A stretch of 64,000 nucleotides of DNA from an uncultured Acidobacteriota bacterium (GTDB lineage: Bacteria > Acidobacteriota > Thermoanaerobaculia > Multivoradales > UBA5704): assembly GCA_963732005.1 (NCBI GenBank), contig CAVSXT010000005.1, positions 2,638,631 to 2,702,630 on the forward strand, given 5' to 3'. Position 1 is the stretch's first letter. Each line of letters starts with the position of its first letter. The translations under genes were made by a program, and so were the position numbers. The notes under the pieces are model-generated. The model was given only the letters and a program-made list of their open reading frames with translations, did not search any database and was not told the DNA's origin. Below are positions 1-64,000 of the stretch, one piece after another.

Positions 1-15
1 ACAGCCGCCGACGCA

Positions 16-618
16 GTGGTTCTGGCCGCCGCGGCCGTGCCAGCTGGAATCCATCCAGACAGCCTCCTCGGACGGCTTGGGATCGACGCGACGGTGAAGG
101 CGATCGCCGATGATCCGGTAGATTTGCTACGAAACCTCTATTTCCCCGAGGGCCCGCTGTTCCAGGCAGGTGAAGCAGCCAGCTCGCTCCTCCCCGGCGG
201 CCGAACAGCCGCCGCCCCGCTAAGGGCCTACCTGGCAGCGGTTCTGGCCTACAGGGCCGTGCCACATGGAATCCATCCCGACAGCCTCCTCGGACGGCTC
301 GGGTTCGACGCGACGGCGAAGGCGATCGCGGATCCGGCGCCGAAGAGTGTCACGGCGGAGCTCGAGGGGCTTCTCAACGTCTATATCGAAGAGTGCAAAG
401 CGGCCGTTGAGCCCGAAGCGATCAACTTCCCGTCGGCGCCGGTCGTGGCTCAACTCGGCCGGTTTGGGGGACTTCTACACCGAGCCTTACATCCGGCGGC
501 GGAGCCTCCGTCCGCGGATGCCGTGACCCACCATCTGATGGGCCTCGCCGCGGAACTTGTGACCCCTGGTGATCTCTGCCGAAGCGAGAGCCTGTGGACG
601 CTGGGCAAGGTCATGTAG
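16..618 (+). CDS. hypothetical protein with two copies of a ~25-aa motif (GIHPDSLLGRLG[IF]DAT[VA]KAIAD); GTG start
   Basis: ORF in the track with natural-looking composition. Internal direct repeat at nt ~44-120 and ~265-340. No family recognised. Confidence 0.3.
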   Translation: MVLAAAAVPAGIHPDSLLGRLGIDATVKAIADDPVDLLRNLYFPEGPLFQAGEAASSLLPGGRTAAAPLRAYLAAVLAYRAVPHGIHPDSLLGRLGFDATAKAIADPAPKSVTAELEGLLNVYIEECKAAVEPEAINFPSAPVVAQLGRFGGLLHRALHPAAEPPSADAVTHHLMGLAAELVTPGDLCRSESLWTLGKVM

Positions 619-983
619 CAAGCGTGCCCCGCGAGGCGCTCGCAGCAGTCTTTTACCGCCTCCTCCATCTCGCGAATGGAGTCCGCGTCGATTGCACCGC
701 CGGGGCCGCGGCGAGCGCCCGCCGCAGCAGGTCGAGGGCCGCCTCGAACTGCCACAGGTCGCGACGGGGAGACGCTTCCAGATCGAGCAGGCGCCACTCG
801 GCCAGCAGCCCCTGGGCGGCCGGTCTCGGCGGTCCTTTGCGCGCAGCGACGTTGGGCCTGGGGTCCTCGGTATCGGGGGCGTCGCTCCATTGGGCGAGCC
901 CCTGTTCCGCGAGTGCCACGTTGCCCACCGGCCGGTGCCCCCGTGCTGGCGGGCACCGTCGGTGGGCGGGTGCTGCGGTCAGG

Positions 984-1277
984 TCACCAGGTGTCCCGCG
1001 TCCAGAGCATCCCCTCGCCCAGGCAGCGGTAACCGGTGGCAGCTTCGCCGGTGATCGGATCGAGGGATTCGAGCACGCCATGAGTGAAGATCGCCATGAA
1101 CTCGGCGCCGTCGTCGCCGTAGAGATGGACCAGGCCGTGATAGGCGACTTCGGCGCCGCAGGGCGCCACCAGCCGCCCGTGGTCGCCGAGGCGATATCTC
1201 AGCATACCCAGGCCGAGCTGCTTGGTCTGAAAGTCCGCGGCGAGCACGTCGACGACCACGGTGTCGAACAGACCCAT
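984..1277 (-). CDS. hypothetical protein (97 aa)
   Basis: Natural-looking composition. Starts 2 nt after the stop of the upstream 86-aa ORF, suggesting a two-gene operon and a possible toxin-antitoxin-like pair. Confidence 0.3.
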   Translation of the reverse strand: MGLFDTVVVDVLAADFQTKQLGLGMLRYRLGDHGRLVAPCGAEVAYHGLVHLYGDDGAEFMAIFTHGVLESLDPITGEAATGYRCLGEGMLWTRDTW

Positions 1278-1279
1278 GG

Positions 1280-1540
1280 TCAGCTCGCCTCCGCGGCCGA
1301 GCTGCTGTCGAGCGCGGCGGGATCGAGGCCGTAGATCGCCATCAGCTCAGCGATCTGAGCCCAGGCGGTGTCGGAGAACGGCTGGCGGTCGGTGAAGGCG
1401 CCGCGGACCAGGTCCTCGAGGAGCTGTCCCAGGGACAGGTCGTAGAGCTCGGCGAGCGCCTTGAGCACCTTGACCATGCGCCTGTCCATGCGCACGCCGG
1501 TCTGGACGCGATCGGGTGTCGGTGGCGTTGGCTTGGTCAT
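1280..1540 (-). CDS. hypothetical small protein (86 aa, MTKPTPP...)
   Basis: Internal ATG at 1538-1540 preceded by GAGGAG. The upstream part of the track ORF is compositionally unnatural. Confidence 0.4.
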   Translation of the reverse strand: MTKPTPPTPDRVQTGVRMDRRMVKVLKALAELYDLSLGQLLEDLVRGAFTDRQPFSDTAWAQIAELMAIYGLDPAALDSSSAAEAS

Positions 1541-1740
1541 GAGAGCTGCTCCTCGACCTTCTGCACAACCAGGCGTTTGGCGATGTTCAGCCGGCCGCGC
1601 AAGTGGACCCGGCGCATGCCGCCGGTGTCGTAGCAATGAGCGAAGCTGCGCTCGAGCAGCTCCCCACGCCGGCGCAAGAGCCTCTTGCCCCGGTCACCGA
1701 TTGCAGGTCTGTTGGAGCTGGTGTAGCGCCTCCCAAGCAT
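1537..1740 (-). pseudogene. C-terminal remnant of a DDE transposase (IS4/IS5-superfamily-like tail ...ERSFAHCYDTGGMRRVHLRGRLNIAKRLVVQ)
   Basis: The 67-aa ORF matches only the conserved C-terminal tail of IS4/IS5-type transposases. No N-terminal catalytic region is present. Confidence 0.45.
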
Positions 1741-1767
1741 CGTCGCGGTTAGGTCTGCCGTCGCGCC

Positions 1768-2268
1768 TCAGCGGCCTAACCCGAGTCCACGGTCCAGGAC
1801 TCTCTCGACCGCTCGGATGGCGAGCTCGACGCGGAAGGGAAGCTCGCGGGAGAGCGTCGAGACGGCCAGCCTGGCCGCTTCCGGGCCGATCTCGCGGACG
1901 ATGGCCTCGATCGCCTTCTCGGGTCCCTTCATCGCCTGCTCCACTCGCTGCAAGGTCCTGTTGAGGTGTTGTAGCTGGTCGCGCAGTTTGGGCAGGCTTT
2001 CGCCGATGGCGTTTGCGGGCGCCTGCGCCTGGGCGGCGGCGCGCTCTGAACCGTGATAGCGATCGAGGGCGGAGCGTAGGGTGGGCACGGCGCCGAGGGC
2101 CTCCTGCTGGGTTCGATCGGGCCGGCGAAGGAGGGTCTCCGGGCGACCGTGGATCTGGCCATAGACGGCGGCGTGCCCGGCTCTGAGTCGCTCGGACGCA
2201 TGCGGGTCGGCGGTCAGGCGCTCGACCACCTGGGCCGGCTGGGTGTAGACGCGCCCGGCCGCCCACAC
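1768..2268 (-). CDS. probable frameshifted C-terminal continuation of the relaxase (would give a ~1000-aa TraA-like protein)
   Basis: This frame is open and natural-looking from ~2400 down to 1768. The relaxase frame turns into low-complexity junk after ...DYAAAAIERQA. A G/C homopolymer lies at ~2391-2403. Confidence 0.5.
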   Translation of the reverse strand: MWAAGRVYTQPAQVVERLTADPHASERLRAGHAAVYGQIHGRPETLLRRPDRTQQEALGAVPTLRSALDRYHGSERAAAQAQAPANAIGESLPKLRDQLQHLNRTLQRVEQAMKGPEKAIEAIVREIGPEAARLAVSTLSRELPFRVELAIRAVERVLDRGLGLGR

Positions 2269-4775
2269 CAGGTTGGCGCGATCGGCGGCGAGGTCGCTTG
2301 CGGCGGTGACGGCATGCTCGACGGTGGACAGGTCCCCGCGGAGGTGCTGGATCTCATGGCGTAGGTTACTGGCCTGGTTCTCGAGCGGCGCGAGGGGGCG
2401 GCCTGGCGCTCGATGGCAGCGGCGGCGTAGTCGCGGGCGAGGTCGTCCTTGGACGGGGCGCGGGAGAGGGCGCGGTCGAGGTGCTCTCGGTCGGCGAAGG
2501 TCTGGCGGTCGGTGTAGACCTGGATGTCCTGGCGATGGCGGGTGAGTGCGACGTAGGAGGCGTTGCGGTTCATCAGCGGGTCGGCGAGGACGTAGGTGCG
2601 GTCTACGGTGGCGCCCTGGCTCTTGTGGATGGTGACCGCATAGCCATGGGCGATCTGGTCGTACTGGCCGGGATGGAAGGCCACCCGGCGGCCGTCGTCG
2701 AGGCGGGCGACGAAGCGGTCGGGCGAGACGCGCTCTAGGGTTCCCAGGGTGCCATTCTTGACGCCGACGGCCTGGCCCCTGGCGCGGCCGAGGTTGGTCA
2801 CCTCGCGGCCCTGGTGGTCGTTCTTGAGAAAGACCAGGCGGTCGCCGGCGGCGTACTCGGCGCCGGCGACGGTGATGCCGGCGCGGAGCTCGCCCGCGGC
2901 CAGGCGCTGGTCGCGGATGCCGGTGTTGAGGCGGGCGACGTCGTCGTTGCGGTAGGCGAGCACCAGCTGGCCGCGGCCGGGGTCGGCGGCGCGATCGGCA
3001 GCGTAGCGGGCCAGGAGGTCGGCGCGGGCGGCGTCGCGGGTGTCGGCGACGTGGAGGCGGCCGGCCTGCTGGTAGGCGTCGAGGGCCGGGGCAACGCGGC
3101 CACCGGCGAGGTCCGCGGACGCCTCGCGCTGCCAGGGCTCGGCCTGGCGGCGGATGGTGTCGAGGCGGGCCGAGGGGTGCTGCTCGAGCAGGCCGCGAAA
3201 GGCGTCGCCGGGTCCGATCGGCTTGAGCTGGTCGGGATCGCCGACCAGGATGACCTTGGCGCGCTGGCTGGCCGCATGGTCGAGCACGCGGGAGAGCTGG
3301 CGGGCATCCACCATGCCGGCCTCGTCGACGACCAGCACGCAGCGACGGTCCAGGAAATCGCCGTGCTTCCAGGAGTACTCCCAGCTGTGGAGGGTGCGGG
3401 AGCGGATGCCGGTCTCGCGCTGCAGGCTATCGGCGGCCTTGCCGGCCAGGGCGCCGCCGAGCACGTCGTAGCCAGCCTCGCGGTAGGCGTCGGCGATGGT
3501 GGCGGCGGTGGTGGTCTTGCCGGCGCCGGCGCGGCCGACGACGAGGGCGAGGTCGTCGCGGGTGGTGGCGGCAAGGACGGCGTCGCGCTGCTCGTCGGAG
3601 AGCCGCGGCGCGCGGTCGAGGGCACGCTGGACGTCGGCGGGATCGAGGCAGAGGTCCCGGCGGGCGGCGAGCTCGCCGGCGGCGTGGAAGAGACGCGCCT
3701 CGTCGCGCAAGTAGTCGGTGGAAGCGTAGTGGTTCACGCCGCGGGCGTCCTTGCCGACGCTGGCGGTCAGGTGGCGGTCGAGCGCGCGCTCGGCAAGGGC
3801 GTGGCTGTCGGGCTCATGGAACGCAGCGCGCCGGATGTCGGCCTTGGTGAAGGTGGCGCGGGTCGCGGTGAGGCGATCGATCAGCGCCGCGGCGCGCTCG
3901 CCGCGGGTGGCGCCGGCCAGGGGCTCGCGCTCGCGGGCGCCCTCCTGGAGCTGGACCTGGGGCGGCTCGGGATGGAGCTCGCGGTGCTGGCGGAAGGTCT
4001 CGCCGAAGCGGGCGGCGAGCTTCGGGCCGCTCAGGCTGCGGTCGACCTTGGAAAGTGAGATCCGGCGGCTGCCGTCGGTGACGACCAGGCCGGAGCCGCG
4101 CTCGGCCGGTTCGAGGCGGTAGCCGAGCCCGGCGAGCGCGGCTTCGAGCTCCACCCAGCTGGTGGCCTGGGCGAAGACGTGGCCGGCCTCGTCACGGACG
4201 CGGTCGGCGAAGGGCTGGACGCCAGTGCGCATGGCCTCGCGGACGGTGCCAGCGCCGAGGTCGGGGGGTGCCTGCTCGCGGCCGGTGCGGCTGAGGTCGT
4301 ACTCGACCTCGAGGGCGGGGATGGCCTCGTGGGCATGCACCATGTCGCGGAAGGGCCGCCAGGCGCGGCCGTCGTCGCCGATGCGGTTGATGACGATGTG
4401 GATGTGCTGGTTGTCGGTGTCGCGGTGGGCGATGAGCACGGCCTGGTGGTCGGCGAGCCCCATGCGGCCGAGGACGCGGCTGGCGACGTCCTCCCACTGC
4501 TGGCGGGTGAGGTGCTCGCCGGCGGCCAGGCTCAGGCCGAAGTGGTAGACGGGCTCCTCGACCCTGGGGTTGTCGCTGGCGGTGTAGCGCATGAGCTGGG
4601 CAGCCTCGGCGGGGTTGTCGGTGTCGAGGTTGCGGGTGCTGGACCAGGCGACCCGTGCGAGGTCGGGGCGGTCGCGGTGGCCCTGCTGGAGGTAGCGGAC
4701 GAGTCCGGCGAAGCTGCGGCCAAGCCCGGTTCTGGCGCCGGTGCCGGACTTGCGGCCGCCCTTGAAGGTGGTCAT
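2214..4775 (-). CDS. conjugative relaxase: MobA/VirD2-type relaxase domain fused to a TraA/RecD-like (P-loop, UvrD_C-like) helicase
   Basis: N-terminus carries the HxH motif HIHIVINRI. Walker A GRAGAGKTTT and VLVVDEAGMV are present. C-terminal helicase motif VTIHKSQGATVDRTYV. The last ~60 aa of the track ORF are compositionally unnatural, consistent with a frameshift near 2385-2405. Confidence 0.85.
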   Translation of the reverse strand: MTTFKGGRKSGTGARTGLGRSFAGLVRYLQQGHRDRPDLARVAWSSTRNLDTDNPAEAAQLMRYTASDNPRVEEPVYHFGLSLAAGEHLTRQQWEDVASRVLGRMGLADHQAVLIAHRDTDNQHIHIVINRIGDDGRAWRPFRDMVHAHEAIPALEVEYDLSRTGREQAPPDLGAGTVREAMRTGVQPFADRVRDEAGHVFAQATSWVELEAALAGLGYRLEPAERGSGLVVTDGSRRISLSKVDRSLSGPKLAARFGETFRQHRELHPEPPQVQLQEGAREREPLAGATRGERAAALIDRLTATRATFTKADIRRAAFHEPDSHALAERALDRHLTASVGKDARGVNHYASTDYLRDEARLFHAAGELAARRDLCLDPADVQRALDRAPRLSDEQRDAVLAATTRDDLALVVGRAGAGKTTTAATIADAYREAGYDVLGGALAGKAADSLQRETGIRSRTLHSWEYSWKHGDFLDRRCVLVVDEAGMVDARQLSRVLDHAASQRAKVILVGDPDQLKPIGPGDAFRGLLEQHPSARLDTIRRQAEPWQREASADLAGGRVAPALDAYQQAGRLHVADTRDAARADLLARYAADRAADPGRGQLVLAYRNDDVARLNTGIRDQRLAAGELRAGITVAGAEYAAGDRLVFLKNDHQGREVTNLGRARGQAVGVKNGTLGTLERVSPDRFVARLDDGRRVAFHPGQYDQIAHGYAVTIHKSQGATVDRTYVLADPLMNRNASYVALTRHRQDIQVYTDRQTFADREHLDRALSRAPSKDDLARDYAAAAIERQAAPSRRSRTRPVTYAMRSSTSAGTCPPSSMPSPPQATSPPIAPTWCGRPGASTPSRPRWSSA

Positions 4776-5314
4776 CCGCGGGGCTCGTCCTGGAGGGCGC
4801 GGCGGACGGCGCGCACCTCGGCCTGGACGCTCTGGACGGCGCCAAGCAGGGCGGCCGACAGCAGGGTGCCGGAGTGGGCGAGCTTGACGAGCTGGTTGAG
4901 GTTGTTGCCGGCCCTGGCGAGCTGGACGATGGCAGCGCGGGCGAGGGGCCAGCGCGCAGTCGGCGGCCTGCCGCGTACGAGGTGGCGCAGGTAGGTACCA
5001 ACGGTGACGCCGGCGCCCTTGGCGCGGGCTTCGAGGTCAAAGTACTGGCTCGGGGTGAGCCGGGCACCCACGATGCACGACAGGGGCTCGGGCTCGGCGG
5101 CCCCACCTGCCGGGTCTCCCGCGGCGGGGGCGCAGGGCAACGCCCCGGCGGTGGCGAGGGGCGCGCCGGCAGGCGCGTCGCCGGCGGCGAGCCGATCAAG
5201 GACGGTGCGGCGGCACCAGGCGGCGGGCGCCAGCCCGGCGGCCCGCGCCGCGGCGGCCAGACGCGCATGCTCCTCGGGGGTGAGCCGGAAGGCGACGAGG
5301 TGGGACCGGCTCAT
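4772..5314 (-). CDS. mobC: MobC-family mobilisation (relaxosome accessory) protein
   Basis: Motif ...QLARAGNNLNQLVKLAHSG is the MobC signature. ATG at 5312-5314. The stop overlaps the relaxase start, giving a mobC-relaxase operon. Confidence 0.75.
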   Translation of the reverse strand: MSRSHLVAFRLTPEEHARLAAAARAAGLAPAAWCRRTVLDRLAAGDAPAGAPLATAGALPCAPAAGDPAGGAAEPEPLSCIVGARLTPSQYFDLEARAKGAGVTVGTYLRHLVRGRPPTARWPLARAAIVQLARAGNNLNQLVKLAHSGTLLSAALLGAVQSVQAEVRAVRRALQDEPRG

Positions 5315-5924
5315 GGCCGTCGCCTCGGTCCAGGGCCGCGCAGGCGCCGAGCGCAGCGAAGGCGCCCTTCCCGACCAGGCGGCCCGGCGTTGCGCTGGCG
5401 GACCGGGAGCGGGCGGCTGACGCCCCTGCTGGCGGCAACGCCGAGGGCCGGGCCCGACGCCGGTGGGCGAAGGCAACGCCGGTGGGCTGCCCGTCTGAAA
5501 CTTACCAACGACGCGCAGGTGGTGGCAGCGGCCGGGTCGATGCCGATGGAGCCACGGGTGGCGGGCGGCGAGGCAACGACGATCGACCCCCCTACCTGGA
5601 AAGCAGAGCGGAGAAGGCCGATAGACCTGCAGCGAAGCCGGCAGGGTCGGCGCTTCGACCGGTGAGTGGCACGAAGGTCGGAGAGTGCGGCGGTGACGAT
5701 TGGGGAGCGGCACCGGATGGCGGGCGGGTGCCGAGTTGCCCGGGCCGTAGCGACGTGGGACGCGACCTCGCCCGAGTCCGGGAAGGGTCGAAGAGTGATC
5801 AGCCGGGTCCGGTCCATGGCATTCGAGCCGAAGGCGAGAATGCCCCGCCTGGTAACGGAGTTAACAGGCGGCTTTCTTGCTCTCAAGCTCCTCTGAGGCC
5901 GACCTACGAGCCTGTGGGGTGCTA

Positions 5925-5975
5925 GACATCCTCATATGACCATCATATCATGATATAGACCATGAATAGTGGGTC
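5925..5975. promoter_or_regulatory. AT-rich divergent intergenic island with a 12-bp perfect palindrome ATATCATGATAT and GACCAT repeats; candidate oriT/nic or operator-promoter
   Basis: The only markedly AT-rich stretch in the mob/xis-primase region. It sits between the divergent mobC-relaxase and xis-primase operons. Confidence 0.35.
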
Positions 5976-6076
5976 ACAGTGGAGTGCAACGTGCGGTGGG
6001 AACGCCTGCCAGGGCCTCCATTGACCCCTTCAACCCGGGCCGGCTCGCCCGGCCGTACGACTGCGAGGTGATCGTG

Positions 6077-6281
6077 ATGTCCGTGCTGCTCAACACCCGG
6101 CAAGCCGCCGAACGCTGCAACCTGTCGGCGCACACCCTGGAGAAGTACCGGGTCACCGGTGGCGGACCGCCCTTCATCCGGCTGGGCAGGGCGGTCCGCT
6201 ACCAGCTCGAAGAACCTGGAAGCGTGGATCGCGGCCCACCGGCGGCGGAGCACCTCCGACGAGCTGGACGCTCGCGGTTGA
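6077..6281 (+). CDS. AlpA/Xis-like HTH excisionase/transcriptional regulator (apparent +1 frameshift near 6213)
   Basis: MSVLLNTRQAAERCNLSAHTLEKYRVTGGGPPFIRLGRAVRYQLEE, followed in the +1 frame by ...LEAWIAAHRRRSTSDELDARG*. This is the typical AlpA C-terminus. The track fuses this gene to the primase as one 719-aa ORF. Confidence 0.55.
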
Positions 6282-6298
6282 GCTGGACGCTGCCGGCG

Positions 6299-8128
6299 AT
6301 GTCCGACGACGGCGCCCAGCTGGCGGCGATCGAACGCGCCCTCGCGGCGAGGCAGGCTCGCCGCGAGGGGCGCGAGCTGCGGTTCCTGTGCCCGGCGCAC
6401 GAGGACCACCGCCCCTCGGCGCGCTGGAACCACGAGAAGCGGACATGGGTCTGCGACGTGTGCCGGACGGGTGGTGGCTGGCGCGATCTCTCGGCGCGGC
6501 TGGGCCTCGAGCTGCCGGCCGGCGGCGGCGAGCCGCTCGCCGAGGTCGAGGCGGTCTACGACTACCGCGACGGCGACGGCCGCCTGCTGTTCCAGGTGCT
6601 GCGCAAGCGGGGCAAGCAGTTCCCCTGCCGGCGGCCGCTGCCGGGCGGCGGCTGGGCCTGGAACCTCGAGGGCATTGAGCGGGTGCTCTACCGGCTGCCG
6701 GAGACGGTGGTGGCGGTGGCGGCCGGCGAGACGGTGTTCCTGGTCGAAGGGGAGAAGGACGCCGACCGCCTGGCGGCCCTGGGCCTGGCCGCCACCACCA
6801 ACCCCGGCGGCGCCAAGAAGTGGCGGGCGGCCTACGGCGCGGCGCTGCGCGGCGCCCGAGTGGTGATCCTGCCGGACAACGACCTGGCGGGCCGGGAGCG
6901 TGCCGGCACGGTCGCCAGGAGCCTGACGACGATGCGCGGTGGCGCCGCGGCGGAGGTGGGGATGCTCGAGCTGGCGGGTCTGCCCGAGAAGGGCGACGTG
7001 TCGGACTGGATCGCGGAGCGGGAGCGGGCGGGACGGCCGGCGGCGGAGATCCGCCGCGAGCTCGGGGAGCTGGCGGCCGCGGCGCCCACGGTGTTGCCGG
7101 CGGACCTCTCGCCGGCGGGATCCCCGGCGGGGCGTCGGTCGCGTGTCCGCCGCGCTTCGGATGTGCCGCCGCAGGCGGTGGTCTTCCTGTGGCAGCCCTA
7201 CATCGCGTGCGGCAAGCTGACGCTGCTCGAGGGCGATCCCGGGCAGGGCAAGAGCTGGATCGCCGCGGCGCTGGCCACCGCGGGCTCGCGCGGCCAGGGC
7301 CTGCCCGGCGCGGCGCCGTTTGCGCCCTTCCGGACGCTGATCTTCACCGCCGAGGACGGCCTGGGCGACACGCTGCGCCCGCGGCTCGACCTGCTGGGGG
7401 CCGACTGCGACGCGGTGTTCCTGCACGACCAGCCGCTCGACCTTGCCCAGGCCGACGACTTTGCCGAGATCGAGCAGGCGCTGGCCGAGCACCGGCCGCG
7501 CCTGGTCATCCTGGACCCGATCGTGGCCTATCTCGGCGCGAAGACCGACGCCTATCGCGCCAACGAGGTGCGGGCGATCCTCGCCCCGCTGGCGCGGCTC
7601 GCCGACCGCCACGGCTGCGCGGTGCTCGCCGTGCGCCACCTCAACAAGTCGCGGGGGAGCCGCAGCATCTACGCCGGCCAGGGCTCGATCGACTTCACCG
7701 CCGCGGCGCGCTCGGTGCTGCTGGCCGGCTGCGGCGCCGATGACGACGCCGAGCGGGCGCTGGTGCACATCAAGTCCAATCTCGCCGCGGTCGGGCCGAC
7801 CCTGGCCTATGCCATCGACGAGCAGGGCTTCCGCTGGGCCGGGGCGAGCCCGTTGCGGGCCAGCGACCTGCTGGCGCCGGAGGCCACCGGCAACGACCTG
7901 TCCTCGCTCGACGAGGCGCGGGCCTTCCTGCGCAGCCTGCTCGGCGCCGGCCCGGTGAGCACCAACGAGATCTGGGCCGCCGCCCGCCAGGCGGGGATCG
8001 CCGAGCACACCCTGCGCCGCGCCAAGCAGCTCGAGGGCATCGTTGCCCGCCGCCAGGGCTACGGGACGGGCGGCAGCTGGCGCTGGTCGCTGGACGGACC
8101 GCCGGCCGCGCCGGCGGGGGAGGGGTGA
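6299..8128 (+). CDS. phage/plasmid-type bifunctional primase-helicase (CHC2-like zinc finger, Toprim, AAA_25/RepA-like P-loop)
   Basis: Zinc-finger motif LRFLCPAHEDH...WVCDVCRTGGG. Toprim motif FLVEGEKDADRL...VILPDNDLAGRE. Walker A EGDPGQGKSW, plus LVILDPIVAY and AVRHLNKS. Confidence 0.8.
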   Translation: MSDDGAQLAAIERALAARQARREGRELRFLCPAHEDHRPSARWNHEKRTWVCDVCRTGGGWRDLSARLGLELPAGGGEPLAEVEAVYDYRDGDGRLLFQVLRKRGKQFPCRRPLPGGGWAWNLEGIERVLYRLPETVVAVAAGETVFLVEGEKDADRLAALGLAATTNPGGAKKWRAAYGAALRGARVVILPDNDLAGRERAGTVARSLTTMRGGAAAEVGMLELAGLPEKGDVSDWIAERERAGRPAAEIRRELGELAAAAPTVLPADLSPAGSPAGRRSRVRRASDVPPQAVVFLWQPYIACGKLTLLEGDPGQGKSWIAAALATAGSRGQGLPGAAPFAPFRTLIFTAEDGLGDTLRPRLDLLGADCDAVFLHDQPLDLAQADDFAEIEQALAEHRPRLVILDPIVAYLGAKTDAYRANEVRAILAPLARLADRHGCAVLAVRHLNKSRGSRSIYAGQGSIDFTAAARSVLLAGCGADDDAERALVHIKSNLAAVGPTLAYAIDEQGFRWAGASPLRASDLLAPEATGNDLSSLDEARAFLRSLLGAGPVSTNEIWAAARQAGIAEHTLRRAKQLEGIVARRQGYGTGGSWRWSLDGPPAAPAGEG

Positions 8129-8161
8129 TGGCCTAGCGGGGTCGCGGCGGCGCGCAGGCGT

Positions 8162-8393
8162 CCATAGATGGCCAAGCTCCCCATATATGGAGGTTGGTCA
8201 TCTATGGGTGGGAATGCGGGCTGGGACGGTCCCGTCCGGCGAGCCGATGCGCTTTTCTCGGGCAGGCTCTGGCGTGCTCTGGCGAACGCGGGAGGGCGTG
8301 GAATGGCGCGAGGCGGCGAGCCGGCCGGAGTTCGCGAGGGGACAGCCGCCGGGGCGTGGCCGGCCGGACCGGCGCTGGCTTGGCCATCTATGG
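8162..8393. repeat. four copies of a CCAT(A/C)(G/T)ATGG-type palindromic motif (ccatagatgg, ccatatatgg, tcatctatgg, ccatctatgg)
   Basis: Seen directly at ~8162, 8181, 8198 and 8384. The array lies between the primase stop and the next gene. Confidence 0.5.
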
Positions 8394-8480
8394 TGCGGCG
8401 GCTCCAACCCGGGCAGACCGGGGGTGTTTGGAGGGCGCCGAGCGACCCTGGAAACGTGAGACGGACGACCCGGAGACCCG

Positions 8481-9149
8481 ATGACATCTCGCCGCGCCGG
8501 CCTTGCCATCGCCCTCGCCGCCATCCTGGTCCAGGCACCGCGCCTGGTGCTGGCGCTGCTTGCCGCCGACCGGCTGCCGGTGGCGGCCCCGACCGAGCGT
8601 GCCCTGCTGGTGCTGGCCGGGATCGGCACCGCCTTGGTGCTGACCGGCGGCAACCTCTACCTGGCTCACACCGTCGCCCAGGTGCGGCCATGGCGGCGGA
8701 CACTGGCGGCCACCTGGCTGGCGGTGCTGGCCGCCTCGGGCGGCCTGGTCCTGCCGTTGATCGTCGCCGGGCTGTCCGCGCGCACCCTGCCCGAGATCCT
8801 TGGCGCCGGCAGGCTCGCCTGGCCGTGGGCGGTGCTCGCCGCGATCGCGCACGAGCTGACCGCTGCCGGCTGCGTGCTGGCAGGCGCTGCCTGGGCCGCT
8901 CAGGCTGGTGGCGCAGCCGGAGTGGGGACGGCGCCGCGGGTCGCTGCCGCCATCGAGCTGCCGGCAGGCAGCGAGGCCGGCCTGCCGGCAGGAGCGGCGG
9001 CCGGTGGTGCGCCGCCGCAGGCTGCGGCGCAGGGAATCGCTTGCCGCGCGGGCTGCGGCAGAAGGTTCGGGTCCCAGCAGGCCGAGATCGCTCACCTTCG
9101 GCATTGCCCCCGCCGGCAGGCTCGCGCCGGCGCGGAGCCCGCGAACTGA
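8481..9149 (+). CDS. hypothetical integral membrane protein with a Cys-rich C-terminal tail
   Basis: Several hydrophobic helices. Natural-looking composition. No family recognised. Confidence 0.4.
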   Translation: MTSRRAGLAIALAAILVQAPRLVLALLAADRLPVAAPTERALLVLAGIGTALVLTGGNLYLAHTVAQVRPWRRTLAATWLAVLAASGGLVLPLIVAGLSARTLPEILGAGRLAWPWAVLAAIAHELTAAGCVLAGAAWAAQAGGAAGVGTAPRVAAAIELPAGSEAGLPAGAAAGGAPPQAAAQGIACRAGCGRRFGSQQAEIAHLRHCPRRQARAGAEPAN

Positions 9150-9192
9150 CCGCCGCTCCGGGTGACAACTCGTGCGGCTGGCAGGCGGGCGT

Positions 9193-9340
9193 TGCCGGCA
9201 CTCTGCCAGGTCGCTGCCGGAGCTTCGCGGTGCTGGTGGTGGCCCAGCGGCACCGTGCCGGCACCCGCCTCCTGGACCTGCCGGCACGGTGCCGGCACTC
9301 CCGCAAGCCCTGCCGGCACTTCGGCGAGGCCTGCCGGCAC
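9193..9340. repeat. iteron-like array: six copies of TGCCGGCAC (palindromic 8-mer TGCCGGCA) within ~150 bp
   Basis: Copies at ~9193, 9256, 9279, 9290, 9311 and 9332, with spacings of 63, 23, 11, 21 and 21 bp. Overlapping track ORFs are compositionally unnatural. Confidence 0.6.
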
Positions 9341-10383
9341 GCCAGCCGGCAGGCTGCCACGGCCTGCTGGCCGCTGCGGGTCGAGCACCGTGGCAGCGGT
9401 TCGGGGATCGCGCCTGCCGTGGCCGCTCGACGAGTGGTCGCCGATCGGCGATCGCGTGCGGGTGGTGCTCGCAGCGGTCGCTCGCGGCGCTGCCGTGGGC
9501 GGCGGCGTCGCGTTGGCGAGTCCCGGCGGCAAGGGCAGGTCGCCCGTGCGGTGCAGCGTCGGCAAGCGGAGCAGCATGCCGGTGGCCGCGAAGGCGGGCA
9601 ACGGCGATGCAAGGGCAGGGCAGCCAGGAAAAAAACCAGCGTCTGTACCGGCATCACCGTCCACCTTGGCCGAGCAGCGACAGCCAGGGTTCCCTACCGA
9701 TAATGTCAACTTAACGCAAGGCAGGAGCCCTCATGACCGGTCGTGGTGAAGCGGCGTTCGGAGCGCGGGCGGGTCGCGCCTCGCCCTGCTGCGTCTGACT
9801 TGCGATAAGAGATTGATATCAAGCCCGCAGGGGAGCCGAGATCATTCTCGGCCGAGCCCTGCGTGACGCCGTAGCTCAAAGCGGTAGGTGGGGCAGCTCG
9901 GCGGGCCGCCGCCGGGCGCGCCGCCGGCCTCGGTCCCACCGCCGGCAGCGCCATCTATGACGGCCGCTCGGGTCGGTGCGGTCACCACGGTGCTCTCGAA
10001 TTTCGCGCCCAGAGCGAAGCGGAGGGCGCGAACCAACCGGCCCCCGGGCGCCGGGCAACCTGCGATGGGCAAGCAGGTGCTCGCCCGTGGGGCTTCCTTG
10101 ATTCGATGACGACGCTCGCGAAGCGAGCGGAAAAACGATTGCTCTGGCAACCTGGCCGCAGCCAGACAGGGCCGGGGGCACCTGCGTGCGCGATCACTCA
10201 TCGACCTCATGACCGGCCGCCTCAATGAGGCCGTGGATGGACGAGCATGGCCAGCGCCGGTCTCGAGCAGGACCGGGGGAGCCTCATTGCTTGAAGCGTC
10301 GCCGATAGGAGCCGGCCGGCCGGCGCACCGGGTGCTCCTCCTCGTTGCGATGCAGTCCCAGGATCTGTCCACTCCCAGCTGGC

Positions 10384-10659
10384 TCAGCGGACCACCAGGT
10401 GTCTCAACTCGATCGGTTTCCCGGTTAGCAGGGAATAGAGCACGTCAGGGTCGAGATCGGCGCCGTTTGGCCAGGATACGGTTCCATGTTCGGCGTCGAC
10501 CCGCACCTTGGCGACCTCTCTGGCGTCGCGCAGGGGCTCGAAGACTCCCTTGAATTCGATGAGCTTCGATAGATCGATCTCGCCCTCCACTCCGTCCTCG
10601 AAACGAAGGTAGAGCTTGTGTTCTCCGGCAGGTCGAGCTTCCACGATGTCTTTCAGCAT
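10384..10659 (-). CDS. DUF2442-family protein
   Basis: ...WPNGADLDPDVLY... is typical of DUF2442. Forms an operon with the upstream DUF4160 gene. Confidence 0.7.
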   Translation of the reverse strand: MLKDIVEARPAGEHKLYLRFEDGVEGEIDLSKLIEFKGVFEPLRDAREVAKVRVDAEHGTVSWPNGADLDPDVLYSLLTGKPIELRHLVVR

Positions 10660-10662
10660 GGC

Positions 10663-10923
10663 TCACTCCAAGGGAGCAATCTGCACGAGCGGCTCCTGCT
10701 TCCGGGCCAGCTCCCAGTCGGTTAGAAGCTCAGCCCTGTGCAACGCAGCCCATTCCACGACGAGTCCCAGCACCCTTGGCGTCAGCTCGCCGTACAGGAT
10801 GGTTAGCGATTCGATATCGATGATCGCCTTCAGCTCGCCGTAGCGCGCGTGGAAGTGCGGCGGCGGATGATCGTTATAGTACAGCGAGATGACAATGCCT
10901 AAGAACCGGCTGACCTCTGGCAT
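10663..10923 (-). CDS. DUF4160-family protein
   Basis: MPEVSRFLGIVISLYYNDHPPPHFHARYGE... is the conserved DUF4160 N-terminus. Internal ATG at 10921-10923. Confidence 0.7.
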   Translation of the reverse strand: MPEVSRFLGIVISLYYNDHPPPHFHARYGELKAIIDIESLTILYGELTPRVLGLVVEWAALHRAELLTDWELARKQEPLVQIAPLE

Positions 10924-11310
10924 CTGAGTCGTGTTCTCCTGGACACCACAGCGCAAGTCAGGCGCTGAACCACCGCCCCATGGGCCGGCCGGTCGGCCTC
11001 CGGCTCAGTCTGGAGAGCCCGAATGGCCCCGAGAGCCTGTCAGCCTCCAGCCCCGCCTTGAGAACCGGGAAGACCTTTTCGTCATAGCCGGATTCATCCG
11101 CGAGCCACTCGCGCACGAGCTCGAGCGCCCGGGCGTTCCGGGCACGCAGGTCGTCGGCAATCGTAGCTTCTGGGTGTGACCTCTGCTGTTGGGTGGCCAC
11201 CCTTTCTTCTTTGGCTTCGAAGCGGGCCAGTAAGCGCCATAGCCAGTTTATACCTGCGGAGGGGAGGGGAGCGCCGGCCGGCGCTCTCTCGAGGTCGGAT
11301 CGCGGTGGCC

Positions 11311-11988
11311 TCACCAGCCCCCTCGCGCGTAAAGCGACTCCCACTGGCCGGCGGCGCCGAGCACCAGGTGGTCGAGGAGGTCGACGCCAAGGAGCGCCGC
11401 GGCGTCCGCCAGCTGGTGGGTGAAGCTCAGATCCTCCGGCCTGGGCGTCGGACCGCCACTGGGGCGGGTGTGGAAGACCACGAAGCCGCTGGCGCCGCGG
11501 AGCAGGCATTGTTTGAGGATCTCCCGTGGTTCGACCGCGGTGCGGTGGAGAGTGCCGCGGTAGATCTCCTGCTCGCCGAGGAGACGGTGACGGGTGTCGA
11601 GGAACAGGGCGCCCAGCACCTCCTGGTCGCGCTGCCGGTAGCGGAGCGCGAGGAAGCGGGCGACCTCGTCGGGGCGGGTGAGGGGGCGGCGGACCGGGAT
11701 GCGCTGGCGCGCCAGGCGGCAGGCGATCTCGAGGGCCGCGAGCAGCGCCGACGCCTGGGTGTCGCGAAGGCCCCGGAGCCGCAGCACCGCTCGCGACGTT
11801 TCCGGGAGTGCGGCGAGCCCGCCCTCGTCGGTCAGGAGCTTGCGGGCGAGCCGGAGGGATGTGCGGTGGGCGCGGCCGCCCGCGAGCAGCACGCCGAGCA
11901 CTTCGGCATCGGTGATCGCGTGCAGGTGGCGCTCGAAGCGGTCGGTCGCGGCGCTGACTTGGGCGGCGACGCCGGCGTCACACTTCAT
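11311..11988 (-). CDS. RadC-like JAB/MPN-domain protein (common mobile-element cargo)
   Basis: JAB-like motif VVFHTRPSGGPTPRPEDLSFTHQL with the RadC-type C-terminus. Confidence 0.75.
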   Translation of the reverse strand: MKCDAGVAAQVSAATDRFERHLHAITDAEVLGVLLAGGRAHRTSLRLARKLLTDEGGLAALPETSRAVLRLRGLRDTQASALLAALEIACRLARQRIPVRRPLTRPDEVARFLALRYRQRDQEVLGALFLDTRHRLLGEQEIYRGTLHRTAVEPREILKQCLLRGASGFVVFHTRPSGGPTPRPEDLSFTHQLADAAALLGVDLLDHLVLGAAGQWESLYARGGW

Positions 11989-12319
11989 GGAACGTCACCC
12001 CATAGGGTGCCTCCGGTACGGCTTGGATGCGGACGAACGCCTGGCGGCGCGACTCGGGCAGGTCGGACGCCGCCTCTTCGAGGCGGGTCCACAGGGCCAG
12101 CCAGCGCCCGCCCGCGAACAGCACGACCAGGCCGGCCTCGTCGGGCGAATAGTCGGGATACCAGTCGCCGCGCGCGATTTCGGCGGGCGGGGCCGGCGCG
12201 GTGAAGTGGACGGCGACGACGATGTCGTAAAGGGCGCGGCGGGTGGCTTCGGTGTAGACCTCGAGGTCGAGGCCGGGGGGCAGGGACGCGGGGTTGGTAG
12301 AATCCTGCTCGCTGCGCAT
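11978..12319 (-). CDS. hypothetical protein (113 aa) upstream of the RadC-like gene
   Basis: ATG at 12317-12319. Natural composition. Overlaps the RadC-like gene start by 11 nt. Confidence 0.4.
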   Translation of the reverse strand: MRSEQDSTNPASLPPGLDLEVYTEATRRALYDIVVAVHFTAPAPPAEIARGDWYPDYSPDEAGLVVLFAGGRWLALWTRLEEAASDLPESRRQAFVRIQAVPEAPYGVTFHEV

Positions 12320-12460
12320 GGGGGATCCTCCCGTGCGTGGTAGGCCTCGGCATTGGGTTACCGCCCGTGCCGGGGCCGCTTTCCGGTGGATGAGGAGGGG
12401 CAATCCCTCCCCGCTGTGCTCCTCTCTCTCGTCCTCCTTCCTGGCGTCGCCGGTGCGGGC

Positions 12461-13240
12461 CTACGGCAGGGGCCGAGGCTCGAACCGCAGCACGCGGCCC
12501 TCCTGCCGCTCACCGCGCAGCGCCGCGGCCAGGCCGCCGGCGATCAGGTCGGCCGCCGCGAGCAGCTGCTCCGGCCGCAGGTGGGTGTAGATGTCGTGCA
12601 CGTCGCGGCCCAGCGAATGGCCCATCAGGCGCATCCGGATCTCGCGTGGCACGCCGAAGTAGGCGGCGGTGCTGTTGAAGGTATGGCGCGTCGCGTCGTA
12701 GAGGCGCATCCGCGCCGGCAGCTCGGCGCGCGCCGCCAAGCGCTCCCAGAGCCGCTTGAGATCCGACATGGGGCCGGAGCTCCGGCCGGGAAAGATGAGG
12801 TCCCCGCAGCAGGGTAGGGCGCGCAGCAGATCGATCGCCGGGCGTCCCAGGTAAACCGACCGCGGCCCCGCCTTGGACGCCGGCAGGTGCCAGATGCGCG
12901 CGTCGAGGTCGATCGCTTCCCAGCGGGCGTTGAGGGCCTCGCCCGGCCGGCAGCCGGTCAGGAGCATGAAGGTGAACGCCGCCGCCGGTGTCGAGTCCTG
13001 GCGCTCCTTGCGCAGGGCCTCGCCGAGTCGCCCGAGCGCCGCCATGTCGAGCGCCTGGCCGCGCCGCTCCTCGTGGTGGCGGTCGTGGCCCTGGGCCGGG
13101 TTCGGCATCTCGCGCGGCCACCAGCCCCAGCGCGCGGCCAGCGCCCACGCCTTCGAGCAGGCGGCCAGCACACCGTCCGGCGCCGCCGGCGGCCGGCGTA
13201 ATATCGCCGCCGCACCGGCGTCAATACATGTAACTGTCAT
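12461..13240 (-). CDS. tyrosine recombinase/integrase, catalytic domain only; N-terminal arm/core-binding domain apparently missing
   Basis: LLTGCRPGE (box I Arg), ...HTFNST..., LMGHSLGRDVHDIYTHL (His/Tyr). Only ~95 aa precede the catalytic domain. The ATG at 13238-13240 abuts an AT-rich junction. Confidence 0.7.
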   Translation of the reverse strand: MTVTCIDAGAAAILRRPPAAPDGVLAACSKAWALAARWGWWPREMPNPAQGHDRHHEERRGQALDMAALGRLGEALRKERQDSTPAAAFTFMLLTGCRPGEALNARWEAIDLDARIWHLPASKAGPRSVYLGRPAIDLLRALPCCGDLIFPGRSSGPMSDLKRLWERLAARAELPARMRLYDATRHTFNSTAAYFGVPREIRMRLMGHSLGRDVHDIYTHLRPEQLLAAADLIAGGLAAALRGERQEGRVLRFEPRPLP

Positions 13241-13276
13241 AACACTAATTGGACGCGGAGCGTCCGGGAGAAGACC

Positions 13277-13765
13277 ATGACGAGAATTCAGCGCAGCGTT
13301 TTCCTCGCAGTGGCGGCCTGTACGTTGTTGGGCGGCGCGGCCCACGGCGGCGACCTGCAGGAGAAGAACAAGGCGGTGGCCCGCCGTGTCTTCGACGACA
13401 TCTTCAACCGCGGCCGGCTGGAGGTCGCCGGCGAGATCTATGCCCCGGATTTCGTCGACCACGGCCTGCAGAGAGACACCGGCCTGCGCCAAGACCAGGC
13501 AGCGGTGCGCGGCTGGCGGATGGCAGCCCCCGACCTGGTGATGACCGTCGATCAGATGCTGGCCGAAGGTGACCGCGTCTGCGTCCTGTGGACCGGTCGC
13601 GGCACCAACACCGGCGAAGGCAACGGCCTGCCCGCCAGCGGCAAGCGCTTCGCGCTGCGCGGCATCACCATCTGGCGCATCGAGGGAGGCCGGATCCGCG
13701 AGGAGTGGTCCGAGTTCGACATGTTGGGCCTGCTGCGCCAGACCGGCGTGCTGCCGCCGGGCTGA
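13277..13765 (+). CDS. SnoaL-like/ester-cyclase-family secreted protein
   Basis: Signal peptide MTRIQRSVFLAVAACTLLGGAAHG. The SnoaL-like core resembles the gene at 59677-60234. Confidence 0.6.
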   Translation: MTRIQRSVFLAVAACTLLGGAAHGGDLQEKNKAVARRVFDDIFNRGRLEVAGEIYAPDFVDHGLQRDTGLRQDQAAVRGWRMAAPDLVMTVDQMLAEGDRVCVLWTGRGTNTGEGNGLPASGKRFALRGITIWRIEGGRIREEWSEFDMLGLLRQTGVLPPG

Positions 13766-14281
13766 GGCGGCGCCTCGGCAGCGGCACCGACCATACTCTG
13801 AAACTCTTGGACTTGCTTGACTGTCAGATCGATCATGGGTTGTACCGAGATCATCTGCTCAAGCGCGCATACGAACTCTGCCGGTCCCCGCCGCCAGGTC
13901 CGCGCCAGATCCACGGCAGGCACAAGAAGTCGCCAGCGAGGCGGCCGGGCTACAGATCCCGGACCAGCTCGGCAGCCGTCGTCTCCAGAGCCTTTGCAAA
14001 CTTGCAGATGTTCAGCAGGGAGATGTTCCGGCGGCCCCGCGAGCCGTTGCTCGCCGGGGACCTGGCGGGCGTGTGGCGGACTACCTGGAACTTCGCGTCG
14101 AGTATCGACGCTTGATGCGGACGCTGGCTCCGATTCTTTCAGCTCTGCATCGATAGCGGCTCAGCTGTAATCGGTGGCCGCCTGGCCCGACCTTCGCGAG
14201 CTCGATCACTTGGGGTTGCTGACCATGGCCCTTCTCAGGCGCGAGGGCTTGTGGGATCGGGCTGGTCGGCTGGGGTTAGCG

Positions 14282-14548
14282 GCCGAGGCCGAGTCCGCGG
14301 TCCAAAAACTCTCTCGACCGCTCGGATGGCGAGCTCGACGCGGAAGGGAAGCTCGCGGGGGAGCGCCGAGACGGCCAGCCTGGCCGCTTCCGGCCCTATC
14401 TCGCGGACGATGGCCTCCATCGCCTTCTCGGGTCCCTTCATCGCCTGCTCCACTTGCTGCAAGGCCCTGTTGAGGTGTTGTAGCTGATCGCGCAGTTTGG
14501 GCAGGCTTTCGCCAATGGCGTTCGCGGCGGCCTGCGTCCTCGGCCGAG
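14282..14548 (-). pseudogene. 3'-terminal fragment of a relaxase gene; ~270-bp direct repeat (~90% identity) of 1780-2050
   Basis: Nucleotide identity is visible by eye. Translation (...NAIGESLPKLRDQLQHLNRALQQVEQAMKGPEKAMEAIVREIGPEAARLAVS...) parallels the relaxase C-terminus. The flanks diverge. Confidence 0.75.
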
Positions 14549-14700
14549 TACCCCCGGCCGCACTTCGCGCCATCGCGGTACAGCCGGGGGCGGACGCCGA
14601 AGGGCTTGAGCTGGCGGGCGAGCTGGACCGCGGACATGGTCCGGCCGTGCCGCCCAGGGCGGCCCACAGCAGGGTGCACTAGTTGGATGCGCAATCCCAA

Positions 14701-14961
14701 TCACTGTCCACCAAGTTGTAGGTGTCGTTCCTCTCGTGCCCTCGGTTTGACACCTGAGAGATCGAGCTTCTCCACGAGCCGGCGTCTTGCGCGCAGCGTT
14801 TCAGTCTCTGCCAGCAATCCGCGTCGGTGAAGTCTGGTGATTGCATCGGCGTCGCGCTGTAGGTCATCGAGGAGCGTCGCAGAACCAGGCTCCGGCTGTG
14901 GGTATCCAAGCTGTTCCGCGAGAGATGGCGCCGAGGCGCCAAACCTTAGGGTCAAGGACAT
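14701..14961 (-). CDS. hypothetical small protein (86 aa) downstream of a ~130-bp AT-rich island
   Basis: Internal ATG at 14959-14961. No family recognised. Confidence 0.3.
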   Translation of the reverse strand: MSLTLRFGASAPSLAEQLGYPQPEPGSATLLDDLQRDADAITRLHRRGLLAETETLRARRRLVEKLDLSGVKPRAREERHLQLGGQ

Positions 14962-15258
14962 ATTCACTCCTTTCCTAATCCCATCTTGTTGAAATTCACA
15001 CTTCGAAAGAAAACTTAGCACAGGAGTTTTGCGAACTACAACAGAGTTATTGACAAATGCCGATATCACTGCGGTGATCCATCAGGGTGCGCCAGGGTGC
15101 GCGCCGCGAACCCGGCCCAAGCTGTCCAGCTCTCCTGGGTGACGAGTTATGCTCTCGGCGGCAGTAAGTCGGCAAAGCAGCGGCGTCGCACAGCTGGCGG
15201 TCTTTGTTTTCGCTCTCCAATTAGCGGCCGGACAACCGGGCAACGCGACCCCAGGGCC

Positions 15259-15573
15259 TCACAGCCCCCCGTGGAACCGTCCGAATCCGTGCGCGAGCAT
15301 GAGCGACATGATCAGGATGCCCGCCCCGAGGACGAGCACGTGCCGGGTGTTGCGCAGACTGAAGTCGCCGACACGACAGACGAGCAGGTAGCCGACGGCA
15401 AGGTTGAAGAGGCCCCAGAGGACATTGATCGTCGAGGAGGACAAACCTTCCCCGGGCGGCGATGCGAAGGGGCTCTGGAAGGCATGCCCCGAGATCCCAT
15501 TGCCGAGATGGGGCAGGGTATTCGCGAGGAATGCGCCCCCGAAGAAGTACGCCACATAGTGGTACCACCGCAT
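15259..15573 (-). CDS. small integral membrane protein (104 aa)
   Basis: Three predicted hydrophobic helices. Natural composition. Confidence 0.45.
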   Translation of the reverse strand: MRWYHYVAYFFGGAFLANTLPHLGNGISGHAFQSPFASPPGEGLSSSTINVLWGLFNLAVGYLLVCRVGDFSLRNTRHVLVLGAGILIMSLMLAHGFGRFHGGL

Positions 15574-15923
15574 GGTTGCTCCCTTCTCTTAGAGGAGGCC
15601 GCGAAGCTGGTTGCGGGTGAGTGAGCTCGCAGTCGCGCAAAATCGCAGCCAGAAGGCCCGGTCCGATTCTCTCCCCCGCGTGGACCGGGACGACCGTCGT
15701 GCGACCGTCTGCATGCCTCAGCGATGCTGGCTCGCCAGCTCCGACGGCTGGGTCGGTAGTGAGGGCGGTGGCCAGCGTCGCTCCTGTTCGCCTCCGAGCT
15801 TTCCGCCCGATCGCGGCACCGAGCGGCTCGCTGGCCCCGCGGCGCCCGGTCGGACTCGCCGAGGAGCTCGCGACCGAGCTGGGTGGCCTTCCCGCGGCAG
15901 CGGCCGCCGGTTCCGAGTTTCCT

Positions 15924-16358
15924 TCAGTTTTCGATGAGACGATTCTTCCAGCGCAGGCCGGGAAAGCGAGCGAAGTCTGCATCCGTCGTGCAGATCTCGA
16001 GGTCATGCTCGACCGCGAGGGCGGCAAGATGCGCGTCGGTGGTCAGATTGCCACCCGCGCCGGTCGACCTTAGAAAGCCGAAGAGGATCGCGGCATGCCG
16101 CTCGCCGGGGTGGAGCACAGAAACCTGTGGTCTGGTCAGCCATGACTCGACGATCTCGCAGGCGGCGGCTACAGCGAGGGGGTTCGCGGAAATCTGGCGG
16201 TGGGTCGCCAGGCGCAAGAACCCGAGAATGACCACCCAGGGCAGCTGGACCGGCGAATCCTCCGTCATCCGTCCTTCCCACCACCTTCGTGCGACCGCGT
16301 GCGCCGGGGAATGGGAGTTGTATGCGTGGAGGAGCAGATTGACGTCGGGGAGGATCAC
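15924..16358 (-). CDS. vapC: PIN-domain toxin VapC
   Basis: MILPDVNLLL... N-terminus. ...TTDAHLAALAVEHDLEICTTDADFARFPGL C-terminus with the acidic PIN residues. Confidence 0.8.
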   Translation of the reverse strand: MILPDVNLLLHAYNSHSPAHAVARRWWEGRMTEDSPVQLPWVVILGFLRLATHRQISANPLAVAAACEIVESWLTRPQVSVLHPGERHAAILFGFLRSTGAGGNLTTDAHLAALAVEHDLEICTTDADFARFPGLRWKNRLIEN

Positions 16359-16615
16359 TCCCTGACCTTCTGCGCGGTTGCCGCAGCTTCCAGATCGTCC
16401 ACCAGCTGATTCATCTTGTCGAGGTCGATCCCGGCCGCGAACTGGAAGTCGTGGGGCTGCACGCGGAACGGCTCCCGTGCGCTAGCCAATCCCCTGAGTC
16501 CAAGGCGTGAGCGCAGCGCGTCGTTCACCAGAGCCTCTGCTGGCTTTCCCGCGCGGCGGACTTCTTGCTCGATCCGCTCGGCGACATCCGGGTCGAGAGT
16601 CACGGTGATGGCCAT
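16355..16615 (-). CDS. vapB: VapB-type antitoxin
   Basis: 86-aa protein immediately upstream of vapC. Its stop overlaps the vapC start by 4 nt. Confidence 0.65.
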   Translation of the reverse strand: MAITVTLDPDVAERIEQEVRRAGKPAEALVNDALRSRLGLRGLASAREPFRVQPHDFQFAAGIDLDKMNQLVDDLEAAATAQKVRE

Positions 16616-16859
16616 GGGCCGATGATGTTGTCACCGGCGAGGGTTGTCAAGGGCGGGAGCACTGCGGATGCTGCTGCGCCTGACAGCGGGCGGCGACGCG
16701 CGCCCACCGCCAAGGCCAGATCCTGACTGGCCCAGGCGGTGAACGTGGTGACCTTCAGTCTAGCCAAGGGGCCACGCTGGGGAGGGAGGGCTCGTAGCGG
16801 ATCAGCATCGAAGTCGTGACGCCCGCCCGCCGCCCCGCCAAGGGGAAGACGTCAGCGAA

Positions 16860-17015
16860 TCACTGGCTGCAGGTGTTGACTGGGCAGAAGGTGAATCCCC
16901 GCGTCGGGAGGCAGGGCACCGTGCTCCCGCCTCCGGCCACCTCGCGGAGCGTGTCGGGCGAGGCAAGCTGGCGCAGGGTTTCGCGGTAGAGCAGGAGCTT
17001 GCGGCTCTTCTTCAT
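16860..17015 (-). CDS. small Cys-containing peptide P1 with a double-Gly leader-like N-terminus (MKKSRKLLLYRETLRQLASPDTLREVAGGG / STVPCLPTRGFTFCPVNTCSQ)
   Basis: Strong RBS AAGGAGA 7 nt upstream of ATG 17013-17015. Paralogous to P2 and P3. Confidence 0.5.
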   Translation of the reverse strand: MKKSRKLLLYRETLRQLASPDTLREVAGGGSTVPCLPTRGFTFCPVNTCSQ

Positions 17016-17204
17016 GATCTGTTCTCCTTGTCGATGATGATCCGCTAGTGCCGGCGTGTCCGGCCGGCCTTTCAAGAAGGGTAGTGCTGCGGCTCTACCT
17101 GCTCGTGACCAGCGCGGCGGCCAGGGCGCGGCCGCTTCTTGGGTCCGGGGCGGAGCAGTCCTCCCCTAAGCCAAGACCGTACAGCAGGTTACGCCTTTCA
17201 CCGC

Positions 17205-17540
17205 GGCTATCCTCTCGTCGACGACCAGGACGCTGCCGGCATGAAGCTGCGACTCCCCACGATCCCGGGAGTACTTGCAGCTGTGCAGGGTGCGAGAGCG
17301 GATGCCGGCTTCTGCCGCAAGGTGCCGGCGGCCTTGCTGCCAGGGCGGCGCCGATGACCTGGTAGCCGGCCTCGCGATAGGCGTCGCCGATCGTCGCGGC
17401 CGCCGTGGTCTCGCCGGCACTGGCGCGGCCGACGATCAGGGCGAGGTCGTCGCGGGCAGTGCATCACGCGGCGCGCGTCCTTGCCTACCGTCACTATCCG
17501 GTCGCGGTCGAGCGCCCGCTGGGGGCGCCGTGCCTATCTT
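17205..17540 (-). pseudogene. internally deleted relaxase gene remnant (homologous to 3300-3790, the VLVVDEAGM/P-loop region)
   Basis: Clear nucleotide similarity in the same orientation with an internal deletion. Overlapping track ORFs are junk. Confidence 0.7.
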
Positions 17541-17627
17541 GGCGAATTGCCTTGAATTAGATATGGTAAAACATGGGAATGATCCCCGATCTGCCGGGCT
17601 GCATTCAGCGGCGCCAAAGGAGATTCG

Positions 17628-17807
17628 ATGCGCAAGAACCAGAAGACACTCAAGCTCAACCGCGACACCGTCCGCAACCTGGATCAGGGCATACTTGCCA
17701 GGGTCGCGGGCGGTACGGACGGAGCCTGCTCCTACACGCTCTGCGGCACAGACGTCGTCTGTTACTACGGAAAGTCTCACTGCCCCGGCGCGACATGCTT
17801 TTGCTGA
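17628..17807 (+). CDS. small Cys-rich peptide P2 with a double-Gly leader-like N-terminus (MRKNQKTLKLNRDTVRNLDQGILARVAGG / TDGACSYTLCGTDVVCYYGKSHCPGATCFC)
   Basis: 59-aa ORF, below the track size cutoff. Strong RBS AAAGGAGA 5 nt upstream of the ATG. Six Cys in a 30-aa C-terminal region. Confidence 0.5.
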   Translation: MRKNQKTLKLNRDTVRNLDQGILARVAGGTDGACSYTLCGTDVVCYYGKSHCPGATCFC

Positions 17808-18043
17808 ACGGTAACGGCTGCTGATCGATGTACGCGGCGGGCTGCCTTGGCCGCGCCGCGTCCCGCTCACTCGAGCGCGACGGAAAGAAGAGAAGCGGCC
17901 TTACACCGCCGGCCGCCGGCTTGGCGGCGGTTCTGCTCCCACCTCGCTGCTGACGCCAAGTCAGATGCCGAGCGGTCGCCATTCGACAGCACTTGTCCCG
18001 TGGTCGGGTCCCTTTGCGCATACCCATGGGGAGGAAGTCCTCG

Positions 18044-18883
18044 ATGCGCACGACCCCTGCTCGCTTCACCCTGGTATCGCTGGCGATGGCAACTACACTC
18101 AGCGTGGCGAGCTGCGGACAGGTGCCGGCTAAGTGGGTCGCCGGCGAACGAGCACCATCGGTGCGCAGCGGAGCGCTGTGGAACGAGCCACGGTTCACGA
18201 GGATGCTCCAGGCCTACCGCCAGAAACTCCCAGGCAAGAGCCGGGCGCTGCGATTCGCGATGACAGAGAGCGGCGCGAGCCTCCAGGTGCAGGACTCGGC
18301 CGAGCTCGCGAAGGTCGTTTCCTACAGCTACGACGGGGCGGTGTTGAGCGGGCCGTCACCCGTCGACCTTGCGAGCGTGGCCGAAGACTCCGACCTCGCC
18401 GACGAACTTTTTGACTGGGACCAGGTCGCAGTTGAGCGCATCCCCACCCTGGTCAAGGTGGCGCTCAGCCGGACCAAGCTCGCGGGGGCCAGAGTGGCGC
18501 AGGTCAAGATCACGCGCAAGGCGCCCACCTCTGCCGAGCTCGCCCGGCGAATCGAAGCGAAGATCGATGCGCAGATGGATGCGAGTCGCCGAGCAATGGA
18601 ACAGAAATTCCGTCGACTCGACCCGGAGTTCTGGGCCAGAAACCCGGCGGCTGCCCGCAGGATTTTTGGCGGCGAGCCGAGAGACGGCAAGAGCGACCAA
18701 CGATCCGTGCTCGCGCCGATGGCCGTCGAGATCAGCCTCCGACTGCAGGTTCCGTGGGGCTTCGCCTGGCTCACAGCCGACGCCAGCGGCACGGTCACCG
18801 GCAGCGGCCAGCAAATCACCGGGCCGCCCGTGGATCTCGACAGTATTCCGCGACCGTACTGGCGCCGAGCGGCAGGACTCTGA
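18044..18883 (+). CDS. hypothetical lipoprotein
   Basis: RBS GGGAGGAAG then ATG. Signal peptide with lipobox LSVASC. Confidence 0.55.
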   Translation: MRTTPARFTLVSLAMATTLSVASCGQVPAKWVAGERAPSVRSGALWNEPRFTRMLQAYRQKLPGKSRALRFAMTESGASLQVQDSAELAKVVSYSYDGAVLSGPSPVDLASVAEDSDLADELFDWDQVAVERIPTLVKVALSRTKLAGARVAQVKITRKAPTSAELARRIEAKIDAQMDASRRAMEQKFRRLDPEFWARNPAAARRIFGGEPRDGKSDQRSVLAPMAVEISLRLQVPWGFAWLTADASGTVTGSGQQITGPPVDLDSIPRPYWRRAAGL

Positions 18884-18999
18884 GAAGGTTTTGGCCCGTC
18901 TGTCTCGGTGGCTCATCTCGGTAGCGCTTCATTAACGCGCACGGTTCGGAGCGAAGCGACGCTCGCGTGATCCTTAGTTGAAGGTGTCCACCGTCAGGT

Positions 19000-19062
19000 C
19001 GCGAGGGCATCGTGGCCCGGCGCCAAGGCTACGGGCCCGGCGGCAGCCGGCGCGTCAGGGGT
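19000..19062. repeat. ~60-bp remnant homologous to the 3' end of the primase-helicase gene (8030-8080)
   Basis: gagggcatcgtggcccggcgccaaggctacgggcccggcggcagccggcgc versus gagggcatcgttgcccgccgccagggctacgggacgggcggcagctggcgc. Confidence 0.45.
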
Positions 19063-19158
19063 TCAGGGGGTTCGATCCGTCCTTGACCCGCTGATTCAGG
19101 CGTTGGTAGGATATTGATCGCTGATTTTCCATCGCTGATCCATCGACGAGGGGGTGTT

Positions 19159-19965
19159 ATGCGAGATCGAGTCCGCTCGCTTGGCCCATGGCTTCTCGGG
19201 GCCGTTGCCATCGTGAGCCTGGGCGTCGTCTGTGCCGGTTGTGGGGCCAAGGGTTCGAGCTATGTCGGCAGGTGGGAATGCGCCGCGGGAGGGAAAGGAT
19301 CGTTCGAGGTCAAGGCCAACAACGGTTCGTTCCTGGTAACGATCAACGGCGAGACGACGTACCCGGCGGCGCTGGACGACAAGGGCACGTTGGTGCTCAG
19401 CGGTGTGCCGACGCTGGGCTCGCTGCCCATGCCTATCGACGCGGCCACCGGCGAGCTGATCTGCTCGGCCTGCGAATGTCACCGCCTGAGCAAGAAACAG
19501 GCCGCAGACGCGGGCGTGACGAAGGCGATGGCGACAGCCAGCTCACTGCTGCCATCGAGCAACGCTAACGACGCCCGCGCGCAGAGAGCGACGGTCGCCG
19601 ACATCCGCAACGCCGGCACCGCGATGTTCAGCTGGGTGACCGATCAGGTGGGAGCCGCGGCGGCCGGCCAGCAACCGGTCGATCTCGCGAAGTTCCCGCC
19701 GGTGTCCTCATTCGCGGCGCTCAAGGAGCTGCTGGTCCCCAAGTACATCCAGGAGCTGCCCGAGCGCGACGGGTGGGGCCATCCCTACGAATACCGCCTC
19801 AACGTCAAGAACCCGACCGCCGGCACGTACGTGATGTGCATCCGTAGTCCCGGCCGCGACGGCAGGTTCTCGGGGCTGAGCTACGCGGCCGAGGCGTTCC
19901 CGCGAGACGATTACGACCACGACATCGTGTGGGCGGACGGTTACTTCGTGCAGTGGCCCAAGTGA
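19159..19965 (+). CDS. hypothetical lipoprotein (Cys-containing, secreted)
   Basis: ATG at 19159. Signal peptide with lipobox VVCAGC. Confidence 0.55.
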   Translation: MRDRVRSLGPWLLGAVAIVSLGVVCAGCGAKGSSYVGRWECAAGGKGSFEVKANNGSFLVTINGETTYPAALDDKGTLVLSGVPTLGSLPMPIDAATGELICSACECHRLSKKQAADAGVTKAMATASSLLPSSNANDARAQRATVADIRNAGTAMFSWVTDQVGAAAAGQQPVDLAKFPPVSSFAALKELLVPKYIQELPERDGWGHPYEYRLNVKNPTAGTYVMCIRSPGRDGRFSGLSYAAEAFPRDDYDHDIVWADGYFVQWPK

Positions 19966-20155
19966 GGTCGCGGCACGGTTCGCCCTCACCTATGCTGGCG
20001 CTGGCGGCCTGGTTGGTTGAAGGCCGTCCGTTCTGAGCGGCGGGCTTCAGATCTGCGGCCAAGTCGCACCCGAATCCGCGGAGGATCTGGCGGTGCTCTG
20101 GGTCGACGTCCAGGCGCAGGGCGCCGTCGCGCTCGAGGCCTCCGACCATCGGCCG

Positions 20156-20563
20156 TCAGGGTTTCGTCTGGAACGCGATCAGATAGGGTACTGCCGGCCT
20201 GTTCTCGAGGTCACGGAAGTTGTTGAAGCGCCCCGAATTGACCCAGATCGCATAGCTCTTCCCTGGCTCCAGATGCACCGGCAGCACACAGGTGCGTTTG
20301 TCGGTCAGGAAGCGCGGTTTCCCAGCGAGCTTCGGGAAGGAGGCCGCATCGATCTGGGCCCAGGACCACATCTCATTGGTCATCATGTCCTTGCTGAAGG
20401 TGACGGTGATCTCCTTGAGCGCCGGGTCCACCGCGAGGTCGCCGCTCTGCGGGACCGTCTTGACGGCAATCGGAGGCAGGTCGGCAACGGCAGTGCTGTT
20501 CTGGGCGAGAACGGGCGATCCGAGCAATACGAGCATGGCGAGCGCAGAGCCTAGCGGCTTCAT
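20156..20563 (-). CDS. hypothetical secreted protein (135 aa)
   Basis: Internal ATG 20561-20563 with RBS AGGAGGA. Signal peptide MKPLGSALAMLVLLGSPVLAQ. The IS1634 left end lies ~44 bp upstream. Confidence 0.5.
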   Translation of the reverse strand: MKPLGSALAMLVLLGSPVLAQNSTAVADLPPIAVKTVPQSGDLAVDPALKEITVTFSKDMMTNEMWSWAQIDAASFPKLAGKPRFLTDKRTCVLPVHLEPGKSYAIWVNSGRFNNFRDLENRPAVPYLIAFQTKP

Positions 20564-20606
20564 CGTCTCCTCCTGTAGGACTGTCGCCGACGGTTTCACC
20601 GACGAG

Positions 20607-22533
20607 TCTAGCCCATCTTTGACAGTATGCCGCCCGATTACCGCCATCTTCGCGTCGTAAGTCATTGAAAAATCGAGGAGGGAGTGCTCGGCGCCATCTC
20701 AATCCTGGTGCCAAGAATGTGTCATAATGACGCCTTGCATAGAGCGCTCACTCGGATATAATCATGGTGACAAGGAGAGGTCACCATGTTCTTCCGCCAG
20801 AAAAAAGCCGGGGGCCACGTGTACCTCCAGATCGTTGAAAACCGCTGGGAAGACGGCCAAGCCCGCCAGCGGGTCCTGGCGACTCTCGGCCGCCTCGATC
20901 AGCTCACCTCCTCCGGGGAGTTGGCGGCGCTGCTCGCATCGGGCGCTCGCTTTACCGATTCTTTCACTGTCTTGACCGAACATCGCCGCGGCGACTTGGC
21001 GGCGGTGAGCACCCGGCGTATCGGCGCGCCTCTGATCTTTGAGCGCTTATGGCAGGAGACCAGTTGCGCCCAGGTGCTGAGTGCGGAATTGGCCGAGCGT
21101 CAGTTCGAGTTCCCGGTGGAACGGGCGATCTTCCTTGAAGTGCTCCACCGCTTGGTAGCACCCGGCTCAGACCGTGCAGCCTACGCCTGGCGAGAAGCTT
21201 ATGGCATCGCCGGTGCCGAAGCCCTCGACCTCCATCACGCCTACCGCGCCATGGCGTGGTTGGGCGAGCCGACCGGCGAGACAGGCGGGCGGACGATCAA
21301 GGATCGCATCGAAGAGCAACTCTTTACCCGTCGGCGGGACTTGTTTTCTTCGCTGCAATTGGTCTTCTTCGACACCACCTCTCTCTATTTCGAGGGCGCC
21401 GGGGGTGACAGCTTGGGCCAGTATGGTCATAGCAAGGACCACCGACCGGATCTGCGACAGATGGTAGTCGGTGTGGTGTTGGATCAAGAGGGCTGGCCGA
21501 TCTGCTGTGAGCTGTGGCCAGGCAACACTACCGATGTCGGAACGCTGGTGCCCGTCATCGAGAGGCTGAGTCAACGCTTCGGCATCCAGCGGGTCTGTAT
21601 CGTCGCCGACCGCGGCATGATCGCGGCGGCAACGCTTCAGGCCCTGGACCAAAAGGGCTGGCCTTACATTGTCGGCGCGCGGCTGCGCAGCAGCCGGGAG
21701 GTGCGCCACGAGGTGCTGGGCCGCCAGGGCCGGTTCGCGAAAGTCTTCGGCCCGCGCCAGATTGCCAAGGACCCGTCGCCGCTGTCGGTCAAGGAGGTCT
21801 GGGTCGATGATCGCCGCTACATCGTGTGCTTCAATGAAGAACAAGCGCGCAAAGACGCTGCCGACCGGCAAGCAATTCTTGCGGCGCTTGCCGATCGGCT
21901 GCCGCAAGGCGCCAAGTCGCTGATCGGCAACCAGGGTTTCCGCCGCTATGTCACGACACAAGGCGATGGCTTTCGGATTGATCCGGCGCGAGTGGCAGCC
22001 GAGGAGCGCTACGACGGCAAGTGGGTGTTGAGGACCAACACCGACTATCAGGCCGCCGAGGTCGCCTTAGCGTACAAGCAGCTCTGGATGGTGGAGGATC
22101 TGTTCCGGTCGATGAAATCGCTGCTTGCCACGCGGCCGATTTATCACCGCCGCGACGCCACGATCCGCGGTCATGTGTTCTGCTCATTCCTGGCGCTGCT
22201 TCTGCGAACAGAACTGGAGAATCGACTCGCAGCCAAGGGTCATGTGGCAGTGGAGTGGGGCCAGGTACTGCGCGATCTCGACCGACTGGAGGAGGTAGAA
22301 CTCGAGAAGGATGGTAAGCGGCTGATGCTGCGCACCGACGCGGTGGGAGTGGCGGGCAGGGTCTTCCAGGCTGTGGGAGTGGCGCTCCCGCCGACCCTAC
22401 GCCAAGTGGCCTGATCGCGCACAGCCCAGATCCTCTCGGAACCGGAACTCCTGGTGCCAAGGTCTCTCACCGAGCTCTCAACCCATTTATTTGCAGAGAC
22501 TTGACATTGGGCACTGTCAAAGATGGGTCTAGC
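20607..22533 (+). mobile_element. IS1634-family insertion sequence (~1.93 kb) with imperfect ~25-bp terminal inverted repeats
   Basis: Left end tctagcccatctttgacagtatgcc (20607-20631). Right end ggcactgtcaaagatgggtctagc (22509-22533). These are reverse complements with 2-3 mismatches. A single transposase ORF lies between them. Confidence 0.8.
20786..22414 (+). CDS. IS1634-family (IS4-like DDE) transposase
   Basis: MFFRQKKAGGHVYLQIVENRWEDGQARQRVLATLGRLD N-terminus is characteristic of IS1634. 542 aa, intact. Confidence 0.85.
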   Translation: MFFRQKKAGGHVYLQIVENRWEDGQARQRVLATLGRLDQLTSSGELAALLASGARFTDSFTVLTEHRRGDLAAVSTRRIGAPLIFERLWQETSCAQVLSAELAERQFEFPVERAIFLEVLHRLVAPGSDRAAYAWREAYGIAGAEALDLHHAYRAMAWLGEPTGETGGRTIKDRIEEQLFTRRRDLFSSLQLVFFDTTSLYFEGAGGDSLGQYGHSKDHRPDLRQMVVGVVLDQEGWPICCELWPGNTTDVGTLVPVIERLSQRFGIQRVCIVADRGMIAAATLQALDQKGWPYIVGARLRSSREVRHEVLGRQGRFAKVFGPRQIAKDPSPLSVKEVWVDDRRYIVCFNEEQARKDAADRQAILAALADRLPQGAKSLIGNQGFRRYVTTQGDGFRIDPARVAAEERYDGKWVLRTNTDYQAAEVALAYKQLWMVEDLFRSMKSLLATRPIYHRRDATIRGHVFCSFLALLLRTELENRLAAKGHVAVEWGQVLRDLDRLEEVELEKDGKRLMLRTDAVGVAGRVFQAVGVALPPTLRQVA

Positions 22534-22653
22534 AGCCCGCGGCGCTAACGCTGAATTCGGTTGAGCCGAGGGTGGAGTCCCGGCCGGCCCTGCCGCTGGT
22601 CTCTGGCGGGGCGTGACCGCTGATACGATGGAGCGGCACAAGGAGGCGGAAGA

Positions 22654-23616
22654 ATGAAGGCTGCGGTTCTGCATGAGCTTGGGACGGTGCCGCGATGCGA
22701 GGATTTTGCTGAACCGACGGCGGGCCAGGATGAAGCGGTGGTGCGCGTCCGCGCCGCGTCACTCAAAGCCATCGACAAGCAACTGGCCAGTGGCTCGCAC
22801 TATGCCAGCCCCCGTGAATTGCCGGTGGTGTGCGGAACCGACGGAGTTGGGGATCTCGAGGATGGCACGCGGGTATTCTTTGGTGGAGCGAGGCGGCCTT
22901 ACGGCGCGATGGCGGAGCGCACCGTGGTGCCACGCGCGTATTGCTTCCCGGTGCCCCCCGGCCTCGATGACGACAGGGCGGCGGCGCTGCCGAATCCGGG
23001 CATTTCTGCTTGGCTATCGCTGACGCAACGCGCGCGGCTGGCGCCGGGCGAGACTGTCCTCATCCTGGGCGCGACGGGCGTCGTCGGACAGCTGGCCGTC
23101 CAGATCGCGAAGCTGCTCGGGGCGAGGCGCGTGATCGGCGCGGGACGCAATGAGCGAGTGCTCGGCATGCTGAGCGAGCTGGGTGCGGACGCGACGATCC
23201 AGGTCGATCAGCTTCCGGACTCTCTCAAGGACGCATTCGCGCGCGCGGCGGGAGACGAAGGGTTCGACGTCATCATCGACTACTTGTGGGGGCGGCCTAC
23301 GGAGGCGCTGCTCGAGGCGATCACCAAATCGGAATTTGCGGCAGTGACGAAGGAGACGCGTCTCGTGCAAGCGGGCGAGAGCGCCGGGCCGACGATCTCG
23401 TTGCCGGCTGCGGTCCTGCGCAGCACGGCGTTGACGATCCTTGGTACCGCGGGGATACCGTCACCCAAGGTCTTGGGAGAGGCCATGCAACAGGTCATGG
23501 CGCGGGCGGCCCGCGGGGAGCTCCGCATCGAGACCGAGCGAGCTCCGCTGACAGAGATCGCAGGGGCGTGGCAACGTCAGGGACAATCGGGGCGCAGAAT
23601 CGTGGTGACCCCCTGA
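22654..23616 (+). CDS. zinc-type alcohol dehydrogenase / quinone oxidoreductase family (MDR) protein
   Basis: RBS AAGGAGG. Rossmann motif LILGATGVVGQLAVQIAKLLGA. 320 aa. Confidence 0.75.
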   Translation: MKAAVLHELGTVPRCEDFAEPTAGQDEAVVRVRAASLKAIDKQLASGSHYASPRELPVVCGTDGVGDLEDGTRVFFGGARRPYGAMAERTVVPRAYCFPVPPGLDDDRAAALPNPGISAWLSLTQRARLAPGETVLILGATGVVGQLAVQIAKLLGARRVIGAGRNERVLGMLSELGADATIQVDQLPDSLKDAFARAAGDEGFDVIIDYLWGRPTEALLEAITKSEFAAVTKETRLVQAGESAGPTISLPAAVLRSTALTILGTAGIPSPKVLGEAMQQVMARAARGELRIETERAPLTEIAGAWQRQGQSGRRIVVTP

Positions 23617-23832
23617 GCCAGCAGAGAAGGGAGAGCCAGCGCGCAACGGCCGCGGGTTCAGAATCATGGACCGCTCTTTTCAAATGGCTGGATCTGGCCG
23701 CCTTGGCGGTGGGCGCAATTGGCTGCCAGCCCTTTGTTTTCAAGGCCTGAGCTCGACGACCGCCGAATGGCACCCGGCTTGCTTTAGGAGGCATCAGCCC
23801 GGAGTCACGAGTGGGGTACAAGGAGACGGACG

Positions 23833-24588
23833 ATGTACAAGACGATGCCTCCGCTGATCCTGATGCTATCCCTGGCCGTGATCAGCCCGCTCCGTGCAGA
23901 CGCGGGCAAGGATCATCCCTATCCGAACATGGCTCCCCTCGAACGGTACTTGCCGGCAAGCCAGGCCGCCGAGATCGCCCTGGCGCGTAGCGCAGGGCCT
24001 GCCGCGGTCTCGGACAAGGCCGAGATCCTGGTGCTCGGTGCCCACGGCTATGAGAAGGCCGTGCAGGGAAGCAATGGCTTCGTGTGTTTCGTGGAGAGAT
24101 CGTGGGCGAACGACTTCGACGCCCCCGAATTCTGGAACCCCAAGATCCACACGCCACAATGCTGGAACGCGGCCGCGGCGAGCTCGGTGCTCCCGGACTA
24201 TCTCAAGCGCACCCAATGGGTGCTCGCCGGAGTCTCCAAGGAGGAGATGCTGGCCCGGACGAAGGCGGCCTTGGCAGCCCATGAGATCGGTTCACCCGCT
24301 CCGGGGTCCATGGCTTACATGTTGTCGAAGGACCAGTACATAAAGGATCCCCAGCCGGGCGTGGAGCCGCGTTGGTATCCCCATGTCATGTTCTTCGTGC
24401 CCGCCACCGAGGACTCGACGTGGGGCGCCAACGTTCATGGCGCGCCGATCTTCTCGGCCACCAGCGGTGCGGAACCGATCACGACCTTCTTCGTGCTGGC
24501 GCCCAAATGGTCCGATGGGAGCCTCGGTCCCTATGTCCCGGCCCCGGCCGCGACCACGGCGAAACCCGAAGCCCACAGCCACCGCTGA
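23833..24588 (+). CDS. hypothetical secreted protein (251 aa)
   Basis: RBS AAGGAGA. Signal peptide MYKTMPPLILMLSLAVISPLRA. Confidence 0.5.
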   Translation: MYKTMPPLILMLSLAVISPLRADAGKDHPYPNMAPLERYLPASQAAEIALARSAGPAAVSDKAEILVLGAHGYEKAVQGSNGFVCFVERSWANDFDAPEFWNPKIHTPQCWNAAAASSVLPDYLKRTQWVLAGVSKEEMLARTKAALAAHEIGSPAPGSMAYMLSKDQYIKDPQPGVEPRWYPHVMFFVPATEDSTWGANVHGAPIFSATSGAEPITTFFVLAPKWSDGSLGPYVPAPAATTAKPEAHSHR

Positions 24589-24656
24589 CAGAACCCTCGC
24601 GGCGTACGGCCACGAGGGGCGAGCACGACCGATGGCGATGGCCTCAGGCGATGGCC

Positions 24657-47720
<23,064 letters not shown>

Positions 47721-48015
47721 GGAGTTGGAACCTGGCGACTACCTAAATGCAAGTGTTAATTTATCAACACGAATGGATCAGAACGCGGCGCTGCTTTGGC
47801 GACAATCGTCATCCCTAGCCAGCGAAGCGTCCCTGCTTGCGATGCGCCGGACATGCGGCAATCGTTGGGCGGCAGGCGTCGGGGGATTTGCAAGGTTCCC
47901 GCTCGGTAACGTTGCACCTCTCGCTTTCCAGGGTTGCGACGTGGGGCGCCGGGAGCGTACACTTCGGCCTGCCAAGCATCGTCCTGCGCGAGCGGCTCCT
48001 CCGAGGGACCCACCG

Positions 48016-48825
48016 ATGACAACCTCTTTCACCGACGACACCACGCACCTCGCCGAGACCTACGACCGCATCAGCGACTTTCAGTTCGAAAACGGCAAGC
48101 GCCTCGTCGAGCGCCTGAACCTCGAGGCGGGCGACCGCGTCCTCGACGTGGGCTGCGGCACCGGACGACTCGCTCGCTGGATCGCCGAGCGCGTCAGCCC
48201 CACGGGCAGCGTCGTCGGCATCGACCCGGTCGCCGAGCGCATCGCCATCGCGAACGCCGGTGCCGGCGGCATCACCTTCGCGGTGGGTCAGGCCGAGGAC
48301 CTGGGCGCGTTCGCCGCCGAGAGCTTCGACGCGGTGAGCATGTCGGCGGTCTTTCACTGGGTGGCCGACAAACCGCGGGCGCTCGCCGAGATCCGCCGCG
48401 TCCTGCGCCCCGGCGGCCGCCTCGGGGTGACCACGTTTCCGGGCGAGCTGAGCGGCGCGGGTACCGTGCCCGCGGTCCTGGCCCCCGTGCTCGCACGTTC
48501 GCCCTACGCGGAGCGGGTGGACCGGTCGGGCCCCGGCGCGCTGAGCCGGGACTACACCACCACGCGATTGATCTCGATGGTGATGGAGAGTGGCCTCCAG
48601 CTCGCCGAGCTGCAGGTCGCGGCGCGCTCCCGGCATTACGCCACGGGAGCGGACGTGGTCGCGTTCATCGAGTCGAGCGCGTTCGGCAACCTCACCAAAG
48701 CCGTCCCTGAGGAGCTGCGCGAGGCGCTGCGCCTCGACCTGGCCGCCGCGTTCGAAGCGCGCAAGGGTCCCGAGGGCATCGCGCTTCGGGACTGGGGAAC
48801 GCTCTTCGTGGCGAAGCGGCCCTGA
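48016..48825 (+). CDS. class I SAM-dependent methyltransferase (269 aa)
   Basis: Motif I VLDVGCGTGRLARWIAE and motif II FDAVSMSAVFHW. ATG at 48016. Transcribed divergently from the NRPS. Confidence 0.8.
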   Translation: MTTSFTDDTTHLAETYDRISDFQFENGKRLVERLNLEAGDRVLDVGCGTGRLARWIAERVSPTGSVVGIDPVAERIAIANAGAGGITFAVGQAEDLGAFAAESFDAVSMSAVFHWVADKPRALAEIRRVLRPGGRLGVTTFPGELSGAGTVPAVLAPVLARSPYAERVDRSGPGALSRDYTTTRLISMVMESGLQLAELQVAARSRHYATGADVVAFIESSAFGNLTKAVPEELREALRLDLAAAFEARKGPEGIALRDWGTLFVAKRP

Positions 48826-48853
48826 GGGATTTCGCGGTACTTACCTGCCGGCT

Positions 48854-49015
48854 TCACCCTCGGCGCGGAATCGGCGGCGCGCACTCCGGGCAGGTGTAAA
48901 AAGCCGGAATCGAGTAGTGCCCACCCGGCGCATCTGCCAACTGGCCGTGCTGCAGCGCGGCCAGCGTCTCGGCGCGCAGCGAGAGCTTCTTCACCTGCGA
49001 GGCATTCTTCTTCAT
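48854..49015 (-). CDS. small Cys-containing peptide P3 with a double-Gly leader-like N-terminus (MKKNASQVKKLSLRAETLAALQHGQLADAPGG / HYSIPAFYTCPECAPPIPRRG)
   Basis: RBS AGGAGA ahead of ATG 49013-49015. Leader resembles P1 and P2. Confidence 0.45.
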   Translation of the reverse strand: MKKNASQVKKLSLRAETLAALQHGQLADAPGGHYSIPAFYTCPECAPPIPRRG

Positions 49016-49194
49016 GGTCCTGTCTCCTATGGTTGTCCGCCCCTGCAAGAGAGAGTGTGACCTGAAGCCGAAATGAGGCCACCTTGCGCGTACAGGTGCT
49101 GCGGGGAAGGACGGTGCCTGTCCGACTGGACAGCCGGCGCTTGCGGTGGCGTAGCGAAAGGTTTTTTGGGATACGTGCCTTGAACGAGGTCCTC

Positions 49195-49564
49195 ATGACA
49201 CGGACGCGAGTGCCGCCGGTGCTGGTCACCGGAGCGACCGGCCGGGTTGGGCGCGTCGTGGTCGATCTGCTGATCGACGCGGGCGTGCCGGTCCGCGCCC
49301 TCACGCATCGCTCCGCGGCGGCGGCGACGCTGGCGGATCCAATTCGAGGAGCTGTCGCCGGACGAGTTTCGCGGCGAGACGGCGGGAAGCTGGCCGCGCC
49401 CGGCCGTGGACATGCTGCTCGCCGCGTGGGGCGCAACGATTGGCAGGCCGGCGTTCATCACCTCGACGGTGTTCGACCTCCTCGGATCGGCGCCACGATC
49501 GTTTCGCCAGTGGGCCGCCGATCACGCCACCGCGTTCAGGGAAGGTCCAACCCCATCGAGTTGA
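49195..49564 (+). pseudogene. NmrA-like NAD(P)-binding protein with an internal deletion and frameshift
   Basis: N-terminus MTRTRVPPVLVTGATGRVGRVVVDLLIDAGVPVRALT. After ~45 aa the reading jumps (other frame) to the typical NmrA C-terminus ...PRSFRQWAADHATAFREGP*. Confidence 0.5.
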
Positions 49565-49690
49565 CCTTCGCCTGCGCTCGGTCACGAAATCAGTGTAGCG
49601 CAGACCACGCTTCAAGGCTCCAGCGGTGGAGCGGTCAGGAGGCGACCGCGGCGCGGCGGACGCAACCGCGGTTGCGGCGGCGCCTGGGGA

Positions 49691-50926
49691 TCAGCGACGG
49701 GAGGCGGCCACCGATTCGAGCTTGGTGAGGCGCTCGGCGAGCGCGACGATCGTGCTGTTCTGGCTGGCGATCGTGCTCGCCAGGCCGTCGATCGTGCCCT
49801 GCAAGGCGCCGATCTCGGTCGCCTGCCGCGCGATCGTGGCGTGCTGCTGCTGCACCTCGCCGAGGAGCATGGCGTTGACGAAGTGGTAGCGGACGGTGAG
49901 CGGCTTGCCGTCGTCGCCGTATTCGACCAGGCCGGGATCGACGGCGGCGACCTCCTCGGCGATCAAGCCGTACTGCAGGATGCGCTGGCCGTCGTCATAT
50001 TGCGGCTGGTAGTGGAAGGTGACGGGGCGAAGCCGCATCAGCTTGTCGCCGGCGGCGCCGAGATCCGCGACGTCCTCCTTGAAGCGCAGCGATGAGGTCG
50101 CGGTTCCGAGCTTGCCGGAGCTGCTCACGTAGACCGGGATGCCGGAGGAGGCGGTGGCCCCATAGATGCCGGCGACGTAGGCCTGGGTCTGGGCGCCGGA
50201 CGAGCCGATCCGCGTGACGCCGACGTCGCCGGCCACGCCGGTGTTGGACAACGTGATGTTGTTGCTTTCGCTGGCCGTGTAGGAGGCACCGGCCAGCAGG
50301 CCCACCGCCACGTTGGAAGAGCCGCTCACCACGTGCATCAGGGCGCCGGGGCCCACGGCGGTGTTGTACTGGCCGGTGGCGTTGGCGTAGAGGCCGTACA
50401 TCCCCAGGGCGACGTTGTAGGTCCCGGTGGTGTTGCTGAGCAGGGCCTGGTAGCCGGTCGCGGTGTTGTAACCGCCGGTGGTGTTGCCGAAGAGGGCCTG
50501 AAAACCGGTCCCGGTGTTGTAGGGGCCGGACGTGTTGTGGTACAGCGACTCATAGCCCAGAGCCGTGTTGCCGTCGGCGGTGCTGAAGAGCAGCGCGGTG
50601 GAACCAACGGCGACGTTGTTGCTCCCGGTGGTGTTGAGCTCGAGCGCCTCCGTGCCCATGGCCACGTTCTCGTTGCCCGTGGTGTTCTGGTCCATGGCGG
50701 AATCGCCGAACCCGGAGTTGGCGCCACCCGAGACGTTCAAGGCGAGGACGTTATACCCGAAGGCGACGTTGCTCAGCCCGTAACCGCCGTTGGCGAAGAC
50801 GGGGTCGCTGGCGCAGGTGTTCGGTGGGATGTTGGCGCAGTAGCCGCCGGCGTGAAGCGGCATGCTCCTCGCCAGCATGCCCGCGGCGAGGAAGAGACAA
50901 GAGACTCCTGCAGCGCACCTCTTCAT
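49691..50926 (-). CDS. secreted repeat protein with C-terminal Peptidase_S74 (intramolecular chaperone of endosialidase/tail-fibre) domain
   Basis: Signal peptide MKRCAAGVSCLFLAAGMLA. Degenerate NT(x)G...YxAL head-like repeats. C-terminal SSLRFKEDVADLG...VTFHYQ...YGLIAEEVAAVDPGLVEY matches the S74 chaperone domain. Confidence 0.7.
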   Translation of the reverse strand: MKRCAAGVSCLFLAAGMLARSMPLHAGGYCANIPPNTCASDPVFANGGYGLSNVAFGYNVLALNVSGGANSGFGDSAMDQNTTGNENVAMGTEALELNTTGSNNVAVGSTALLFSTADGNTALGYESLYHNTSGPYNTGTGFQALFGNTTGGYNTATGYQALLSNTTGTYNVALGMYGLYANATGQYNTAVGPGALMHVVSGSSNVAVGLLAGASYTASESNNITLSNTGVAGDVGVTRIGSSGAQTQAYVAGIYGATASSGIPVYVSSSGKLGTATSSLRFKEDVADLGAAGDKLMRLRPVTFHYQPQYDDGQRILQYGLIAEEVAAVDPGLVEYGDDGKPLTVRYHFVNAMLLGEVQQQHATIARQATEIGALQGTIDGLASTIASQNSTIVALAERLTKLESVAASRR

Positions 50927-51121
50927 GGCAGCTCCTCTGGCCGTACCCGGCCATTCGCAGCAAGCCCGCCGGCGGGCCTGCTGCTGGAGGATGCGCAATG
51001 CCTCGTCGGCAGGGGACAGGCGGTCGGCGTGGTTCCCAGCCGGTGGCGCGGCCGGCCCGCGAGGCAGAGGCTGCCGGCTCACGAAAGCGCTCAGGCAGCG
51101 CTCAGGCAGCGCTCATGGTCG

Positions 51122-52489
51122 TCACCCCGGGCCGAGCGCACGGCTCGCTTGCCGGGCTGCGCGCAGACCGCTGGCCAGGGCGCCCTCCACCGTCCCGGTG
51201 TGGCCGCCGGTGTCGGTGGCCTCGCCGGCGAAGAACAGCGTGTCCTCGACCGGCCGCGACAGACTGCGCGCGGCCCCGGCGCCGCCGACGCGGGCGTAGC
51301 TGTAGGCGCCACGCGAGTAGGGATCGTGCTGCCAGTCGTGCATCCAGGTCTCCACCAGGAGCGAGGCGACCGTGCGCCGCGGCAGGCGCAAGGCCGCCGC
51401 CAGCTCGCCGACGGCCGTCGCCTCGACGGCGCGGTGGCCACCCTCGAGGATCGCCGCTGCCTTCGGGCCGCCGGACCAGGCCACGGCAAGCGGCCAGCGC
51501 AGCGGGTAGGCGGTCCACCAGACGCCGAAGGTCGGGCCGCCCAGGTGCCAGAAGCTGGCGTGCGCGGTCCGTTCGGGATGGTGCTCGCCCGGGGCGGCGC
51601 CGCATGGAAACTCGCGGAACCAGCAGGCCAGGCGCGCCACCGCTCCCATCGCCACCAGGCCGCAGGTGCGCCGGATGCGCGGCGGGTCCGGTCGCAGCAG
51701 GAGCGCGCCGGGCTGCCGCGGGCCGGCGGCGAGCACGCCGGCGGGGACGGTGACGATCGCCGCTCGCGCGGTGAAACGCTGCGCGGCGCCTGCGTCCCGC
51801 CGCTGGGCGCCTGCGTCCCGGCGCTCGGCGCCCGGGTCCCGCTGTACGGTGATCTGGACGTGCCCTCGCCGCCACTCGATGGCCGTCACCGGCGACCGCA
51901 GGCGCAGCTCGGCCGGCAGCTCGCCCGCCAGCCAGAGTGGCAATTGGTCATAGCCTCCGTGCACCCGCGCCATCCGCGTCGCCACGTTGCCGGACGGCTC
52001 TCCCGCCGCGGGCGCCAGCGAACGGACGCCGAGCTGGGCCGGATCGGCGGCGTGGTAGCCCTCCACGAAGGCGCGGGCGGCAAGCCGATCGCGCGCCGGG
52101 ACGCGGTTGCCGAGGCCGGCGAGGAAACCGTCGAAGGAACGATCGGAGGCGCGAGGGTCGATCCGTTCCAGGATGCGTTGGATGGGCATCCACGCCTCGG
52201 TCCGCGCGGCCTTCCCGCCGCGCGCGCGCCAGTGCTCGCCACCCAGGTCGCAGGTCGTGATCCCTGCCTCGGCGAGGATCCGATGGGTCACGGGCGCTGC
52301 GCCATGGACGAACTCGGCGCCCAGCTCCACCGGCAACGGCAGGCGCGGGTCGCGATGCGTGAGGATGCGGCCGCCGACGCGGTCGCGCGCCTCGAGCACG
52401 ACGACCGTCAGCCCCCGGCGGCGCAGCTCGCGGGCCGCCGCCAGGCCCGCGACGCCGGCGCCCACCACGGCCACATCCGCTCGCTCCAT
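51122..52489 (-). CDS. flavin-containing amine oxidase family oxidoreductase
   Basis: RBS AAGGAGGT. Dinucleotide-binding motif [19 protein letters not shown]...[12 protein letters not shown]-terminal [19 protein letters not shown]. Confidence 0.8.
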
Positions 52490-52526
52490 CCGACCTCCTT
52501 GCCGCCCAAGCTCCGTTCCACCGGCG

Positions 52527-53099
52527 CTAGGTGGCGGGGGGCTCTGGCCGCTCTTCGTCGGGACGCTCATCTCCCAGGCGGTTGATCACCAGGTAAGTGA
52601 CGGTGTCCCATGCGTTGTGGATGCCGATGACCAGCAGCAGCAGGGTCGCCGCGGCGATCGTGAACAGCGCCCCTGCCGGCCGCCCCACCAGCGCCAGCCC
52701 GGCAACCAGCAGCAGTGCGTGCGCCGTCAGCGGCAGGGCGATGTGCCAGATCCAGTCCTCGGCCACCAGGCGATAATCGGCGAAGCGCCGCGCGCGCCGG
52801 CTCACCAGCCCGGTGTACCCCACTCCCCCCGCCCCGCAGACCGCGATCAGGGCCGCGGCTCCCGACAGCCCATCCCAGGGTGCGCAAAGGACGGCGGAGA
52901 GCAGCAACACGGTGCTGAAATAGACGACCGTCGGGCTGGAGAAAGCCTCGATCCCCCCATCCACCTTGGGCAGCCGCATCTGGGCGCTGAGAGCGATGAC
53001 GACGAACTGCAGCCCCGTCAAAGCCGCCGCGGCCGAACCGGCGACGACGTAGAAGTTGGCCCAGCGAGTCAGCTGGGTCGCCGCGTTGAAAGCGTGCAT
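52527..53099 (-). CDS. hypothetical integral membrane protein (190 aa)
   Basis: RBS GGAGGA then ATG 53097-53099. Four or five hydrophobic helices. Confidence 0.45.
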
Positions 53100-53437
53100 G
53101 GCATCCTCCGATGGCTGGGGTCGCCGATGAGTCCGTGTTCGTCCGCCCTGGTCTCGGCCAGGATACGTCACAAGTGCGCCACCGGCTCGCGGACGGTGGC
53201 AGAGTTTCCGCGGAAACGTCCTCGCGGCTGGCCTGCGACTCGGCACTGGAGGCGAGGCGAGGCGCCGCGCCGCGGACGGGGGCGCATACCGGGCGCATAC
53301 CCCCCTGGACCATAGGCTCCTGGCTTCAGGGTCCTCGTCGCGCTCGGCGCCCGCCGGCACGTAGAATCAATGGCTGGCGTCGGCACCGTCGCCTGCCGGC
53401 GGCGCCGCGCGCCGCGCCGTCCTCGCGGTGCCCGTAG

Positions 53438-54560
53438 GTGGCACTGAGTACTATGCCGGCGATGGTGCCGGACCGCTCGGGAGGACTCGTCATCAGCTCG
53501 ACAACACCAGGGGCCCCGGGCTCGATCAAGGTGGTGGTTTGGGACCTCGACAACACGCTGTGGGAAGGGACTCTCCTCGAAGGCGACGCGGTGCGCCTGC
53601 GGCCGGCGGCCGCCGCGGCCCTGCGCACCCTGGACGCCCGCGGCATCCTGCTGTCGATCGCCAGCAAGAACGATCACGACCAGGCGATGGAGAAGCTGCG
53701 CGAGCTCGGCGTCGAGGACTACTTCATCTATCCCCAGATCGGCTGGAACGCCAAGTCCCTGGGGGTCGCGGCCATCGCCAAATCGATCAACGTCGGCCTC
53801 GACGCCATCGCCTTCATCGACGACGATCCTTTCGAGCGCGACGAGGTCGGTCATGCCCTGCCGCAGGTGAGGGTGCTGCCGGCGGCAGCGGTGGCCGAGC
53901 TGCTGGCGATGCCGGAGCTGATGCCGCGCTTCATCACCGACGAGTCGGCGCAGCGGCGGCGCATGTACCAGGCGGACATCGAGCGCAACCGTGCCGAGGA
54001 AGGTTTCCAGGGGCCGCAGGAGGACTTCCTGGCCGCGCTGGGCATGAGGTTCGCCATCCATCCGGCGCGCGAGTCGGACCTGCGGCGCGCCGAGGAGCTG
54101 ACGGTGCGGACCAACCAGCTGAACACCTCGGGCCAGACCTACTCCTACGAGGAGCTGGATGCCTTCCGCCGCTCCGCCGGCCACCTGCTGCTGATCGCCG
54201 GGCTGGAAGACCGCTATGGCGCCTATGGCAAGATCGGCCTGGTGTTGATCGCCAGGCAGGAGCGGCTGTGGACTCTGAAGCTGCTGCTGATGTCCTGCCG
54301 CGTGATCTCGCGGGGCGTCGGCTCGATCCTGATCCTCCACGTCCTGCGCCTGGCTCGAAGCCGCCGGCGTCCGGCTGCAGGCCGAGTTCAAGGCGACCGC
54401 GCGCAACCGCATGATGCTGGTCGCATATAAGTTCGCCGGTTTCCGCGAGGTCGCGCGGCATGGCGAGGTGCAGGTCTTCGAGCACCCGCTCGACCAGGTG
54501 CAGGGGTTCCCGCCCTATGTCCAGGTCGAGCTCGGCTGGGAGCCCCGGCCGGCGAGCTGA
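53438..54560 (+). CDS. FkbH-like glyceryl-ACP synthase (HAD phosphatase/acyltransferase) with an apparent frameshift near 54350
   Basis: HAD motif VVWDLDNTLWEG and IASKNDHD. After ~54350 the conserved C-terminus ...EAAGVRLQAEFKATARNRMMLVAYKFAGF... continues in the +1 frame to the stop at 54558-54560. Confidence 0.75.
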
Positions 54561-54580
54561 GAGCGCGGTATTGGAGGACG

Positions 54581-54620
54581 GGGGAGAACGGGGGAGAACG
54601 GGGGAGAACGGGGGAGGTAC
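54581..54620. repeat. 10-bp tandem repeat GGGGAGAACG x3 (plus degenerate flanks) overlapping the RBS of the next gene
   Basis: Seen directly in the FkbH-FkbK intergenic region. Confidence 0.6.
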
Positions 54621-54624
54621 GCGA

Positions 54625-55506
<882 letters not shown>

Positions 55507-55527
55507 GACCGCCGCCGCGAGCGCGCC

Positions 55528-55776
55528 ATGAACGACGTCCAGAGCCGGCTCAAGGCCTTCCTGTCACGTTTCTTCCGCCAGCACGACCTGCAGCCCGACG
55601 AGGACATCTTCGCGCTCGGGTTCGTCAACTCGCTGCTGGCCATGCAGCTGGTGAACTTCGTCGAAAAGGAGTTCGGCATCACCGTCGAGGACGAGGACCT
55701 CGACCTGGACAACTTCCGCACCCTGGCCGCCATCGACGCGCTGGTCGAGCGCAAGCGCGCCGCCGCCGGCGTCTGA
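55528..55776 (+). CDS. discrete acyl carrier protein (FkbJ-like)
   Basis: 82 aa. LGFVNSLLAMQLV carrier-Ser context. Positioned as in fkbHKJI/zmaNGDE cassettes. Confidence 0.8.
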   Translation: MNDVQSRLKAFLSRFFRQHDLQPDEDIFALGFVNSLLAMQLVNFVEKEFGITVEDEDLDLDNFRTLAAIDALVERKRAAAGV

Positions 55777-55781
55777 CCGCC

Positions 55782-56945
55782 ATGTCCGAGCCGGGCGAAG
55801 CCGGGTTGCGCCTCGAGCTGTCGCCGGCGCAGCGCGAAGCGCGGCGGCGCTGCCGCGCCTTCGTCGCCGAGCACGTGGCGCCGCACGCCGCGAGCTGGGA
55901 CCGCGCGGCGCAGCTGCCGGACGCGGCGATCGCCGAGCTGCGGCGGCACGGCTACCTCGGGGCCCATCTCGCCCGCGAGCTGGGCGGCGGCGGCGTGGAC
56001 CCGGTCACCTACGGCTTGCTCACCGAAGAGATCGGCCGCGGCTGCTCGTCGCTGCGTTCGCTGCTGACCGTGCACGACATGGTGAGCGAGGCCGTCCGGC
56101 GCTGGGGCGGCCCGCGCCTCAAGAGCGAGGTGCTGCCGCGCCTGGCGCGGGCCGAGCAGCTCGCGGCCCTGGCGCTTTCCGAGCCCAACGTCGGCAGCGA
56201 CGCCGCCGGCGTCGAGACCGAGGCGGAGCGCGACGGCGACGCCTGGGTGCTGAGCGGCAACAAGCGCTGGATCACCTTCGGCATGAGCGCCGATCTGTTC
56301 CTGGTCCTGGCCCGCCACGGCGGCCAGGCCGCTGCCTTCCTGGTGCCGGCGGCGGCGCCCGGCCTGACCCGGGAGCCGATCGGCGGGGTGGTCGGCACGC
56401 GCGCGGCGCGCCTTGCCGAGGTGACGCTCGACCGCTGCCGGGTGCCGGCGGATCACCTGCTCGGTCGGGTCGGCTTCGGCCTCTCGCACGTGGCCGCGAC
56501 CGCCCTCGACCTCGGCCGCTACAGCGTCGCCTGGGGAGCGGTGGGGATCGCCCAGGCATGCGTCGACGCCTGTCTCGACTACACCGCGTCGCGCCGCCAG
56601 TTCGGCAAGCCGCTGGCCGGCCACCAGCTGGTGCAGCGCAAGCTGACCGAGATGATCGTCAACACCCGCGCCGCCCGCCTGCTCTGCCTGCAGGCCGGCT
56701 ATCGGCGCACGATCGGCGCGCCCGACGCCGCCGGCGAGACCCTGATCGCCAAGTATTTCGCCTCGCGCGCCGCCACCCGGGCGGCCAACGACGCGGTGCA
56801 GCTGCACGGCGCCAACGGCCTGTCGCAGGACTATCCGGTCGAGCGTTACTGGCGCGACGCCAAGGTCACCGAGATCATCGAAGGCAGCACCCAGATCCAG
56901 CAGATCGCCATCGCCAGCTACCCGCCGGGCGAGATGCTCGGCTAG
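55782..56945 (+). CDS. acyl-CoA dehydrogenase family enzyme (FkbI-like)
   Basis: ACAD motifs: ...ALSEPNVGSDAAG..., ...GNKRWITFG..., ...YFASRAATRAANDAVQLHGANG... 387 aa. Confidence 0.85.
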   Translation: MSEPGEAGLRLELSPAQREARRRCRAFVAEHVAPHAASWDRAAQLPDAAIAELRRHGYLGAHLARELGGGGVDPVTYGLLTEEIGRGCSSLRSLLTVHDMVSEAVRRWGGPRLKSEVLPRLARAEQLAALALSEPNVGSDAAGVETEAERDGDAWVLSGNKRWITFGMSADLFLVLARHGGQAAAFLVPAAAPGLTREPIGGVVGTRAARLAEVTLDRCRVPADHLLGRVGFGLSHVAATALDLGRYSVAWGAVGIAQACVDACLDYTASRRQFGKPLAGHQLVQRKLTEMIVNTRAARLLCLQAGYRRTIGAPDAAGETLIAKYFASRAATRAANDAVQLHGANGLSQDYPVERYWRDAKVTEIIEGSTQIQQIAIASYPPGEMLG

Positions 56946-57002
56946 GGTCGCGTCTGGCCGCGCGGAGGGGCTCGTTCGGGCCGCTCGGCGGCCGCGGCGC
57001 GG

Positions 57003-58085
57003 CTACGGCCGGTCGGTCTCCGCCGCCGACTCGGTGCGTCGGGTCGTCGCGCCGAGGTAGGCGTCGATCACGCCGGTGAAGGTGTTGGGATTGGTTTCCG
57101 GCAGGCAGAACCTCGGGTGCGGTTGCCATGACTGGAAGAGGACGTAGTCGGGCCGGCCGCCGTGCGCTCCCTGGTAGAGGCGAAAGCGTGCCACCGTCTT
57201 GTCCGTCCACTCATGATCGGAGACATCCTGCTCGTCACCGATGTAGATGATGCCGAACTGCATGCCGCGTTGCCGCGTCTCGTTCTCCAACGCCTTCACG
57301 ATCACCGGCCACGCCGGGTTACTGAAATCGACGTCCGCGAAGAAGAACGGGAACGGCTCGCCGGTCACCGCCTGGTAGATCTCGTGCCACTGCGTCATCG
57401 CGGTCACCACGTCCTGCGGATAGGCGCCGGCGATGATCGGTTCGACGTCGCCCACCGCCGCTTCCGGATAGACGGTCCTGACCAGGCGTGCGTACTGCCC
57501 GACGGCCATGGCCACCTCCGGCACCGGGAAGTGACACGCGCGCGGGTCGCCCACCACGCTGCCGAAGAAGAACGGTTCGTCGACCTTGACGAAGGCCACC
57601 CGGGCGTCGAGCGCTTTCAACCGCTGCAAGTAGGCGAGCGTGAAGTCGTGGAGCGATTGCCCGAAGGGCACATAGCCTTCGACGCCAGAGCCGCAGTTGG
57701 GCGGGGCCTGCAACGCCGGCGCTTCGATCTCGATCCCCATGCCATGCGCGTTGAGAAAGGCGACCGTCTGGCGCAACTCCTGATCGCCGGCCGCGGTGAT
57801 CCAGCCGGCGTACATCCCCACCACGCCGACGTGCGCCGCCACTCGCGGCCACGCCGCATCGCTGCGGAACAGCGCCCGGAAATCCTGCGAGCCGCCCTGG
57901 GGGTCCCCGCCCGGCCACGCCGCGGCGGAGGGCAGCGGGTGGAACCAGATACCGGCCGGCGGGGTCTCGGGCCGGAGGGGGGCCTCGGCCCCGCGACTGG
58001 CGTTTCCAGCCGCGGCCGCCACCGCCATGCCCAGGACCGCGAGCAGCCGCGCCCAGGCGGCGACCGTCGTGCGGCGGCGGCTCAC
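57003..58085 (-). CDS. hypothetical secreted protein (GTG start; 360 aa)
   Basis: GTG 58083-58085 overlaps the upstream stop (GTGA). Signal-like N-terminus VSRRRTTVAAWARLLAVLGMAVAAAAG. Confidence 0.45.
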   Translation of the reverse strand: MSRRRTTVAAWARLLAVLGMAVAAAAGNASRGAEAPLRPETPPAGIWFHPLPSAAAWPGGDPQGGSQDFRALFRSDAAWPRVAAHVGVVGMYAGWITAAGDQELRQTVAFLNAHGMGIEIEAPALQAPPNCGSGVEGYVPFGQSLHDFTLAYLQRLKALDARVAFVKVDEPFFFGSVVGDPRACHFPVPEVAMAVGQYARLVRTVYPEAAVGDVEPIIAGAYPQDVVTAMTQWHEIYQAVTGEPFPFFFADVDFSNPAWPVIVKALENETRQRGMQFGIIYIGDEQDVSDHEWTDKTVARFRLYQGAHGGRPDYVLFQSWQPHPRFCLPETNPNTFTGVIDAYLGATTRRTESAAETDRP

Positions 58086-58522
58086 TTGCCACCCGCCTTC
58101 CTGCGGAGCTCCTGCAGGCGCGCCTGTTGCTCGGGCCGCAAACGGTCCTTGATGCGGATCAGCAGTGAGATCTGGGTGCGTTTGACCTCGCGCTCGGCGG
58201 CCAGGACCTTGTCGAGCTGCGCCAGGGCCTGCTGCTCGTCCACCTGCGGCGCCTTGACCAGCGCCACGAAGCGCTCCATCTCGTCGTCGAGCTTCCACTG
58301 TAGCTCGGTGAAGCGCTGCTGCGCCTGGCGGAGTTCGGCTTTCAAGGCGCTCCTCTGGTCGTCGCCCAGCCCGATGGCCTGCTGGTTCTGCATCACCAGC
58401 TCGGGCGGGAAGAAGTGATCGCGCAGCGGGTCGTCGGGCGCGCCCTGCGCCATGGCGGCCGCAGTGCTCAGCAGTATGAGAAGGAAAAGGAAAAGCTGGG
58501 AGCGTGGTCTCATTTTCTTCAT
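58082..58522 (-). CDS. periplasmic Spy/CpxP-like (LTXXQ-type) protein, tentative
   Basis: Signal peptide MKKMRPRSQLFLFLLILLSTAAAMA. Helical, Q/R/E-rich repeats. ATG overlaps the anti-sigma stop (ATGA). Confidence 0.5.
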   Translation of the reverse strand: MKKMRPRSQLFLFLLILLSTAAAMAQGAPDDPLRDHFFPPELVMQNQQAIGLGDDQRSALKAELRQAQQRFTELQWKLDDEMERFVALVKAPQVDEQQALAQLDKVLAAEREVKRTQISLLIRIKDRLRPEQQARLQELRRKAGGK

Positions 58523-58914
58523 GGCCTCCGAAGCAGTTTGCGGTTGTCGTTCTCGAGGTACTTGCCGCCGAATGGCGATGCGCCGAGCCGCGGTACGCCG
58601 CGCAGGAGTTGGCTTCCCGGCGTTTGCAGCAACCAGTCCGTCGGCGCCCGCCACTGCGAGAGGCGGGCGATCGCCGCCGCCGACGGCTCCGCGAGCCGCG
58701 GCCGCAGCCAGAGGAGCGCCCCCACGCCGGCTGCCACCGCCAGCCCGAGCGCCGCCGCCGCCAGCAGGTGGCGGAGCTGCCCGCGGTTCCGCGTCCGGGC
58801 TTGGGGCCGCGCTCCCTGCCGCAACGGCGAGAACGGCCGGGCAAGCCTCTCGTCCTGGCGCCTGAGACGCTGGTAGTGCTCGCGGAGCTCGCCGTCCTCG
58901 CGCTCGGCGCTCAT
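58519..58914 (-). CDS. membrane-anchored anti-sigma factor (putative)
   Basis: Single TM helix LLAAAALGLAVAAGVGALLWL. Start overlaps the ECF sigma stop. Position is typical of anti-sigma genes. Confidence 0.45.
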   Translation of the reverse strand: MSAEREDGELREHYQRLRRQDERLARPFSPLRQGARPQARTRNRGQLRHLLAAAALGLAVAAGVGALLWLRPRLAEPSAAAIARLSQWRAPTDWLLQTPGSQLLRGVPRLGASPFGGKYLENDNRKLLRRP

Positions 58915-59495
58915 CGCACACCCGCCTCGGCCATCGCCTGCCTCAGCCGGCGCTTGCCGCGCTGGTAGTGGGTGCGGGCCGAGCCCAGCGACACCGCCAT
59001 CACCGTCGCCGCCTCGGACAGCGAGAGGTCGTGGTAGAAGACCAGCTGCAGCACCTCCGACTGGCGCCGCGGCAGCCCGGCGACCAGCGAACGGAACGCC
59101 GTGCGGATCTCGCCAAGGTAGGCGGCCCTTTCCGGGCTTTGGGGCTGGGCCGGAGCCGGCGCCGTTTCCTGCTGCCGCGCCAGCGTCAGCCGCTGGAAGA
59201 AGCGCCGCCGCCGCCCCTCCGCCGCGGTGTTCCTGATGACCGCGAACAGCCAGGTCCTGAAGGTCGCGCGGTCGTCGAAGACCGCCTTGCCCTCGAAGAT
59301 CTTCAAGTAGACGGCTTGCAGCACGTTCTCGGCCTCCTCGGCATCCTGCCGGCAGCAGCTCCGCGCCCAGCCGAAGCTCTCCGGGTGCAGCGCTTCCACC
59401 TGCGCCCAGAGCGACTCGCCAGCCATCCCCGCGCCGCGTTGGCTGGCAGGCTGGTTCATGCGTATCGGCGCGCTCGCCGGTTGTACGGGTTGCAC
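58911..59495 (-). CDS. ECF-type RNA polymerase sigma factor (sigma-70 family); start may be the downstream ATG at ~59459 or ~59426
   Basis: Region 2: VLQAVYLKIF...FRTWLFAVIRNTA. Region 4: LPRRQSEVLQLVFYHDLSLSEAATVMAVSLGSARTHYQRGKRRL. Confidence 0.8.
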   Translation of the reverse strand: MQPVQPASAPIRMNQPASQRGAGMAGESLWAQVEALHPESFGWARSCCRQDAEEAENVLQAVYLKIFEGKAVFDDRATFRTWLFAVIRNTAAEGRRRRFFQRLTLARQQETAPAPAQPQSPERAAYLGEIRTAFRSLVAGLPRRQSEVLQLVFYHDLSLSEAATVMAVSLGSARTHYQRGKRRLRQAMAEAGVR

Positions 59496-59676
59496 ATCGA
59501 GAGGTTAGTCGTTCCCGGCCGCCGGGTTGTAGGACCGGGCAGCGGTCCGTGGGAAGGCCGGCTGAGCGGGTACGGTGCGACCGGCCGCCGCCGGCGCGAG
59601 GACGCGGCTTCGCGGCGGCCGGGGCGCGTCAGGGCCGCGGCGACGTCGGATCCACCGCCAGGCCCGCAGGCGCGCT

Positions 59677-60234
59677 TCAGGGCTTCGCGGGCGGTGCAGG
59701 TGGCGCAGGTGGCGCCTGAGGGGCGGGAATGTCGCCGATCTCCCGCCTCAGGGCGTACTCGTCGTAGATCTCCGAGAGCTCGACGATCTTGCCGTTGGCG
59801 ATCCGCACGAGCAGCATCTCGTCGACCTTGACGCTCTTGCCGGACGGTTGCATGCCCAGCAGCGGCTTGACGTGCTTGCCGGTGAAGGTGAGGTAGGCCA
59901 CCACCAGGTCACCGTCCGCCAGCAGGGAGCGGACGCTGAAGTGGAAGTCGGCGAGGCCGTCGCGCCATCTCGCGACGACCTGCTTGCAGTCGGCCGGCGT
60001 TCCCGGCAGGTCGTGCCCGCGGTAGTGAACGACGCTGTCTTTGACGAAAAGCTCGTCGCACACCTCAAGGCGGCCGCCGTTCCAGAGGTCGTCGACGAGG
60101 CGCGTCATGACCTGCCGGTTGGCCGCCAGCTCGCTGGCCGAGGCGATGCGAGGGCTCTCGGCCGCGCCGCGAGCCGAAAGGGCGAGAAGCGCCGCCGCGC
60201 CGGCGAGGCAGCGGGTCCGGGTCATGAGGTTCAT
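59677..60234 (-). CDS. SnoaL-like/ester-cyclase-family secreted protein
   Basis: RBS GGAGGA then ATG 60232-60234. Signal peptide MNLMTRTRCLAGAAALLALSA. Paralogous to 13277-13765. Confidence 0.55.
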   Translation of the reverse strand: MNLMTRTRCLAGAAALLALSARGAAESPRIASASELAANRQVMTRLVDDLWNGGRLEVCDELFVKDSVVHYRGHDLPGTPADCKQVVARWRDGLADFHFSVRSLLADGDLVVAYLTFTGKHVKPLLGMQPSGKSVKVDEMLLVRIANGKIVELSEIYDEYALRREIGDIPAPQAPPAPPAPPAKP

Positions 60235-60370
60235 GGCATCCTCCGCGGGTTCGGCGCTCATTCTAAGTGCTGCCGGTGCCGGCTGTCACCCGGGGGGCTG
60301 CTACACTAGCGGGAGCTCGCGACCCGTTCGGATTGATTCATTACTCGACGACCTTACCTGGAGGTGAGCG

Positions 60371-60682
60371 ATGGCGACGTCCGTGATCCGCCGGCTGGGC
60401 ATCCTGTCGGTGGCGAAGCTGCAGGGAGCGCTCTACGCGCTCATCGGTTTGATCGTCGGCGCGGTGTTCGCGCTCTTCTCGCTGTTCGGGGCGGCTCTCG
60501 GCGGCGCCTTCGGCTCGGGCAACCACGGAAGCGGCATCTTCGGCGCCGCCTTCGGGTTGGGCGCCATCATCCTGTTCCCCATCCTCTACGGCCTGCTCGG
60601 CTTCGTCGCCGGCTTGCTGGTCGCGGCGCTGTACAACCTCGTCGCCGGAATCGTCGGCGGGGTCGAGATCGAGCTGAGCTGA
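60371..60682 (+). CDS. small Gly-rich integral membrane protein (103 aa)
   Basis: RBS GGAGGTGA. Three hydrophobic helices. Confidence 0.5.
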   Translation: MATSVIRRLGILSVAKLQGALYALIGLIVGAVFALFSLFGAALGGAFGSGNHGSGIFGAAFGLGAIILFPILYGLLGFVAGLLVAALYNLVAGIVGGVEIELS

Positions 60683-61060
60683 GATGGCAGCGGTCGCTTG
60701 GCGCCGCTGGCGGGGCCGTAGAACCGGTGGGGCTTCCCTCGAACGCCTGACGCCGTTCCGCTTTGGCGTCGATTCGGGCTCGGAAACGGCAAAAACGAGC
60801 CCTGGGAAGCCCTGCACCCCTGCGCCGACTCAAGCAACTTAAGCAACAAGTGTGCCAGTCATGGCGCTGCCGGCGAGGAGCTGCCGCGAGGTGGCCGGCC
60901 AGAACGGACGGCCGTGTGCGGCGTCGGCGAGGGCGGCGACCGCGAGCCGGGAGAGGACGGCGGTGGTGGGGCGGGGAGAGGGTGATCGGGGAGCGGTGGT
61001 ATAATTTCACCCTCCCTCTCTTCCTGGCCACGTCCGTGGCCGCAGACTGGAACCCCGACC

Positions 61061-62101
61061 ATGCCCGATCCTGCCGCACCTCGTTTTCGTGTCCACTCGC
61101 CGCTGCTGCAGATGCTGAGCGGCCGGCTTCGCCGGGTGCTGCTGCGGCTCGCGATGGTGCTGCTGCCGCTGCTCTTCCTTCGCGCTTGCCTGGTCACCTA
61201 CGTGCCGCCCAACCGCATCGGCATGCGCCAGATCGACTTCGGTCCCGCCAAGGGGCTGCAGAAGGAGCTGGTGCGGCCCGGGTACCGGCGCGAGATCCGC
61301 GGCTATGAGCAGATCCGCACCTTCCCGCGCGACCTGCAGGTGGTCGAGTTCACCAACAACTCGCAGGAGACCAGCGGCGGCCACCTCAAGGGCGCCGCGA
61401 TCAAGGTGCCGACCGTCGACGGCTACCCGGTGGATCTCGACGTGACCGTGCTCTACCGCATCAAGGACCCCTTCCTGGTGGTCTCGAGGTTCGGCTTCGA
61501 GAACGCCTACGAGGAGGCGGTGGTGGTGCGCTTCACCGATCCCCTGGTCAAGCAGTTCCTGGGCGAGCTGCTGGCGGAGCAGTTCTACGGCATCGAGCGG
61601 TTGCAGCGCGTCGCCGCGCTCAAGGCGGAGCTGGCTCGGCGATTCGCCCAGAACGGCCTGGTGCTGGCGGACGTGCTGATCCTGCAGTACGACTATCCCG
61701 AGACCTTCCAGGCGCTCACCGAGCAGAAGAAGGTCCAGGACCAGTCGGTGCTCACCAATCGCGCCCTGGCTCGCCAGGCCGAGGTGCAGACGCGGCTCAA
61801 CCAGGTGGCCACCGAAGGACAGAACCTGATCCGCGTCAAGGGGGCCGAGTTCGCGGCGCAGATCACCGAGATCAACGCCAAGAAGGATCTCTACGCGCGC
61901 CAGAAGCGCGCCGAGGCCGACCTGCTGGTGCGCAGCGCCGAAGCCGAGGGCACCCAGGCGATCAACCGCGCCATGGAAGGCGCCGGCTCCGACAAGCTGC
62001 TGCGCCTGCGCCGCGGCCTGGCGCTGCTCAACAGCATCAAGGGTCCGATCTACATCTCGGAAGACCCGACCGATTTCTCCAAGATCGTCAACAGCCACTG
62101 A
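61061..62101 (+). CDS. SPFH/band-7 domain protein (HflK/stomatin/prohibitin-like)
   Basis: N-terminal TM helix. Band-7 core. C-terminal coiled coil. Confidence 0.8.
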   Translation: MPDPAAPRFRVHSPLLQMLSGRLRRVLLRLAMVLLPLLFLRACLVTYVPPNRIGMRQIDFGPAKGLQKELVRPGYRREIRGYEQIRTFPRDLQVVEFTNNSQETSGGHLKGAAIKVPTVDGYPVDLDVTVLYRIKDPFLVVSRFGFENAYEEAVVVRFTDPLVKQFLGELLAEQFYGIERLQRVAALKAELARRFAQNGLVLADVLILQYDYPETFQALTEQKKVQDQSVLTNRALARQAEVQTRLNQVATEGQNLIRVKGAEFAAQITEINAKKDLYARQKRAEADLLVRSAEAEGTQAINRAMEGAGSDKLLRLRRGLALLNSIKGPIYISEDPTDFSKIVNSH

Positions 62102-62140
62102 CCGCGAGCGACCCCAGCCAAGCTCGGAGACTCCACGCCC

Positions 62141-63259
62141 ATGCCAATCACCGGATTCCCTGCCGCCAGACGGTCCAGCCGCCGCCCGCTGCCGGCGCTG
62201 GCGGCGTCGCTGGCCCTGGCGCTCGCCGCGGTGGCCTGCGCGCCGCATCACACCGGCCCCACCGAGGTCGGCGTGGTGTTCAACAAGCTGACCCGCTCGC
62301 TGGAGATCAAGCCGGCGGGCGCCACCTATTTCTTCCTGCCGTTCGTCAACGATTGGAACACCTTCGACATCTCGCAGCGCAGCCTGGTGATGAACGCCGA
62401 CGTCAGCTCCGGCGACCGCCGCCAGCGCGACGACCTGCGCTTCAAGACGCGCGACGGCAACGACATCGATACCGACGTGACGGTGCGCTGGCGCATCGAT
62501 CCCAGCCGCGTCGGCGCGATCTGGCAGCAGGTGGCGCCGAGCAGCGACGAGGTCGAGCACCGCCTGGTGCGGCCGCTGACCCGCACCTACGTGCGCGACG
62601 TGCTCAACCGCCTGGACTCGGAGGAGTTCTACAATCCCAGGCTGCGCTTCGCCGCCGCCAACGACGCCACCCGGTTGCTGGCGGAGCGGCTGCAGCCCTA
62701 CGGCGTGATCGTCGAAGTGGTCTTGCTCGGCGACTTCTCGTTCAAGCATGAGTACCAGCGGCTGATCAACCAGCGCAAGGAGGCCGAGAAGCAGGCGGAG
62801 AAGCTCGAGGCCGAGATCCACGCCACCGAGGAAGCCAACCAGGCCAACCTGCAGACCAAGGTGGCGCAGCTCACCCAGGAGCTCACCGCCGCGCAGGGCG
62901 GCTTCGAGCAGGCCAAGCGGGAGTCCGACGCCTACGTGATCAAACGCCAGCAGGAGGCGCAGGCGACGCTCGCCGAGCGCAGCGCCACCGCCACCGGCAT
63001 CCAGCGCGAGCGCTCGGCGCTCAACAGCAGCGCCGGCGACGCCTACGTCAACCTGCAGCTGATCGAGGCGCTGCAGAAAAAAGAGATCCGCCAGATCCCC
63101 AAGCTGCCGGGTGGCAACATCATCATCGACGGCAACGAGCTGCTGCGGCAGCTCGGGGTGCTGCGCTACCAGCAGGGGCGCACCAGCCGCGACGCCGACG
63201 CCGGGACCGCCGCCCCCAATCCGGCGAGCGGAGCGCCGCCGCCCAACGACAATCACTGA
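62141..63259 (+). CDS. SPFH/band-7 domain lipoprotein (HflC-like partner)
   Basis: Signal/lipobox LALAAVAC. Band-7 core. Long coiled coil. Adjacent to the first SPFH gene. Confidence 0.8.
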   Translation: MPITGFPAARRSSRRPLPALAASLALALAAVACAPHHTGPTEVGVVFNKLTRSLEIKPAGATYFFLPFVNDWNTFDISQRSLVMNADVSSGDRRQRDDLRFKTRDGNDIDTDVTVRWRIDPSRVGAIWQQVAPSSDEVEHRLVRPLTRTYVRDVLNRLDSEEFYNPRLRFAAANDATRLLAERLQPYGVIVEVVLLGDFSFKHEYQRLINQRKEAEKQAEKLEAEIHATEEANQANLQTKVAQLTQELTAAQGGFEQAKRESDAYVIKRQQEAQATLAERSATATGIQRERSALNSSAGDAYVNLQLIEALQKKEIRQIPKLPGGNIIIDGNELLRQLGVLRYQQGRTSRDADAGTAAPNPASGAPPPNDNH

Positions 63260-63279
63260 GGGGCGCGGGACACGCAGCC

Positions 63280-64000
63280 ATGTTGAACCTTGCCGGCCGC
63301 GAGTACGATTTCGGCCCGGTCCTCTATGCCGTGCTCCAGGACTGCGAGCACCGCCGGCGCAGCCTGCCGCCCGAAGACGGGGAGGCCGCGGCGCGGTTCG
63401 CCGAGGTCGCCCGCCCGCGGCTGGCCGAGATCCGGCCCTGCTATCAGGAGGCCGGCGGCACGGCCGCCTACTGGCGGGAGCTCGAGAGCGAGGTGCTCGA
63501 GACCGCCCTGCCCCAGTACTCGCGCGCCGCCGCCGCGCAGACCCGGCTCGAGCAGTCGAGCTACGGCCTCTGGCGCCAGGGGGATCCGGTCTCCCGGCTG
63601 GTCCTGGGCCTCGCCGGCCTGGGCGTCGGCGGCCTGATCGTCAAGGCGCCGTTCATCCCCATCTTCGAGGACGCCTTCGCCTTCGCGCTCGCCGCCGCCG
63701 CGTTCCTGTACCCCGAGATCAAGCGCCTGGTCTTCGATTGGCGCTACTCGCGGCTGCTCAACCGGCTGATCGTCCAGGCCGAGAGCTACCAGCACCGCAG
63801 GCTGCCCTATCTGAGCGAGGCCGGCCTCGAAGCCGAGCTGCGGGCGGTGGGCACGCTGGCCGGCACGGTCGGCAGGGCGCCGATGTCGATCTTCACGCCG
63901 GCGGAGGGCGCCTCGCCGGCGGTGCCCGATGCCCGGCTGCCACATGCCGCCGGCGGTGCCGACGGCGGCCAGCCAGCCGGCGGTGGGCAGCGGTCAAGCT
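63280..64000 (+). CDS. hypothetical protein, 3'-partial; runs off the window end
   Basis: ATG 63280. Open natural-looking frame to the end of the window. Not in the track because no stop is reached. Confidence 0.4.
   Translation, partial: MLNLAGREYDFGPVLYAVLQDCEHRRRSLPPEDGEAAARFAEVARPRLAEIRPCYQEAGGTAAYWRELESEVLETALPQYSRAAAAQTRLEQSSYGLWRQGDPVSRLVLGLAGLGVGGLIVKAPFIPIFEDAFAFALAAAAFLYPEIKRLVFDWRYSRLLNRLIVQAESYQHRRLPYLSEAGLEAELRAVGTLAGTVGRAPMSIFTPAEGASPAVPDARLPHAAGGADGGQPAGGGQRSS

Follow-up and report, generated by a model that had tools for sequence, protein, structure and literature searches.

A decayed mobilisable island beside remnants of older relatives: a probable tandem array of integrative elements in a Thermoanaerobaculia genome

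The piling up of genomic islands by accretion, followed by their decay, is a well-known and ordinary route. For integrative/mobilisable elements (IMEs), a course has been described in which an element integrates and decays and a new IME is then added at the att site with the tRNA end (PMC5704250), and tandem IME or ICE-CIME arrays formed by tRNA-gene accretion include the ICESt1-related islands of Streptococcus thermophilus and the IME_Sag2603_tRNAlys composite island (PMC5704250). The window analysed here, a stretch of 64,000 nt from an uncultured acidobacterium (contig CAVSXT010000005.1), shares with those arrays the presence of adjoining, co-oriented related elements, the older of which are without integration and transfer genes, and its element family shares with them tyrosine integrases acting at tRNA 3' ends and a division into integration, mobilisation and cargo modules. 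It differs from them in lacking the internal and outer att sites (attL, attI, attR) that define the streptococcal arrays, in that even its newest element is dead, and in its acidobacterial (Thermoanaerobaculia) host; the element families are unrelated. SGI1 also forms tandem arrays, with several copies of the mobilisable island lying head to tail at one site (PMC5704250), but these are identical fresh copies, whereas the members in the window are diverged lineages of different ages and mostly fragments.

The best reading of the region is that of one recently inactivated mobilisable island lying beside the eroded remnants of at least two older relatives, and we consider it probable, though well short of certain, that it arose as a tandem array by the successive integration of three or more related IMEs, all belonging to one Thermoanaerobaculia family, which then decayed. 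Mobile-element debris extends over about 19 kb (1.5-19.1 kb) of the window. The element termed E1, reaching from about 13201 down to 1768 with further cargo leftward, would be the newest member; its backbone is complete, and it would have been immobilised by a truncated integrase without an att site and by frameshifts in alpA and the relaxase gene. E2 (about 17112 to 13202) would consist of left-arm cargo, the last 267 bp of a relaxase gene (copy B) and right-arm cargo, and E3 (19053 to 17214) of the tail of a primase-helicase gene and a fragment from the helicase part of a relaxase gene. The order of arrival that we infer for the three places E1 last.

A working element of this family would use its tyrosine integrase to enter a tRNA gene at the 3' end. 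It would encode an AlpA-like regulator/excisionase, a primase-helicase adjoining an iteron-like array, a TraA-like relaxase-helicase and a NikA/MobC accessory protein, and would contain a hairpin block resembling an oriT; being without mating-pore genes, it would therefore have to borrow the conjugation machinery of a helper. The features of E1 are given below, with the basis of each assignment in brackets; numbers with the prefix L denote loci of relatives.

1768..4775, minus strand: relaxase/helicase pseudogene, TraA-like, 1002 aa once repaired for one frameshift (Pfam, NCBIfam, homologs)
1770..2034, minus strand: repeat copy A, the last ~88 codons and stop of E1's own relaxase (blastn, translation)
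4772..5314, minus strand: NikA/MobC-type relaxosome accessory gene, 180 aa, intact (Pfam)
5811..5886, minus strand: candidate oriT, ~75 nt of non-coding sequence forming two adjacent hairpins (11-locus alignment)
6044..6278, plus strand: AlpA-like HTH_17 gene (Pfam)
6224..8128, plus strand: primase-helicase, CHC2 zinc ribbon and AAA_25, intact (Pfam)
8481..9149, plus strand: conserved 222-aa backbone gene, intact (L081 homology)
9193..9340, no strand: iteron-like array, six TGCCGGCAC copies, partly at 21-nt spacing (motif search)
9309..9685, minus strand: shattered pseudogene in three reading frames, homolog of the L081 233-aa gene (homology)
10384-10659, minus strand: DUF2442, cargo pair with DUF4160 (Pfam/NCBIfam)
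10663-10956, minus strand: DUF4160, cargo pair with DUF2442 (Pfam/NCBIfam)
11311-11988, minus strand: RadC-like JAB gene, intact (Pfam)
11981-12274, minus strand: conserved 96-aa gene overlapping the RadC-like gene, intact (homology)
12461..13201, minus strand: tyrosine integrase of E1, catalytic part only (Pfam Phage_integrase)

The relaxase gene is split by a 1-nt deletion within about 2394-2427 -- a missing G, judged against 8 relatives -- into an 853-aa ORF (2214-4775) and a C-terminal ORF (1768-2418). Intact homologs of 1001-1002 aa (best P0001, 94%) match 100% of the length of the repaired product, which contains the Pfam domains Relaxase, TraI_middle and AAA_30. Source annotations label its relatives as Ti-type TraA, the relaxase of Rhizobiales plasmids, which it resembles in its size of ~1000 aa, in an extra C-terminal region and in the RecD-like helicase part, matching TraA_Ti (TIGR02768) at profile positions 250-739 only, with 469.7 bits against a cut-off of 590.45. 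Given this sub-cut-off score and partial coverage, assignment to the Ti-type TraA equivalog was rejected; it is a relative whose nuclease domain differs, being MobA/VirD2-like (PF03432) and closest to TraI/MobA(P), whereas Sphingomonas-type TraA matches have PF03389. DNA matches of Rhizobium/Mesorhizobium traA to it span only 34-56 nt.

The stop codon of the NikA/MobC gene overlaps the relaxase start, and its product is 88% identical over its full length to the L081 protein. Upstream of it, the hairpin block at 5811..5886 is conserved above the level of the flanking genes in distant relatives (alignment of 11 loci) and folds as DNA with -20.3 kcal/mol (z=-2.72); it has no match in Rfam and may serve as an oriT. 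None of the ORFs of 1-24.6 kb matches a T4SS or coupling-protein family in Pfam or NCBIfam, and L081-L084 have the same gene content, a mobilisation module without mating-pore genes. E1 thus has what is expected of an IME in this respect: relaxase-helicase, NikA/MobC and a conserved hairpin block, with no T4SS genes.

The alpA gene has a 1-nt insertion near 6212 that is absent in 7 relatives, and its N-terminal part now runs in frame into the primase-helicase ORF, whose product is 94.6% identical to the L081 protein over all 634 aa. The neighbouring 222-aa backbone gene has no Pfam match and is 97% identical to its L081 counterpart; a 511-aa ORF at 8168-9703 was rejected as a gene. The motif TGCCGGCAC occurs 11 times in the whole window against 2.05 expected, with 6 of these matches in 9193-9340, and the same position is occupied in L081, L084, L086, L087, L096 and L099; it is a candidate replication origin or protein-binding array. 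An HTH_17 gene next to a CHC2/AAA_25 primase-helicase, together with a tyrosine integrase, is also the common module of many small genomic islands and phage satellites, and an integrase lies close to many of the primase-helicase's relatives in various phyla. What the present family has in addition is a complete mobilisation module, made up of relaxase-helicase, NikA/MobC and oriT-like block, whereas most of the distant primase-helicase loci are without one.

In the cargo, the region of the RadC-like and 96-aa genes (11311..12274) has 83% nucleotide identity to L081 16703-17781, and both products have full-length matches among L082 proteins. The Phage_integrase catalytic domain expected of an IME recombinase is present in E1, but ~150 N-terminal residues, covering the arm-binding and most of the core-binding domain, are gone together with the adjacent att site: the 245 aa that remain are 88.6% identical to the ~395-aa L088 integrase from about its residue 150, and the homology stops at 13168-13201. 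The truncated enzyme is probably non-functional, and E1 is predicted to be unable to excise or be mobilised any more. Decay increases from E1, which shares 93% identity with L081 across 7.9 kb and shows point lesions only, to E2 and E3, of which fragments are left. A preliminary description of this DNA had proposed a decayed integrative/mobilisable element, and the gene set and lesions bear this out. Its inventory was recovered with Pfam and NCBIfam (relaxase/AAA_30, NikA/MobC, HTH_17, CHC2 with AAA_25, DUF4160, DUF2442, RadC and Phage_integrase); the iteron-like repeats are also confirmed, and so is the damage to several genes: one nucleotide lost in the relaxase gene, one gained in alpA, the integrase N-truncated and the 233-aa homolog shattered.

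Intact relatives in Thermoanaerobaculia metagenomes are single IMEs of 12-13 kb, with 45-49-nt copies of a tRNA 3' end at their bounds. The repeats that delimit L084, L086 and L096 measure 47-97 nt and take in a tRNA gene's 3' end: L084, an element of 12.2 kb, has a perfect repeat of 47 nt, the right copy of which is the tRNA-Gly(TCC) 3' end; L086 has a similar perfect repeat of 49 nt, and L096 also has one. Other members adjoin tRNA-Thr, Cys and Gln. The full-length L088 integrase lies 140 nt from a 45-nt partial copy of tRNA-Thr(CGT), and in L087, which has the module order of E1, a complete tRNA-Thr follows the relaxase at 5 kb downstream; the integrase type of the window is thus linked to tRNA-Thr(CGT), and that target would lie left of position 1. 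Within the window no tRNA gene, partial tRNA or att copy is left, so no site-specific junction can be demonstrated between E1 and E2 or at the outer ends; the one repeat that flanks E1 consists of relaxase coding sequence, and no attL, attI or attR occurs between or around the members. The expected att position falls within the deletion by which the integrase was truncated. E1 is accordingly classed as a decayed IME member because att bounds are absent here and present in its relatives. Similar arrangements recur elsewhere in the family: L088 has, beside an intact relaxase, an integrase, a partial att copy and the relic of a second relaxase; outside its attL, L096 carries a decayed duplicate of the end that runs from its integrase to att; and relaxase relics occur also in L094/L115, L102, L108, L110, L117/L118, L128, L132 and L141.

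The features flanking E1 are the following.

1537..1767, minus strand: C-terminal relic of a presumed IS1182-family transposase, directly abutting the relaxase stop codon (NF033551)
13202..14277, plus strand: spacer from the truncated integrase to copy B, with a SnoaL-like gene (13277-13765) and 510 nt without relatives
14278..14544, minus strand: repeat copy B, a relaxase 3'-end relic of the neighbouring older element E2 (blastn, translation)
15908-16652, minus strand: E2 remnant, left-arm cargo (86% identical to the cargo by attL of the L086 element)
16355-16615, minus strand: RHH gene within the preceding remnant
16822-17112, minus strand: E2 remnant (88% identical to L102 3722-4018)
17214..17523, minus strand: relic C, a relaxase helicase-domain fragment (residues ~327-485) of the older, L088-like element E3
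19002..19053, plus strand: primase-helicase 3'-end relic of E3, 52 nt (88% identical to 8032-8083)

The window compared with itself by blastn has direct repeats at 1770-2034 and 14278-14544, 92.1% identical over 267 nt (E=1.7e-105) with a gap-free core (1799-2027 and 14308-14536) of 95%, and ~12.5 kb apart, about one element length. Copy A sits inside the 7.9-kb block shared with L081. Copy B translates into the same last ~85 relaxase residues, with an extra T causing a frameshift 11 codons before the stop, and its homology breaks off abruptly at the stop codon on one side and at 14544 on the other. Its identity is 92% with copy A, 89.9% with L081, 91.8% with L117/L118 (147 nt compared) and 70-80% with the remaining relatives. 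Among the sense codons that differ between the copies 11 are synonymous and 8 are not, while synonymous sites make up only 26% (P=0.0035), which argues that A and B come from two once-functional elements; the copies appear to have diverged as working genes. At 13 variable sites along the repeat it is copy A that agrees with L081, and at 4 scattered ones it is copy B. The 267-bp repeat is one relaxase gene segment in two neighbouring array members, E2 and E1 each holding a relaxase 3' end, and is not an attachment site.

At least two further elements have left relics of their backbone and cargo to the right of E1, adjacent to it and in the same orientation. A primase-helicase tail, relaxase middle, left-arm cargo and relaxase 3' end are colinear and co-oriented with E1 and lead up to its integrase; the 52-nt primase-helicase relic, colinear with relic C, is 88% identical to L081 as well. 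Relic C, which carries an internal deletion and a frameshift, is 88-92% identical to the intact L088-type relaxase and only 78-80% to E1 and all other relatives, so that its lineage differs from that of copy B, which is at 90-92% to the E1/L081 clade. The spacer at 13202-14277, probably right-arm cargo, and the stretch 14545-15907 would belong to E2 as judged from their position only; neither has relatives in any locus compared. At the other end, the motif at 1537..1767, which we take to be from an IS1182 transposase, matches NF033551 weakly (profile positions 432-466 of 488, E=0.006), and its place at the relaxase stop codon points to a further rearrangement exactly at the left side of E1. 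The relics at 15908-16652, 16822-17112, 17214-17523 and 19002-19053 and the IS1182 relic are additional to those listed in the preliminary description.

Other origins of the two copies have been considered. Circular E1 may have met a resident relaxase 3' relic, a single RecA-dependent (Campbell-type) crossover creating both flanking copies. The repeats do span one turn of an element, with copy B, spacer, integrase, RadC, primase-helicase, mobC and relaxase copy A in the circular order of L081, there is no visible att junction, and the length and similarity of the repeat are adequate for homologous recombination; yet in the three-way comparison with L081 parentage does not change anywhere along it, tRNA att sites are demonstrably in use in the family, and a later deletion accounts equally well for the truncated integrase and the lost att. 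This unlikely course still needs an older resident element, which makes it a variant of the tandem picture and not an alternative. An in-situ duplication of the relaxase end of E1, or a mis-join of reads from two strains, is very improbable: the spacing is close to one element length and short-read contigs do break within the repeat, but two contigs from other runs (ERR11718639, SRR28011779) reproduce the side of the truncated integrase, SnoaL gene and copy B at 99.9% identity, and the side of copy A and the left flank is likewise reproduced by independent short-read contigs from those runs, which rules against an assembly artefact, and a synonymous-biased divergence of 8% is unexpected for decay in place beside a point-lesioned E1.

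We also doubt that copy B and the SnoaL spacer are E1's own, left by a cargo-swapping recombination at the relaxase 3' end before E1 arrived. The relaxase stop codon is a recurrent boundary of backbone and cargo, family homology stopping there (window 1764-1772) in more than 20 loci; a 61-nt relaxase fragment in L082 (~820 nt away) and the relics in L094/L115 all lie downstream of an intact relaxase, and L117/L118 have mosaic 3' ends, being ~93% identical to copy A upstream and nearer to copy B in the 3' end. Against this, copy B is on the integrase side of E1, past the truncated integrase, where att is expected, no relative has a spacer or copy-B-like scar at that position, and the colinear relics further right are left unexplained. 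That the relaxase 3' end is a preferred recombination junction of the family strikes us as quite improbable, even though it would explain the stop-codon boundary, the mosaic ends and the relaxase fragments found by integrases and att sites; if true, repeats like A and B would be a substrate for cargo swaps, hybrids or integrase-independent circle excision, and not passive debris.

Successive integration remains the preferred reading, and the preliminary description is partly upheld. Its direct repeats of ~90% identity, both relaxase C-terminal coding sequence, are confirmed by blastn and by alignment to the intact homologs, at locations that were right though off by 4-16 nt (1780-2050 and 14282-14548). 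The repeats do not bracket an element, copy A being the relaxase end of E1 and copy B that of a neighbour, and the ends of L084, L086 and L096 being tRNA-based; that relatives are single and intact, without the repeat-bounded structure, which it had named as grounds against its reading, tells against the bracketing and leaves the tandem idea untouched. Of its two-element insertion, a second related element, in tandem, in the same orientation and largely deleted, stands, but relic C, being L088-like, raises the count to at least three generations.

Among 8000 candidates scored, 523 relatives of the relaxase were found at E<=1e-20, and the family appears to be abundant in soil Thermoanaerobaculia (Acidobacteriota). 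Its backbone consists of a 222-260-aa gene, iteron-like array, primase-helicase, AlpA, oriT-like block, NikA/MobC and relaxase, while its integrases are interchangeable, with tRNA-Gly, Thr, Cys and probably Gln as targets. No description of it was found in the libraries searched. For annotation, the repeat is not to be read as an att site or island boundary. Current understanding is left unchallenged, and the outline of the family is useful for cataloguing the mobile elements of poorly studied phyla.

The preliminary description had reported direct repeats formed by the 3' end of a relaxase gene, and comparison of the window against itself recovers them: copies at 1770-2034 (copy A) and 14278-14544 (copy B) are 92.1% identical over 267 nt (E=1.7e-105), with a gap-free core of 229 nt at 95% identity. 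The relaxase ORF, with an AAA_30 helicase, lies on the minus strand at 2214-4775 and has its frame shift point near 2394-2427; once the two parts are put into one frame, the product is 1002 aa long. Intact homologs of 1001-1002 aa cover 100% of it (identity 94% for P0001, ~77% for P0002 to P0007); most of them come from MAGs of Thermoanaerobaculia and from soil metagenomes. Copy A is therefore the final ~88 codons, with the stop, of the relaxase of E1, the near-complete and probably newest island in the window. The translation of copy B gives the same residues, with an extra T (+1) 11 codons ahead of the stop, and all similarity breaks off abruptly at 14544 on one side and past the stop codon on the other. 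Between A and B 19 sense codons differ; 11 of the differences are synonymous, as against 26% of sites (P=0.0035), and this excess argues that the two copies diverged as working genes within separate elements, with no duplication in place. The E1 relaxase, whose nuclease domain is PF03432, is related to Ti-type TraA, yet scores under the curated cut-off. Plasmid database matches to 1-20 kb span merely 34-56 nt, in Rhizobium and Mesorhizobium traA, so that there is no close plasmid relative.

Since the window has a G+C content of ~70%, genes were called by third-position G+C and then checked with Pfam and NCBIfam. Every item of the gene list first drawn up from the sequence was found, the iteron-like array by repeat count: the relaxase with AAA_30, NikA/MobC, HTH_17 (AlpA-like), a primase-helicase with CHC2 zinc ribbon and AAA_25, DUF2442, DUF4160, RadC and a Phage_integrase domain. 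Positions 1765-9582 are 93.3% identical to the related locus L081 over 7.9 kb, and 11294-12382 are 83% identical to it. The following E1 genes are intact by comparison with relatives.

4772-5314: MobC
6224-8128: primase-helicase
8481-9149: 222-aa gene
within E1: 96-aa gene and RadC

The damage claimed for several genes was also borne out, in the relaxase, alpA, the integrase and the homolog of a 233-aa gene. The relaxase is missing one G that is kept in 8/8 aligned relatives, while alpA has one additional A, absent in 7/7, and its frame runs into the primase-helicase; pieces of a gene homologous to the 233-aa gene of L081 are spread across three frames at 9309-9685. The integrase matches the ~395-aa integrase of locus L088 at 88.6% identity, from about residue 150 onward only, and a SnoaL-like gene on the opposite strand stands in place of the arm-binding and most of the core-binding region. 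The window holds two SnoaL-like genes, 33% identical paralogues, at 13277-13765 (at the lost integrase N-terminus) and at 59734-60120, in an apparently chromosomal part. Two longer frames, a 511-aa ORF at 8168-9703 and a 313-aa version of MobC, were rejected as over-long frames typical of high-GC DNA, the true genes being 8481-9149 and 4772-5314.

The contexts of the closest relaxases and 57 metagenome loci were compared. The family backbone runs in the order 222-260-aa gene, iteron-like array, primase-helicase, HTH_17, ~75-nt two-hairpin block, NikA/MobC and relaxase, and past it the relatives have variable cargo and a tyrosine integrase. The relaxase repeats had been taken as the brackets of the element, a reading that the relatives contradict. 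The real ends, att (attachment site) repeats of tRNA type, can be made out in three loci: in L084 a perfect direct repeat of 47 nt (4471-4517 and 16628-16674) bounds an element of 12.2 kb, and its right copy forms the 3' end of tRNA-Gly(TCC); L086 carries a perfect 49-nt repeat of this type, and L096 has a similar one, with a decayed duplicate of the integrase-to-att end immediately outside attL. Further members adjoin tRNA-Thr(CGT), tRNA-Cys(GCA) or tRNA-Gln, and no mating-pore genes occur in any fetched member; the family members are integrative mobilisable elements (IMEs) aimed at tRNA genes. L087 has its modules in the order of E1, and its relaxase is followed, 5 kb downstream, by a complete tRNA-Thr. 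The L088 integrase is preceded, at a distance of 140 nt, by a 45-nt partial tRNA-Thr(CGT) copy from the 3' end. No tRNA genes or partial tRNA copies were found in the window; the att site of E1 has therefore gone along with the integrase N-terminus. A genome scan with the primase-helicase found relatives that share it, and often have an integrase, with the relaxase module not shared, and it gave no help in placing the ends of E1. No description of this Thermoanaerobaculia family was found in the libraries searched, the literature not having been searched for the family itself. In L082 an IS21-like insertion (Mu-transposase C-terminal domain and IstB, 4036-5587) sits within the element beside an integrase fragment, and the RadC/96-aa/integrase module is inverted relative to the window.

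Two non-coding features of the backbone are conserved. Six TGCCGGCAC copies lie in 9193-9340 (11 matches in the whole window, against 2.05 expected), and across family members the TGCCGGCA(C) repeat array sits at a constant place, directly after the 222/260-aa backbone gene, whose 222-aa product belongs to no known family. The array, a candidate origin or site of binding, lies at these positions.

Window: 9193-9340
L081: 4419-4613
L084: 5698-5829
L086: 5675-5732
L087: 6021-6152
L096: 5703-5775
L099: 4816-4874

Between alpA and mobC, a ~75-nt non-coding block of two adjacent hairpins (5811-5886) is better conserved in distant relatives than the genes around it (in L088 93%, the relaxase ~80%) and is a candidate oriT; an Rfam scan of 1-25 kb gave zero matches, this block included. 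An 84-nt direct repeat in L081 (2842-2925 and 19257-19340, 98.8%, 16.4 kb apart) has a third, partial copy at 17807-17862 and one partial homolog in the window, at 9742-9831 between DUF2442 and the shattered pseudogene. Its reading as an att site, and that of the window copy as an attP-type junction, were set aside: just the flank and ~35 nt are shared, L081 has no tRNA, and it carries the extra partial copy. The left L081 copy may run on into a recombinase-like frame on the opposite strand.

To the right of copy B, four relics are colinear and co-oriented with E1.

15908-16652: cargo remnant of E2, a presumably older, eroded neighbour of E1; 86% identical to cargo adjoining attL of the L086 element
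16822-17112: cargo piece; 88% identity with a stretch of L102
17214-17523: relic C, relaxase helicase fragment, residues ~327-485
19002-19053: primase-helicase tail

Relic C shares 88-92% identity with the L088 relaxase and only 78-80% with E1, L081 and all other relatives; for copy B the figures are 90-92% with E1 and L081 and 70-80% with the remaining relatives. With relic C L088-like and copy B E1/L081-like, the relics therefore belong to different lineages, and at least three elements have stood at the site. Of the two related elements first proposed, the tandem related relics thus stand and the number does not, there being at least two relic lineages besides E1. An ORF at 19114-19965 was considered as the 222/260-aa gene of E3, the second older neighbour, and rejected since similarity is absent. 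Unfiltered tblastx of 13.2-24.6 kb against the family loci was swamped by high-GC compositional matches, and under a strict filter it added nothing to the DNA-level matches. L088 has an independent relaxase relic (11865-13086), just upstream of its partial att copy, that is ~71% identical to 17214-17523; both cover about residues 290-485 of the helicase domain, an extent that may reflect chance or a favoured breakpoint.

Left of the E1 relaxase, a weakly matching remnant of the C-terminal end of an IS1182-family transposase (1537-1767, minus strand) abuts the relaxase stop codon directly, and there is therefore a further rearrangement with its breakpoint exactly at the backbone/cargo boundary. 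The gene truncated at the window start, which encodes 442 aa in a different assembly and has homologs only 53-66% identical, contains a 99-nt direct repeat (13-111 and 235-333, 88%) that is probably an internal protein repeat. Positions 14000-24000 have a G+C content of 62-66%, lower than the chromosomal part (48-64 kb, 70-72%) and the E1 backbone (73-77%), and a weak codon-position signal, which fits aged foreign DNA decaying. Other features lie in or beyond this stretch.

20156-20698: Big_5 domain fragment, just upstream of the next gene
20771-22414, plus strand: transposase gene of the IS1634 family, to all appearance intact (547 aa, 392 bits against NF033559); the low-G+C DNA around it separates the element relics from the synthetase gene that comes next
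24657-47738, minus strand: one 7694-aa ORF, a non-ribosomal peptide synthetase with repeated condensation, AMP-binding and PP-binding modules (seen as internal 65-73% DNA repeats) and C-terminal sulfotransferase and thioesterase
47713-48825: methyltransferase gene after the synthetase

Related IMEs probably built up the region by tandem accretion and then decayed, an estimate kept modest because no att junction is left in the window and the view of the left flank ends at position 1. E1, the newest, would lie nearest to a predicted tRNA-Thr, expected left of the window; E2 and E3 would have been displaced from the tRNA and worn down by deletions, and a single deletion would have taken out the E1/E2 att junction together with the integrase N-terminus. 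A single homologous crossover between circular E1 and a resident relic would likewise yield flanking repeats around one full element turn, but it still requires an older resident element, and a three-way comparison along the repeat, with L081 as third sequence, found no switch of parentage, informative sites being few; we regard it as unlikely. Copy B might instead be the scar of a cargo exchange carried along by E1, given that homology between members stops at the relaxase stop codon in >20 loci and that L082 and L094 each have small relaxase fragments on the downstream side of an intact relaxase. This leaves the other colinear relics unexplained, as well as the location of copy B beyond the truncated integrase, and is improbable. 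An assembly artefact or in-place duplication is highly improbable: both sides are reproduced in independent contigs from two other sequencing runs, ERR11718639 and SRR28011779, and the A/B substitution pattern speaks against it.

Relaxase relics or duplicated ends are also seen in L088, L096, L094/L115, L102, L108, L110, L117/L118, L128, L132 and L141. The element works in the manner of an IME that targets tRNA genes, and the locus resembles a tandem IME/CIME array, though membership in both is incomplete since the defining att sites are missing from the window. Integration, decay and accretion at an att site bearing a tRNA end have been described as a three-step route for IMEs (PMC5704250), and on the reading of tandem accretion and decay the biology of the region is standard.

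What the first reader, a model, noticed from the sequence alone, without database searches (positions are those of the whole stretch)
9193..9340. Array of six TGCCGGCAC palindromic repeats downstream of the primase-helicase: candidate iterons or origin
Six copies of a 9-mer built on the 8-bp palindrome TGCCGGCA occur within ~150 bp, at irregular 11-63 bp spacing. The array lies in a stretch whose ORFs are all compositionally implausible, 1 kb downstream of a RepA-like primase-helicase. Iterons bound by the element's initiator are the obvious interpretation. A regulator-operator array is an alternative.
Basis: partly seen in the sequence, partly recalled or inferred. Interest (0 to 1): 0.55.

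Follow-up and report, generated by a model that had tools for sequence, protein, structure and literature searches.

The report
Palindrome array tied to membrane zinc-finger gene
The six TGCCGGCAC repeats are real and conserved, but they travel with a neighbouring gene for an uncharacterised membrane protein with a zinc finger, not with the primase-helicase, so they are probably that protein's DNA docking sites; the element's replication origin more likely lies 1 kb upstream.

Summary
Observation confirmed. Six exact TGCCGGCAC copies lie at 9193-9340. Two more exact 8-mers (8959, 8983) and six one-mismatch copies make a 550-bp array. The motif is rare elsewhere: 5 copies in 63 kb.

The array is conserved in 13 related Thermoanaerobaculia (Acidobacteriota) loci. 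Spacers have diverged, but the GCCGGC core is invariant. Site spacing peaks at a 10.5-bp period.

The iteron reading is disfavoured:
- The array always accompanies OrfX (8481-9149), and the two are gained or lost as one cassette. OrfX has four hydrophobic helices, a disordered linker and a C-terminal beta-beta-alpha zinc finger.
- OrfX plus array occurs without the helicase, and the helicase occurs without them.
- OrfX genes with other zinc-finger types carry other repeats at the same place (CAGCGCTG, or a 22-bp tandem repeat).
- The array region is 77% GC, with no AT-rich element and no DnaA box.

A better origin candidate lies just 3' of the helicase. It is three 16-mers, CCATAGATGGCCAAGC, at 8162, 8192 and 8378. 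They are present in every close relative, vary with lineage, and the helicase has a C-terminal winged helix.

Best reading (0.4): a phased double-stranded binding array for OrfX's zinc finger, possibly a DNA-membrane tether. Nothing is tested biochemically.

The parts
9193..9340 (.). Core array: six exact TGCCGGCAC copies (9193, 9256, 9279, 9290, 9311, 9332). The 8-bp core is palindromic. Two copies (9255, 9289) are the 10-bp palindrome GTGCCGGCAC.
   Evidence: Conserved at the same position in relatives.
9344..9351 (.). One-mismatch copy AGCCGGCA, 12 bp after the last exact copy.
8959..8990 (.). Two exact copies (CTGCCGGCAGG at 8958 and 8982, 24 bp apart) inside the part of OrfX that encodes the disordered linker, read as LPAG. 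One or two copies lie at the same place in 12 of 13 group I loci.
8804..9118 (.). Scattered one-mismatch copies (8804, 8864, 8875, 8945, 9111) in the 3' half of OrfX. They may be part of the array or may reflect codon content.
8481..9149 (+). OrfX, 222 aa. Four long hydrophobic helices (residues 3-146), a disordered linker (148-182) and a C-terminal beta-beta-alpha zinc finger (C188-x3-C192-x3-F196-x8-H205-x3-C209). It forms one indel cassette with the array.
8162..8393 (.). Second repeat family and the better origin candidate. CCATAGATGGCCAAGC at 8162-8177 (+), an inverted copy at 8192-8207 flanking the palindrome CCATATATGG (8181-8190), and a third inverted copy at 8378-8393. Local GC is 65% against about 75% around it.
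6311..8128 (+). Primase-helicase: CHC2 zinc ribbon, Toprim-like region, AAA_25 RepA-like ATPase and a C-terminal winged helix (ORF residues 641-707). The true start is near 6311, not 5969.
2214..5713 (-). Relaxase (MobA/VirD2 plus AAA_30) and a NikA/MobC accessory gene, divergent from the HTH_17-helicase-OrfX operon. They define the element as mobilizable.
12461..13492 (-). Tyrosine integrase of the element. RadC lies at 11311-11988.

Best explanation
The TGCCGGCA copies are a helically phased array of double-stranded-DNA protein-binding sites. The array belongs to the OrfX cassette of an integrative mobilizable element from a Thermoanaerobaculia-type (Acidobacteriota) genome. It is not the primase-helicase's iteron set. 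The array starts in the linker-coding part of OrfX and runs about 200 bp past its stop, at the 3' end of the HTH_17-helicase-OrfX operon. The most likely binder is OrfX's own C-terminal zinc finger, with one finger per TGCC/GGCA half-site in a dimer or higher oligomer. OrfX is anchored in the membrane by four helices and reaches DNA through a roughly 35-residue flexible linker. It can therefore approach DNA from one side only, which would explain why the sites sit on one helical face. The inferred outcome is that the excised or replicating element is held at the inner membrane, for retention or for hand-over to a helper's transfer machinery. Shown here: the array is real, conserved, phased and linked to OrfX, and the motif changes with zinc-finger type. 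Inferred: that OrfX binds the array. Speculative: that the function is membrane tethering.
For: The array is conserved with diverged spacers. blastn similarity to relatives ends at 9115-9217, yet each relative has 3-7 sites in the next 200 bp. Among 50 sites the GCCGGC core is invariant and the flanking T is kept in 92%. In all 13 group I OrfX loci TGCCGGCA is the most enriched 8-bp palindrome between -260 and +460 of the OrfX stop. Spacings peak at a period of exactly 10.5 bp, with R = 0.62, n = 41 and 0 of 5000 jittered nulls reaching it. OrfX and the array form one indel unit. L001 matches L046 and L029 up to the third CCATAGATG site and resumes just after the last TGCCGGC copy. There is a double dissociation from the helicase. 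The motif co-varies with the OrfX zinc-finger type. S[QRH]Q[AG]EIAH goes with TGCCGGCA. S[PS]AAELGH (L101, L102, no helicase) goes with CAGCGCTG, 3-4 copies in the linker at a 21-bp period plus 2 at the operon end, p = 1e-9 to 1e-11. TAPALAGH (L095, helicase 81% identical to the window's) goes with a 22-bp tandem repeat of 7.7 copies. In the OrfX model the finger has pLDDT about 90. C188, C192, F196, H205 and C209 are invariant, and R189, R207 and R212 nearly invariant, in 55 homologues.
Against: There is no binding data. A single zinc finger is a weak DNA binder on its own, and the finger reaches only sub-threshold Pfam C2H2 scores. The array and the finger-coding segment are physically adjacent, so their co-variation could reflect co-inheritance after recombination in the linker rather than function. 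Loci are related, so the site and spacing counts are not independent. The 10.5-bp phasing could follow simply from 11- and 21-bp tandem-repeat units. Several OrfX homologues (L003, L004, L044, L061) show no clear array. No partner NTPase was found. The copies in the linker may be kept by selection on the LPAG peptide rather than on the DNA.
Confidence: 0.4

Rival explanations
1. The array is iterons or an accessory origin element for the primase-helicase. It would be a second cis site like P4 crr that helps helicase loading or copy-number control.
For: It has 6-8 short repeats within 1.1 kb of an initiator-type primase-helicase that carries a C-terminal winged helix. SaPI origins use 6-12 short iterons 3' of rep (PMC9371898). 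The 21-22-bp period resembles classical plasmid iterons (own knowledge). L007 keeps an array next to the helicase with only a 40-aa OrfX remnant.
Against: There is a double dissociation from the helicase. The motif is unchanged across helicases 64-93% identical, yet it is replaced in L095 despite an 81% identical helicase. There is no AT-rich element; the region is 77% GC. There is no DnaA box. A different repeat set sits where SaPI-type origins sit and does track helicase lineage.
Confidence: 0.15
2. The array is a hairpin cluster at the operon end that acts in RNA or single-stranded DNA. Self-complementary 8-mers would pair with each other to terminate or stabilise the transcript in both directions, or to form a priming structure on transferred single-stranded DNA.
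For: The array lies just after the last gene of the operon. In L027, L101 and L102 that is a convergent intergenic region. It folds strongly: RNA z = -4.15, DNA z = -3.2. There is a 15-bp perfect inverted repeat at 9249-9263 and 9279-9293. Pairs 11 bp apart would give 8-bp stems with 3-nt loops in every relative.
Against: There is no U-tract. Any palindrome would serve, yet the same 8-mer is kept in 13 loci. Copies also lie inside the OrfX coding region, where termination would be harmful. Phasing extends to spacings of 63, 74 and 95 bp. There is no Rfam match.
Confidence: 0.15
3. The sites are bound by another protein that reads GC-rich TG...CA palindromes, such as the element's HTH_17/AlpA-type protein or a host factor. 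They would act as a roadblock, insulator or silencer at the border between backbone and cargo.
For: The core is palindromic, as expected for a dimeric helix-turn-helix protein. Sequence downstream of the array differs between relatives, so the array marks the border with variable cargo. In L101 and L102 the non-coding copies follow the AlpA gene directly. RacA, a winged helix-turn-helix protein, reads TGACGCCGGCGTCA with critical TG/CA steps (PMC4914108).
Against: L097 and L098 have OrfX plus sites but no HTH_17 gene within 4 kb. L001 keeps HTH_17 without the array. No copy lies in any promoter region of the element. The array sits 3' of genes.
Confidence: 0.2
4. The array is a selectively neutral GC-rich minisatellite. 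It would be spawned from the linker-coding repeat of OrfX and kept similar by slippage or gene conversion, perhaps acting only as a recombination hotspot.
For: TRF sees 11-, 21- and 24-bp tandem units. Copy number varies by whole 11-13-bp units between relatives. The motif also encodes LPAG in a low-complexity linker.
Against: Spacers have diverged beyond blastn detection while the 6-bp core is invariant in 50 sites. Slippage would homogenise whole units, not only the core. Two sites persist in L098 in a quite different context.
Confidence: 0.1

Closest known systems
SaPI/PICI Rep origins: short iterons immediately 3' of rep, read by the Rep C-terminal winged helix (PMC9371898)
   Same: Both have an initiator-type primase-helicase with a C-terminal winged helix and arrays of 6-12 short repeats downstream of it. 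More distant relatives fetched here are textbook cases: L056 has 11 CCGGGAAC copies with AT-rich spacers, and L022 has 8 CGGTTGAA copies around an AT-rich centre.
   Different: In this element that role fits the CCATAGATGGCCAAGC sites at 8162-8393, not the TGCCGGCA array. The TGCCGGCA array is separated from the helicase by a gene, lacks an AT-rich centre and dissociates from the helicase in other loci.
Classical plasmid iterons (17-22-bp direct repeats at a period of about 22 bp, next to rep; own knowledge)
   Same: Both have a 21-22-bp period, a conserved core within a degenerate unit and 5-8 copies.
   Different: The neighbouring gene is a membrane zinc-finger protein, not a Rep. The core is palindromic rather than directional. 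There is no unwinding element and no DnaA box.
Plasmid centromeres built from phased short repeats: R1 parC (11-bp repeats, ParR) and R388 stbS (9-bp repeats at an 11-bp period, StbA) (own knowledge)
   Same: Both have short repeats at 11- or 21-bp spacing on one DNA face, next to the gene of the presumed binder, sometimes in two clusters.
   Different: No ParA, ParM or TubZ partner was found in the element. The presumed binder is an integral membrane protein with a zinc finger, not a ribbon-helix-helix or helix-turn-helix adaptor.
RacA-ram chromosome anchoring in Bacillus subtilis (PMC4914108; DNA-membrane tether, PMC6593407)
   Same: Both use clustered GC-rich palindromes with a GCCGGC centre and TG/CA ends. 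In RacA these fix DNA at the membrane.
   Different: RacA is a soluble winged helix-turn-helix protein that reaches the membrane through DivIVA, and its sites are spread over hundreds of kb. Here the presumed binder is itself membrane-embedded and the sites form one 0.5-kb array on a mobile element.
Membrane-bound one-component regulators such as ToxR and CadC (own knowledge)
   Same: Both have a DNA-binding domain tethered to the inner membrane.
   Different: Those proteins have an N-terminal winged helix, one transmembrane helix and a periplasmic sensor, and they bind promoters. OrfX has four transmembrane helices and a C-terminal finger, and its sites are at the 3' end of its own gene.
Streptomyces TraB-clt: 8-bp TRS repeats read by a winged helix of a hexameric motor (own knowledge)
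   Same: Both have arrays of 8-bp repeats at or after the 3' end of a transfer gene on a mobile element.
   Different: TraB is an FtsK-like double-stranded-DNA translocase. This element uses a relaxase. No FtsK-like gene was seen.

Membership tests
Initiator iterons / oriV (SaPI-type or plasmid-type) | Repeats lie immediately next to the initiator gene. | tested here: not met
   The array starts 1065 bp after the helicase stop, with the OrfX gene in between. The 8162-8393 repeats occupy the adjacent position.
Initiator iterons / oriV (SaPI-type or plasmid-type) | Repeats co-occur with the initiator across related elements. | tested here: not met
   L001/L038 and L035 have the helicase without the array. 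L096/L097 and L098 have the array without the helicase.
Initiator iterons / oriV (SaPI-type or plasmid-type) | The repeat sequence diverges together with the initiator's DNA-binding domain. | tested here: not met
   The same TGCCGGCA motif accompanies helicases 64-93% identical. It is replaced in L095 although that helicase is 81% identical. By contrast, the CCATAGATG-type sites do change with helicase lineage.
Initiator iterons / oriV (SaPI-type or plasmid-type) | An AT-rich unwinding element and/or DnaA boxes lie next to the repeats. | tested here: not met
   GC is 73-80% across the array and 77% over 9150-9400. No DnaA box with one mismatch or fewer lies within 38 kb.
Initiator iterons / oriV (SaPI-type or plasmid-type) | The initiator binds the repeats, and the fragment supports replication. 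| not testable with these tools
   This needs EMSA and a replication assay.
Plasmid centromere (parC/parS-like) | A cluster of short, helically phased repeats. | tested here: met
   Spacings peak at 10.5 bp with R = 0.62. Spacings of 11-13 and 19-24 bp dominate.
Plasmid centromere (parC/parS-like) | The gene for the centromere-binding protein is adjacent. | tested here: inconclusive
   OrfX with a C-terminal zinc finger is adjacent and co-varies with the motif. Binding is not shown.
Plasmid centromere (parC/parS-like) | A partner NTPase (ParA, ParM or TubZ) is encoded. | tested here: not met
   No such domain was found in the ORFs tested between 984 and 13923.
Operator array of a transcription factor | Sites overlap or adjoin a promoter. 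| tested here: not met
   The sites lie at the 3' end of the operon, which is a convergent intergenic region in L027, L101 and L102. The only promoter-like hit is at 9677-9704, more than 330 bp away, and downstream sequence in general is not shared with relatives.
Intrinsic terminator / REP-like extragenic palindromes | A stable hairpin followed by a U-tract (terminator), or genome-wide dispersal (REP). | tested here: not met
   Hairpin potential is present, z = -4.15. There is no T-run and no terminator-like hit in the array. The motif is not dispersed: 5 copies in 63 kb.
Classical C2H2-type (beta-beta-alpha) zinc finger, for the OrfX C-terminus | The pattern C-x2-4-C-x3-F-x5-hydrophobic-x2-H-x3-5-H/C and a beta-beta-alpha fold. 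| tested here: inconclusive
   The ligand spacing and F196 are present, and C188, C192, F196, H205 and C209 are invariant in 55 sequences; the usual hydrophobic position is Glu and the last ligand is Cys. AF2 gives two strands plus a helix at pLDDT about 90. Pfam scores are below the cut-off, E = 0.018-0.1. Metal binding is untested.
Known RNA families | A match to an Rfam covariance model. | tested here: not met
   There is no hit in 8000-10500 at E of 1 or less.

The most novel reading that the evidence does not exclude
OrfX founds a new class of integral-membrane DNA-binding protein with a single zinc finger, so far seen only in Thermoanaerobaculia-type metagenomes. Each OrfX lineage has its own phased palindrome array at the 3' end of its gene. 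Together they would form a one-protein DNA-membrane anchor that positions an excised mobilizable element at the inner membrane for segregation or transfer. No such system is described for mobile elements.
Probability: 0.2. Interest if true: 0.75.

Novelty: new variant of a known kind. Interest (0 to 1): 0.5.

Why it matters
Mobile elements of Acidobacteriota are almost unstudied. Three things follow if the reading holds.

- The replication origin of this element family moves to a defined 230-bp region with lineage-specific 16-mers. That region can be tested directly for building vectors in a phylum that lacks genetic tools.
- A family of about 200 hypothetical proteins is identified as a backbone gene of relaxase-bearing elements. 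These proteins have four membrane helices and an invariant zinc finger.
- The gene-plus-array module, whose repeat changes with the finger type, is a ready system for asking whether a membrane-embedded protein can read DNA sequence and hold a replicon at the membrane.

If the array proves to be a terminator or a neutral repeat, the finding is ordinary.

Tried and rejected
- Rfam scan of 5500-14500 at E of 1 or less found nothing in the region.
- There is no tRNA in the window to mark an att site.
- The promoter and terminator scan found nothing inside the array.
- PLSDB plasmids in distant mode gave only short hits to the primase part and no related replicon.
- A full-text search for TGCCGGCA returned only incidental primers and phage ends.
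- Exact-protein look-ups for the window's helicase, OrfX and its same-genome paralogues are not on record, so the source genome could not be read.
- A PDB sequence search with the helicase gave no hit. Foldseek of the OrfX model against PDB gave only generic helix bundles with E above 0.8.
- Pfam, NCBIfam and PHROGs gave nothing above threshold for OrfX.
- No DnaA boxes were found nearby.
- A coding repeat was considered and rejected for 9150-9400. Spacings are not multiples of 3, there is no GC3 signal, and relatives differ by 11-13-bp units. The 411-aa minus-strand ORF that JGI calls over the L100 array has flat codon-position GC and is likely spurious.
- oriT was rejected. The relaxase accessory gene and its upstream region lie at 5713-5970.
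- Integrase arm sites were rejected. The integrase is 3 kb away, and RadC plus the integrase are conserved beyond variable cargo.
- The long inverted-repeat element that follows the array in many relatives is absent from the window.

Full report
**1. The observation**

- The window holds 11 strand-hits against 2.05 expected, and no shuffle reaches that number.
- Away from this region the 8-mer TGCCGGCA occurs only 5 times in 63 kb. Six copies in 148 bp has a Poisson probability near 4e-15.
- The array is wider than reported. There are exact 8-mers at 8959 and 8983. There are one-mismatch copies at 8804, 8864, 8875, 8945, 9111 and 9344.

**2. Context**

The window is about 72% GC.
- Pfam places a MobA/VirD2-type relaxase with an AAA_30 helicase at 2214-4775 (-). 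A NikA/MobC accessory gene lies at 4772-5713 (-).
- Divergent from these is an HTH_17 gene followed by a primase-helicase (zinc ribbon, AAA_25). RadC is at 11311-11988 and a tyrosine integrase at 12461-13492.
- Alignment with 23 homologues puts the helicase start near 6311.
- This is an integrative mobilizable element. Its relatives are all from Thermoanaerobaculia or other Acidobacteriota metagenome assemblies.
It has GC3 of 0.86 and 202 homologues, none with a Pfam domain.
- Only 9150-9700 lacks a coding signal.

**3. Conservation**

I fetched 94 loci through the helicase and eight more through OrfX homologues.
- blastn similarity between the window and its relatives ends at 9115-9217. Even so, every relative that has an OrfX of the same subfamily carries 3-7 sites in the 200 bp after the OrfX stop, or up to 560 bp in L100. 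Twelve of the 13 also have one or two in the linker-coding part.
- In all 13 such loci TGCCGGCA is the most enriched 8-bp palindrome in that zone.
- Over 50 sites from nine of these loci the core GCCGGC never varies. The 5' T is kept in 92%. The last base is A or T. The base before the 8-mer is C in 74%.
- The extra 3' C that makes the window's 9-mer is not conserved (C 27, G 21), so the site is essentially palindromic.
- Spacings cluster at 11-13, 19-24, 31-36, 45, 61-68, 74 and 95 bp. The resultant length peaks at a period of exactly 10.5 bp (R = 0.62, and 0 of 5000 jittered controls reach it).
- Caveats: the loci are related, and 11- and 21-bp tandem units would produce this period by themselves.

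**4. Which gene the array travels with**

- L001 and L038 have a helicase 76-82% identical to the window's. They match L046 and L029 up to the third CCATAGATG site and resume just after the last TGCCGGC copy. OrfX plus the array is therefore a single indel cassette of about 900 bp.
- L035 (helicase 86% identical) lacks OrfX and keeps one copy.
- L096/L097 and L098 have OrfX followed by sites but no helicase within 4 kb.
- OrfX proteins fall into zinc-finger types, and the repeat changes with the type:
  - S[QRH]Q[AG]EIAH goes with TGCCGGCA.
  - In L101 and L102, OrfX sits between NikA and an AlpA gene and there is no helicase. The finger is S[PS]AAELGH. The palindrome CAGCGCTG occurs 3-4 times in the linker at a 21-bp period and twice after AlpA at 21-22 bp (p = 1e-9 to 1e-11).
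  - L095 has a helicase 81% identical to the window's and a similar membrane domain, but the finger is TAPALAGH. The OrfX stop is followed by a 22-bp tandem repeat of 7.7 copies (GCTGGCAGCGGCGCTCGAGGTC), with a single exact TGCCGGCA.
- Other OrfX homologues (L003, L004, L044, L061) show no clear array.
- Because the finger-coding segment and the array are adjacent, this co-variation could also come from joint inheritance.

**5. What OrfX is**

- The AF2 model, built with 55 homologues, has mean pLDDT 76.5. It gives four long helices (residues 3-146, pLDDT 85-92), a disordered linker (148-182) and a beta-beta-alpha unit at 186-206 with pLDDT about 90.
- The helices are hydrophobic and contain conserved polar residues.
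- C188, C192, F196, H205 and C209 are invariant. R189, R207 and R212 are nearly so.
- The ligand spacing and the Phe match the classical C2H2 pattern; the last ligand is Cys and the usual hydrophobic position is Glu. Pfam gives only sub-threshold C2H2 hits.
- The N-terminus is basic (MTSRRAG). With four helices, the positive-inside rule suggests that both termini, including the finger, are cytoplasmic; this was not tested with a topology predictor.
- Foldseek finds nothing informative.

**6. Where the origin more likely is**

- Directly after the helicase stop lie CCATAGATGGCCAAGC (8162, +) and an inverted copy (8192). They flank the palindrome CCATATATGG. A third inverted copy lies at 8378. 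Local GC is 65%, the lowest in the backbone.
- The same arrangement occurs in every close relative whose sequence extends that far (L028, whose contig ends after the pair, shows only the pair). There is an inverted pair exactly 36 bp apart and a third copy 175-186 bp further on. This includes the relatives without OrfX.
- Copies are mostly alike within an element and differ between elements (GGCC, GACC, GATC, GCCC).
- Helicases 55-68% identical carry related but distinct repeats at the same place. Examples are TAGGTGATCAA, CATAGGGGGCC, AAGATGGCCAT, GAAGATGATCA, four copies of CCCATACAGGGCCA, and CATAGGCGGCCAA.
- Remote primase relatives show classic origin layouts. L056 has 11 CCGGGAAC copies with AT-rich spacers. 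L022 has 8 CGGTTGAA copies around an AT-rich centre.
- The helicase model ends in three helices plus a beta-hairpin (residues 641-707, pLDDT 81-90), which is a winged helix.
- The GRCC versus GATC site variants roughly follow a Q versus H/E change in the wing.
- This matches SaPI Rep proteins. Their C-terminal winged helix reads short iterons placed immediately downstream of rep, on both sides of an AT-rich centre (PMC9371898).

**7. Mechanism and rivals**

- I take the TGCCGGCA array to be a phased set of binding sites on double-stranded DNA that belongs to the OrfX module. OrfX's own finger is the most economical binder.
- A membrane-embedded protein with a flexible linker of about 35 residues can only reach DNA from the membrane side. 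That would explain one-face phasing. Tethering of the element at the membrane is the inferred outcome.
- Precedents for the logic are RacA with its clustered GC-rich ram sites (TGACGCCGGCGTCA; PMC4914108) and phased plasmid centromeres (own knowledge). No partner NTPase was found.
- Helicase iterons are disfavoured by sections 4 and 6. There is also no AT-rich element and no DnaA box.
- A hairpin cluster at the operon end fits the position and the strong folding. It does not fit the absence of a U-tract, the intragenic copies, or the retention of one specific palindrome.
- Another binder, either HTH_17/AlpA or a host factor, cannot be excluded.
- A neutral minisatellite is unlikely given the invariant core in diverged spacers.

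**8. Verdict**

- The iteron reading is not supported, although the idea of a binding-site array is.
- The feature is a new variant of a known kind of cis element, attached to an uncharacterised protein family.
- All functional steps remain inferences from sequence.

Noticed in passing
window 8162-8393 (also 9948-9961): Three copies of the 16-mer CCATAGATGGCCAAGC directly after the helicase stop. Two are inverted, 36 bp apart, around CCATATATGG, and the third lies 186 bp further on. A fourth partial copy is at 9948. The set is conserved in all close relatives and is lineage-specific in distant ones. It is the likely replication origin.
   Followed up: yes
window 6077-6310: The HTH_17 (AlpA/excisionase-like) gene carries a +1 frameshift relative to L095, an extra A in ctcgaagaAcctgg near 6211-6216. 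The ORF therefore runs in frame into the helicase ORF (5969-8128), and the normal C-terminus (...LEAWIAAHRRRSTSDELDARG*) is read in another frame. This could be decay, a sequencing error or a real fusion.
   Followed up: partly
window 5925-5970: An AT-rich patch with repeats, CATATGACCATCATATCATGATATAGACCATGAATAG, lies between the NikA/relaxase operon and the HTH_17 gene. It shares ATGACCA with one copy of the 16-mer repeats. It is a candidate promoter, operator or oriT region.
   Followed up: no
window 9994-10114: A 120-bp stretch in otherwise unique non-coding DNA is about 81% identical to sequence upstream of the HTH_17-primase genes of a different element family (L025, L064, L078). It is also found 1.7 kb after the array in L036. 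It may be a remnant of another element.
   Followed up: partly
window 9249-9293: A 15-bp perfect inverted repeat, GGCACCGTGCCGGCA and TGCCGGCACGGTGCC, with a 15-nt loop. It is built from two array copies and dominates the predicted single-strand fold.
   Followed up: partly
window 24657-47720 (-): A single 7687-aa ORF encodes a non-ribosomal peptide synthetase. It has repeated condensation, AMP-binding and PP-binding modules and ends with a sulfotransferase and a thioesterase domain. A methyltransferase gene lies divergent at 47725-48825.
   Followed up: partly
window 10384-10956 (-): A DUF2442/DUF4160 gene pair lies in the variable cargo region. Its GC is clearly lower at third codon positions than in the backbone.
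   Followed up: no
window 14000-24500: About 10 kb at 62-67% GC lies between regions of 72-78% GC. It holds few ORFs with the host-like GC3 signal and may be foreign DNA.
   Followed up: no
L029:9400-9560; also L030, L036, L046, L001, L038, L004, L003, L095: A conserved element of about 150 bp with a long inverted repeat (ctcccccccctcgc ... ccgggggtcaaggccggcgaagccgccgagcgcagcgagggcagccttgacgcccggg ... gcgagggggg). It follows the array, or follows the helicase where the cassette is missing. It is absent from the window.
   Followed up: no
L056:8542-8770; L022:10016-10178; L017:2704-2837; L064:7110-7254: Distant primase(-helicase) relatives from other phyla carry dense arrays of lineage-specific 8-9-mers at or just after the 3' end of the gene. 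L056 has 11 CCGGGAAC copies with AT-rich spacers, L022 has 8 CGGTTGAA copies, and L017 and L064 have 5-6 CCGTCACA copies. These are origin-like layouts.
   Followed up: partly
L101:4001-5040; L102:4001-4930: In another branch of these elements OrfX is the first gene of an OrfX-AlpA operon next to NikA and the relaxase, with no primase-helicase. Its linker contains a 21-bp coding tandem repeat that carries the palindrome CAGCGCTG.
   Followed up: partly

Follow-up and report, generated by a model that had tools for sequence, protein, structure and literature searches.

The small gene P3, which lies beside a large NRPS gene in the 64-kb stretch of DNA analysed here (the window), is a real and conserved gene under purifying selection. 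Its product is probably an orphan RiPP precursor of the LxLxKx5L...GG leader type, matured in trans and functionally independent of the NRPS and methyltransferase (MT) genes next to it, a reading that we favor with some reserve. The ORF lies exactly where an earlier, sequence-only reading had placed it, and its product is the leader followed by the core listed here with the neighboring features:

48854..49015, minus strand: P3 coding sequence, an ATG-start ORF of 53 codons (53 aa) followed by TGA
48920..49015, minus strand: P3 leader, residues 1-32, MKKNASQVKKLSLRAETLAALQHGQLADAPGG, with a double-glycine cleavage motif at its end
48857..48919, minus strand: predicted P3 core, residues 33-53, HYSIPAFYTCPECAPPIPRRG, with exactly two Ser/Thr and two Cys
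49016..49078, minus strand: conserved 5′ region with the Shine-Dalgarno sequence and a CTCTCTCTT tract, aligning across loci with unrelated flanks
48016..48825 (most likely extent), plus strand: MT gene, 269 aa
24657..47720, minus strand: NRPS gene, 7687 aa

A Shine-Dalgarno sequence (AGGAGA, 49023..49028) lies 7 nt 5′ of the P3 ATG, and the GC3 of the ORF (0.80) fits a coding sequence in a window of 71.6% GC. A word-indexed search of 5.8 billion proteins returned 11 close homologues, 60-100% identical to P3, and the relatives come from Thermoanaerobaculia, other Acidobacteriota MAGs, and soil metagenomes. Alignment of the homologues shows little or no variation in the segment GG-HYSIPAFYTCPECA and more in the leader; the core HYSIPAFYTCPECAPP is nearly invariant, residues L11, L13, E16, T17, L21, L26, G31, and G32 are identical in all 11 homologues, and H33 to A46 are almost so. 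Codon differences, summed over all pairs of the nine distinct sequences, amount to 134 synonymous and 46 non-synonymous in 16 codons of the core, as opposed to 121 synonymous and 184 non-synonymous in the leader, a pattern that points to purifying selection on the P3 protein, strongest in the core. A chance origin of the ORF was rejected on conservation and on this pattern, and the claim that P3 and its like are not chance ORFs is thus borne out for P3 by homologues with a near-invariant core in which most codon differences are synonymous.

Conservation extends upstream of the coding sequence. About 60 nt 5′ of the ATG are kept at loci that otherwise have unrelated contexts (L001, L004, L007-L009, L012, and L014), and homology with the closely related loci L007 and L020 begins at 49078. 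The CTCTCTCTT tract in this region (CUCUCUCUU) is complementary to the AGGAGA Shine-Dalgarno sequence, and in single-sequence folds the CUCUCU tract pairs with it; this CUCUCUCUU/Shine-Dalgarno pairing might serve translational control. A structured 5′ UTR or riboswitch was considered and rejected, as the alignment fold is weak (-2 kcal/mol) and shows no compensatory pairs or covariation. Rfam gave no match to the 5′ region at E <= 1, and scans around P3 for sigma-70 promoters and intrinsic terminators found none.

The leader is of a type already catalogued (NF038153, PF28317), and close relatives of P3 are already auto-annotated. P3 matches the NCBIfam model NF038153 (lant_leader_L1a, class I lanthipeptide) with 26.0 bits (E 7.5e-6) over model positions 1-32 of 32, the cut-off being 22 bits. 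The same model matches 20 of 21 tested members (E <= 0.01) of the wider subfamily to which P3 belongs, defined by an [S/T]CPEC motif in the core. Precomputed matches to PF28317 (Lant_leader_dom) are found on many P3 relatives, and the L007 orthologue (HLX06237.1), among others, carries the NCBI name “class I lanthipeptide”; a search of a local Pfam copy with P3 itself gave no match. In Bacteroidetes, leaders with LxLxKx5L that end in GG were described for class I LanAs, and a C39 protease is often present in clusters with such leaders (Walker et al., 2020, PMC7268733). In P3 the motif reads L11-S-L13-R-A15-x5-L21, followed by G31 G32. The Lys position is occupied by Ala in P3, by Val, Ala, Arg, Thr, or Gln in its orthologues, and by Arg in P1 and P2, the two other GG-leader peptides of the window; the motif Leu positions and the GG are invariant among P3 orthologues. 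The C39 domain holds the -4, -7, and -12 residues together with the GG in a hydrophobic groove (PMC6363468), a pattern that P3 fits with A(-4), a small residue, L(-7), L(-12), G(-2), and G(-1); L(-12), which is L21, L(-7), which is L26, and G31 and G32 are invariant across the orthologues. By its score against the leader model, P3 can be classed as a member of the lanthipeptide-leader family, with “class I lanthipeptide” as a biosynthetic system being putative.

The leader models cannot decide the chemistry of the P3 product, because 10 of the 21 subfamily members also match TIGR04149 (GG_sam_targ_CFB), a model for leaders of rSAM-modified RiPPs, at E <= 0.01. These matches speak for an alternative in which P3 is the precursor of another RiPP class with the same leader type, either of a radical-SAM/SPASM, TIGR04149-like kind with sacti- or ranthipeptide thioethers or with an unrecognised maturase. 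Cys-rich cores occur also in rSAM-type RiPP classes, which is in keeping with this alternative. New RiPP enzymology is moreover known from Thermoanaerobaculia, in the form of a GMC oxidase that makes thiazoles (PMC13083261). However, P3 itself has no TIGR04149 match even at E <= 10, and NF038153 matches twice as many subfamily members with better E-values; the TIGR04149 match of the subfamily member P0020 scores 20.7 bits against a cut-off of 25. Furthermore, no radical-SAM/SPASM maturase adjoins the peptide gene at any locus, the only rSAM seen being a housekeeping-looking protein of the Radical_SAM_N2 type, 5 kb away in L035. Another RiPP class is, on balance, an improbable assignment for P3.

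In the P3 core, only S35, T41, C42, and C45 are able to form (methyl)lanthionine. An exhaustive profile search of 1.84 billion cluster representatives gave 71 matches at E <= 1e-3, many of which have a common C-terminal TCPEC(A/N)PP behind varied N-terminal core parts, and the profile of the [S/T]CPEC subfamily (A3) finds 238 proteins. Among the 122 retrieved members that contain CPEC, 106 have Thr and 15 have Ser directly before it, so that [S/T]CPEC is present in 121; Ser and Thr together are at least as numerous as Cys in 116 of 119 cores, and exactly two Cys and two Ser/Thr are found in 38 cores, P3 included. This 1:1 bookkeeping of Ser/Thr and Cys, together with the strictly conserved Ser/Thr, is the pattern expected of thioether (lanthionine) chemistry.

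In some Acidobacteriota, genes of the [S/T]CPEC type stand in tandem pairs or triplets (L032 10001..10574, L036 6164..6584, and L035 9007..9411). A tblastn match to the P3 leader from a Chthoniobacteraceae MAG (L010 9872..10186) was dismissed as fortuitous; it runs antisense inside a nucleotidyltransferase-like gene and lacks the GG motif. Literature searches on the TCPEC motif and on class I lanthipeptides of Acidobacteria and Thermoanaerobaculia found nothing on the P3 family.

Maturation of P3 would take place in trans. Searches by tblastn with the LanB, LanC, and PCAT sequences of L011, combined with Pfam tables, found no LanB, LanC, LanM, or C39 transporter in the 64-kb window or within ~10 kb of 37 related loci (323 kb), and no Peptidase_C39 in either set; the tblastn searches of the related loci matched nothing but a generic ABC ATPase, which lies 7 kb from the peptide gene in L022. 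L011 itself, from an Actinomycetota MAG, provides a positive control, since its region 9500..17336 is a complete class I lanthipeptide cluster with three tandem precursors of this leader type beside LanB (Lant_dehydr_N and Lant_dehydr_C), LanC, and a C39-ABC transporter. Because neither the window nor the 37 loci hold any of these proteins, the machinery that matures P3 is one that we purely infer. A synthetase of the lanthipeptide type (LanB with LanC, or LanM), its gene lying elsewhere in the genome, would dehydrate S35 and T41 and form two thioether rings that overlap, S35-C42 and T41-C45 in the simplest case, and a C39-ABC transporter would cut after G32 and export the peptide.

Some of these observations suit a peptide that is exported as it is. 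P3 may be an unmodified or C42-C45 disulfide-bonded double-glycine peptide, akin to a bacteriocin or microcin or to a ComC-type signal, that a C39-ABC transporter exports without any RiPP enzyme. There is no modifying enzyme near the peptide in any of ~15 annotated neighborhoods, conservation is higher in the core than in the leader, as expected with one fixed receptor or target, a GG leader with L-12 and L-7 fits C39 exporters in general, and weak matches to bacteriocin-leader families occur in the subfamily. However, no exporter is found nearby either, and the absence of neighbors therefore does not discriminate between modified and unmodified readings. A near-absolute Ser/Thr before CPEC and a 1:1 ratio of Ser/Thr to Cys in 38 cores are hard to explain for an unmodified peptide, and the best family match of P3 is a lanthipeptide leader model, scored over its cut-off. 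A mature peptide of 21 residues would also be short for a class II microcin. We think an unmodified product fairly unlikely.

The position of P3 had been read as meaningful, “immediately beside the NRPS/MT operon”. P3 and MT are indeed convergent, as that reading had it, with 28 nt rather than 30 bp between the stop codons, and the 269 aa of MT agree with the length of its counterpart as called in an independent assembly. P3 and NRPS share a strand, with P3 1.1 kb upstream and MT lying antisense between them. MT (plus strand) and NRPS (minus strand) are divergently transcribed, and there is therefore no “NRPS/MT operon”.

On its other side, P3 is separated from an amine-oxidase gene by a gene (49691..51082, minus strand) whose 463-aa product has a signal-like N-terminus, repeats rich in Gly, Asn, and Thr, and a Peptidase_S74 domain (an intramolecular chaperone of the tail-fibre/endosialidase type). 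The region just beyond, 51122..55776, encodes a flavin amine oxidase, a HAD-like hydrolase, a 3-hydroxyacyl-CoA dehydrogenase, and a stand-alone acyl/peptidyl carrier protein (55528..55776), and these genes may belong to the NRPS pathway, for example in starter-unit supply, rather than to P3.

Comparison with other genomes separates P3 from these neighbors. Eight of the neighborhoods compared surround P3 orthologues and are distinct from one another, and a further seven belong to members of the wider [S/T]CPEC subfamily. The more distant orthologues (60-82% identical) and the subfamily genes have unrelated, often housekeeping neighbors. P3 orthologues are found between DinB_2 and an MscS/FHA channel plus kinase (L001), between two Uma2 genes near YceD, L32, PlsX, and FabD (L004), between an XRE regulator and FdhD (L008), between a HAD hydrolase and an unknown gene plus an Fe-S assembly gene (L009), between an ECF sigma factor and a 1051-aa protein (L012), and upstream of an FG-GAP protein (L014). 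Similarly, subfamily genes are upstream of a common YdjC/GT4/histidine kinase context in L032 (three tandem copies) and L036, adjoin TPR/ACT in L033 and L034, form a pair between RuvB and RuvA in L035, and adjoin ribosomal protein S1 in L037, an aldolase in L038, and superoxide dismutase in L039. None of the ~15 neighborhoods contains an NRPS except those of the close relatives L007 and L020, so that an NRPS adjoins P3 only in the window, in a Logan contig of identical order, and, at the opposite NRPS end, in L007 and L020. Likewise, the MT of the window is beside the peptide in no other neighborhood except an independent assembly of the window's own arrangement; in L033 and L034 an unrelated methyltransferase gene lies ~10 kb from the peptide. 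P3 shows no conserved link to the neighboring NRPS gene, and a proximity confined to the window and its close relatives does not support the meaning that the sequence-only reading had given to the position.

The close relatives show how the present order may have arisen. L007 (a Thermoanaerobaculia MAG) and L020 (an independent 131-kb JGI contig) carry the last 9.8 kb of the same NRPS, with 95% DNA identity to the window, and their P3 gene, 89-90% identical over window 49078..48840, lies ~200 nt after the NRPS stop, that is, downstream of the NRPS. MT is absent beside this P3 copy, and the DNA beyond it matches window 15585..15255 and 13058..12626. No second P3 copy is reported on either contig. 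In the window, the NRPS stop is separated by ~9 kb (15586..24651) from a conserved ORF for a small membrane protein (15259..15573), and these ~9 kb hold a PIN/RHH toxin-antitoxin pair, P1, P2, unknown secreted proteins, a DDE transposase, and a dehydrogenase; where the window carries this ~9-kb insertion, L007 (9797..10703) and L020 (9797..13248) have only the P3 gene. The P3 of the window is on the 5′ side of the NRPS, and its own 3′ flank is cut 14 nt past the stop. The Logan contig reproduces the order of P3, MT, and NRPS start seen in the window, and both arrangements are therefore real. We read the two placements of P3 as a local rearrangement around the insertion of an island, and it is by such a rearrangement that P3 would have come to its place next to NRPS and MT.

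An NmrA-like NAD(P)-binding gene remnant (49206..49564, plus strand) lies 190 nt upstream of P3; its N-terminal ~45 residues match Pfam NmrA positions 5-42, after which the frame breaks and a C-terminal-looking piece continues in another frame. The remnant marks a rearrangement scar beside P3. The flanks of the P3 copy in L007 and L020 have no match in the window. A mobile mini-cassette was also considered and set aside, as no consistent direct or inverted repeats flank P3 in the window, L020, L008, or L001.

A functional tie between P3 and the NRPS, MT, or both, whether through co-regulation, as a component of a hybrid RiPP-NRP, or as a methylation substrate, would draw on the placement on the NRPS strand 1.1 kb upstream of that gene and 28 nt from the MT stop, on the same order in an independent assembly, and on the P3 gene that follows the same NRPS stop by ~200 nt in two close relatives, so that two arrangements touch the NRPS. 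This double contact is the only argument for linkage and could be read as the result of selection for linkage rather than of accident. However, distant orthologues and subfamily members sit beside DinB_2, Uma2/L32/PlsX, FdhD, HAD, ECF sigma, RuvA/RuvB, S1, and SOD genes, with no NRPS and no such MT, and MT is not next to P3 in L007 and L020. MT and NRPS are transcribed divergently, P3 is accompanied by a conserved 5′ region of its own at every location, and this part of the window bears rearrangement scars (the NmrA remnant, the truncated 3′ flank of P3, and the 9-kb island). Such a tie is very improbable.

P3 had also been described as the third member of a dispersed precursor family, together with P1 and P2, which reside in the island that separates the NRPS from the small membrane-protein ORF. 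The features of this part of the window, of which 1..24600 resembles a mobile element, are:

16860..17015, minus strand: P1, a GG-leader precursor of 51 aa, leader MKKSRKLLLYRETLRQLASPDTLREVAGG and core GSTVPCLPTRGFTFCPVNTCSQ, in the lower-GC mobile island
17628..17807, plus strand: P2, a GG-leader precursor of 59 aa, leader MRKNQKTLKLNRDTVRNLDQGILARVAGG and core TDGACSYTLCGTDVVCYYGKSHCPGATCFC, in the same island as P1
2214..4775: MobA/VirD2 relaxase-helicase
4772..5713: NikA/MobC
5969..8128: primase/AAA_25 gene
11311..11988: RadC
12461..13492: integrase
15924..16615: PIN/RHH toxin-antitoxin pair
20786..22414: DDE transposase

Both P1 and P2 begin with ATG behind a strong Shine-Dalgarno sequence and carry a GG motif, after which the tail is rich in Cys, Ser, and Thr; GC falls to 63-66% around them. 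A strict regular expression of the proposed leader motif, applied to the six-frame translation, finds P3 only, and looser ones add P2 and P1. An HMM of the leader built only from P3 homologues in other genomes was run against the 987 six-frame stop-to-stop segments (>= 25 aa) of the window; its top three matches are P3, P2 (E 3.3e-5), and P1 (E 4.9e-3), followed by a fourth with E 3.6. Since the HMM ranks P3, P2, and P1 on top, the leader similarity is significant within the window, and the proposal of a common GG-leader type is confirmed by a model that, built from P3 orthologues, picks out both P1 and P2. NF038153, conversely, gives P2 17.2 bits, under its cut-off, and does not match P1. P1 has ~15 orthologues with the conserved core GSTLPCMPT(H/R)(G/E)FT(F/L)CPVNTCSQ, and P2 orthologues are 75-93% identical, including the core, which is of the type TDGACSYTLCGTDVVCYYGKSHCPGATCFC; orthologues of both occur in other metagenomes, and both cores end in a common C-P-x-x-T-C motif. 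P1 and P2 are real genes, in other orthologous groups than P3. The notion of a dispersed precursor family is therefore fair at the level of the leader superfamily, since the leader is common and each peptide has its own conserved-core orthologues, but not at the level of orthology, where P1, P2, and P3 are separate groups. Two ORFs downstream of P2 (17993..18883 and 19114..19965) were rejected as candidate maturases, since they look like secreted proteins or lipoproteins and match no family.

Among known systems, class I lanthipeptide precursors of the NF038153/PF28317 type in Bacteroidetes, including that of pinensin (PMC7268733), resemble P3 in a leader of ~30 residues with a Lys-rich N-terminus, in the L-x-L-x-[K/R]-x5-L spacing, in the GG end, and in a core with Ser/Thr and Cys. 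They differ in that the fifth motif position is Lys there but Ala or Val in P3 orthologues, that no LanB, LanC, or C39 gene is near P3 or the subfamily members examined, and that conservation in P3 peaks in the core instead of the leader. In addition, the host of P3 belongs to the Acidobacteriota (Thermoanaerobaculia), and P3 is known from sequence alone. Prochlorosins and Nif11-type precursors (ProcA, served by one promiscuous ProcM) offer a likeness for genes scattered far from their synthetase, which for P3 would be an inferred one, and for a GG-type leader cut by a C39 transporter (PMC7268733, PMC6363468). However, their leader family is a different one (Nif11), and they combine conserved leaders with hypervariable cores, whereas the P3 subfamily has a nearly invariant core; this reversal, with a core more conserved than the leader, counts against the preferred reading of P3 as a trans-matured precursor.

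Class II bacteriocins and microcins and ComC-type pheromones are like P3 in the GG site with hydrophobic -7 and -12 residues (P3 has Ala at -4), in being small stand-alone genes, and in their conserved mature peptide. Conversely, they are unmodified or disulfide-bonded only, whereas the P3 subfamily has Ser/Thr adjoining CPEC and matched Ser/Thr and Cys counts, and the P3 leader matches lanthipeptide-leader models, not Bacteriocin_IIc models. The class II tha/the clusters of Thermoanaerobaculia, in which lanthionine rings were demonstrated experimentally and LanM is accompanied by a GMC oxidase making thiazoles (PMC13083261), come from the same bacterial class as P3 and also have a leader and a Cys-rich core. 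Their precursors are clustered with LanM and the GMC oxidase and have a Gly-Cys thiazole site, whereas P3 is unclustered, with no GMC oxidase or LanM in the window.

What is mildly unusual about the [S/T]CPEC subfamily is that its genes are consistently orphans and its core is fixed. These two traits admit a tentative proposal, unlikely as it stands, in which the [S/T]CPEC(A/N)PP peptides would be a distinct, core-conserved Acidobacteriota family with a dedicated trans-acting pair of maturase and exporter, possibly not LanBC, and with a conserved physiological role (a signaling or housekeeping-type extracellular one) rather than that of a variable antibiotic. If this were true, the family would be the inverse of the prochlorosins, with a fixed core, a drifting leader, and a precursor that is always an orphan.

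For annotation, P3 illustrates that a gene of 53 codons, real and conserved, may be skipped by gene callers, and that genome-mining tools that require a precursor beside its enzyme would miss it. Nor should P3 be drawn into the boundary of the NRPS cluster or be used to propose a hybrid pathway. The natural products of Acidobacteriota are only now being characterised, and the more than 200 [S/T]CPEC peptides of this phylum, none of which was found beside a maturase, are a test case for trans-acting RiPP maturation.

Follow-up and report, generated by a model that had tools for sequence, protein, structure and literature searches.

The fkbH cassette and its neighbouring NRPS

The window analysed here, a 64,000-nucleotide stretch of DNA from an uncultured Acidobacteriota bacterium, contains a gene of the FkbH family that is divided between two reading frames. 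The 5′ part of fkbH (53462..54356, + strand; codons 1-298, frame 0) holds a HAD-IIIC phosphatase domain with the motif WDLDNTLW and the first half of a GNAT-like domain, including the invariant Cys in MSCRV, and matches TIGR01681 with 59.8 bits. Frame 0 is open from a GTG at 53438 and ends in the TAA at 54428-54430, according to the list of open reading frames and their translations, with the likely start at ATG 53462, in agreement with the orthologue P0001 and the called protein P0121. The 3′ part (54358..54560, + strand) lies in the +1 frame, where 67 codons and a TGA encode the conserved AAGVRLQAEF...RNRMM..Y.F.GF segment of the GNAT-like domain. Read from 54351, this frame begins WLEAAGVRLQAEFKATARNRMMLVAYKFAGFREV, ends PAS* and in full gives WLEAAGVRLQAEFKATARNRMMLVAYKFAGFREVARHGEVQVFEHPLDQVQGFPPYVQVELGWEPRPAS. 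If the sequence is correct, frame 0 continues beyond the shift as an out-of-frame tail (54356..54430, + strand) of 24 unrelated codons followed by TAA, and this tail aligns to no homologue in the homologue alignment. As deposited, the gene is called as two adjacent proteins of 322 aa (P0121) and 49 aa (P0134) on a 2,979,791-bp contig that NCBI and ENA list without annotation, the truncated product comprising 298 native and 24 aberrant residues. The original prediction had placed a frameshift within 54330-54370, about 70 codons before the true stop, with frame 0 stopping at 54430 and the +1 frame running from ~54350 to a stop at 54558-54560. The translations agree with both stops, and the shift point falls at 54355-54357, 67 codons ahead of the true stop.

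Three intact genes follow on the + strand, encoding a member of the 3-hydroxyacyl-CoA dehydrogenase family (FkbK/BafAI-like; 54625..55506; PF02737, PF00725), a discrete acyl carrier protein (ACP; FkbJ/BafAII-like; 55528..55776; PF00550) and a member of the acyl-CoA dehydrogenase family (FkbI/BafAIII-like; 55782..56945; PF02771, PF02770, PF00441). The first of these is 95.6% identical to its orthologue on the related contig L001 and occupies a single frame. FkbH, the ACP and both dehydrogenases are thus co-located (53462-56945), and their order is the same in relatives. Between the stop of fkbH and the GTG of the dehydrogenase, the spacer carries a 10-bp tandem repeat, GGAGAACGGG, in 4.4 copies (54573-54616), which creates several Shine-Dalgarno-like GGAG motifs. 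This repeat is mostly or wholly absent in relatives, with L001 lacking 21 nt and L007, a second related contig, carrying a larger deletion that spans the spacer.

A class I SAM methyltransferase lies beside the cassette (48016..48825, + strand; PF08241, PF13649) and is syntenic in relatives; judged by its family, it is a candidate O-methyltransferase of the Methyltransf_11/25 kind, not of the FkbG type. Adjoining it is a segment of about 2.3 kb (48828-51117) that is absent from L001 and sits between the methyltransferase and an amine oxidase of the cluster. The segment was considered as an IS element, whose presence would point to cluster decay, and this was rejected, since it encodes a 473-aa, tail-fibre/adhesin-like protein (49694-51112, - strand) with 51-nt (17-aa) repeats and a Peptidase_S74 intramolecular-chaperone domain.

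The methyltransferase separates the cassette from a divergently transcribed NRPS gene (24657..47720, - strand), an uninterrupted run of about 7,690 codons (one open frame of 7693 codons). Its Pfam domains describe a carrier domain, a condensation (C) domain, repeated A-T-C modules and finally a sulfotransferase and a thioesterase. The N-terminus consists of a GTG start and a lone GLDSLS carrier motif, after which the C domain follows, and a run of (Ala-Asn-Pro)n occurs near it, at about 47560-47620. At the other end, Sulfotransfer_3 directly precedes the thioesterase, which resembles the ST-TE off-loading pair of CurM and the olefin synthases, but in a KS-free line. A Pfam search of the window found no KS or AT, and neither an extender-accepting PKS module nor an FkbG-type O-methyltransferase accompanies the cassette. 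On the far side of the NRPS, positions 1-24600 are mobile-element-like, with a relaxase/TraI-like helicase (2217-5036, - strand), AAA_25 (5966-8125), RadC (11314-11994, - strand) and a DDE transposase (20771-22411). G+C content is 0.62-0.67 at 14-24 kb and 0.72-0.75 in the cluster, and together with the mobile-element-like genes this indicates that the NRPS cluster abuts an integrated element.

Comparison with characterised systems places the gene and its cassette among known types. In the methoxymalonyl-ACP route, glyceryl-ACP is formed from 1,3-bisphosphoglycerate, and NAD- and FAD-dependent dehydrogenases convert it to hydroxymalonyl-ACP (PMC3679948). Bafilomycin biosynthesis uses BafAI-AIV, of which the FkbH-like protein has 367 aa and its disruption abolished activity (PMC3679948). 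The same gene set occurs here, with a 3-hydroxyacyl-CoA dehydrogenase, a discrete ACP and an acyl-CoA dehydrogenase adjoining FkbH. Like the FkbH, OzmB, ZmaN and BafAIV loaders, the protein here combines a HAD-IIIC domain with a Cys-bearing GNAT-like domain, scores above the TIGR01686 cutoff and, when repaired, is of similar length (365 aa against the 367 aa of BafAIV). It differs from them in that its gene is split by a +1 frameshift as deposited, its partner is a pure NRPS with no PKS in the window, the methyltransferase is of the Methyltransf_11/25 kind instead of an FkbG-type O-methyltransferase, and the host belongs to the Thermoanaerobaculia (Acidobacteriota) and is neither an actinomycete nor a Bacillus.

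Glycerate starters on NRPS lines are also known. Vioprolide and corramycin assembly begins with FkbH-type loading of a glycerate starter, drawn from 1,3-bisphosphoglycerate, on the first NRPS carrier domain (PMC10099666), and in BslA of the suomilide/banyaside lines the loaded glycerate unit is O-methylated and sulfonated (PMC13122637). The locus shares with these systems a carrier-then-C NRPS start, an adjacent methyltransferase and a sulfotransferase domain. In those systems, however, FkbH is fused into the loading module, whereas here it is free-standing with its own ACP and two dehydrogenases, and the sulfotransferase stands beside the terminal thioesterase and not in the loading module. 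The original prediction had called FkbH the loading enzyme of this cluster, a label that is apt because the NRPS opens with a lone carrier domain and then a C domain, and reasonable because FkbH-type loading of glycerate starters onto NRPSs is known.

By analogy with characterised members, FkbH would take a glyceryl unit from 1,3-bisphosphoglycerate, dephosphorylate it with its HAD domain and pass it via the Cys of the GNAT-like domain onto a carrier protein. The dehydrogenases encoded next to it may then oxidise the glyceryl unit towards hydroxymalonyl-ACP, and the resulting unit, whether glyceryl, hydroxymalonyl or a methylated form, would prime the neighbouring NRPS, the presumed acceptor of the glycerate-derived unit. 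We infer this enzymology from the characterised family members.

The +1-frame segment and the extra base

Against TIGR01686, which describes the FkbH domain and has a curated cutoff of 146.65 bits, the frame-0 ORF reaches 253.7 bits and covers only profile positions 3-290 of 323, and when one base is skipped to join the two frames, the score rises to 277.3 bits and the match spans positions 3-320 of 323, so that the truncated ORF and the repaired protein both lie above the cutoff. Removal of one base gives a protein of 365 aa, whose alignment to homologues of 345-413 aa contains no gaps. We found 5442 homologues in about 5.8 billion proteins, and the best 120 of the 5442 measure 345-413 aa; the closest among the homologues listed, P0001, is 93% identical and also has 365 aa. 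When P0001 is compared with the window by tblastn, the match moves from frame 2 (residues 1-300) to frame 3 (residues 299-365, 91% identity). All 16 of the full-length homologues that were aligned cross the junction without a gap (LRLA[Q/R/E/K/S]..AGVRLQAEF), with the junction consensus LRLA-x-AAGVRLQAEFK.T.RNRMM.V.YKFAGF. The HAD DxDxT motif is present as WDLDNTLW, with invariant D28, D30 and T32, and so is the conserved Cys of the C-terminal domain, as the invariant C279 in MSCRV, upstream of the frameshift. This Cys is reportedly the acyl-enzyme site in OzmB. As deposited, no single reading frame contains the complete GNAT-like domain, and deletion of one base places it in one frame.

These comparisons bear out the view that the conserved C-terminal GNAT-like part lies in the +1 frame, which had been proposed from the reading of the two frames; the extension of the TIGR01686 match and the GNAT matches of the orthologue model (see below) both support it. 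An alignment of both frames to homologues, suggested at the same time as a check, gives a continuous junction in all 16 sequences and leaves the frame-0 tail unmatched. The chance that there is no frameshift, with homologues ending near 54430 and a coincidental resemblance in the +1 frame, is practically nil and was ruled out, as the listed homologues of the 5442 are 345-413 aa long and include the +1 segment, the profile reaches 320 instead of 290 only with the frames joined, and the segment is 91% identical to the orthologue by tblastn.

DNA alignments to relatives assign the +1 frameshift to one extra nucleotide, a G at 54357 (+ strand). The window reads CTGGCTCGAAGCC where relatives read CTGGCGC-AAGCC (alignments to L001, L003, L005 and L007). 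Compared with seven intact orthologous contigs of 94-97% nucleotide identity, exactly one base is extra. P0001 is encoded on at least six of these contigs (L001-L006), which come from different metagenomes, and a closer relative still, P0124, on the seventh (L007). The T at 54355 adjoins the extra G; relatives carry G there, a difference at a synonymous position. The insertion site is not a homopolymer, with the extra G giving CTCGAAGCC in place of the alternatives CGCAAGCC or CTCGAGCC, and homologues have either Gln or Arg at the codon.

The lesion is also isolated. In a block-wise alignment to 21 kb of syntenic sequence on L001, the base at 54357 is the sole coding indel with a length that is not a multiple of three. 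Nine indels in the NRPS gene and several other coding indels in the same alignment are all multiples of three, and the remaining indels that are not multiples of three are all intergenic when their positions are compared with gene coordinates. Across the roughly 19 kb of coding DNA that can be aligned, no second indel breaks a frame, and tblastn finds a frame change in fkbH only, the other 16 of the 17 syntenic genes being intact.

It is extremely improbable that programmed +1 ribosomal frameshifting, or some other form of recoding, yields a full-length FkbH from this sequence. An open and conserved +1 frame would be expected under recoding, and is equally explained by the other readings. In contrast, the closest relatives encode FkbH in a single frame, and therefore the shift is not a conserved feature, and the P-site codons CUG and GCU cannot re-pair in the +1 frame. 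Neither a Shine-Dalgarno-like stimulator upstream nor an in-frame stop at the shift site is present, and a conserved slippery or hungry codon with a stimulator common to orthologues, as in prfB-type systems, is likewise missing. The downstream RNA folds no better than shuffled sequences (z = +0.73), and the lack of a homopolymer at the site speaks against transcriptional slippage. On these grounds programmed recoding was rejected.

A separate observation concerns a more distant locus (L089, 1890-5419; JGI 3300062568) of 75% identity, where the gene calls divide FkbH into parts of 204 aa and 177 aa that overlap by 4 nt at the boundary between the HAD and GNAT domains. The 177-aa part, with an overlapping upstream gene call before it, recurs in a second sample (L090). 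The dehydrogenase genes of L089 are also fragmented (174 aa; 234 plus 132 aa), and its FkbH could be naturally split or the product of an error-prone assembly.

Predicted structural consequences of the shift

To see what the shift would remove, we used a model of the orthologue P0001 (93% identical), built from a 41-sequence alignment with a mean pLDDT of 87.1; a sequence search of solved structures returned no FkbH structure and matched the HAD domain of BF1531 alone. In the model, the N-terminal half adopts a HAD fold, with Foldseek matches that include the MDP-1 and BF1531 HAD structures, and the C-terminal half a GNAT-like fold, matching many GNAT acetyltransferases with a TMt (TM-score normalised to target) of 0.6-0.75. 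The shift falls at residues 298-299, close to the end of helix 287-301. Lost beyond this point are strand 304-310, helix 316-324 and strands 328-333, 336-341 and 353-357, a span modelled at pLDDT 86-97 in 10-residue blocks, apart from the last five residues at 53. In essence, about half of the core of the C-terminal GNAT-like domain would disappear, along with the invariant residues R314, N315, R316, M318, Y322, G326 and F327. Cys279 and the HAD motif lie upstream of the shift and are retained. From the model, we infer that a chain of 298 native and 24 aberrant residues would fail to form a working transferase domain, and a real frameshift should inactivate the enzyme because about half of the GNAT-like core would be lost.

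Assembly error or recent mutation

How old the extra base can be is limited by the segment that follows it. Read in the +1 frame, the window differs from L007 downstream of the shift by six synonymous and no non-synonymous codons over 60 codons, and from L001 by eight synonymous and five non-synonymous codons, with three of the five in the variable last seven residues. Using L001 as the outgroup, the changes on the branch leading to the window (ACC, TAT and CGG) are synonymous in the +1 frame in three of three cases. Because only about 24% of the sites in the segment are synonymous (S = 48.3 of 201), this outcome has a probability of about 0.014 under neutrality. The substitution pattern indicates that purifying selection has acted on the out-of-frame segment, read in the +1 frame, until practically the present day, and consequently that the extra base is either unreal or very recent.

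We consider it probable that the G at 54357 is spurious and reflects an assembly error. A long-read metagenome consensus error would most likely have inserted it into an fkbH orthologue with no other defect, perhaps where the co-assembled strains carry different codons (CAA for Gln against CGA for Arg), and the organism would then encode a normal 365-aa FkbH. Several findings favour this explanation. The lesion is minimal, one base more than in seven intact orthologous contigs, which come from different samples; the sequence downstream of the shift displays no decay; and the rest of the cluster is intact, including the 23-kb NRPS and 16 other syntenic genes. The adjoining T at 54355 and the Gln/Arg variation at the codon fit a consensus error from mixed haplotypes. 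The source assembly is probably a long-read metagenome-assembled genome (MAG), and most Mb-scale Thermoanaerobaculia/Acidobacteriota contigs in the genome collection belong to Nanopore-only MAGs of the soil survey Microflora Danica (MFD), which links the window to assemblies of this type in a circumstantial manner. Microflora Danica assemblies are Nanopore-only with one round of Medaka polishing (PMC12313526), and leftover indels fragment gene calls in bins below 40-fold coverage (PMC9262707). As in such long-read cases, a single-base indel here turns one conserved gene into two adjacent calls (PMC9262707); unlike them, the site is not a homopolymer and the case is the only one in the window.

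That difference weighs against an artefact. Nanopore indels concentrate in homopolymers, and the insertion lies outside one. In addition, neither the NRPS frame nor about 19 kb of alignable coding DNA contains another frame-breaking indel, and the assembly is therefore locally accurate, such that one error is not especially expected. Protein look-ups and homology searches found no independent assembly of the same strain across the site. The 322-aa product and the 49-aa fragment were found only on the 2.98-Mb contig. In run ERR11718639, a 2.4-kb contig that begins downstream of fkbH encodes the ACP and the acyl-CoA dehydrogenase in identical form, and a search with the C-terminal 140 aa found no near-identical C-terminal fragment, the best matches being 75-82% identical. 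Among species-representative genomes, the best match reached 78% identity.

Alternatively, the extra base is real, and a +1 frameshift of very recent origin shortens FkbH to 322 aa and inactivates the enzyme, which we regard as quite possible though rather less than likely. The NRPS would then be without its glycerate-derived starter, and the cluster would be silenced or make a different product. The deposited sequence does carry the frameshift, in a window otherwise devoid of frame-breaking indels and at a non-homopolymer site. The invariant residues and the four strands and helix that would be lost, modelled at pLDDT 86-97, point to a loss of function, in line with the effect of FkbH disruption on bafilomycin production (PMC3679948). 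Other local rearrangements relative to relatives, namely the 2.3-kb insertion in the cluster and the nearby mobile-element genes, are also compatible with a genuine mutation. In opposition, there is neither a second lesion nor relaxed selection downstream, and a real event would therefore be extremely young. All seven related contigs keep an intact gene, the rest of the cluster here is undamaged, and the allele is carried by one assembly only. The original prediction had offered a sequencing indel or an inactivated loading enzyme, and the evidence leaves both explanations standing.

In summary, the locus combines a known gene family and a known kind of cassette with a single-base frameshift of an ordinary sort, probably the result of an assembly error. 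For annotation, this means that the deposited gene would appear either as a pair of proteins or as a pseudogene, and a functional loader might be scored as missing from the cluster; in cluster mining, FkbH is best regarded as probably intact. A real mutation would be a routine loss-of-function allele in one strain. A genuine frameshift could mean that this soil Thermoanaerobaculia strain was caught just after the knockout of its starter enzyme, with the NRPS cluster otherwise intact, a scenario that we hold only tentatively; if true, nature would here have preserved the moment at which the cluster began to decay, or at which its product changed to one that lacks the glycerate-derived cap. The cluster itself is of more interest than the frameshift, with a free-standing FkbH cassette, a carrier-first NRPS and a sulfotransferase-thioesterase end in an uncultured member of the Acidobacteriota.
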